IMG/VR virus record: IMGVR_UViG_2645727868_000012
Reading direction: 5' to 3' (one strand)
DNA from: a virus
Lineage: Duplodnaviria; Heunggongvirae; Uroviricota; Caudoviricetes
Length of the DNA: 14,817 nt
This document shows, piece by piece, positions 1-14,817 of the stretch (within the stretch, counting starts at the first letter, position 1; each line of letters opens with the position of its first letter). Below the pieces are notes generated by a model that had not been told where the DNA came from, did no database searches, and was given only the letters and a program-made list of their open reading frames with translations. The position numbers and the translations under genes were made by a program.

Positions 1-1293
<1,293 letters not shown>

Positions 1294-1315
1294 TACCCAA
1301 TTTTTCTGAATCTAA

Positions 1316-1335
1316 AAAGCGCCTGCGGGCGCTTT
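1316..1335 (+). terminator. rho-independent terminator-like hairpin downstream of serS
   Basis: Inverted repeat AAAGCGCC / GGCGCTTT with loop TGCG, 23 bp after the serS stop. Short T run after the stem. Confidence 0.55.
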
Positions 1336-1413
1336 AAGTAGAGGTTTAATCATTTGAAAATAAATGGATTTTATTTTTAAGTGTCCATATAACGTCCATC
1401 TTTGAATGCAAAA

Positions 1414-1449
1414 AGCCCACAGCTTCTATGCTGTGGGCTTTGTTTTTTG
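1414..1449 (+). terminator. strong rho-independent terminator hairpin
   Basis: Perfect 10-bp stem AGCCCACAGC / GCTGTGGGCT, loop TTCTAT, followed by TTGTTTTTT. Preceded by AAAAA, so could act in both directions. Confidence 0.6.
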
Positions 1450-1482
1450 GTGTCCTCATGAGTGAGGGAACCAAAAAGAAAA

Positions 1483-1504
1483 CCCGCAGTTTTTACGCTG
1501 CGGG
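1483..1504 (-). terminator. terminator-like hairpin, minus-strand oriented
   Basis: Stem CCCGCAG / CTGCGGG with 8-nt loop. On the minus strand it is followed by TTTTCTTTTT (complement of 1471-1482). Confidence 0.4.
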
Positions 1505-1930
1505 CTTGTTGTTCACGTCAACTGGAAATAGGGTGCCTTTTCGACCTTTACCCTGGCAACCGATTGACGGGGAAGTTGCCTTCCCCGTCGCGGTTTCCTT
1601 ACTGCTTACACTGTAAGAACGCCGCAAACTCCGCTCCCCAGAAACTCATCCGTATTTCACACAGCGAACCGTGCAGCATCCAGATGATGAGGATTGCCGT
1701 CACGCAGAATGTGATGGCCGTAAGCGATTTTTGCGACATAGCGCTTGCTCCTTTTTCGGGGAGGCGCTAACCTATCACTTGCTGAGGGTAGATGGTTAGG
1801 GCCTCGGGTTAACGTTAAAGTTGACTCGGGGCCTTTCCACATCTGGCCTTCGGGTATTCCCTCCGACCATCAGCCGAAAGGCACCCGCACGTAATCTATC
1901 GCTTTTTTGTTACTCCGGCAATTCTGCCTG

Positions 1931-2191
1931 TTAATTCTGAGATAAAGGCAAACTCATCTGATTGTTTCCCCTGTGTGAAGCTGGCAGATCATGCCACGGG
2001 ATACCTTCTGAAGAGTGAACGCCGGAGGCGTGTTTTGATGTGAATTTATGGAAAGCTTCCAGTGTTGAGAAGCATACGCCGCATTCCAGATTGTTACACT
2101 GGTAATACTTTTGCCGCACGGTGTTTGAATCATTTTCCGGACGACTGGTGCGGATACGGGCAGATGCGCCACAAAGCGGACAACGGAACAT
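1931..2191 (-). CDS. ogr: Ogr/Delta-family zinc-finger late-gene transcription activator homologue (86 aa)
   Basis: ATG at 2191 preceded by AAGGGAGG. Protein MFRCPLCG...YYQCNNLECG shows the C-x2-C-x24-C-x4-C spacing of the P2 Ogr family. C-terminal extension relative to 72-aa P2 Ogr. Confidence 0.8.
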   Translation of the reverse strand: MFRCPLCGASARIRTSRPENDSNTVRQKYYQCNNLECGVCFSTLEAFHKFTSKHASGVHSSEGIPWHDLPASHRGNNQMSLPLSQN

Positions 2192-2231
2192 AGCGACCTC
2201 CCTTAACGTGGTGCTGCCTATTCTAAGTTGC

Positions 2232-3341
2232 TCACTCTGTTTCCGCTATCCATTCCGGGATTTTTGCCTCAAGCTCAAGCTGCGTGGTAAAACCGCTGTT
2301 ATCAATGGTGTGCTCGGCTTTTGCAATGATCCAGTCCTGATTATCAATCTCGCTTTTAAATCCTGTTACCGTGCCATGCATTTCGGGGTAGAGTTCTGCA
2401 CGTCCACGCGCCAGCGTGATGGAGAATGATGCGGCTCCGCGTTGTAGTTGCTGCCACTTTGCCGCCGCTGCGCGTCTTGCTGCCTGCTCGTTCTGATAAG
2501 TCTTGCGTAACACAAACACATTGCCTTCCGCGCCTTCCATATAATCACCTTCGCGGCTGCTGCTTTTCTCCTTTTTGGGTTTTGGCGGTTTACGGCGTTT
2601 CACGCTGACTTTTTTCTTTTTCCCGTAATTAAGATCAAGCCAGTAAGCGCGTACCCCCGTATACGCTTCGCGGTCAGCAATGCGGAACTGATGGCGATCG
2701 CCGCTGCTGCGTGTGATGGCAAACGATGGCAACGGCTGGCCCTGTGCGTTCACGCCACCGCCGGGCATGATGAATAACAGATTACCGCTTTTTACCGTGG
2801 TGATTGCGCCCAGCATTTCCGCCATGCGCGTAAGGAAGGACATGTCGCTTTCTTCGGTCTGGTCGGCGTGGTCGATTTCGATATCCATCAGCATTTCGCT
2901 GATTTGCGGTTTCAGACCATACCGATGAGCGATGGCGGATACCACACGCTCAACGGTCACATCATGCCAGGACACCTCACGTTTAACGTTAAATTCATCC
3001 CGAAAATCTGCGCTTCTGGCTGAAACAGTCAGCCTGTCCGGCGGTCCTTCGTGAGCGATTTCATCAACAATGTAAGTGCCTTTTTCTGTCAGCGGTTCTC
3101 CTTTCCAGCCAATGAGAACCGTCAGGCGCGCGCCCCGTGGCGGTAGCTGCAACTGACCATCCGCATCATCCAGCGTGATGGTGAGCTGGTCCGCCTCAAA
3201 TCCCCGGTTGTCGGTCAGTGACAGGCTCATCAGGCGCTCTGCCACGCCTGACAGCGTTTTACCCTCCGCGAGAATATCAAAATCCGGCATTTTCACGGGG
3301 TCTGTGCCCTGACTGAGCAATTGCATGGTGGTGTCGGTCAT
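2232..3341 (-). CDS. D: P2 gpD-like tail protein (369 aa from ATG at 3341)
   Basis: Track ORF 2232..3473 begins at an upstream non-canonical start. The internal ATG at 3341 (MTDTTMQLLSQG...) has an AGGGAGGGAG Shine-Dalgarno and matches the gpD N-terminus as I recall it. Followed on the same strand by ogr, as in P2. Confidence 0.88.
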   Translation of the reverse strand: MTDTTMQLLSQGTDPVKMPDFDILAEGKTLSGVAERLMSLSLTDNRGFEADQLTITLDDADGQLQLPPRGARLTVLIGWKGEPLTEKGTYIVDEIAHEGPPDRLTVSARSADFRDEFNVKREVSWHDVTVERVVSAIAHRYGLKPQISEMLMDIEIDHADQTEESDMSFLTRMAEMLGAITTVKSGNLLFIMPGGGVNAQGQPLPSFAITRSSGDRHQFRIADREAYTGVRAYWLDLNYGKKKKVSVKRRKPPKPKKEKSSSREGDYMEGAEGNVFVLRKTYQNEQAARRAAAAKWQQLQRGAASFSITLARGRAELYPEMHGTVTGFKSEIDNQDWIIAKAEHTIDNSGFTTQLELEAKIPEWIAETE

Positions 3342-3498
3342 CTGCTCCCTCCCTGTGCGGCATGGTCGCATGTGCGTGCGGAGGGGGTTACTGCTTTTTG
3401 TTGTCGCCGTGGCGGGAGAACGGCGCAGGGGTGAGATTACGCGCGTGGTGGGTGATGATTGTTGCCGAATCATTTAACGGATACAAGGGGCTGAAGCT

Positions 3499-4683
3499 AT
3501 GAGTGAAACTCGTTTTCATGGTGCCCGTGTCACGGAAAGTACCGACCTGGTAACAGCGATTAATGATGTTGATTCCAGCGTTATCGGTATCGTGGCAACG
3601 GCGGATGATGCGGATGCGGAGCTGTTCCCGCTGAACAAGCCCACACTGCTGACCCGCGTCAATGACGTGCTGGGAAAATGCGGGACTACGGGGACGCTTT
3701 ATCGTGCGCTTAAGGCTATCGCAGACCAGGTGAGCACAAAAGTGATCGTCGTTCGCGTGGCTGAACACAAAGAAGAAGGCGGTAGGACGCAGGATCAACT
3801 GGTTATCGGTGGTTCTGAATCTGACGGCAGCTATACGGGGATGTATGCGCTGCTTGTTGCAGAGCAGGATGAAAGCATCGGATACCGTCCGCGTATTCTG
3901 GCCGCGCCGGAGCTGGACACGGAGGCGGTGACAAAATCCCTGTGCGTGATTGCGGGTAAACTGCGCGCGTTTGTGTATGCCACATGTCATGGTTGTAACA
4001 CGATGGCTGAGGCGATTACCTACCGCCAGAAATTCAACGAACGTGAGGTGATGCTCTTATGGCCTGACTTCATCGCCTACAACCCGAAAAGTGGCAAAAA
4101 CGAAACGTTCCCCGCGCCTGCTTATGCGTGCGGCCTTCGTGCGTACATTGACCATGAGCAGGGCTGGCACAAATCGCTGTCCAACGTTCCGGTTAAAAAT
4201 GTGCTGGGGATGTCGAGGCATGTGTTCTGGTCGTTACAGGCCGAAGACAGTGATGCCAACAGCCTCAACAACAAAGAAATCACGACCATTATTCGTCGTA
4301 ACGGGTTCCGCTTCTGGGGCAACCGCACACCGGAAACGAACGCCTACATCTTTGAGGTGTATACCCGAACCGCACAGGTGCTGGCTGATTCAATTGCGGA
4401 AGCGCAGTTTGAAACCATCGACAGTCCACTGACGCCTGCGAACGTGAAGGATGTTATCAGTGCCATCAGGGCAAAATTGGATTCGCTGGTTACTGCCGGG
4501 AAACTGATTGGCGCGGAGTGCTGGTATGACGTGGTGGATAACGGCACCACGGATTTACGTCAGGGGCGTGTGCGTATTCGCTACAAATATACGCCCGTTC
4601 CCCCGCTGGAAGACATGGAGCTTTACCAGACGTTTACTGATGAATTCTTTGGTCCCGCATTTGCGGTGCTGGGAGGTGCCTGA
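3499..4683 (+). CDS. FI: contractile tail sheath protein, P2 gpFI-like (394 aa)
   Basis: Length and sequence character of P2 FI sheath. ATG at 3499 with AAGGGG upstream. Stop overlaps the next start (TGATG). Confidence 0.95.
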   Translation: MSETRFHGARVTESTDLVTAINDVDSSVIGIVATADDADAELFPLNKPTLLTRVNDVLGKCGTTGTLYRALKAIADQVSTKVIVVRVAEHKEEGGRTQDQLVIGGSESDGSYTGMYALLVAEQDESIGYRPRILAAPELDTEAVTKSLCVIAGKLRAFVYATCHGCNTMAEAITYRQKFNEREVMLLWPDFIAYNPKSGKNETFPAPAYACGLRAYIDHEQGWHKSLSNVPVKNVLGMSRHVFWSLQAEDSDANSLNNKEITTIIRRNGFRFWGNRTPETNAYIFEVYTRTAQVLADSIAEAQFETIDSPLTPANVKDVISAIRAKLDSLVTAGKLIGAECWYDVVDNGTTDLRQGRVRIRYKYTPVPPLEDMELYQTFTDEFFGPAFAVLGGA

Positions 4684-5195
4684 TGGCTGTACCAAAACAT
4701 CTTCGCTTTTTTACGTTGTTTGTGGATGGTGAAAACGAAGTGGGTAAAGTGACATCCGTCACGCCGCCCAAACTGACGCGCAAAACCGACAGCTATCGTG
4801 GTGGTGGCATGATGGGAGCAGTAAGTATTGATCTCGGTCTGGACGACTCCGCGCTTGATGCGAGCTTTGTCATGGGGGGAGCTGTTCGTGCACTGTTCCT
4901 TAAGTATGGCGGCACGATTGACGGCACGCTGCTGCGTTTTGCGGGTGAATATTACACCGATGCAGAAAGCGATCTGTATGAAATCGAGATGCGCGGGCGT
5001 GTGACGGAAATTGATATGGGGGAGGCCAAACAGGGCGAAGCCACATCACACACTTACGCTGTCAAAAACACCTACTACAAGCTGAGCGTTAACGATCGCC
5101 CGCTGTGGGAAATCGACCTGTTGAACCACATCTACCGGAAGGACGGCAAGGACATTGTGCCTGACCGCATTCGTTCCGCGCTTGGGCTTGGCTGA
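4683..5195 (+). CDS. FII: tail tube protein, P2 gpFII-like (170 aa)
   Basis: GGGAGG 6 nt upstream of ATG 4683. Translational coupling with FI. Size and sequence as for P2 FII. Confidence 0.95.
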   Translation: MAVPKHLRFFTLFVDGENEVGKVTSVTPPKLTRKTDSYRGGGMMGAVSIDLGLDDSALDASFVMGGAVRALFLKYGGTIDGTLLRFAGEYYTDAESDLYEIEMRGRVTEIDMGEAKQGEATSHTYAVKNTYYKLSVNDRPLWEIDLLNHIYRKDGKDIVPDRIRSALGLG

Positions 5196-5250
5196 TAAGT
5201 AATATGCAGGCGGCGCAGTGCGTCGCCTCTGACTGAAAAGGAGACAACTG

Positions 5251-5625
5251 ATGAAAGATATCGATACTGAAACCCGGAATAACACCGTAGCGGATGATGT
5301 GACGTCAGGTGAGGATATGGCTGTCGAACGTGGTGTAAAACTTTCCCGGCCAATTGAGCGTGGTGCCGAAAAAATCACATATGTGGAGATCACCGGGGCT
5401 ATTGAGCAGGCGGGATCCCTGCGTGGTCTGTCGCTGTCTGATGTGCTGAATCTGAAAGCGGATACCATGTTCACGCTGTTGCCTCGCGTGACCTCGCCAC
5501 GACTGGATGAAGTGATGATTAAAAAAATGTCGTCACGCGATTTTATTCAGTTGTGCGCTGTGGCTGTAAATTTTATGAGCGAGCCAGACTCTGGCGCGAA
5601 GAGCGTGCAGGAGACGGCAGCGTAA
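5251..5625 (+). CDS. E: tail assembly chaperone, P2 gpE-like (124 aa)
   Basis: AAGGAG 8 nt upstream of ATG 5251. Position between tube and tape-measure genes. A -1 frame ORF overlaps its 3' end. Confidence 0.85.
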   Translation: MKDIDTETRNNTVADDVTSGEDMAVERGVKLSRPIERGAEKITYVEITGAIEQAGSLRGLSLSDVLNLKADTMFTLLPRVTSPRLDEVMIKKMSSRDFIQLCAVAVNFMSEPDSGAKSVQETAA

Positions 5626-5789
5626 TCACCCTGGTGTGCTTTGAGCACATCGAAGATCTGGTGGCGGATATTGCCGCCATTTTCAACTGGTCGCCCGCCG
5701 AAATCTTCATGATGACGCCCGGCGAAGTGGTTAGCTGGCGTGAGCGGGCGGCACTTCGCAGCGGGAATGCAGATAATGAAGACTCTTGA
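5251..5789 (+). CDS. E+E' fusion product predicted from programmed -1 ribosomal frameshift (about 179 aa if the slip is at 5568-5574)
   Basis: The -1 frame is open from 5523 to TGA 5787-5789 and overlaps the E 3' end. Candidate slippery heptamer A_AAT_TTT at 5568-5574 in the E frame. Analogous to P2 E/E+E' and lambda G/GT. Confidence 0.6.
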
Positions 5790-8583
5790 CATCCGGGTCG
5801 CTTTCAGCGCCGTTGACAGGCTGACCCGGCCTGCCGAAAACGCCCGCCGCCTGATGGGGCAGTTTGGTGACTCCATTCAGCGAACGCAGGGGGCGATCAA
5901 AAATCTCGAGCGTCAGGCGCGTTCATTTGAGCGCGCCCGCGACGCTGTCAGTAAAGCGGATGCGGGTATCGTGAAAGCACGACGCCAGCTTAACGCCCTT
6001 AATCAGTTACAACGCACGGGTACAGTGCTCAGCGAAAAACAACAAAAGCTGATGCAGCAGTTAAGCACCCGGCTTGAACGCCTGAATGAATCGCGCACAC
6101 GGGAAATTCAGAAAATGCGGGAGCTTGGCGGAGAACTGAAACGCCACGGCATTTCCCTGACAGGCAGCGATAACACCATCCAGCAGGCCATCAGACGCAC
6201 CGAACAATACAACAACCAGCTTGAACGCGAACGGCAGGCGCTTGCGCGTGTAACGCAGGCTCGTGAGCGGTATTCGCGCGCGCAGGAAACCGCGGGAAAA
6301 CTGAAAACAGGTGGTGCGCTGGCAATTGGTGCGGCAGCGGCGGGCGGCTATGCTGCCGGGCGTTTTTTGCAGCCCGCGATCGGGTTCGGCAAAGAGATGT
6401 CCCGCGTTCAGGCGCTGACGCGAATCGACAAAAACAGCCCGCAGTTTAAGGCGCTGCGTGAGCAGGCGTTAAAACTTGGCTCTGAAACACAGTTTACTGC
6501 GAGTGATGCCGCCAGTGGGCAGAGCTTTCTGGCAATGGCTGGTTTTACTCCGCAGGCCATTCAGGCCGCATTGCCCGGTGTTCTTAATATGGCGCTGGCA
6601 GGTGGCGTCGAACTCGGCGAGACGGCTGATATAGGCTCCAATATCCTCACACAGTTCAACCTGACAGCCGATCAAATGGACCGGGTTGGCGATACGCTGA
6701 CAGCGGCATTCACCCGGACCAATACTGATTTACGCGCGCTGGGCGAAACCATGAAGTATACCGGTCCGGTTGCCGCAAAACTTGGTATCAGTCTTGAAGA
6801 AGCGGCAGCCATGGCCGGGATGCTTGCCAATAATGGTCTTCGTGGAAGCGATGCTGGTACGGCCATGCGCGCAAGTCTGTCCCGCCTTGCATCACCGCCA
6901 AAAGCTGCGGCTGATGCGCTGAAAGAGCTGGGGGTGTCAGTTGCTGACGCCAGAGGCAAAATGCGCCCGATGGAGGATGTGCTGCTTGATCTCTATAAGG
7001 CGACACAAAAATACGGACAGGTGGACCAGGTTTCCTTCTTCAAGGACATCGCCGGAGAAGAGGCGTTCGTTGGTTTGCAGACGCTTGTTGCGGCGGCTGG
7101 TTCAGGAGAGCTGCAAAAACTGACCAGAGAATTGCAGGGGGCAAGGGGAGAGGCCGATCGCGTTGCAAAAGTAATGGCCGATAATCTTGATGGGGACCTG
7201 AAAAATCTCGACAGCGCATGGGAAGGTCTTCGTATTCGCATCAGTGATCTGGTTGACGGTCCGCTGCGTTCTGTCACGCAGTGGCTCACGCGGGTGCTTG
7301 AAAAAATCACCTCGCTGGCGCAGGCCCATCCGGTACTGACGCGCCAGCTACTGATAGCAGGCGGTGCGTTGCTGGCAATGACTGCAACGGTTGGCTCGTT
7401 GTCGCTGGCTATTGGTGTGCTTGCTGGCCCGCTGGCAAAACTGCGTCTTGGCTTTTCCCTCCTGACCGGTTCAATGAATGCTGTCAGACTCCTGCCAGCA
7501 CTATGGGGAATGGTGACGGGTTCCGTTTCGTTACTGGGGGGCGCTATCGGGGCGTTGTTCAGTCCGGTCGGCCTTATCGTGGCTGCGCTTGCCGGAGCTG
7601 CCGTTCTCATCTGGAAATACTGGGATCCCATCAGGGCATTTTTTGCCGGGGTGTTCAGCGGGATTATGGAAAGGCTGACCCCGTTGCGCGAAACCTTTGA
7701 ACGGTTTGGTCCTGTTTTTGACGCAATCGGGAGTGGGATCAGCCAGGTGTTTAACTGGTTTAAATCGCTGCTGTCTCCGATGGAGTCCAGCAAGGAAACT
7801 CTGGATAAATGTACCAGTGCTGGCGAGATATTCGGTAACGTTCTTGGCGGTGCGTTACAACTTGTTCTGACACCTGCAAAAATGTTGCTGGATACGCTGG
7901 CGTGGATACTTGAAAAGCTTGGTGTGCTTCCGGATGAAGCGGAAAGGGCGCGCAAGAAAATCGAAGACGCACAGCGTGCGGCCATTCTTCAGGACAAGGT
8001 TGCCTTGCTTCAGGGGGACCTGGCGAAAATCAATCCGCCGAAGCCTGTGGAAAATGGCAATGGCACCGGAGGTGATAACCCCAAAGACAATAAACCGCTC
8101 ACAGACAGCAATACCGGTACGCTGCGCAGACTCAGCAAAATTGCTGATAACACAGGTAAGCTGGTTGAGGAGACGAAAAAACGCATTGGCCCCGGCGATA
8201 TTGTCTTTAAAAACCTGCCCCGAGCACTTGCTGTTCGTGGGGAGTGGCAGGAGCGGAAGATTGCGCAGGTCAGTAAGCCTGCCCCCGCAATTAATATCAC
8301 ACCCGTGGTCCCGGCTCCGCTGCCTCCGGCGCTGGTCCCTGTTGTTGCGGCCAGCTCCCGCCCGGTGGCGGAGGCTATACGATCTCCAGTGGCATCAGTT
8401 CCTGTAACTTCCCGTAACCGGGAGCCTGTTGCCTCCGGATTTGGTGGTGAAATTCATGTTCATCTGCATAACGTTGTTACGCAGAATCCCCGCGAACTGG
8501 CGAAACTGGTCGGTGAAATGGTCAGGGCAGAAATGGAACGGCGCGCCCGTGCCGGGCGTGGCAGTTTTTACGATAAAGATTGA
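5767..8583 (+). CDS. T: tail tape measure protein, P2 gpT-like (about 938 aa)
   Basis: Long ORF after E/E' with coiled-coil-rich N-terminal half, hydrophobic central stretches and Pro/Ala-rich C-terminal region. Track start 5740 is GTG; first ATG is 5767 (alternative 5776). Start uncertain, overlaps the E' end. Confidence 0.9.
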   Translation: MQIMKTLDIRVAFSAVDRLTRPAENARRLMGQFGDSIQRTQGAIKNLERQARSFERARDAVSKADAGIVKARRQLNALNQLQRTGTVLSEKQQKLMQQLSTRLERLNESRTREIQKMRELGGELKRHGISLTGSDNTIQQAIRRTEQYNNQLERERQALARVTQARERYSRAQETAGKLKTGGALAIGAAAAGGYAAGRFLQPAIGFGKEMSRVQALTRIDKNSPQFKALREQALKLGSETQFTASDAASGQSFLAMAGFTPQAIQAALPGVLNMALAGGVELGETADIGSNILTQFNLTADQMDRVGDTLTAAFTRTNTDLRALGETMKYTGPVAAKLGISLEEAAAMAGMLANNGLRGSDAGTAMRASLSRLASPPKAAADALKELGVSVADARGKMRPMEDVLLDLYKATQKYGQVDQVSFFKDIAGEEAFVGLQTLVAAAGSGELQKLTRELQGARGEADRVAKVMADNLDGDLKNLDSAWEGLRIRISDLVDGPLRSVTQWLTRVLEKITSLAQAHPVLTRQLLIAGGALLAMTATVGSLSLAIGVLAGPLAKLRLGFSLLTGSMNAVRLLPALWGMVTGSVSLLGGAIGALFSPVGLIVAALAGAAVLIWKYWDPIRAFFAGVFSGIMERLTPLRETFERFGPVFDAIGSGISQVFNWFKSLLSPMESSKETLDKCTSAGEIFGNVLGGALQLVLTPAKMLLDTLAWILEKLGVLPDEAERARKKIEDAQRAAILQDKVALLQGDLAKINPPKPVENGNGTGGDNPKDNKPLTDSNTGTLRRLSKIADNTGKLVEETKKRIGPGDIVFKNLPRALAVRGEWQERKIAQVSKPAPAINITPVVPAPLPPALVPVVAASSRPVAEAIRSPVASVPVTSRNREPVASGFGGEIHVHLHNVVTQNPRELAKLVGEMVRAEMERRARAGRGSFYDKD

Positions 8584-8595
8584 GGAGTCATGGCC

Positions 8596-9084
8596 ATGAT
8601 GATGATCTACGGCATGTTTGTTTTTGAGCTGCGCACGCTGCCGCATCAGCAGTTACAGCAAAACAAAAGCTGGCGGCATGTGAAAAATGAACGCGTTAAC
8701 CGTTCAGCAAGCTGGCAGTATATCGGTGCAGGTGATGATCGCATCGTTCTTTCTGGTGTGCTTTATCCTGAAATTACAGGTGGCGAAGTGTCGCTGTCGC
8801 TGCTGACCACGCAGGCGTATACAGGACGACCCTGGCCTTTGATTGATGGCGTCGGGCAGATTTACGGCATGTATGTCCTGACTGAAACGAATACGACCCG
8901 CTCCGAGTTTGATCGCTACGGTAAGGCGAAAAAGATAGAATTTTCACTGACTCTTGAACGCTGTGATGAGGATTTGCGGGAGCGCCTGCAATCCTCATCG
9001 TTCAGTGATATGCTGTCCGGCTTCAAAGATAAGGTGACATCATCTCTTAACAGCGCGGCCAGTTCAGTTAAAGGGCTGTTCTGA
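8596..9084 (+). CDS. U: tail protein, P2 gpU-like (about 162 aa)
   Basis: GAGGAG at 8582-8587. ATG 8590 is only 2 nt from it, so ATG 8596 (MMMIYGMF...) is the more likely start. Sequence character of P2 gpU. Confidence 0.9.
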   Translation: MMMIYGMFVFELRTLPHQQLQQNKSWRHVKNERVNRSASWQYIGAGDDRIVLSGVLYPEITGGEVSLSLLTTQAYTGRPWPLIDGVGQIYGMYVLTETNTTRSEFDRYGKAKKIEFSLTLERCDEDLRERLQSSSFSDMLSGFKDKVTSSLNSAASSVKGLF

Positions 9085-9093
9085 TTTAACACA

Positions 9094-9123
9094 AAAACCG
9101 CTAATGGTCAGATTAGCGGTTTT
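9094..9123. terminator. bidirectional terminator hairpin between convergent U and invertase genes
   Basis: Perfect stem AAAACCGCTAAT / ATTAGCGGTTTT with loop GGTCAG. T-rich on both sides. The 3' arm overlaps the invertase stop codon. Confidence 0.6.
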
Positions 9124-9712
9124 CATTTTCCTGAGTCTGCCCGGTTGTTTCTTCAGTCTGTATATCGCCTACAGGGTGATAACGATAAATCGTCGATGTG
9201 CCAATGCCGTAAATTATTGCCAGTTGTTTTCTGTCGTGCCCGTTTTTGATTAGCCTTGCTATTTGCTCATGCTGTTCTTTTGTCAGCTTCGGTCGACGTC
9301 CGCCTGTGCGCCCCCTTGCGCGCGCTGCCGCCAGCCCGGCCAGTGTACGTTCAACAATTAATTCACGTTCCATTTCAGCCAGGGCACCCATCACGTGGAA
9401 GAAAAAACGCCCCATTGGAGAAGATGTGTCTATGCTGTCGGTCAGACTGCGAAAATTAATCCCTCGCTCCCGTAGTTCCCCGACGAGAGAAATCAGATGT
9501 TTCATGCTTCGCCCGAGGCGATCCAGTTTCCAGACAACCAGCGTGTCACCTTTTTGAAGGCGCTTTAAAGCGCGTTTTAATCCCGGTCGGTCTGTCTTTG
9601 TCCCGCTTAATTTATCTTCAAATATTTGTTCACATCCTGCACAAACAAGAGCGTTTCGTTGCAGGTCTGTATTCTGGTCATTTGTTGATACCCTTACATA
9701 GCCAATCAGCAC
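9113..9712 (-). CDS. pin: site-specific DNA invertase, serine recombinase of the Pin/Gin/Cin/Hin family (199 aa from GTG 9712)
   Basis: Protein ...LIGYVRVSTNDQNTDLQRNAL...LVVWKLDRLGRS... has the catalytic Ser motif and C-terminal helix-turn-helix region typical of Gin-family invertases. Track start 9730 is TTG; GTG 9712 has a GGGAGA Shine-Dalgarno 6 nt upstream. Lies beside the crossover site. Confidence 0.93.
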   Translation of the reverse strand: MLIGYVRVSTNDQNTDLQRNALVCAGCEQIFEDKLSGTKTDRPGLKRALKRLQKGDTLVVWKLDRLGRSMKHLISLVGELRERGINFRSLTDSIDTSSPMGRFFFHVMGALAEMERELIVERTLAGLAAARARGRTGGRRPKLTKEQHEQIARLIKNGHDRKQLAIIYGIGTSTIYRYHPVGDIQTEETTGQTQENENR

Positions 9713-9766
9713 ACTGAATCTCCCGTCCAAAAGCGCAAATCATGCCATGCAGGCCAGAAACGGCCA

Positions 9767-9792
9767 TTATTTAAAACCTCGGTTTACGAGAA
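9767..9792. promoter_or_regulatory. left crossover site (gix/pix-type), 26 bp
   Basis: TTATTTAAAACC TC GGTTTACGAGAA: two 12-bp half-sites around a central dinucleotide. Matches the Gin gix sequence as I recall it at about 22 of 26 positions. Coincides exactly with the outer boundary of the inverted repeat. Confidence 0.8.
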
Positions 9793-10488
9793 CTCGGCAC
9801 AAGCGGGGAGAAAATACCGTTACTCAGTACAGCGAATACCTGGACCAATCGACAAACATTCAGCGGTGGCCTTTCTGGGGAACTGTCCGGCAATGCCGCT
9901 ACTGCAACAAAGCTGAAAACAGCACGAAAAATTGCTGGAGTTGGTTTTGATGGTTCTAGCGATATTTCAATTAGTGCCAAAAATGTCAATGCATTTGCAC
10001 TCCGACAAACAGGTAATACTGTTAATGGTGATACATCCGTTGGATGGAATTGGGATAGTGGTGCATATAACGCCATGATTGGTGGTGCATCTGCATTAAT
10101 TCTTCACTTTAATATAAATGCTGGTAGCTGTCCTGCCGTACAATTCCGTGTGAATTATAAAAATGGTGGCATTTCCTACAGGTCGGCTCGTGATGGTTAT
10201 GGGTTTGAATTAGGTTGGTCAGATTTCTATACCACGACACGAAAACCTTCAGCGGGAGATGTTGGTGCATATACGCGGACAGAATGTAACTCAAGGTTTA
10301 TTACAGGTATTCGCCTTGGCGGTCTGTCATCTGTTCAGACATGGAATGGTCCCGGCTGGTCTGACAGGTCAGGTTATGTCGTTACGGGTTCAGTTAACGG
10401 AAACCGTGATGAATTAATTGATACAACACAGGCAAGGCCAATTCAGTATTGCATTAATGGGACGTGGTATAACGCGGGGAGTATTTAA
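9775..10488 (+). CDS. tail-fibre C-terminal variable cassette (Sv-like), open frame without start codon; about 237 codons
   Basis: Frame is open from just after TAA 9772-9774 to TAA 10486-10488. First in-frame ATG is 10075 (the track ORF). Ends with the ...INGTWYNAGSI motif shared with the opposite cassette. Confidence 0.75.
   Translation, partial: NLGLRELGTSGEKIPLLSTANTWTNRQTFSGGLSGELSGNAATATKLKTARKIAGVGFDGSSDISISAKNVNAFALRQTGNTVNGDTSVGWNWDSGAYNAMIGGASALILHFNINAGSCPAVQFRVNYKNGGISYRSARDGYGFELGWSDFYTTTRKPSAGDVGAYTRTECNSRFITGIRLGGLSSVQTWNGPGWSDRSGYVVTGSVNGNRDELIDTTQARPIQYCINGTWYNAGSI
9777..9891. repeat. left arm of the inverted repeat (about 115 bp, 3 mismatches to right arm)
   Basis: Direct comparison of 9777-9891 with the reverse complement of 12416-12530. 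Encodes the shared fibre segment [40 protein letters not shown]. Confidence 0.85.
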
Positions 10489-10490
10489 CG

Positions 10491-11024
10491 ATGATGCACT
10501 TAAAAAACATTACTGCTGGCAACCCTAAAACAAAAGAGCAATACCAGCTAACAAAGCAATTTAACATCAAATGGCTTTATTCAGCTGATGGAAAAAACTG
10601 GTATGAGGAACAAAAGAATTTCCAGCCAGACACTTTGAAAATGGTCTATGACCATAACGGCGTTATTATTTGTATTGAAAAGGATGTTTCAGCAATTAAT
10701 CCGGAAGGCGCAAGCGTCGTTGAATTACCTGATATTACAGCAAATCGCCGGGCTGATATTTCGGGGAAATGGATGTTCAAAGATGGCGTAGTGGTAAAGC
10801 GAACTTATACCGAGGAAGAGCAGAGGCAACAAGCGGAAAATGAAAAGCAGAGCCTGTTGCAACTTGTCAGGGATAAAACTCAGCTATGGGACTCACAGCT
10901 ACGGCTGGGCATCATTTCCGACGAGAATAAACAAAAATTAACCGAGTGGATGCTCTATGCGCAGAAAGTCGAATCCACAGACACCTCCAGCCTGCCAGTA
11001 ACATTTCCCGAACAACCTGAATGA
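10491..11024 (+). CDS. tfa: tail fibre assembly protein (Tfa / Mu U-like), 177 aa
   Basis: ATG 2 nt after the cassette stop. About 175 aa MMHLKNI... protein with the conserved Tfa N-terminus. Paralogous to the minus-strand copy. Confidence 0.9.
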   Translation: MMHLKNITAGNPKTKEQYQLTKQFNIKWLYSADGKNWYEEQKNFQPDTLKMVYDHNGVIICIEKDVSAINPEGASVVELPDITANRRADISGKWMFKDGVVVKRTYTEEEQRQQAENEKQSLLQLVRDKTQLWDSQLRLGIISDENKQKLTEWMLYAQKVESTDTSSLPVTFPEQPE

Positions 11025-11027
11025 GAC

Positions 11028-11057
11028 AAGGCCCGATAACGGGCCTTAATTTTTATT
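11028..11057. terminator. bidirectional terminator between the convergent tfa genes
   Basis: Stem AAGGCCCG / CGGGCCTT, loop ATAA, followed by AATTTTTATT. Confidence 0.65.
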
Positions 11058-11580
11058 CAGGCTTTTGTGGCCATTCAGGATTTGCCGTATCCACACGGTT
11101 GACCAGAACACTGTAGCGTTCCCATGCTTCCAGTCGTGTGCGTTCCTCGTCTGTTGCCATATTCAGCCTGACAGCGCGTTCCAGCGGCTGGATGACTGAT
11201 TCAGCTTCGGAAAGCAATGCGGCCTTTTGTGATTCGGCCTGTTGTTGCTGTTCGTCAGCCGTATAAATCCGTTTAACCACAGCTCCGTCCTTAAACATCC
11301 ACTTACCGGAATCATCGGTCCGACGATTGGCCGTTATATCGGGAACCTCGACGACGCTAAAACCTTCGGGATTAAGCGTGGAGGCATCTCTGGTGATGGC
11401 GACAATAATATTATTTTCATCGTAAACAATCTTTATGGTGTCTGGCTGAAAGTTTTTCACTTCCTCATACCAGTTTTTTCCGTCCTCAGAGTAAAGCCAG
11501 ATAACTCCGTGTTTCTTTGTTAACTCATACTGTTCCAGTGTTTTAGCATTACCCGCTTTTATGTTCTTTAAGTGCATCAT
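11053..11580 (-). CDS. tfa: tail fibre assembly protein (Tfa' / Mu U'-like), 175 aa
   Basis: ATG at 11580 one nt after the upstream cassette stop. Same family as 10491..11024, with a divergent C-terminal half. Confidence 0.9.
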
Positions 11581-11581
11581 A

Positions 11582-12574
11582 TTAAACGCTCGCTACATTA
11601 TACCAGGTGCCATTTATATACTTTTGAACGGGTCTGTAATAAACACCCGCTATATTATCGGCAGAGTTAGACCCTGTATCCTGAACATTAATACCAGACA
11701 ATACATGACCTGAAGGGCACTGGAAATTCCATGTTCGCCAGTTGTTCACTCCATAATATTGCTGTGAACCAAGTCGAACATCTTTCACATAACGGGAATC
11801 AAAGTTACCGTAATCCGAGGGATTAACACGCCCCGTAATATTTATGGTCTTATTACTTTGAATGCTTCCGGGAACAAAGCGCATAACATGGACGTAATTA
11901 GCATAAACATCCAGATTACCATCGCCATTTTGTTTAAAGCCCGTGTCATTATCACCCAATACAATCGAATTACCGCCAAGAGCACTGGATGTTCCGATAC
12001 CCAGTGCACCATTCAGTTGACCACCAGATAACGGCAGTGCACCAACATCTCCTGCTGAAGGTTTTCTGGTGGTGGTGTAAAATTCGGACCAGTCGGCTTC
12101 AAAACCATAACCATCACGGGCTGAACGATAAAAAATACCGCCATTTTTATAATTAATCCGAAACTGAGCTGCAGGACAACTTCCGTCTCCCATATAAAAA
12201 TGAATAATTAACGTTGATGCACCACCAATATTTGCGTTATAGGCTCCGCTACTCCAGTTCCATCCAACTGCTTTATCATTCGCAACGGTGCTTCCTGTTT
12301 TCCCTAAGGCAAACGCACCAACATGACTTGCTTTTAATGTGATATCGGAGGAACCATCAAAAGCCACATTGCTTATTTTCCTGGCAGTTTTTAATTTTGC
12401 AGCTGTAGAAGCATTGCCGGATAGTTCACCAGAAAGGCCACCGCTGAATGTTTGTCGATTAGTCCAGGTATTCGCTGTACTGAGTAACGGTATTTTCTCC
12501 CCGCTTGTGCCGAGTTCTCGTAAACCGAGGTCGCTCTTGTTTGTGCAGGATATGAACAAATATTTGAAGATAAA
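11582..12574 (-). CDS. tail-fibre C-terminal variable cassette (Sv'-like), open frame without ATG; about 330 codons
   Basis: Minus-strand frame open from just after the stop at 12575-12577 (plus coordinates) to the stop at 11582-11584. Only a TTG at 12559, just outside the crossover site. Shares the scaffold with the left cassette, then has a longer, different tip. Confidence 0.75.
12416..12530. repeat. right arm of the inverted repeat
   Basis: Reverse complement matches 9777-9891 with 3 mismatches. Lower identity continues further into the cassettes. Confidence 0.85.
12515..12540. promoter_or_regulatory. right crossover site, hybrid: canonical inner half and centre, non-canonical outer half
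   Basis: TTCTCGTAAACC GA GGTCGCTCTTGT. The inner half and centre are identical to the left site. The outer half is invertase coding sequence, not a gix half-site. Confidence 0.6.
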
Positions 12575-12664
12575 TTAAGCGGAACAAGGACAGGCCGACC
12601 TGGATTAAAACGTGCTTTAAAGCGCCTTCAAAAAGGTGACGCACTGGTTGTCTGAAAACTGGAC
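12530..12664 (+). pseudogene. 5' fragment of a second Pin-family invertase gene (about codons 21-60), frameshifted and truncated
   Basis: Translation [41 protein letters not shown] then a frameshift. About 90% nucleotide identity to the corresponding part of the intact invertase gene. Homology stops near 12664. Confidence 0.8.
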
Positions 12665-12799
12665 TGACTGGTTCACTGTATGCGGCATCTTGTCGTGCTG
12701 GTGGTGGAAGCCTAGAAAAAGTATCGGGTGTTACTGAACCGTGTTGATACATCAACTGCACCTGATATTGAGTGGCCTACGAACCCTGTCAGGGAGTAA
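12665..12799 (+). pseudogene. 3' remnant of a tail-fibre-assembly-like gene (in-frame TAG, indel)
   Basis: Translates to ...[32 protein letters not shown], matching the C-terminus of ORF 13579..13848 with an in-frame stop. No start codon. Confidence 0.6.
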
Positions 12800-12848
12800 T
12801 CATTGGGATTATGCCGCAGCACGTCTTAAGCAAGAACGTGCTGCGGTT
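12696..12848. repeat. direct repeat copy 1 (tfa 3' end plus downstream hairpin)
   Basis: About 90% identical to 13751-13898. Contains an 11-bp perfect stem CCGCAGCACGT / ACGTGCTGCGG at 12814-12846. Confidence 0.7.
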
Positions 12849-12853
12849 GGATG

Positions 12854-13522
12854 CTATTTTTTCCCTGAAGCGGAAAACATTACTACAGTACCTTGAACCT
12901 TGGTTTTAACATTCTCGAAATGCTCTGAGAGTATATGTGTTAAGCCTTCTTCGGAATCTTTTGTGTTTGAAAAGATGCCTTTCTGATTGTAAATGCGCAT
13001 CAGTTTTTGACCGAAGCTATTGTGCACAACTCCATCGCCAAGAATTGTGGCTCCGTATAGAGTTCCATCGTCAGTTAAGGCCTGCGCCGCATTGCGTATT
13101 ACACAGCTTTTTGTAGATATATTTCCAGGCAGGCAGTGAAGAAGGTAAAACATGGAAATGGAATCAAATTGACCATGTAACGCCGCGGGATAAGGTTCAA
13201 AAACATCATGGCTAATTTTATGTTTAATTTTTGATTCCCCAGCCCTTGTAGATGCCGCGTTCAGGCTAGCTTCGTTCAAATCCATTAAAGATATCAGACT
13301 ACTCTCAGGTACGTGAGTAAGGTAAAACCCAGTTCCAACACCAATATCCAGATGGTTGTTACCTACATGTTCCAGAAAGTGTGGAAGAAGGTGTTCCTTT
13401 GTAGGACATCCCCATGCAAGCCGATTTGATACTCCCAAAACCCACCAGTCATAAAGCTTTAGGGTAAGTGGTGTGTAAATTTTAGCCCCATCATCTGTGT
13501 TTTTTTTCATTGATTTCACCAT
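12854..13522 (-). CDS. class I SAM-dependent methyltransferase, substrate unknown (222 aa)
   Basis: Motif I HLDIGVGTGFY, acidic post-I SLMDLNE, motif II-like FDSISMFYLLHCLP, motif III-like LTDDGTLY. No DPPY/NPPY or PCQ DNA-methyltransferase motifs. Markedly AT-rich relative to the flanks. ATG 13522, alternative ATG 13510. Confidence 0.85.
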   Translation of the reverse strand: MVKSMKKNTDDGAKIYTPLTLKLYDWWVLGVSNRLAWGCPTKEHLLPHFLEHVGNNHLDIGVGTGFYLTHVPESSLISLMDLNEASLNAASTRAGESKIKHKISHDVFEPYPAALHGQFDSISMFYLLHCLPGNISTKSCVIRNAAQALTDDGTLYGATILGDGVVHNSFGQKLMRIYNQKGIFSNTKDSEEGLTHILSEHFENVKTKVQGTVVMFSASGKK

Positions 13523-13578
13523 GTTATAGTTTTATTTGTGAATTAAATCAATTATGGCGATGAATTACAAGGGGTTAA

Positions 13579-13848
13579 ATGCTGCCGCAGCATAGCGATA
13601 TTGAAATAGCCTGGTATGCTTCGATACAGCAGGAGCCGAATGGCTGGAAGACCGTCACCACACAGTTCTACATCCAGGAATTCAGTGAGTATATTGCGCC
13701 ACTGCAGGATGCTGTAGATCTGGAAATCGCAACGGAGGAAGAAAGATCGTTGCTGGAGGCATGGAATAAATATCGGGTATTGTTGAATCGTGTTGATACA
13801 TCAACTGCACCTGATATTGAGTGGCCTGCAAATCCTGTCAGGGAGTAA
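13579..13848 (+). CDS. short tail-fibre-assembly-like protein (89 aa, Tfa C-terminal domain homologue)
   Basis: C-terminal 50 aa (...[37 protein letters not shown]) resemble the Tfa C-termini in the invertible segment. N-terminal 40 aa unique. ATG at 13579. Confidence 0.65.
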
Positions 13849-13898
13849 TCATTGGGATTATGCCGCAGACACGTCGTATGCAGGAACGTGCTGCGGTT
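13751..13898. repeat. direct repeat copy 2
   Basis: Matches 12696-12848. The hairpin here is imperfect (one bulge). Confidence 0.7.
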
Positions 13899-13962
13899 AG
13901 TTTGTGAGCTTTCGATAGTGGTTGTTATTTTTGCCCTTATTTGTTCCGGAGGCCATGGTTCA

Positions 13963-14133
13963 ATGGTCCGTCTGCCCCCTGTGGTGATGTCAGCAAAATC
14001 AGCCACTGCGCGAACCACAATAGCCCGGGAAGATGCTGAAGATCACCAGGTAAAGCTGTCAGCGCAGAAACTGGAAGAACTGCTCGCATCAATGGTTAAG
14101 GATGAGGTTGATCGCAATGATGGGATTTATTGA
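13963..14133 (+). CDS. hypothetical small protein (56 aa)
   Basis: GGAGG at 13948-13952, ATG 13963 (10-nt spacing). Charged and helical-looking sequence. Track ORF starts further upstream at a non-ATG codon. An in-frame extension past the TGA is noted in findings. Confidence 0.4.
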   Translation: MVRLPPVVMSAKSATARTTIAREDAEDHQVKLSAQKLEELLASMVKDEVDRNDGIY

Positions 14134-14227
14134 CGTCAGCGAGAGCAGAAGGAAGAACTGAATAACCTGAATGATTTACGCTCAATCAGAGCGATGGCGA
14201 TTAGCGGCAATCACGCTCGATAAAATT

Positions 14228-14250
14228 AACCCCGGTGATCATCCGGGGTT
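14228..14250. terminator. bidirectional terminator between the small ORF and the Rha gene
   Basis: Stem AACCCCGG / CCGGGGTT around palindromic loop TGATCAT, followed by TTTTG on the plus strand and TTAATTTTA on the minus strand. Confidence 0.65.
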
Positions 14251-14259
14251 TTGCATTCA

Positions 14260-14817
14260 TTAAAACCGCATCAACCTTTCCACCAATTGTTCTTTACGGG
14301 CAACGATCCACCCATGTTGCTCCAGATAAAATTTAAACCGTTCCAGCGTGCATACCATCGCATCGGCGGGGACTTTTTCTGTGAACTCGACCTGACCGTG
14401 TTTATCGAAGTGGATCAGTAATGCGCATCCATTATTTGGGGCGGGGGAGTTTTGTGCTGCAGGAGGACGTTTGTGGAGTTCTTCTTCCATTGCGTTAAAT
14501 TTTTCAATGTAAGCTTCTTTTAGTCTGGCTGCTTTTTTGCCAGTAAATCCCATTACGAGGAACATGAAGCCGTCTTTTGTGATCAGGTAGCATCGTGATT
14601 CACGTTCTGCGCCGTTGCCAATTTCGACAGTCTGAACATCGGCCGAAAAGTTGGCTGATGTAAATTCGGGAGAGCAGTCGAGTGTGTCAATCTTAGCTAA
14701 AACGTGTTTATGTTGTTTATCGAAGTAGTCGGCAACAGCTTGAGAGGTGGTAACCAGGCGACCATCTTTGAAAAAGACTTTTGGTGACTCGTTAGAAAAA
14801 GTTATAGCTGTATTCAT
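14260..14817 (-). CDS. phage regulatory protein, Rha family (185 aa); start codon at the window edge
   Basis: N-terminal region ...VTTSQAVADYFDKQHKHVLAKIDTL...RCYLITKDGFMFLVMGFTGKKAARLKEAYIEKFNAME fits the Rha/antirepressor-like domain pattern. The ATG is the last 3 nt of the window, so the true start could lie outside. Confidence 0.8.
   Translation of the reverse strand: MNTAITFSNESPKVFFKDGRLVTTSQAVADYFDKQHKHVLAKIDTLDCSPEFTSANFSADVQTVEIGNGAERESRCYLITKDGFMFLVMGFTGKKAARLKEAYIEKFNAMEEELHKRPPAAQNSPAPNNGCALLIHFDKHGQVEFTEKVPADAMVCTLERFKFYLEQHGWIVARKEQLVERLMRF

Follow-up and report, generated by a model that had tools for sequence, protein, structure and literature searches.

Gene content of the tail module and its prophage context

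The window, as the whole 14,817-nt stretch of DNA analysed here is called, carries a P2-like (Peduoviridae) contractile-tail late module in which homologues of FI, FII, E/E', T, U, D and the Ogr/Delta activator are all found (Table 1). Assignments from Pfam, PHROGs and tblastn against P2 are concordant: the eight gene products, namely Ogr and the seven encoded by the P2 F operon (FI, FII, E, E', T, U, D), are all homologous to those of P2, with 33-48% amino acid identity. They confirm the initial annotation in placing ogr and D on the minus strand and FI-FII-E/E'-T-U on the plus strand, in measuring exactly 157 bp (positions 3342-3498) for the divergent gap between D and FI, and in locating a Gin-like invertase module downstream of U. 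No Rfam match occurs anywhere in the window.

The ogr product shares 36% identity with P2 Ogr and 99% with an unannotated ORF of phage P88 (tblastn), while the D product shares 48% with P2 gpD and 97% with P88 gp51. D starts at the ATG at 3341, with GGGAGGGAG just before it; the longer ORF that reaches 3473 merely extends it upstream. A slippery A AAT TTT at 5568-5574, after which the -1 frame is open to 5789 and matches GpE-family phrog_1756, predicts an E+E' frameshift. Both this site and the position of ogr directly downstream of D are common to P2 and the window. The invertase gene is 93-97% identical in nucleotides to Mu/D108 gin over part of its length, and the hairpin between it and U is terminator-like and could be used in both directions.

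Table 1 Features of the late tail module, with positions in the window
Feature	Position	Strand	Basis or remark
ogr, late-gene activator, Ogr/Delta zinc finger, 86 aa	1931-2191	-	Pfam PF04606 Ogr_Delta, 5e-14; CX2CX24CX4C
-10-like TAGAAT in the 40-bp D-ogr spacer	2220-2225	-	read from sequence
D, tail/baseplate hub, 369 aa	2232-3341	-	Pfam Phage_GPD; phrog_52, 2e-166
Predicted P_D -10 hexamer GACCAT	3362-3367	-	predicted TSS ~3355
Alternating purine-pyrimidine (CG/TG) tract between dyad and P_D -10	3369-3380		G34/G36/G38/G40 nearly invariant in alignment A2
Putative Ogr-type activator dyad GTTGT-N12-AGAAC	3400-3421		one-mismatch search; core TGT-N12-AGA 3402-3419, centre 3410.5
Predicted P_F -10 hexamer GATGAT	3454-3459	+	predicted TSS ~3466
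FI, tail sheath	3499-4683	+	Pfam sheath domains; phrog_23; 46% identity to P2 FI
FII, tail tube	4683-5195	+	Pfam Phage_tube, 2e-45
E	5251-5625	+	phrog_103 + phrog_1756 (E plus E'); E+E' via -1 frame to 5789
T, tape measure	5776-8583	+	Pfam PhageMin_Tail, 1.6e-56; PGAP start as in strain 4/1-1
U, tail protein	8590/8596-9084	+	Pfam Phage_P2_GpU, 5.5e-39
Hairpin, 12-bp stem, between convergent U and invertase genes	9094-9123		terminator scan
Gin/Hin-family DNA invertase (Gin-like)	9113-9712	-	Pfam Resolvase+HTH_7

Escherichia phage P88 (Xuanwuvirus P88, NC_026014) has the same genes in the same order and on the same relative strands: U, T, E, FII and FI read one way on one side of a 157-bp gap and D reads the other way on its far side, with the invertase and hok/gef neighbours also shared. 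P88 and P88-like prophages are 93-96% identical to the window in nucleotides over ~8.3 kb. The Xuanwuvirus-type match is colinear at 93.1% identity to P88 over 8334 nt of the ~11 kb of prophage inside the window. Strain 4/1-1 carries the identical prophage in what appears to be complete form. Unlike the window, the P88 RefSeq record leaves ogr unannotated, and the window copy has a suspicious joint at 12531/12532, beyond which the sequence comes from a different (lambdoid) prophage. We consider it quite probable that the window contains, from a P2-family prophage of P88-like (Xuanwuvirus-type) kind, the right end, with integration beside serS, jointly with the ancient inversion and the bidirectional promoter described below.

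Distribution and origin of the inverted FI-U layout

The FI-U block is inverted relative to P2, as had been proposed. The P2/186-type (Peduovirus) order, with everything from FI to ogr on one strand, is absent here: D and ogr lie on the strand opposite FI-U, and D no longer closes the F operon. This layout is ordinary, long conserved and already known in a large group of P2-like phages comprising P88, SEN4/5 and their relatives. Nothing is said of the inversion in the papers on P88, SEN4/5 and C. rodentium phiSM. Phage isolates from three genera of Peduoviridae have the layout natively: Xuanwuvirus P88, Senquatrovirus SEN5 and a Reginaelenavirus. Klebsiella phage Kp4871-3 is among the phages with this native order. 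In Salmonella SEN4/5 and the Klebsiella Reginaelenavirus phages, FI-U is inverted in the same way with D-ogr divergent, D is 63-70% identical to that of the window, and SEN5 has no invertase next to U. A survey of 80 prophage loci from distinct species recovers the inverted order in 48 of them, across ~20 Enterobacterales genera, and at least 80% of positions 1300-9800 is colinear in 1107 of 5426 complete E. coli genomes (~20%).

The initial annotation had read the order, which is unlike that of P2 and 186, as equivalent to an inversion or to a mosaic joining of two phage lineages; the event would then be recent and peculiar to this genome. The presence of the same layout in P88, SEN5, Kp4871-3, the surveyed loci of many genera and the E. 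coli genomes, that is, in P2-family references with D-ogr natively divergent from FI, contradicts such a local anomaly, a reading already refuted and now exceedingly improbable. The D protein follows the layout: its identity to the D of the window is 61-99% in all 48 inverted-order loci and at most 53% in all P2-order loci. Across the surveyed loci, D identity co-varies with that of FI (rho 0.89) and U (rho 0.83), and the co-divergence of the three genes likewise opposes a rearrangement confined to this genome. The joint at 12531/12532 could raise the suspicion that the inversion is an assembly artefact; it lies elsewhere in the window, however, and a finished chromosome, like many others, matches positions 1-12531 with 100% identity, so that this explanation, too, had already been refuted and retains next to no likelihood.

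The invertase gene abuts U, and gix-like sites are present in the window at ~9767-9792 and 12514-12531, which would fit a programmed invertible FI-U segment flipped by the neighbouring enzyme. Against this, the sites belonging to the enzyme bracket the tail-fibre segment, which lies on the other side of the invertase gene, and neither an inverted repeat beyond chance nor a gix-like site is found in a comparison of 3342-3498 with 9085-9112. The longest exact match in that search, which had been suggested to reveal repeats at the inversion breakpoints, is 7 nt, a length reached by 60% of shuffles. All 48 inverted-order loci show a single orientation, and most lack an invertase. A switch of this kind is thus extremely unlikely, and the invertase is part of the tail-fibre inversion module, not of the FI-U block.

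The outgroups, Pseudomonas phage Dobby and a Mannheimia phage, retain the P2 order. Together with the co-divergence of D, FI and U, this argues for one ancient inversion rather than a flip of recent date, a mosaic junction or switching by the invertase. The FI-FII-E/E'-T-U block would have inverted once, long ago, for the whole lineage and together with its late promoter. Breakpoints between the tail-fibre/invertase module and gene D would have left FI divergent from D-ogr across ~150 bp. In keeping with a derived layout, there are loci of canonical order that read from the invertase through FI to U and then D (L052, L069 and L083).

A conserved dyad and predicted promoters between D and FI

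Late promoters dependent on Ogr, Delta or B have a dyad, TGT-N12-ACA, centred near -55 and require both the activator and the RNA polymerase alpha subunit. The initial annotation reported no such dyad in 3342-3498. The exact pattern is indeed absent from this gap, but the statement misleads: a conserved dyad with one base changed lies there, its half-site being AGA, which differs from P2 and from the consensus ACA. The exact-pattern test is undiagnostic, since none of the Ogr sites annotated in P2 matches the pattern exactly. The window dyad is orthologous to a perfect TGT-N12-ACA in relatives, SEN4/5 and the Reginaelenavirus phages having the perfect ACA half-site, and its T.T/A.A columns are invariant (alignment A2). 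A single TGT-N12-A(C/G)A occupies a fixed place in 44 of the 48 inverted-layout gaps; the simple pattern is missing from the other four, two of which (Providencia) have GTTCT-N12-AGAAC. The GTTGT-N12-AGAAC box recurs in the gap between the divergent P and O genes, both in this prophage and in P88. A third copy, antisense inside T at 7840-7861, lacks -10-like hexamers at +/-46 and probably arose by chance.

Ogr/Delta/B-dependent late promoters combine a poor -35 with a -10 element that stands ~46 bp away from the middle of the dyad, and this arrangement is found in the gap. On the FI side, the predicted P_F hexamer keeps its offset of 46 in 100% of regions, and the dyad, the G at the -35 position and A2/A5/T6 of the -10 are invariant in alignment A2 against a mean column identity of 50%. 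On the D side, the share of the 44 distinct regions that have a hexamer with A2 and T6 centred at 46 bp from the middle of the dyad is 91%, a percentage that, like the others of the survey, overstates independent support since the sequences are phylogenetically related. Hexamers resembling a -10 occur at any other offset in at most 20% of regions, and in canonical-order phages the equivalent far-side hexamer stands at 46 bp in only 7%. Leader lengths differ by 8-14 bp whereas the spacing from dyad to -10 is constant. The FI ATG follows the dyad at a distance of ~82-88 bp in both phages (88.5 bp in the window and 82.5 bp in P2 pF). A generic sigma-70 scan returns no site in the gap and a total count at chance level; a blank gap is expected for activator-dependent promoters.

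The same geometry is known from the mapped pP/pO pair of P2, with one central dyad, hexamers at +/-46 and TSSs annotated at 55.5 bp from the middle of the dyad; the window matches it, and both gaps measure ~150-170 bp. In P2 the pair controls the P-Q and O-N-M capsid operons from mapped starts, whereas the starts in the window are predicted and face D-ogr and FI-U. PMC3931495 describes the consensus of P2 late promoters and, in phage Smp131, a dyad common to PP'/PO'. The papers searched contain no description of P_D/P_F, which would be the clade's second shared-dyad bidirectional late promoter.

From this comparison we infer that the gap is a shared-dyad bidirectional late promoter, P_D/P_F, including Ogr binding, both starts and the Ogr dependence of P_D. 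One Ogr-type dyad would serve two start sites that face outward, each ~55 bp downstream of it, in an architecture that copies pP/pO. P_F would drive FI to U, stopping at the hairpin, and P_D would drive D and then ogr by read-through. The view that D needs a promoter of its own in 3342-3498 is thereby favoured on comparative grounds. P_D does not appear to be P_F duplicated in inverted form: no palindrome spans the region as a whole, and the symmetry is limited to the dyad and the -10 positions.

The dyad might instead serve P_F alone, with D-ogr transcribed from an Ogr-independent promoter that is early, constitutive or governed by another factor. Ogr has to be made before Ogr-dependent promoters fire, and the alternating tract on the D side, which could belong to another regulator, has no counterpart in the P2 consensus. 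The separate TAGAAT ahead of ogr is possibly ogr's own promoter, P2 having an annotated ogr promoter in the equivalent D-ogr spacer. The shared-dyad model is weakened by GACCAT, which is weak as a -10, by the lack of any recognisable -35 for P_D and by the departure of the window dyad from the consensus. The missing -35, however, also speaks against independence from the activator, as do the exact mirroring of P2 pP/pO and the rigid 46-bp distance maintained in diverged regions despite leader indels. Ogr-independent transcription of D-ogr is accordingly judged unlikely, and a P_D that shares the dyad with P_F is preferred. As to how the shared promoter arose, we lean towards a sequence of events in which the inversion put the symmetric Ogr site of P_F beside D and a second outward promoter then evolved on its far side.

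Implications for annotation and late control

Every phage of P88, SEN4 or Reginaelenavirus type has the inverted order. For this clade, the P2 order is unfit as a test of completeness or rearrangement, and exact TGT-N12-ACA searches overlook real sites, those of P2 included. The value for annotation and for P2 biology is modest. In conclusion, if the proposed arrangement is true, D-ogr is uncoupled from the sheath-tube operon while both remain under Ogr control, and ogr is placed in a positive-feedback transcript. The gap between D and FI would then be a clean natural example of a symmetric activator site co-opted for a second, divergent promoter after an inversion.

Gene order in the window and its relatives

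After serS, the window covers the right-hand end of a prophage of the P2 family. The gene calls, with D starting at its ATG, agree with the coordinates and gap size of the initial annotation. By tblastn, all seven tail and regulatory proteins share 33-48% identity with their P2 counterparts and are true homologues. The homologue of Ogr, the late-gene activator, has 86 aa and the cysteine spacing CX2CX24CX4C, compared with 72 aa and a reported CX2CX22CX4C in P2. A hok/gef toxin gene sits between ogr and the serS-side prophage end, and no Sok-type antisense RNA is found for it by Rfam at the gathering threshold.

Features of the window
Feature	Coordinates	Strand	Remark
serS	1-1293		window start; Pfam
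hok/gef toxin gene, MokW-like	1599-1739	-	phrog_251
ogr	1931-2191	-	
D	2232-3341	-	ATG at 3341, preceded by GGGAGGGAG
D-FI divergent gap	3342-3498		157 bp
FI	3499-4683	+	
FII	4683-5195	+	
E	5251-5625	+	-1 frame extension E' to 5789
T	5776-8583	+	
U	to 9084	+	
Hairpin	9094-9123		3' of U
Gin-like invertase	9113-9712	-	convergent with U; has tail-fibre inversion module
Fibre-tip/assembly gene set 1	9778-11024	+	
Fibre-tip/assembly gene set 2	11053-12531	-	
Second invertase fragment, truncated	12532-12709		

In P2, FI to U, D and ogr follow one another on a single strand (canonical order), so the FI-U block is correctly described as inverted relative to P2. The order is unusual only in that comparison, and the earlier reading fails by its own test, a P2-family reference genome with D-ogr natively divergent from FI. 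Over 8.5 kb, the window is colinear at 93-96% nucleotide identity with the isolated Xuanwuvirus phages P88, P884B11 and 500465-2 and Citrobacter Shae_phiSM. The P88 RefSeq record runs from a forward invertase through reversed U, T, E', E, FII and FI to a forward D, with a gap likewise of 157 bp. The isolated phages SEN5 (Salmonella, Senquatrovirus) and Kp4871-3 (Klebsiella, Reginaelenavirus) share the inverted order. At least 80% of 1300-9800 occupies one colinear place in 1107 of 5426 complete E. coli genomes, and strain 4/1-1 matches the window at 100% identity up to position 12531.

A D-protein alignment scan, limited to one genome per species, yielded 80 loci typed by tblastn. The inverted order occurs in 48 of them, with the FI start ~130-195 bp upstream of D, in Salmonella, Edwardsiella, Serratia, Erwinia, Enterobacter, Pantoea, Kosakonia, Citrobacter, Pectobacterium, Brenneria, Klebsiella, Xenorhabdus, Photorhabdus, Providencia, Hafnia, Yersinia, Morganella and other hosts. 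Identity to the window D separates the two orders cleanly (inverted 61-99%, canonical <=53%). The window order is that of a large known clade, where it is ordinary and already present in deposited sequences. Public annotation of these loci is inconsistent: in strain 4/1-1, PGAP shortens D to 266 aa and introduces a pseudo-ORF (L002 20933-21786), ogr is unannotated in RefSeq P88 (L001 34476-34733), and the SEN5 "ogr" label lies on a minus-strand ORF, the homologue being on the plus strand (L085 10141-10374).

History of the inversion and the joint at 12531/12532

The P2 order is kept by two Peduoviridae outgroups, Pseudomonas phage Dobby and Mannheimia phiMhaA1, which makes the inverted order the derived one. 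In some canonical loci (L052, L069, L083) the invertase lies directly upstream of FI, and turning FI-U around there reproduces the window order exactly. Within the inverted class, D identity tracks that of FI (rho 0.89) and U (rho 0.83); block and flanks therefore diverged together, which argues for a single old event and against a mosaic junction of two lineages, one of the readings first proposed. The short inverted repeats suggested as breakpoint marks do not survive at the block boundaries. An invertase-driven switch of FI-U is refuted, since the block points the same way in all 48 inverted loci, most of which have no invertase; the survey likewise refutes a recent inversion, a mosaic joint and an assembly artefact as the cause of the order.

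In the tail-fibre inversion module, gix-like crossover sites (9767-9792 and 12514-12531) and a 157-nt inverted repeat of 90% identity (9776-9932 / 12375-12531) flank two alternative fibre-tip and assembly gene sets. Up to 12531 the window matches the serS-adjacent P88-like prophage, and from 12532 the right end of a lambdoid prophage adjoining the trp operon, both at 100% identity. The joint lies 3 nt beyond the centre of a gix-like site, immediately after TTCTCGTAAACCGAGGT, and lacks 122 bp of the trp-locus copy, among them the right half-site and 59 nt from the start of a truncated invertase. A 40-mer spanning it occurs in 0 of 5426 complete E. coli genomes. Strain 4/1-1 carries the two prophage loci ~530 kb from each other in direct orientation; were the joint real, it would imply a large deletion. 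Either the assembly is wrong at this point or the rearrangement is an unusual one.

The divergent gap between D and FI

The gap indeed contains no exact TGT-N12-ACA, as first reported, but a dyad, GTTGT-N12-AGAAC, is present at 3400-3421 (centre 3410.5). The annotated P2 Ogr sites likewise lack the exact pattern and read GTTGT-N12-CCA. The GTTGT-N12-AGAAC motif recurs between the diverging P and O genes, both in this prophage and in P88. A third exact copy (7840-7861, minus strand), antisense in the tape-measure gene and shared with P88, lacks -10-like hexamers at +/-46 and is probably a chance match. A single TGT-N12-A(C/G)A occupies a fixed place in 44 of 48 related gaps; the dyad is perfect, with ACA, in hosts that include Kosakonia, Klebsiella, Xenorhabdus, Photorhabdus and Hafnia. 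Two Providencia gaps (L032, L040) carry no TGT/ACA and have a perfectly symmetric GTTCT-N12-AGAAC instead; the window site is a TGT/AGA hybrid. These sites point tentatively to half-sites that vary, perhaps in step with the Ogr protein.

When 27 diverse gaps are aligned, with mean column identity at 50%, no variation is seen in T.T and A.A of the dyad, in a G at -35 of P_F, the predicted late promoter toward FI-U, or in A2/A5/T6 of a -10 hexamer. Among 44 distinct gaps, an A2+T6 hexamer lies exactly 46 bp from the dyad centre in 100% toward FI and in 91% toward D, all other offsets reaching <=20%; in 14 canonical-order control phages, the FI side reaches 93% and the far side only 7%. The geometry is that of the divergent P2 pP/pO (annotated starts 3016 and 3127), whose TAGCCT and GAAACT hexamers lie at +/-46 and whose starts lie at +/-55.5. 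Leader length differs between relatives (66.5-80.5 bp from dyad to D ATG, 80.5-88.5 bp to FI ATG), yet dyad to -10 spacing is constant. PMC3931495 describes the P2 late-promoter consensus and, as a precedent, a dyad shared by PP'/PO' in Smp131.

From the +/-46 hexamers, the likeness to pP/pO and the fixed spacing, the gap is predicted to be a shared-dyad bidirectional late promoter. P_F would use the -10 GATGAT (3454-3459) and start at ~3466; P_D, directed toward D-ogr, would use GACCAT (3367-3362) and start at ~3355. Ogr binding, both start sites and the Ogr dependence of P_D are inferences. On the D side of the dyad, an alternating CG/TG tract (3369-3380, CATGTGCGTGCG; CACGCGCGCGCG in relatives) hardly varies within the clade and is unaccounted for by a simple promoter model. 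The main live alternative, in which this tract belongs to another regulator and P_D is Ogr-independent, is considered rather unlikely.

The proposal that D requires its own promoter is supported: read-through is implausible because the invertase, 5.7 kb off and followed by the hairpin, is the only gene upstream of D on the minus strand. The ogr gene, 40 bp behind D, would be co-transcribed with it, and a -10-like TAGAAT belonging to ogr lies at 2225-2220. A second shared-dyad divergent late promoter is undescribed in the papers covered by the literature search. In conclusion, the sole new element is the comparative case for such a promoter.

Follow-up and report, generated by a model that had tools for sequence, protein, structure and literature searches.

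The tail fiber switches of Mu (Gin/G), P1 (Cin/C), and e14 (Pin/P), which belong to the Din family, share a serine invertase, 26-bp crossover sites with a 2-bp crossover, and mirror-image cassettes with assembly genes; the constant part of the fiber gene lies outside the invertible segment, distal to the invertase. The switch examined here is carried on a 14,817-nucleotide stretch of viral DNA (IMG/VR record IMGVR_UViG_2645727868_000012; hereafter, the window). In its intact form in related genomes it is alike in all of these respects, but unlike the Mu, P1, and e14 systems it has a P2-like host phage and a P2 H-type fiber (Phage_tail_fib and Phage_fiber_2 domains).

Escherichia phage P88 (Xuanwuvirus P88, Peduoviridae) is 93% identical to the window over positions 1900-9800, and the two share the gene order ogr, D, then, on the other strand, sheath, tube, E, tape measure, and U, followed by the invertase, the silent cassette, and two assembly genes. 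The head-to-head order of D and sheath and the position of the invertase beside U were considered as the scar of an old invertase-mediated inversion, but they are instead the natural P88-like gene order. P88, which exists as a free phage, has H complete: full-length H (2295 nt), I, and J come after its assembly genes, whereas the window is without everything past the right crossover site.

The switch of prophage Phi1 in E. coli EC958 has the same left site, 2774-bp segment, invertase, and both cassettes as the window. In EC958 and all other complete genomes the right site is whole and leads into H; in the window, DNA of the Phi4 locus stands in place of both H and the outer half-site. The EC958 Phi4 switch, the source of window positions 12532-14817, has crossover sites that differ very little from the Phi1 sites. 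Phi4, a lambdoid prophage close to trp, carries a constant fiber part of its own but lacks a working invertase, which makes it the opposite kind of orphan. The element is the known Gin/Pin-type switch of ST131 Phi1, and the absence of its constant part from the window is most likely due to a mis-join or contig concatenation.

Layout of the invertible segment and its flanks

Judged by sequence identity, the host prophage of the switch is P88-like (Xuanwuvirus, P2-family) and integrated beside serS in E. coli ST131. The features of the window on which the comparison turns, and the one that is found only in intact loci, are as follows.

9113-9712, minus strand: Pin/Gin-type serine DNA invertase, 199 aa from GTG 9712 (the mechanical ORF reaches TTG 9730)
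9767-9792: left (invertase-proximal) 26-bp crossover site, TTATTTAAAACC-TC-GGTTTACGAGAA, central dinucleotide at 9779-9780, by direct reading
9775-10488, plus strand: left variable fiber cassette, 237 codons, from translation, with a weak gp37_C match
10491-11024, plus strand: tail fiber assembly gene of the left cassette, 177 aa (Caudo_TAP, E=3.6e-37)
11053-11580, minus strand: tail fiber assembly gene of the right cassette, 175 aa (Caudo_TAP, E=4.2e-38)
11582-12531, minus strand: right variable fiber cassette, 316 codons, from translation (gp37_C, E=8e-8)
12232-12531: stretch of 300 nt identical in Phi1 (serS) and Phi4 (trp); last Phi1/Phi4 mismatch at 12231
12515-12531: 17-bp remnant of the right site (inner half TTCTCGTAAACC, central GA, and GGT), by comparison with the Phi1 locus L001, the Phi4 locus L002, and published sites
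12531-12532: junction of Phi1 and Phi4 DNA, from aligning the window by BLAST to the two loci of strain 4/1-1
12532-12655, plus strand: truncated Phi4 invertase pseudogene (EC958_1582-type), codons about 20-59 and a stop, 100% identical to L002 7255-7378
12656-14817: Phi4 right flank with assembly-gene fragments, 100% identical to L002, from its annotation and Pfam
12854-13522, minus strand: class I SAM methyltransferase of the Phi4 flank
14260-14817, minus strand: Rha regulator of the Phi4 flank
Intact loci only: constant part of H, joining the right site as GGT-ATTCGATAACGG, followed by I, J, W, and V; sequence tag …TTATCGAATACC

The invertase gene product contains Pfam Resolvase (E=1.5e-50) and HTH_7 (E=4e-13) domains and matches the Mu Gin structures 3UJ3 and 4M6F over its full length (E about 1e-99); in RefSeq the gene is named "recombinase family protein." As in the Din family, then, the segment is adjoined by a serine recombinase that has its resolvase catalytic domain at the N-terminus and its HTH at the C-terminus. 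By comparison with Gin and Hin, a Fis-dependent recombinational enhancer would be expected in the 5′ portion of the invertase gene.

The two fiber cassettes are mirror images to a degree far above chance (inverted repeats: 157 nt, 90%; 330 nt, 72%), and each C-terminal cassette has its own assembly gene, again as in the Din family. In the left plus frame a TAA stop stands at 9772-9774, and the 237 codons that follow, to 10488, are open; the first in-frame ATG, at 10075, would give a protein of 137 aa. The right minus frame is closed by a TAA (the complement of 12575-12577), and TTG 12559 opens a 325-aa reading frame. The initial annotation had placed the left site and all of these stops and starts correctly, and its statement that a full-length fiber cannot be encoded here in either orientation holds for the window as written. 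It had also noted invertase-derived DNA to the right of the switch, which was borne out: 12532-12655 is a plus-strand invertase fragment and forms an inverted repeat with the resident invertase gene (9476-9653 and 12532-12709, 83%).

From this layout the initial annotation had described a switch orphaned on both sides. The right side is indeed abnormal, whereas the left side has the usual layout of the P88-like family. In P88 and in all ST131 genomes, it is invariably the cassette next to the invertase that is silent, and the lack of a constant part at the left cassette is part of the normal design; the left cassette is silent in this orientation and, when flipped, becomes the 3′ part of a 661-aa fiber, called as an H protein in the flipped assemblies L003, L004, and L006.

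The crossover sites are letter for letter those published for EC958 Phi1 and Phi4, the left site being identical to "Phi1_3prime" (Table 3, Forde et al. 2014, PMC4134206). The left site is whole and the right one partial: the outer half-site is missing, with 4/12 bases matching there, whereas both inverted 26-bp sites are whole in related genomes. The intact right site is TTCTCGTAAACC-GA-GGTATTCGATAA in L001, and its counterpart in L002 is …GGTTTTAGATAA; the segment including both sites, 9767-12540, measures 2774 bp. That the right site was retained only in part is something the earlier reader had no way to notice.

The intact switch in related genomes

Positions 1-12531 of the window are 100% identical to the serS-linked P88-like (P2-family) prophage of ST131, named Phi1 in EC958, and correspond to 946022-958552 of strain 4/1-1 (NZ_CP023844.1). 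In intact genomes the fiber gene H, on the minus strand, has a constant part of 424 codons that enters the right site in frame; in both 4/1-1 and phage P88, the right site leads into full-length minus-strand H and then I, J, W, and V. The constant 5′ fiber part outside the segment is thus missing from the window and present in identical loci elsewhere. A fiber N-terminal ORF entering a site, which the initial annotation had named as grounds for refuting its reading, is present in every related complete genome examined.

Joined to the right cassette, the H constant part encodes 740 aa, and joined to the left cassette, in the flipped segment, it encodes 661 aa; both forms have been called in public assemblies (L003-L009). 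The right cassette of the window encodes, without a difference, the C-terminal part of the 740-aa protein (L001 12083-14305), whose translation reads …AAVIEY up to the junction, and is the expressed 3′ part in intact genomes. By homology with Mu Gin, the invertase at 9113-9712 would bind the two inverted 26-bp sites and exchange strands at the central TC/GA; inversion would place the H constant part in frame with the right cassette, giving the 740-aa fiber and the 175-aa assembly protein, and in the opposite orientation with the left cassette, giving the 661-aa fiber and the 177-aa assembly protein.

The junction of the H constant part with the right cassette is present in 226 complete genomes and that with the left cassette in 161, so that both switch states are common and the segment occurs in both orientations, as in the Din family, at the same locus in other genomes. 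In one EC958 culture, each switch state accounted for about 50% of the PacBio reads (Forde et al. 2014, PLoS One 9:e104400, PMC4134206). Both orientations, which the initial annotation had proposed to look for in a population, are accordingly on record for this locus in other genomes and in that culture. In other assemblies, the 175-aa assembly protein and the methyltransferase were found in normal arrangements only. The switch has already been described and its flipping seen experimentally (Forde et al. 2014); the window adds nothing new on phage biology.

The junction between Phi1 and Phi4 DNA

To the right of 12531, the window is 100% identical to 1488006-1490291 of the 4/1-1 chromosome, on the same strand as the Phi1 part. 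This flank belongs to another prophage, Phi4, which lies near trp and approximately 530 kb from Phi1. Over the whole 14.8 kb, no base differs from the two 4/1-1 loci, and the change of locus falls exactly where Phi1 and Phi4 diverge, at the end of the 300-nt repeat. The junction shows no microhomology; it falls 3 nt rightward of the central GA, the position of invertase cleavage, and skips 122 nt of the Phi4 locus (L002 7133-7254, TTTAGATAATGGCGG…GCAACGAAA). The skipped interval holds the outer half-site, the promoter, and the first ~19 codons of the truncated invertase. RefSeq describes the Phi4 pseudogene as "recombinase family protein, missing C-terminus," and the Phi4 invertase is truncated in EC958 (Forde et al. 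2014, PMC4134206).

A 48-mer spanning the junction had 0 matches in 5,426 complete E. coli genomes, and a junction 30-mer was not found in GTDB representatives, metagenome contigs, or IMG/VR. The complete genomes include roughly 290 with a Phi1-type prophage, and the absence is less telling if the source genome lies outside the collections searched. No record among the complete genomes covers at least 80% of the query, so the adjacency is unseen even with tolerance for the 122-nt gap, and the ORFs that span the junction (the 325-aa TTG ORF and ORFs of 100 aa and 79 aa) are not on record.

In a de Bruijn graph, a node ends at 12531 for every k tested. The part to the right starts with the first Phi4-specific k-mer at k=21, a modest fit given that about half of positions suit some odd k and that nearby DNA also lies in short nodes. 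The boundary test had been considered as strong proof and was downgraded; its left end is informative.

Readings of the junction

Taken together, the comparisons indicate that the join between 12531 and 12532 is most likely a collapsed-repeat mis-join in the source assembly and not a biological orphaning. As would be expected of a mis-join, each side is 100% identical to one of two widely separated loci in a single related genome, the sequence changes over where an exact repeat shared by these loci ends, and independent assemblies of this lineage lack the junction. The sequence would leave Phi1 at 12531, where contigs would have been joined at the collapsed 300-nt repeat, and continue in the Phi4 flank. 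Since 122 nt are skipped without overlap, scaffolding or contig concatenation without Ns would be needed. A point against this reading is that a plain de Bruijn mis-join usually retains a shared k-mer overlap, and this junction has none. Because prophages of one genome share long exact repeats, assemblies tend to break or mis-join at invertible segments, and mis-joins at such shared repeats can mimic "orphan" switches, which calls for caution. E. coli NA114 (CP002797) is an ST131 short-read pseudo-molecule in which contigs ending at repeats were concatenated and prophage pieces wrongly joined; its break in Phi1 is at EC958 position 958223 (about window position 9668, from the EC958-NA114 BLAST table) and differs from that of the window, so NA114 was rejected as the source.

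A real rearrangement, private to this strain, is unlikely but is the alternative that fares best. Illegitimate recombination, possibly triggered by the invertase, would have joined the Phi1 segment to the truncated Phi4 invertase gene in a strain whose chromosome had earlier undergone another large inversion or offered an additional compatible site, with essential DNA kept as a result; the switch would be truly orphaned and probably frozen, as its right site is without the outer half-site. The break does fall inside a crossover site and its partner inside an invertase gene, it has been proposed that the invertase of Phi1 works in trans at the nearly identical sites of Phi4 (PMC4134206), and recombination by Cin at quasi-sites has been reported (Iida and Hiestand-Nauer 1986/87, as cited in PMC4134206). 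By reasoning only, a two-inversion route is topologically possible given a third locus or a prior inversion. Against this, the join misses the central GA, where serine invertases cut, by 3 nt, and the Phi4 sequence there is not site-like, with 0-3/12 half-site matches in either register by hand comparison. Topologically, if sites exist in Phi1 and Phi4 alone, the order invertase, segment, Phi4 flank is what a ~530-kb deletion of the chromosome from serS to trp would leave.

On the E. coli map, the serS-trp region holds many essential genes, and such a deletion would therefore be lethal in the normal ST131 layout. A real junction would also require two or three independent rare events, and it is absent from all of the complete genomes, including those with this prophage. 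We give little credence to an aberrant event at the right site of one ST131 isolate that stranded both cassettes and moved the H constant part elsewhere. If true, it would be an invertase-associated rearrangement between prophages 530 kb apart, of moderate relevance to ST131 genome plasticity, in which a phage invertase system drives large-scale inter-prophage rearrangement of the chromosome and disables its own switch. A crossover between the Phi1 site and a quasi-site (cixQ-type) in the second invertase gene was considered separately and rejected: it is off the cleavage dinucleotide by 3 nt, and Phi4 around L002 7238-7263 matches the half-site consensus at 0-3/12 (hand comparison).

Less probable still is a mixed case, in which the 122-nt deletion in Phi4 is real and the passage from Phi1 to Phi4 reflects either an assembly error or homologous exchange within the 300-nt stretch. 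The last 300 nt before the junction are equally Phi1 and Phi4, and the junction can be described as Phi4 without L002 7133-7254; however, the start of the deletion would have to coincide with the exact base at which Phi1 and Phi4 diverge, flanking microhomology is absent, and such a deletion is in no complete genome.

That the switch evolved as an orphan, whether as a silent cassette reservoir, a source of free tip proteins of 137 aa starting at ATG 10075, or a decaying remnant, as the initial annotation had proposed, is very improbable: although neither cassette has a constant part in the window as written, identical DNA has the constant H part in other genomes, the arrangement is in no other genome, and the base-for-base identity to intact loci leaves neither decay nor adaptation visible, there being no decay because there are 0 base differences from a strain with the intact arrangement. 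The 137-aa ORF is also reported by gene callers in other assemblies, where it is simply the silent cassette of an ordinary switch.

The Phi1 locus and its tail-fibre switch

Positions 1-12531 of the window are 100% identical to 946022-958552 of the chromosome of E. coli ST131 strain 4/1-1 (NZ_CP023844.1), and many further ST131 chromosomes are also 100% identical over this stretch. It contains serS and then a P2-family prophage, with ogr and D on one strand, sheath, tube, E, tape measure and U on the opposite strand, and next the invertase and its segment. A rearrangement was dropped as an explanation of this gene order, which is natural in P88-like phages (genus Xuanwuvirus). By its sequence, the prophage is Phi1 of strain EC958, for which a 2.8-kb invertible tail-fibre segment and two 26-bp sites have been published; in one EC958 culture, the PacBio reads divided about equally between the two orientations of the segment (Forde et al. 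2014, PMC4134206). The left site in the window matches the published Phi1 site in every letter.

Crossover site and invertase sequences of the window
9767-9792: left crossover site, 26 bp, TTATTTAAAACC-TC-GGTTTACGAGAA, read from the sequence
Left of the segment, minus strand: complete serine invertase gene (Resolvase and HTH_7; E ~1e-99 to Mu Gin)
12532-12655, plus strand: invertase fragment to the right of the segment, within an inverted repeat with the resident invertase gene

In translation, the plus frame of the left cassette (9775-10488) has TAA at 9772-9774 and then 237 open codons up to 10488, with its earliest in-frame ATG at 10075; the minus frame of the right cassette (11582-12531) has a stop at 12575-12577 and a sole start, TTG, at 12559. 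Two convergent tail-fibre assembly genes (Caudo_TAP) lie between the cassettes, whose ends make inverted repeats of 157 nt (90%) and 330 nt (72%). The site, stops, starts and invertase DNA on either side described in the initial annotation are all present. It had also called the switch orphaned, and in the window neither cassette does have a constant part of the fibre gene H. In 4/1-1 and phage P88, however, the minus strand beyond the right site carries the H constant part, followed by I, J, W and V. Positions 12083-14305 of the Phi1-locus stretch of 4/1-1 (L001) translate to a 740-aa protein, constant over residues 1-424, which reads …AAVIEY/ and continues over the site as the window's right cassette; where an assembly has the segment flipped, the product is 661 aa long, the 424 residues plus the 237-codon left cassette. 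The H-constant/right-cassette junction occurs in 226 of 5,426 complete genomes and the H-constant/left-cassette junction in 161; the lack of a constant part on the left cassette is thus its usual silent state, and the window departs from the norm on its right side only. The switch itself is real, already known and normally functional. Readings of the locus as a silent reservoir, a source of free tip proteins or a decaying remnant found essentially no support: the window corresponds base for base to the two loci of an intact-layout strain (4/1-1), with 0 differences over 14.8 kb and therefore no sign of age or decay.

Elsewhere in Phi1, the D gene (2232-3473, minus strand) and the tail sheath gene (3499-4683, plus strand) lie head to head, 25 nt apart by longest ORF; RefSeq places the D start much later, at 3032, and the Pfam GPD match covers D only from residue 135 on. 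P88-like phages share this divergent arrangement, whereas in P2 D follows U in one operon. A Hok/Gef-family toxin gene (1599-1739, minus strand) lies between serS and ogr, and phage P88 also carries one, annotated there as MokW-like. U and the invertase gene converge, and a GC-rich hairpin between them at 9085-9112 (aaaaaccgctaatggtcagattagcggtttt), with A and T runs on its sides, looks like a bidirectional terminator shared by both.

The junction at 12531/12532

Positions 12532-14817 are 100% identical to 1488006-1490291 of the 4/1-1 chromosome, on the same strand and ~530 kb away. They belong to the right flank of a lambdoid prophage close to trp, Phi4 in EC958 naming, which has its own invertible segment followed by a truncated invertase pseudogene. 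Across the join the window reads …TTCTCGTAAACC-GA-GGT/CGCTCTTGTTTGTGCAGG…; Phi1 and Phi4 are identical over the 300 nt from 12232 to 12531, the window through GGT fits either prophage, and from CGCTC on it continues in the Phi4 invertase remnant at codon ~20. Compared with the Phi4 locus, the window lacks 122 nt, comprising the outer half-site, the promoter and ~19 codons.

Serine invertases cut at the central dinucleotide (GA). No microhomology was found at 12531/12532, and a clean exchange by the invertase with a quasi-site is unsupported, since the join lies 3 nt rightward of the central GA and the Phi4 sequence there is not site-like (0-3/12 matches per half-site).

The resident invertase gene (9476-9653) and the Phi4 remnant (12532-12709) are inverted repeats of each other over 178 nt (83%) and lie on either side of the segment. 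Gin/Hin-type enhancers are usually located in this part of the invertase gene, and the window as written has two copies of that region, a by-product of the join.

Mis-assembly or rearrangement

The orphaned state was probably produced by a mis-join or concatenation at a collapsed repeat. The 300-nt perfect Phi1/Phi4 repeat would have collapsed in assembly, and a short-read contig ending at the repeat end, 12531, would then have been wrongly joined or concatenated to the Phi4 flank. The change of locus falls precisely at the end of this repeat, and short-read contigs end at the ends of such repeats. In a k-mer analysis of the Phi1 and Phi4 loci, 12531 ended a node at each k tried, and at k=21 the Phi4-specific k-mers begin at the right-hand start, 12532. 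This k=21 fit is only modest evidence for an artefact: some value of k will suit many positions, and at k=21 the DNA nearby is broken up as well. Concatenation that misplaced prophage parts is documented for short-read pseudo-molecules of ST131 (NA114); the window is not NA114 itself, since that record's break in Phi1 is at another point.

It is unlikely that a real, private rearrangement made the junction. The order invertase-segment-Phi4 flank is topologically a deletion product, if compatible sites exist only in Phi1 and Phi4, and such a deletion would take out the ~530 kb between serS and trp, where many essential genes map in E. coli; a chromosome with this junction would first need further large rearrangements to be viable. 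The junction 48-mer had 0 matches among 5,426 complete E. coli genomes, and the 30-mer was not found in GTDB representatives, metagenome contigs or IMG/VR. No complete genome places the Phi1 segment beside the Phi4 flank, even with the 122-nt gap permitted, and no ORF spanning the junction is on record. A real join would probably leave the switch frozen, since its right site is without the outer half-site. A mixed case, with a real 122-nt deletion in Phi4 and a passage from Phi1 into Phi4 by assembly error or homologous exchange within the 300-nt repeat, is very improbable.

In another assembly (L008, from scaffold KZ269417.1 of GCA_002244545.1), both cassettes lie at 7500-12528 without an adjoining constant part, and the end of the 300-nt repeat occurs twice more, at 10151-10454 and 10981-11284, ahead of a 543-aa fibre N-terminal gene; here too the assembly probably went wrong at this repeat.

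The Phi4 switch and its flank

In strain 4/1-1, the Phi4 switch (7117-7375 of the Phi4-locus stretch, L002) has complete sites, its own constant fibre part and only a 59-codon invertase remnant. It is a genuine "invertase-less" switch, a mirror image of the case proposed for the window in the initial annotation; it has been seen flipping, and the Phi1 invertase has been proposed to act in trans (Forde et al. 2014, PMC4134206). Within the flank, two direct repeats of ~148 bp at 12702-12848 and 13751-13898 share 88.5% identity. Both originate in the 3' ends of tail-fibre assembly genes, and they bracket a class I SAM-dependent methyltransferase gene (12854-13522, minus strand), which looks like cargo that was inserted between fragments of assembly genes. 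In a very large number of E. coli assemblies this methyltransferase adjoins lambdoid tail-fibre genes.

Follow-up and report, generated by a model that had tools for sequence, protein, structure and literature searches.

The stretch of DNA analysed here (the window, 14,817 nucleotides) contains a phage tail-fibre segment with outward-reading invertase sequence on both of its flanks: an intact gene on the left and, on the right, a fragment without a 5' end that is joined directly to what remains of a crossover site. This raises the question of how the fragment came to lie there, and whether the join records the action of an invertase, a recombination between prophages or the way in which the sequence was put together. 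The sequence-only reading had recognised the invertase sequence on both flanks and had taken the right-hand junction for the product of an aberrant recombination. The first of these views has stood up, the second only in part.

The invertible segment and its two flanks

The left flank carries a gene for a serine DNA invertase of the Pin/Gin type (9113-9712, minus strand, 199 aa), which belongs to the P2-like prophage Phi1. Its product has both the Resolvase catalytic domain (Pfam, E = 1.4e-50) and a C-terminal HTH (HTH_7, E = 4e-13), and is annotated in strain 4/1-1 as a recombinase family protein (WP_000905061.1). The gene lies behind a 26-bp crossover site at 9767-9792, TTATTTAAAACC TC GGTTTACGAGAA, which is the site listed as Phi1_3prime by Forde et al. 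(Table 3 of PMC4134206). This site agrees with the consensus at 22 of 22 specified positions and is the sole match in the window at three mismatches or fewer (0.01 expected by chance). Most of the initial description is borne out at the coordinates given.

Inside the segment, an alternative tail-fibre C-terminal part (9779-10488, plus strand; annotated as a phage tail protein with its N-terminus missing) shares inverted repeats with the opposite end and is promoterless in the present orientation. It is followed by a tail fibre assembly gene of 177 aa (10491-11024, plus strand; annotation). Facing these are a second annotated assembly gene of 175 aa (11053-11580, minus strand) and the variable C-terminal part of the tail-fibre gene H (11582-12514, minus strand; Pfam gp37_C). 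The annotation, the inverted repeats (I1, I3, I4 and I5) and the gp37_C match together describe an invertible segment with two opposed alternative tail-fibre C-termini, each with its own assembly gene. In strain 4/1-1, gene H occupies positions 11583-13805 of the Phi1 locus (L002), where the variable part continues rightwards into the constant part. The constant part is present in all relatives and is absent from the window, where the right flank consists of an invertase pseudogene instead.

This arrangement can be set beside the classical systems Gin/G of Mu, Cin/C of P1, Pin/P of e14 and Hin/H of Salmonella. Like them, the window has an outward-reading serine invertase gene at a 26-bp site and two opposed sets of tail-fibre C-terminus and assembly gene, and an enhancer is predicted here in the 5' coding region of the invertase gene. 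Unlike them, it has only one complete site, lacks the constant tail-fibre part on the far side and has a dead second invertase in its place.

At the right end of the segment, the crossover site is reduced to a remnant at 12515-12531, made up of the inner half-site TTCTCGTAAACC, the core GA and the GGT of the outer half. Read over a full 26 bp (12515-12540), the sequence is TTCTCGTAAACC GA GGTCGCTCTTGT: the inner half and core are perfect, the outer half stops at GGT and the remaining nine bases are not site-like. As a result, only 15 of the 22 specified consensus positions agree. The window therefore lacks a pair of inverted 26-bp sites with matching core, a pair that is present at both parental loci in relatives. 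A site with one good half would be expected to be a poor substrate for inversion, in line with the earlier suggestion that the degenerate outer half-site impairs inversion.

Immediately to the right of the remnant lies a 5'-truncated invertase pseudogene (12532-12715, plus strand), identified by its identity to the intact gene and by a Pfam Resolvase match. Beginning at position 12532 (CGCTCTTGT...), the plus strand corresponds to the sense strand of the intact gene, so the fragment reads outward. It starts at nucleotide 60 of the gene (codon 20/21). Pairwise alignment of 12532-12664 with nucleotides 60-192 of the intact gene gave 123 identities in 133 positions (92.5%), ungapped, which agrees with the stretch of roughly 135 bp and about 90% identity noticed at first; over other spans the ungapped identity was 94/100 and 127/140. 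A repeat search returned the same relationship as a pair of inverted arms (9476-9653 and 12532-12709) of 178 nt at 83%. The 40-aa translation of the fragment matches positions 29-69 of the 145 in the Pfam Resolvase profile (E = 4.9e-7), well above chance.

The fragment is not itself a serine invertase, since it lacks the catalytic-serine region, covers profile positions 29-69 only and contains two stops. These are in-frame TGA codons at 12653-12655 (W61*) and 12665-12667 (R65*). The frame continues through them, so the frameshift that had been proposed after ...DALVV is not there, and recognisable invertase homology (stop-KLD-stop-LVHCMRHLVVLVVEA) extends to about 12710. The end of the remnant is fused to the C-terminal fragment of a tail fibre assembly gene (12716-12799, plus strand; Pfam Caudo_TAP positions 107-130 of 131, E = 5.5e-11), which is a pseudogene in the existing annotation. 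Further to the right is a class I SAM-dependent methyltransferase gene (12854-13522, minus strand), a passenger (moron) gene of lambdoid right arms, as indicated by Pfam, by annotation and by its occurrence in many lambdoid prophages. An Rfam scan of the whole window returned no family at gathering score.

Origin of the two halves and anatomy of the junction

The window is a chimera of two prophages of Escherichia coli ST131. Positions 1-12531 are 100% identical, with 0 mismatches, to the P2-like prophage Phi1 beside serS in strain 4/1-1, and positions 12532-14817 are 100% identical, again with 0 mismatches, to the right arm of the lambdoid prophage Phi4 of the same strain. Phi4 is inserted in ompW, adjoining trpA, and in relatives the sequence to the right of the window runs ash - ompW' - trpA. 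The two loci lie on the same strand, approximately 527-529 kb apart, in all six complete genomes that occur on both match lists.

Both switches have been described in strain EC958 by Forde et al. 2014 (PLoS One 9:e104400, PMC4134206). The Phi1 invertible segment is 2773 bp long and is accompanied by an intact invertase gene. That of Phi4 is 3106 bp long and its invertase is "severely truncated". The 26-bp sites at the two loci are near-identical, and these authors proposed that inversion of the Phi4 segment is carried out in trans by the enzyme of Phi1. The window agrees with the EC958 systems at 100% identity on each side of the junction. Its left site is Phi1_3prime, the inner half and core of its right site are those of both Phi1_5prime and Phi4_3prime, and its fragment has the same two stop codons as the EC958 Phi4 pseudogene. 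It differs from EC958 and the other complete genomes in that these contain two complete systems approximately 527-529 kb apart, whereas in the window the two are fused and 122 bp are missing.

The fragment is thus the pre-existing, already described pseudogene of the ST131 prophage Phi4 (pin'), long decayed, and not a new product of invertase action. In strain 4/1-1 the same pseudogene, including codons 1-20, carries the label 'recombinase family protein, missing C-terminus' in the annotation, and in all relatives it keeps a normal 26-bp crossover site, a leader and codons 1-20.

The junction between Phi1 (left) and Phi4 (right) falls at 12531/12532, with 0 mismatches to the Phi1 locus L002 on one side and to the Phi4 locus (L001) on the other. 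The region reads ...CCGAGTTCTCGTAAACC GA GGT|CGCTCTTGTTTGTGCAGGATATGAAC... In the Phi1 reference, GA is followed by GGTATTCGATAA, which continues into the constant part of H, and the junction sequence there is ...CCGAGGTATTCGATAACGGC. The order in the Phi4 reference is segment, then TTCTCGTAAACC GA GGTTTTAGATAA, a 54-nt leader, a GTG with codons 1-20, and then the right half of the window. Compared with Phi4, exactly 122 bp are missing (L001 9153-9274, TTTAGATAATGGCGG...CTGCAACGAAA); these take in the outer half-site as well as the leader and codons 1-20.

The break falls not at the crossover centre, as had been stated, but three nucleotides further right, counted from the central GA dinucleotide. 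It is visible as GGT|CGC; the parental sequences at this point are GGT|TTT (Phi1) and AAA|CGC (Phi4), with no dinucleotide shared between them at the break. Inspection of the two ends of the 122-bp gap showed neither microhomology nor a hairpin. Adjoining the break on its left is a repeat common to Phi1 and Phi4, which is exact over 300 bp (12232-12531) and approximately 99% identical over about 1.2 kb. Because the window matches Phi4 as well through this repeat, the switch from Phi1 to Phi4 may sit anywhere within it. The left breakpoint is the last base of the 300-bp exact repeat, and position 12531 is also the last base common to the Phi1_5', Phi1_3' and Phi4_3' sites. No repeat boundary falls at the right breakpoint, which coincides only with the first Phi4-specific 21-mer.

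We looked for the same junction elsewhere. Phi1-left and Phi4-right sequences were adjacent in 0 of 5,426 complete E. coli genomes (0 records at a coverage of at least 80%), and a 48-mer spanning the junction was absent from these genomes and from the phage collection. In exact scans, a 34-mer across the junction was absent from the GTDB representatives, the JGI metagenomes and IMG/VR, and a 22-mer was absent from the GTDB representatives and the JGI metagenomes. The same 80 bases are present in 239 genomes, with 122 bp in between. For the three ORFs that span the junction (325, 100 and 79 aa), there is no exact protein on record. The intact invertase protein occurs in ten distinct public neighbourhoods, all of them with the normal order V-W-J-I-H-[segment]-invertase-U-T-E-FII-FI, and the public neighbourhoods of the methyltransferase show normal arrangements only. 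In all related prophages examined, a normal tail-fibre organisation runs across this point, which tells against an aberrant recombination product on the terms that the sequence-only reading had itself set. The pseudogene and both switches are already published; the junction is private to this window and probably not biological.

Accounts of the join

The account suggested at first was that an invertase had acted at a secondary site. The invertase would have joined the right crossover site to a quasi site that covers codons 20-24 in an invertase gene, much as Cin does, with the fusion at the crossover centre. The break does lie inside the 26-bp site and near its core, and a weak site-like palindrome (14/22) occurs at nucleotides 62-87 of both invertase genes. 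Recombination at quasi sites is established for Cin (Iida and Hiestand-Nauer 1987, as cited in PMC4134206). The Cin cases (Iida and Hiestand-Nauer 1986, 1987) would resemble the window in having a half-site fused to unrelated DNA and a hybrid site with a degenerate outer half. They differ in that exchange takes place at the central dinucleotide and the partner is recognisably site-like; neither applies to the window.

Several features of the junction make this account very improbable. Serine invertases cut and exchange strands at the 2-bp core of the site, and a secondary-site recombinant should therefore read inner half, core and then the right half of the partner. The window still has the GGT of the original outer half, the break is three nucleotides off the core and the parents have no dinucleotide in common there. 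The native invertase gene in the register of the junction (ACAGATCTGCAA CG AAACGCTCTTGT) agrees with the consensus at only 2 of 22 positions and the nearest register with a GA core at 6 of 22, both below the background mode of 7 in the window. A scan of the invertase gene for a gix-like pseudo-site gave the palindrome at nucleotides 62-87 as its best candidate (14/22); its core, CA, is the wrong one and lies 14 nt downstream of the break. An ancestral pseudogene allele reading ...NNGAGGTCGCTCTTGT would also be needed. Finally, the sites would be in direct orientation, and wild-type Gin/Hin-type invertases do not recombine direct repeats (the topological filter). Of the earlier proposal, the junction between two prophages remains, and the option of 'two prophage copies' pointed in the right direction; invertase action at a secondary site (2/22, with the break off the core) does not.

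A second account is a single illegitimate join, for example by misrepair of a break, between the Phi1 crossover-site region and nucleotide 60 of the Phi4 pseudogene. It would have arisen in a minority or non-viable subpopulation and been caught as a variant contig. The lack of homology at the break is what such a join would leave, and PacBio assemblies of ST131 are reported to capture minority arrangements as separate contigs (PMC4134206). Against this, E. coli has little end-joining capacity, a loss of approximately 527-529 kb is implied, and nothing in this account explains why the left end falls where the shared repeat stops. We regard this account as improbable, less markedly so than quasi-site recombination.

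The third biological account is a real rearrangement between the two prophages. Recombination, either RecA-dependent or assisted by an invertase, would have taken place in the near-identical segments of about 1.2 kb, and a separate deletion of 122 bp would then have taken away the outer half-site of Phi4 together with the leader and codons 1-20, leaving the segment locked. Two routes can be envisaged: integration of an excised Phi4 circle into Phi1, or deletion in a cell with a large tandem duplication. With 300 bp of exact identity and about 99% over 1.2 kb, the repeat has a length sufficient for homologous recombination. The crossover sites of Phi1 and Phi4 are almost the same, and there are reports both of inversion in trans and of translocation of tail-fibre segments from one ST131 prophage to another. 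If a Phi4 circle were integrated, the order would be segment - site - pin' - methyltransferase - Rha, with no loss of chromosome. This account nevertheless calls for two or three rare events, independent of each other and confined to a single genome, and the deletion must end exactly at the last base common to the sites, with no microhomology. In addition, simple recombination between the two loci would delete approximately 527-529 kb with its essential genes. A real rearrangement is thus possible, if rather unlikely.

The scale of that loss bears on all direct joins. With the loci oriented as they are in relatives, a join of Phi1-left to Phi4-right is the junction of a deletion of approximately 527-529 kb. 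This interval contains serC, aroA and ycaO, and on the established map of E. coli it also holds essential genes such as rpsA, fabA, rne, acpP and prfA. Every inversion among the four crossover sites was worked through as well, and none of them places invertase genes on both flanks.

The leading explanation is an assembly chimera, because the Phi1 and Phi4 halves lie approximately 527-529 kb apart in near-identical genomes. On balance, we infer that the join is an artefact of assembly or of sequence construction. It is private; it bears no signature of site-specific exchange, of homologous ends or of microhomology; it implies the loss of approximately 527-529 kb; and it falls in a known trouble spot. 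For these reasons an artefact is the most likely of the four accounts. The mis-join would have passed through the repeat common to the two invertible tail-fibre segments and skipped 122 bp. As would be expected of a chimera, the junction is absent from independent near-identical assemblies and the join runs through a repeat common to both loci, which is too long for short reads to resolve.

There are precedents for errors at these loci. Spurious contigs were found at both of them in PacBio assemblies of ST131 (PMC4134206), and the linear ends of several complete records lie only a few kb from the Phi1 or Phi4 locus. The pseudo-chromosome of NA114 breaks at EC958 position 958223, which corresponds to window position 9668 and lies within the intact invertase gene (supplementary BLAST table of EC958 against NA114, PMC4134206). 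The NA114 misassembly (PMC4134206) resembles the window in having a private junction within prophage repeats and flanks identical to distant loci of close relatives. NA114 is the only ST131 record with a known misassembly; it was considered as the source of the chimera and rejected, since it breaks at 9668, where the window is contiguous.

Several points count against an artefact. A simple chimera by repeat collapse would keep the 122 bp, so that a second error is needed (for example, a gap that was closed, a contig end that was trimmed or pieces that were naively joined). The right breakpoint lies away from any repeat boundary, NA114 is not the source, and viable biological routes to the same arrangement exist. 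Two ways of accounting for the right-hand break were tried and set aside. The first took both breaks to be contig ends in a De Bruijn graph. Of the two, the left is a true branch point; the right fits only at k = 21, and this fit is weak because some value of k fits almost any break near a SNP. Further shared 21-mers downstream of the right break would also break a De Bruijn contig. The second took a third invertase copy, that of Phi2, to supply a repeat boundary at nucleotide 59/60; it is approximately 80% identical and has no long exact word there.

The predicted enhancer and the meaning of the fragment

The fragment had also been suggested to supply an extra copy of the Fis-dependent recombinational enhancer. 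In Hin, the enhancer is 65 bp long with a Fis site at each end, and lies in the N-terminal coding region, some 100 bp away from hixL. In its middle are ATTTA and TAATG, which would fit the Hin codons for D-L-Q-R-N-A. By homology to Hin, an enhancer is predicted in the intact gene at 9628-9691 (minus strand), from nucleotide 22 to about nucleotide 86. Its putative Fis sites are at nucleotides 22-36 (9677-9691) and 71-85 (9628-9642), on either side of the codons homologous to Hin DLQRNA (nucleotides 46-63). The centre of the proximal predicted Fis site is 96 bp from that of the crossover site.

The fragment starts at nucleotide 60, in the middle of this predicted element, and it would therefore keep only the distal Fis site, GTGCAGGATATGAAC (12543-12557, plus strand), which is homologous to nucleotides 71-85 of the intact gene. 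The proximal predicted site (nucleotides 22-36) lies within the missing 122 bp. The fragment thus appears to retain at most one of the two predicted Fis sites and not an extra enhancer. At the normal Phi4 locus, the first 192 nt of the pseudogene are 94% identical to the intact gene; to judge from this identity, the enhancer there is probably intact, which fits inversion in trans.

Taken literally, the locus in the window would be a dead switch, in which one site is complete and the other is reduced to a half-site, the constant tail-fibre part is missing and the right side keeps half of the predicted enhancer. Were the rearrangement real, which we think doubtful, the right arm of Phi4 would have been captured by the Phi1 invertible segment in an ST131 isolate through their shared cassettes, possibly aided by the trans-acting Phi1 invertase, and the 122-bp deletion, by removing the outer half-site and half of the predicted enhancer, would then have left a locked fossil switch with an outward-reading invertase gene on either side. 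It would be a direct record of homology between invertible segments driving the fusion of two prophages or a large chromosomal rearrangement. Such a record would be of moderate interest for prophage evolution, but the system would not be of a novel type.

If the join is an artefact, as we consider the better reading, it serves as a caution. Tail-fibre cassettes shared between prophages are places where ST131 assemblies break or are mis-joined, and "aberrant recombination products" at such junctions need read support before they are interpreted. The biology that survives would then be that already published: a decayed Phi4 invertase gene that keeps its 5' end, which would retain the enhancer, beside a segment that would be flipped in trans by the enzyme of Phi1.

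Gene order and left end of the P2-like prophage

In this P2-like prophage family the sheath-tube-E/E'-tape measure-U tail block lies on the strand opposite to D/ogr and to H-I-J-W-V (window 3499-9084 compared with 1931-3473 and 9113-12531), and the invertase gene has gpU on one side and the tail-fibre switch on the other. The whole arrangement is kept in all ten of the public neighbourhoods of the intact invertase (L013-L022). It is therefore how this family is normally laid out, not the result of a rearrangement.

At the left end, a Hok/Gef-family toxin gene (1599-1739, minus strand) lies in the interval that separates serS from ogr of the prophage. An Rfam scan of the whole window returned no Sok-type antisense RNA, nor a family of any other kind, at gathering threshold. 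The gpD-like ORF (2232-3473, minus strand) encodes 413 aa in the window. For the identical sequence in strain 4/1-1, RefSeq gives only a 266-aa VgrG/Pvc8-family protein and a small pseudogene; this discrepancy is probably one of annotation and not of sequence.

The two invertase copies and the DNA beyond the remnant

Both invertase genes carry at nt 62-87 (window 9628-9653 and 12533-12558) a palindrome, CTCTTGTTTGTG CA GGATRTGAACAA, which weakly resembles a crossover site (14 of 22 consensus positions, within the top 0.3% of the window). In each copy there is overlap between this palindrome and the distal Fis site predicted for the enhancer.

The DNA that follows the Phi4 invertase remnant on its right (12716-14223) is a series of gene fragments, with an intact SAM-dependent methyltransferase gene (12854-13522, minus strand) among them. 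It is preceded by a tail-fibre assembly C-terminal fragment (12716-12799). After it come a further assembly-gene fragment (about 13672-13848), then a pseudogene of the DUF4376 type (about 13945-14223) and lastly the gene for a Rha regulator (14260-14817). The methyltransferase is found again at this position in many other lambdoid prophages, which have differing tail fibres.

Possible assembly breaks and the common tail-fibre cassette

Several 'complete' ST131 chromosome records (NZ_CP019000.1, NZ_CP019015.1, NZ_CP018991.1, NZ_CP018953.1, NZ_CP019012.1, NZ_CP024717.1 and NZ_CP035819.1) begin or finish about 0.4-10 kb from the invertible segment of Phi1 or Phi4, which suggests frequent breaks in assemblies at these heterogeneous, repeated loci.

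The variable tail-fibre cassette at the right site of Phi1 and that beside the dead Phi4 invertase are identical over 300 bp (window 12232-12531; 8853-9152 in L001, the Phi4 reference locus of strain 4/1-1) and approximately 99% identical over about 1.2 kb, reaching to about 11330 in the window. Such near-identity between cassettes carried by unrelated prophage types, one P2-like (Phi1) and the other lambdoid (Phi4), about 527-529 kb apart, points to a recent event between the two, either an exchange of cassettes or gene conversion.

Follow-up and report, generated by a model that had tools for sequence, protein, structure and literature searches.

ybcY, an AT-rich methyltransferase gene between two tfa 3' ends, as a probable moron of a DLP12-type lambdoid prophage

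How did an AT-rich gene for a class I SAM-dependent methyltransferase come to lie between two direct repeats behind a tail-fibre gene, and what might its product do there? The question is raised by a stretch of viral DNA of 14,817 nucleotides (the window, as analysed in full), in which the original prediction had placed such a gene as moron-type cargo at a tail-fibre terminator. By sequence identity the flagged gene is assigned as ybcY and the 89-aa ORF next to it as tfaX, giving the tfaD-ybcY-tfaX module of DLP12. The module has long been annotated in DLP12-type lambdoid prophages, and the feature itself is an ordinary one: a prophage cargo gene that is already catalogued, found where it usually lies, and not a new element. 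The searchable literature yielded lists and descriptions of context for ybcY/tfaX, and no functional study was found there. The explanation that we favor, and consider probable, is that the region is a ybcY-tfaX moron module of a DLP12-type lambdoid prophage in which the repeats serve as recombination arms. The coordinates of the features are given in Table 1.

Table 1. Features of the ybcY region (positions in the window)
Feature	Position	Strand	Basis
Composite-window junction 12531|12532	12515..12540	plus	Alignment to the two prophages
5'-truncated Pin/Gin-type DNA invertase pseudogene	12532..12701	plus	tblastn, PGAP
Direct-repeat copy 1: last about 33 tfa codons and hairpin at 12813-12847	12702..12848	plus	Repeat search, BLAST
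Probable core transferable unit: ybcY and 57 nt of upstream promoter region	12848..13579	minus	Nucleotide match to non-phage contigs
ybcY, class I SAM-dependent methyltransferase	12854..13522	minus	Pfam, PHROG, identity to K-12 ybcY
Putative divergent promoter region between ybcY and tfaX, 26.8% GC	13523..13578	.	Composition, motif scan
tfaX, 89-aa ORF	13579..13848	plus	PHROG 2341, Caudo_TAP
Direct-repeat copy 2: tfaX 3' end and bulged hairpin at about 13862-13896	13751..13898	plus	Repeat search, BLAST
DUF4376 tail-fibre-type gene remnant, internal stop	13945..14223	plus	PGAP (EC958, HH97)

The 222-aa ORF (METHYLTRANSFERASE) is undisrupted, and its coding sequence shares 99.0% nucleotide identity with K-12 ybcY (NC_000913 582152-582818). 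Together with the full-length match to PHROG 2132 (218/218 positions, E=4e-157), this near-identity places the product in the YbcY family. The Pfam model Methyltransf_12 is matched with 37.5 bits against a cutoff of 30, and further matches were obtained to Methyltransf_23/25/11. Translation likely starts at the ATG at 13510, which is preceded by GGTGA and gives a protein of 218 aa with the N-terminus MKKNTDDG; this second Met is the start in members of the YbcY family, as seen in the homologue alignment. The gene order, tfa followed by ybcY on the opposite strand and then tfaX, is that of DLP12, of the intact phages and of strain HH97, with the left tfa reduced to a stub here. The tfaX product is covered in full by PHROG 2341 (88/88 positions, E=4e-61), and as anticipated it is an intact tfa-like ORF of which repeat copy 2 forms the 3' part. 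Its residues 31-86 match the last 56 of the 131 positions (75-130) of Pfam Caudo_TAP (E=6e-25), which is the C-terminal part rather than a full-length Tfa domain. The first 31 residues are unrelated to Tfa and are fused to a Tfa C-terminus of 58 residues, and residues 32-89 align with PhiR26_1 Tfa (137-194) at 88% identity; PGAP labels the gene a tfa pseudogene. Downstream of the cassette, the ORF at 13852-14133 matches PHROG 7703/1141, and the DUF4376 remnant flanks the lambdoid prophage arm on the right.

The repeat search aligned 12702-12819 with 13751-13868 (118 nt, 89%) and 12820-12848 with 13870-13898 (29 nt, 90%), the two blocks being divided by a 1-nt indel. BLAST merges them into one alignment of 147/148 nt with 88.5% identity (E=3e-46), in agreement with the figure of about 90% first proposed. 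The boundaries proposed for copy 2 and for the end of copy 1 also hold, whereas copy 1 starts at 12702 and not at 12696, positions 12696-12701 belonging to the invertase remnant. Each copy comprises a tfa 3' end and a hairpin, as had been described. Copy 1 shares 97-99% identity with the 3' ends of two full-length genes, PhiR26_1 tfa and DLP12 tfaD, and it is indeed a pseudogene tail, with an in-frame TAG at 12713-12715 where these two genes have TGG and the natural stop at 12797-12799. The homology of copy 2 to full-length phage tfa extends from 13672 to 13898 (227 bp), and in the intact phages the repeat is 227 bp, with the left copy being the end of a full-length tfa; the left copy of ST131 has been shortened by fusion to the invertase pseudogene. 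The copy 1 hairpin has the predicted perfect 11-bp stem (12814-12824 / 12836-12846, -28.6 kcal/mol, z=-4.4) and lies 6 nt past the ybcY stop codon, and that of copy 2 carries a one-base bulge. There is no T-run beside the hairpin on either strand, and its terminator function is therefore only putative; an Rfam scan of the whole window gave no family at the gathering threshold.

Judged by this content, the repeats represent a partial tfa duplication from within its conserved final ~230 bp and would be neither target-site duplications nor transposon scars. Direct repeats around a compositionally distinct gene could also be left by a discrete mobile element that was transposed or site-specifically inserted, with the repeats as target duplications or attachment sites, but we regard such an origin as very improbable. 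The repeats consist of 147-227 bp of tfa coding sequence with a hairpin, far beyond any target-site duplication, the repeat search of the window found no terminal inverted repeats around the ybcY unit, and there is no transposase or integrase in or beside it. The adjacent invertase is a dead fragment and no live recombinase accompanies the unit, the core of which occurs without the repeats in non-phage contexts. The cassette is likewise not a Gin/Pin/Cin invertible segment, since the inverted repeats of the invertase lie elsewhere, at 9776-9932 and 12375-12531, with the cassette outside them and its own repeats direct.

The left flank in the window appears to be foreign to the cassette. Positions 1-12531 correspond to the serS P2-like prophage of ST131 and positions 12532-14817 to a lambdoid prophage, the two lying about 540 kb apart in all complete genomes searched. 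The join between them is absent from complete E. coli genomes, GTDB species genomes, JGI metagenome contigs and the protein-position index. At the junction, invertase codon 27 directly follows the left half of a pix/gix-like crossover site (TTCTCGTAAACC-GA-GGT), and 122 bp are missing relative to the native lambdoid locus. By these alignments the window is a composite, and the practical point for its users is that the P2-like tail genes and serS are not the native context of the ybcY cassette. The invertase pseudogene comprises about codons 27-86 with two in-frame stops, and there are about 4-5 nt of microhomology at its fusion to the tfa stub. With the intact invertase encoded at 9113-9730 (minus) as query, tblastn gave 65% identity, stops included, and PGAP annotates the pseudogene in EC958 as 'recombinase family protein, incomplete'.

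The original prediction that the methyltransferase gene is richer in AT than its surroundings is borne out. The GC content of ybcY is 41.1% (GC3 36%), which falls in the lowest 1.5% of 669-nt windows, compared with 46.6% and 46.0% for its 500-nt flanks, 54.6% for the P2 tail genes, 52.5% for serS and 50.2% for the whole window, although it is barely below that of the adjacent tail-fibre variable DNA (43-44%) or of rha (44.6%). Such atypical composition (41% against 46-55%) is accompanied by absence from otherwise related phages: lambda, HK629/630, ev099 and others, which were compared as relatives without the gene, keep a single tfa 3' end and no ybcY. As empty sites, ev099 and 2B8 were rejected because their downstream DNA is unrelated, and Ayreon because it carries an internal deletion of ybcY. 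On the minus strand a candidate promoter is formed by TTGATT (13551-13546), a 17-nt spacer and TATAAC (13528-13523), and a second match is TTAACC-16-CATAAT (13578-13551). The same TTGATT-17-TATAAC motif lies in the K-12 ybcY/tfaX spacer, which Shimada et al. (2014) reported as a constitutive RpoD promoter site by SELEX, with H-NS (PMC3946193). These features, together with the antisense orientation, promoter-like region and putative terminator hairpin, support the proposed moron-type cargo with partial tfa duplication. We consider it probable that ybcY is a moron, an independent transcription unit that has a putative promoter of its own and is dispensable for phage growth. Lying directly behind stf-tfa in antisense, the gene would be transcribed in the lysogen from its own AT-rich promoter region, which is bound by H-NS in K-12, and its transcription would end at the hairpin that also closes tfa.

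Among 5426 complete E. coli genomes, 3832 (71%) carry ybcY, with up to 4 copies per genome, and 3423 carry at least 80% of the full repeat-gene-repeat unit; the order tfa-ybcY-tfaX is found in 89% of the ybcY-bearing genomes. The gene is also present just behind the tail-fibre genes of the viable lambdoid phages 2G7b, ev243 and PhiR26_1. The order in PhiR26_1 is stf, tfa, ybcY(-), tfaX, alpha/beta hydrolase(-), ompT(-), and in 2G7b and ev243 the tail-fibre genes are followed by ybcY(-), tfaX, hydrolase(-), ompT(-), int(-). In strain HH97 an ompW-integrated prophage contains full tfa, ybcY, tfaX, the DUF4376 remnant and an ompW fragment. Relatives of YbcY were found in 527 species-level genomes, and those with at least 50% identity are spread across Gammaproteobacteria, including Pseudomonas, Xanthomonadales and Pasteurellaceae. 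The neighborhoods of the homologues were inspected at seven individual loci and then by all-against-all clustering of the ORFs within 6 kb at 80 loci from 29 genera, where no conserved neighbor emerged and only generic SDR, LysR and ABC families recurred, in varying positions. Esterase or alpha/beta-hydrolase genes lie near ybcY in lambdoid phages, Enterobacter, Erwinia and Yersinia, and formed no cluster.

Outside phages only the 732 bp of the core unit are shared between mobile contexts, and the tfa repeats are absent there. Salmonella plasmid and IS contigs (L018, L019) match exactly this interval with 87.6% nucleotide identity, and the unit is 80% identical in contig L020 and 73% identical in a Citrobacter prophage remnant (L022), again free of tfa flanks. 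More distant homologues are chromosomal, in Enterobacter, Salmonella, Yersinia, Erwinia and Pseudomonas, and no phage tail genes lie close to them. Inside copy 2, at 13803-13825, the sequences of the window, PhiR26_1 and DLP12 part from one another, and the right ends of the module in the sampled genomes are 13608, 13803, 13825 and 13898, with left ends at 12702 and 12814. The repeats are thus, as far as these alignments indicate, the place where mosaic breakpoints cluster, and it is this clustering that points to their role as homology arms. The two tfa 3' copies would form ready-made arms, since almost all tail-fibre modules of the lambdoid, P2 or Mu type close with tfa 3' sequence, and general recombination could move the cassette with either neighboring module. 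Recombination within such arms would leave the outer boundaries variable by lineage and the core constant. A synthetic repeat-to-repeat deletion product was matched by no genome at 80% coverage or more among the 5426, so that copies 1 and 2 do not often recombine with each other.

Several observations bear against a functional moron: ybcY is a pseudogene in K-12, H-NS at the promoter spacer may silence it, and the loss of positions 12890-13548 in phage Ayreon indicates that the gene is dispensable for the phage. On the same side stand the findings that no conserved neighbor emerged at the 80 loci, that the 5426 genomes yielded no deletion product and that the hairpin has no T-run beside it. 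The first two would also fit ybcY being a silenced, decaying passenger that persists only through being physically locked between the tail-fibre module and selected cargo such as ompT, with the repeats as debris of successive replacements of the tail-fibre module and of no role. The internal deletion in Ayreon fits such decay, as do surroundings full of invertase, tfa and DUF4376 pseudogenes, and the 95-100% identity among E. coli copies fits recent spread over long maintenance. In the one assay found, for Hha toxicity, a ybcY deletion mutant behaved as wild type (PMC2408971). However, all records sampled outside the K-12 lineage, across the identity range, annotate this ORF as intact and as a class I methyltransferase, and the core unit is retained on plasmids and islands without tail genes. 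The dN/dS ratio of ybcY is 0.11-0.17 across the mobile variants (against homologues 73-88% identical in nucleotide sequence), some 60 residues do not vary among 30 homologues with identities down to 56%, and purifying selection acts on YbcY. We therefore judge the passenger explanation unlikely, and the moron module remains the preferred reading.

The protein carries the motif I D58-I-G-V-G-T-G64 (DIGVGTG), which fits (D/E)xGxGxG and is invariant in the 30 homologues together with Asp-80, Asp-105 and Asp-119, acidic residues ending β-2 and β-3/4. A curated domain model above threshold and a seven-strand α/β fold in the AF2 model (pLDDT 90) place YbcY among the class I (Rossmann-fold) enzymes, as predicted. 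Orphan DNA methyltransferases are common phage cargo, and YbcY might be one that serves anti-restriction or epigenetic control, but this is the least credible of the alternatives. The sequence lacks the motif IV (D/N/S)PP(Y/F/W), PCQ/ENV and any PP dipeptide, the Pfam DNA-methylase families gave no match at E<=0.01, PADLOC returned nothing significant, and no DNA methyltransferase is among the nearest structures in the matches listed; motif scan, Pfam and Foldseek agree in this with the original prediction. Those nearest structures are mostly small-molecule, lipid or natural-product methyltransferases, with phosphatidylethanolamine N-methyltransferase (8ys9) as the top Foldseek match (E=5e-12). 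Characterised housekeeping or defence methyltransferases were matched by NCBIfam at sub-threshold scores only (CpaM, RquA and PmtA, 16-18 bits compared with cutoffs of 175-390). The original prediction thus holds on the three points on which it staked itself: the GC content differs from that of the flanks, the repeats align at over 80% identity and no well-characterised housekeeping methyltransferase is matched.

The predicted fold resembles small-molecule enzymes more closely than protein methyltransferases. This is one reason for considering it quite improbable that YbcY serves the phage, by methylating the tail fibre, the Tfa chaperone or another virion or host-receptor component in lytic growth. 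The position between tfa and tfaX in most carriers and the conservation of tfaX as an ORF with its own PHROG would suit such a role, but ybcY is antisense to the late operon with its own promoter region, close homologues lie on plasmids and IS islands and distant ones in chromosomes away from tail genes, and Ayreon has lost much of the gene. Based on the model, YbcY is most likely a cytoplasmic class I SAM-dependent methyltransferase of small-molecule or lipid type. Under the favored moron explanation its most likely role would be lysogenic conversion, in which a metabolite or a membrane lipid of the lysogenic host, and not DNA, is modified. A bolder version, which we hold as possible though doubtful, is that YbcY is an unrecognised lysogenic-conversion enzyme that methylates some metabolite or membrane lipid which Proteobacteria have in common, such as a carboxylate or the head group of a phospholipid, and spreads in E. 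coli on tail-fibre modules via tfa 3' homology arms; it would then be among the commonest phage-borne metabolic genes of E. coli. Because ybcY is intact in most of its ~3800 carrier genomes, is under purifying selection and has wide relatives, a defined substrate would give an annotation to a large orphan family and to one of the phage cargo genes most widely distributed in E. coli. The anatomy of the locus may also illustrate how cargo behind tail-fibre genes is reshuffled, with the conserved tfa end as the joint for recombination.

When YbcY is compared with PmtA (8ys9), Plasmodium phosphoethanolamine methyltransferase, juvenile hormone acid methyltransferase and UbiG, identities are only 11-21% with a TM of about 0.6, the curated NCBIfam hits all score well under their cutoffs (18 bits against 180), and in contrast to these enzymes an invariant N-terminal motif, Y-x-P-x2-L-x2-YDWWVL-x3-N-x2-AW-x-C, is particular to the YbcY family. 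Assignment to one of the characterised methyltransferase subfamilies is not supported. Comparison with DLP12, the cryptic lambdoid prophage of E. coli K-12, shows the shared order tfaD, ybcY (b0562) on the opposite strand and tfaX (b0563), with 97% nucleotide identity to window positions 12702-13825 and the same hairpin and promoter spacer. The two loci differ in that ybcY is intact in the window, and in that DLP12 has a full-length upstream tfa, of which fusion to the invertase remnant has left 33 codons in the window. The 3' end of tfaX in the window is a canonical tfa end with hairpin, whereas DLP12 and PhiR26_1 continue into unrelated DNA past about 13803-13825. DLP12 adjoins appY-ompT, and the ST131 copy lies in an ompW/trp-adjacent prophage. 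The lambdoid morons and lysogenic-conversion cargo behind tail-fibre genes (among them lom, bor, ompT and the STEC T3SS effector loci) have known envelope or virulence roles, in contrast to YbcY, which has no assigned role. In organization ybcY resembles them, as a probably independent unit of atypical GC content at the end of the late operon, and phage 2B8 similarly has effector cargo interspersed with a short piece of tfa.

The methyltransferase gene is ybcY, and the 89-aa ORF beside it is tfaX. Both proteins match their PHROG families end to end (PHROG 2132 for ybcY), neither of which has an annotated function. The original prediction described a cargo cassette inserted or duplicated at the end of a tail-fibre gene and bracketed by ~150-bp direct repeats; the observation is confirmed and its interpretation supported. 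The two repeat copies align at 88.5% identity over 148 columns with a single 1-nt indel (E = 3e-46), close to the predicted 90% and above 80%, although copy 1, on the left, begins at 12702 rather than 12696. Copy 1 is indeed the tail of a tail-fibre-assembly (tfa) pseudogene, with an in-frame TAG at 12713-12715 where intact phage copies have TGG, but it holds the last 33 codons of tfa and not about 25. Its hairpin contains the expected 11-bp perfect stem (12814-12824 / 12836-12846, -28.6 kcal/mol, z = -4.4), and the hairpin of copy 2 carries a bulge. Copy 2 is, as proposed, the 3' end of the intact tfaX, in which the match to the Tfa domain is limited to the C-terminal 56 residues (Caudo_TAP, E = 6e-25). 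Compared with the full-length tfa of the lambdoid phage PhiR26_1, the duplicated segment spans 227 bp (window 13672-13898, 89.9%). The left repeat is only 147 bp in the window because an invertase remnant is fused to the last 33 tfa codons at 12702. The flanking repeats are a partial duplication of the conserved tfa 3' end and its hairpin. Target-site duplication was rejected as their origin. Neither terminal inverted repeats nor an associated recombinase is present.

Features of the ybcY cassette and of the adjoining tail-fibre region (window coordinates)
Feature	Coordinates	Strand	Remarks
Pin/Gin-type invertase gene	9113-9730	minus	intact; adjoins the invertible tail-fibre segment
Invertible tail-fibre segment	9776-12531		bounded by inverted repeats 9776-9932 / 12375-12531 (157 nt, 90%)
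Fibre-tip and tfa gene set	10075-11024	plus	in the invertible segment
Opposed fibre-tip and tfa gene set	11053-12559	minus	
Direct-repeat copy 1	12702-12848		end of tfa and hairpin
ybcY	12854-13522	minus	intact 222-aa ORF; class I methyltransferase domains above Pfam thresholds
tfaX	13579-13848	plus	intact 89-aa ORF; PHROG 2341
Direct-repeat copy 2	13751-13898		3' end of tfaX and hairpin

The assignment of YbcY to the class I SAM-methyltransferases holds: the SAM-binding motifs are complete and invariant in 30 homologues (DIGVGTG, D80, D105, D119), which also share a family-specific N-terminal motif, YDWWVL...N..AW.C. Confidence in the AlphaFold model is high (pLDDT 90) except for the first 13 residues. 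The sequence contains no DNA-methyltransferase motif, in agreement with the prediction, and a defence-system search with YbcY gave no match. Sequence and profile searches of the PDB matched only juvenile-hormone-acid methyltransferase and UbiG (E 1e-3 to 6e-6), and among the curated NCBIfam models, where a characterised housekeeping methyltransferase was looked for, every match fell far below its cutoff. YbcY relatives are standalone genes, and clustering of neighbouring ORFs at 80 loci from 29 genera revealed no conserved partner. The view that the substrate cannot be assigned from sequence stands. At three phage loci and at Enterobacter, Erwinia and Yersinia loci, the methyltransferase has an esterase, lipase or alpha/beta-hydrolase gene within a few kb. 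These neighbours belong to different families and do not cluster; they may be there by chance, or could hint at methyl-ester chemistry. Our best, tentative guess is a cytoplasmic or membrane-peripheral methyltransferase of small molecules or lipids that acts in the lysogen. The dN/dS ratio is 0.11-0.17 against mobile homologues that are 73-88% identical in nucleotides. At ≥50% identity, relatives are found in 527 species-level genomes, among them Enterobacterales, Pseudomonas, Xanthomonadales, Pasteurellaceae and some Oxalobacteraceae.

As predicted, ybcY is AT-richer than the tail and host genes, with 41.1% GC (GC3 36%) compared with 54.6% for the P2-type tail genes, 52.5% for serS and ~46% for the immediate flanks, placing it among the lowest 1.5% of equal-sized windows. 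Variable tail-fibre DNA next to it is nearly as AT-rich (43-44% GC), and low GC (39-44%) is a family trait of ybcY relatives, those of Enterobacter and Citrobacter included. The 56-bp spacer between ybcY and tfaX (26.8% GC) holds a candidate promoter on the ybcY strand, TTGATT-17-TATAAC (13551-13523), and a second promoter-like match, TTAACC-16-CATAAT. In K-12 this spacer is listed as a constitutive RpoD promoter site with H-NS and with identical hexamers (Shimada et al. 2014, PMC3946193). The first -10 element directly adjoins the annotated ATG, and YbcY homologues start at the second Met, with GGTGA ahead of it, pointing to a real start that is probably at 13510 and a product of 218 aa. The hairpin lies 6 nt beyond the ybcY stop codon and has no T-run on either strand; a terminator role is plausible.

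Bases 12532-14817 correspond, at 100% identity, to the right arm of an ST131 lambdoid prophage (e.g. strain EC958) inserted in ompW and adjoining the trp operon. The less rearranged strain HH97 has the order stf, full tfa, ybcY, tfaX, DUF4376 remnant and ompW fragment. In ST131, most of the upstream tfa has been replaced by an invertible tail-fibre segment and a dead Pin-type invertase gene, of which a remnant (approximately codons 27-86, with two stops) is joined to tfa with ~4-5 nt of microhomology. Further right, a strong intrinsic-terminator-like hairpin (14228-14250, minus strand; 8 bp, 6 GC, then a T-run) lies directly downstream of rha (14260-14817, minus strand). Bases 1-12531 are 100% identical to the ST131 P2-like prophage remnant beside serS, and in all complete ST131 genomes examined the serS and trp loci are ~540 kb apart in the same orientation. 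The join at 12531/12532 is 3 nt beyond the central GA of a pix/gix-type crossover site (TTCTCGTAAACC-GA-GGT/CGCTC..., the slash marking the join) and is directly followed by invertase-remnant codon 27; it lacks 122 bp that the native lambdoid locus contains, and microhomology is absent. A deletion-type join of these loci would cost a large stretch of core chromosome, which leaves two readings: a chimera of the assembly, or a unique rearrangement between prophages on a chromosome with another arrangement. A real event is conceivable, since invertase-linked exchanges of tail-fibre regions have been reported among three ST131 prophages (bioRxiv 10.1101/2022.05.07.487787). No complete genome searched covered >85% of the window, the junction sequence was found in neither the GTDB species genomes nor the JGI metagenome contigs, and no record of an ORF across the junction was found. 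The cassette itself is unaffected by the join; natively, other genes than these tail and host genes lie to its left.

The crossover sites of the invertible segment are TTCTCGTAAACCGAGGT. Over window 12100-12531, about 10 ST131 genomes (1162invT2 among them) carry a lambdoid fibre segment 100% identical to the serS-prophage version, compared with 99.6% in EC958-type strains, pointing to gene conversion or an exchange of segments between these prophages. The region 1931-9084 is a scrambled P2-like prophage remnant. Here ogr and a truncated gene D lie on the minus strand, left of a plus-strand FI-FII-E-T-U tail block, and to the right the minus strand of the reference locus carries the fibre genes and I, J, W and V; the FI-U block looks inverted relative to canonical P2 order. 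The reference genome annotation places a Hok/Gef-family toxin gene (1599-1739, minus strand; 7599-7739 in reference locus L003) between serS and the remnant, and an Rfam scan of the window gave no Sok-type RNA above the gathering threshold.

The transferable core does not extend over the whole repeat-bounded unit. On Salmonella contigs whose neighbouring genes are of plasmid (ccdAB) or IS type, homology (87.6%) covers exactly 12848-13579, which begins at the final base of the copy 1 hairpin and ends at the first of tfaX; a further Salmonella island and a Citrobacter prophage remnant beside sodC, dinI and sopA hold weaker versions of this core. The outer boundaries differ among lineages, in or at the edges of tfa-derived sequence, with left ends at 12702 and 12814 and right ends at 13608, 13803, 13825 and 13898 sampled across genomes. 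This breakpoint pattern suggests that the conserved tfa end may act as a recombination joint, which would allow the cassette to move with either neighbour. A direct search of 5426 genomes found no repeat-to-repeat deletion product, so that the two copies of a single locus can recombine only rarely, if at all. In phage Ayreon, an internal deletion (12890-13548) removes ybcY and retains the hairpin and the region upstream of tfaX. The sequence at Ayreon 3287-3587 (MF807953, locus L025) joins window 12702-12889 directly to 13549-13665, after which the right-hand tfa copy is absent; the N-terminal part of tfaX (13580-13665) therefore travels with the ybcY region independently of the right-hand repeat. 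Phage 2B8 (locus L013, 2919-5738) has a 79-aa tfa fragment between the T3SS effector genes NleG and EspM2. Behind tail-fibre genes, short tfa 3' fragments beside cargo may recur more generally and not be specific to ybcY.

The feature is the already annotated ybcY/tfaX module, which is very common in E. coli. Of 5426 complete genomes, 3832 carry ybcY, in up to 4 copies each and always at ≥95% identity, and 3423 have at least 80% of the whole repeat-gene-repeat unit. The gene is carried by sequenced, viable lambdoid phages (2G7b, ev243, PhiR26_1, PhiR29, PhiR30 and others). PhiR26_1, whose annotation uses the name YbcY, has the order stf, full-length tfa, ybcY (antisense), tfaX, alpha/beta hydrolase and ompT, and in 2G7b and ev243 the module order runs on to the integrase. 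The cryptic lambdoid K-12 prophage DLP12 shares the order of the window, with tfaD, ybcY on the opposite strand and tfaX, and is 97% identical over 12702-13825 (99.0% for the ybcY coding sequence alone). Near-identity among the window, PhiR26_1 and DLP12 ends at 13803-13825; beyond that, the three sequences are unrelated to one another. In DLP12 ybcY is a pseudogene, whereas the window carries it intact.
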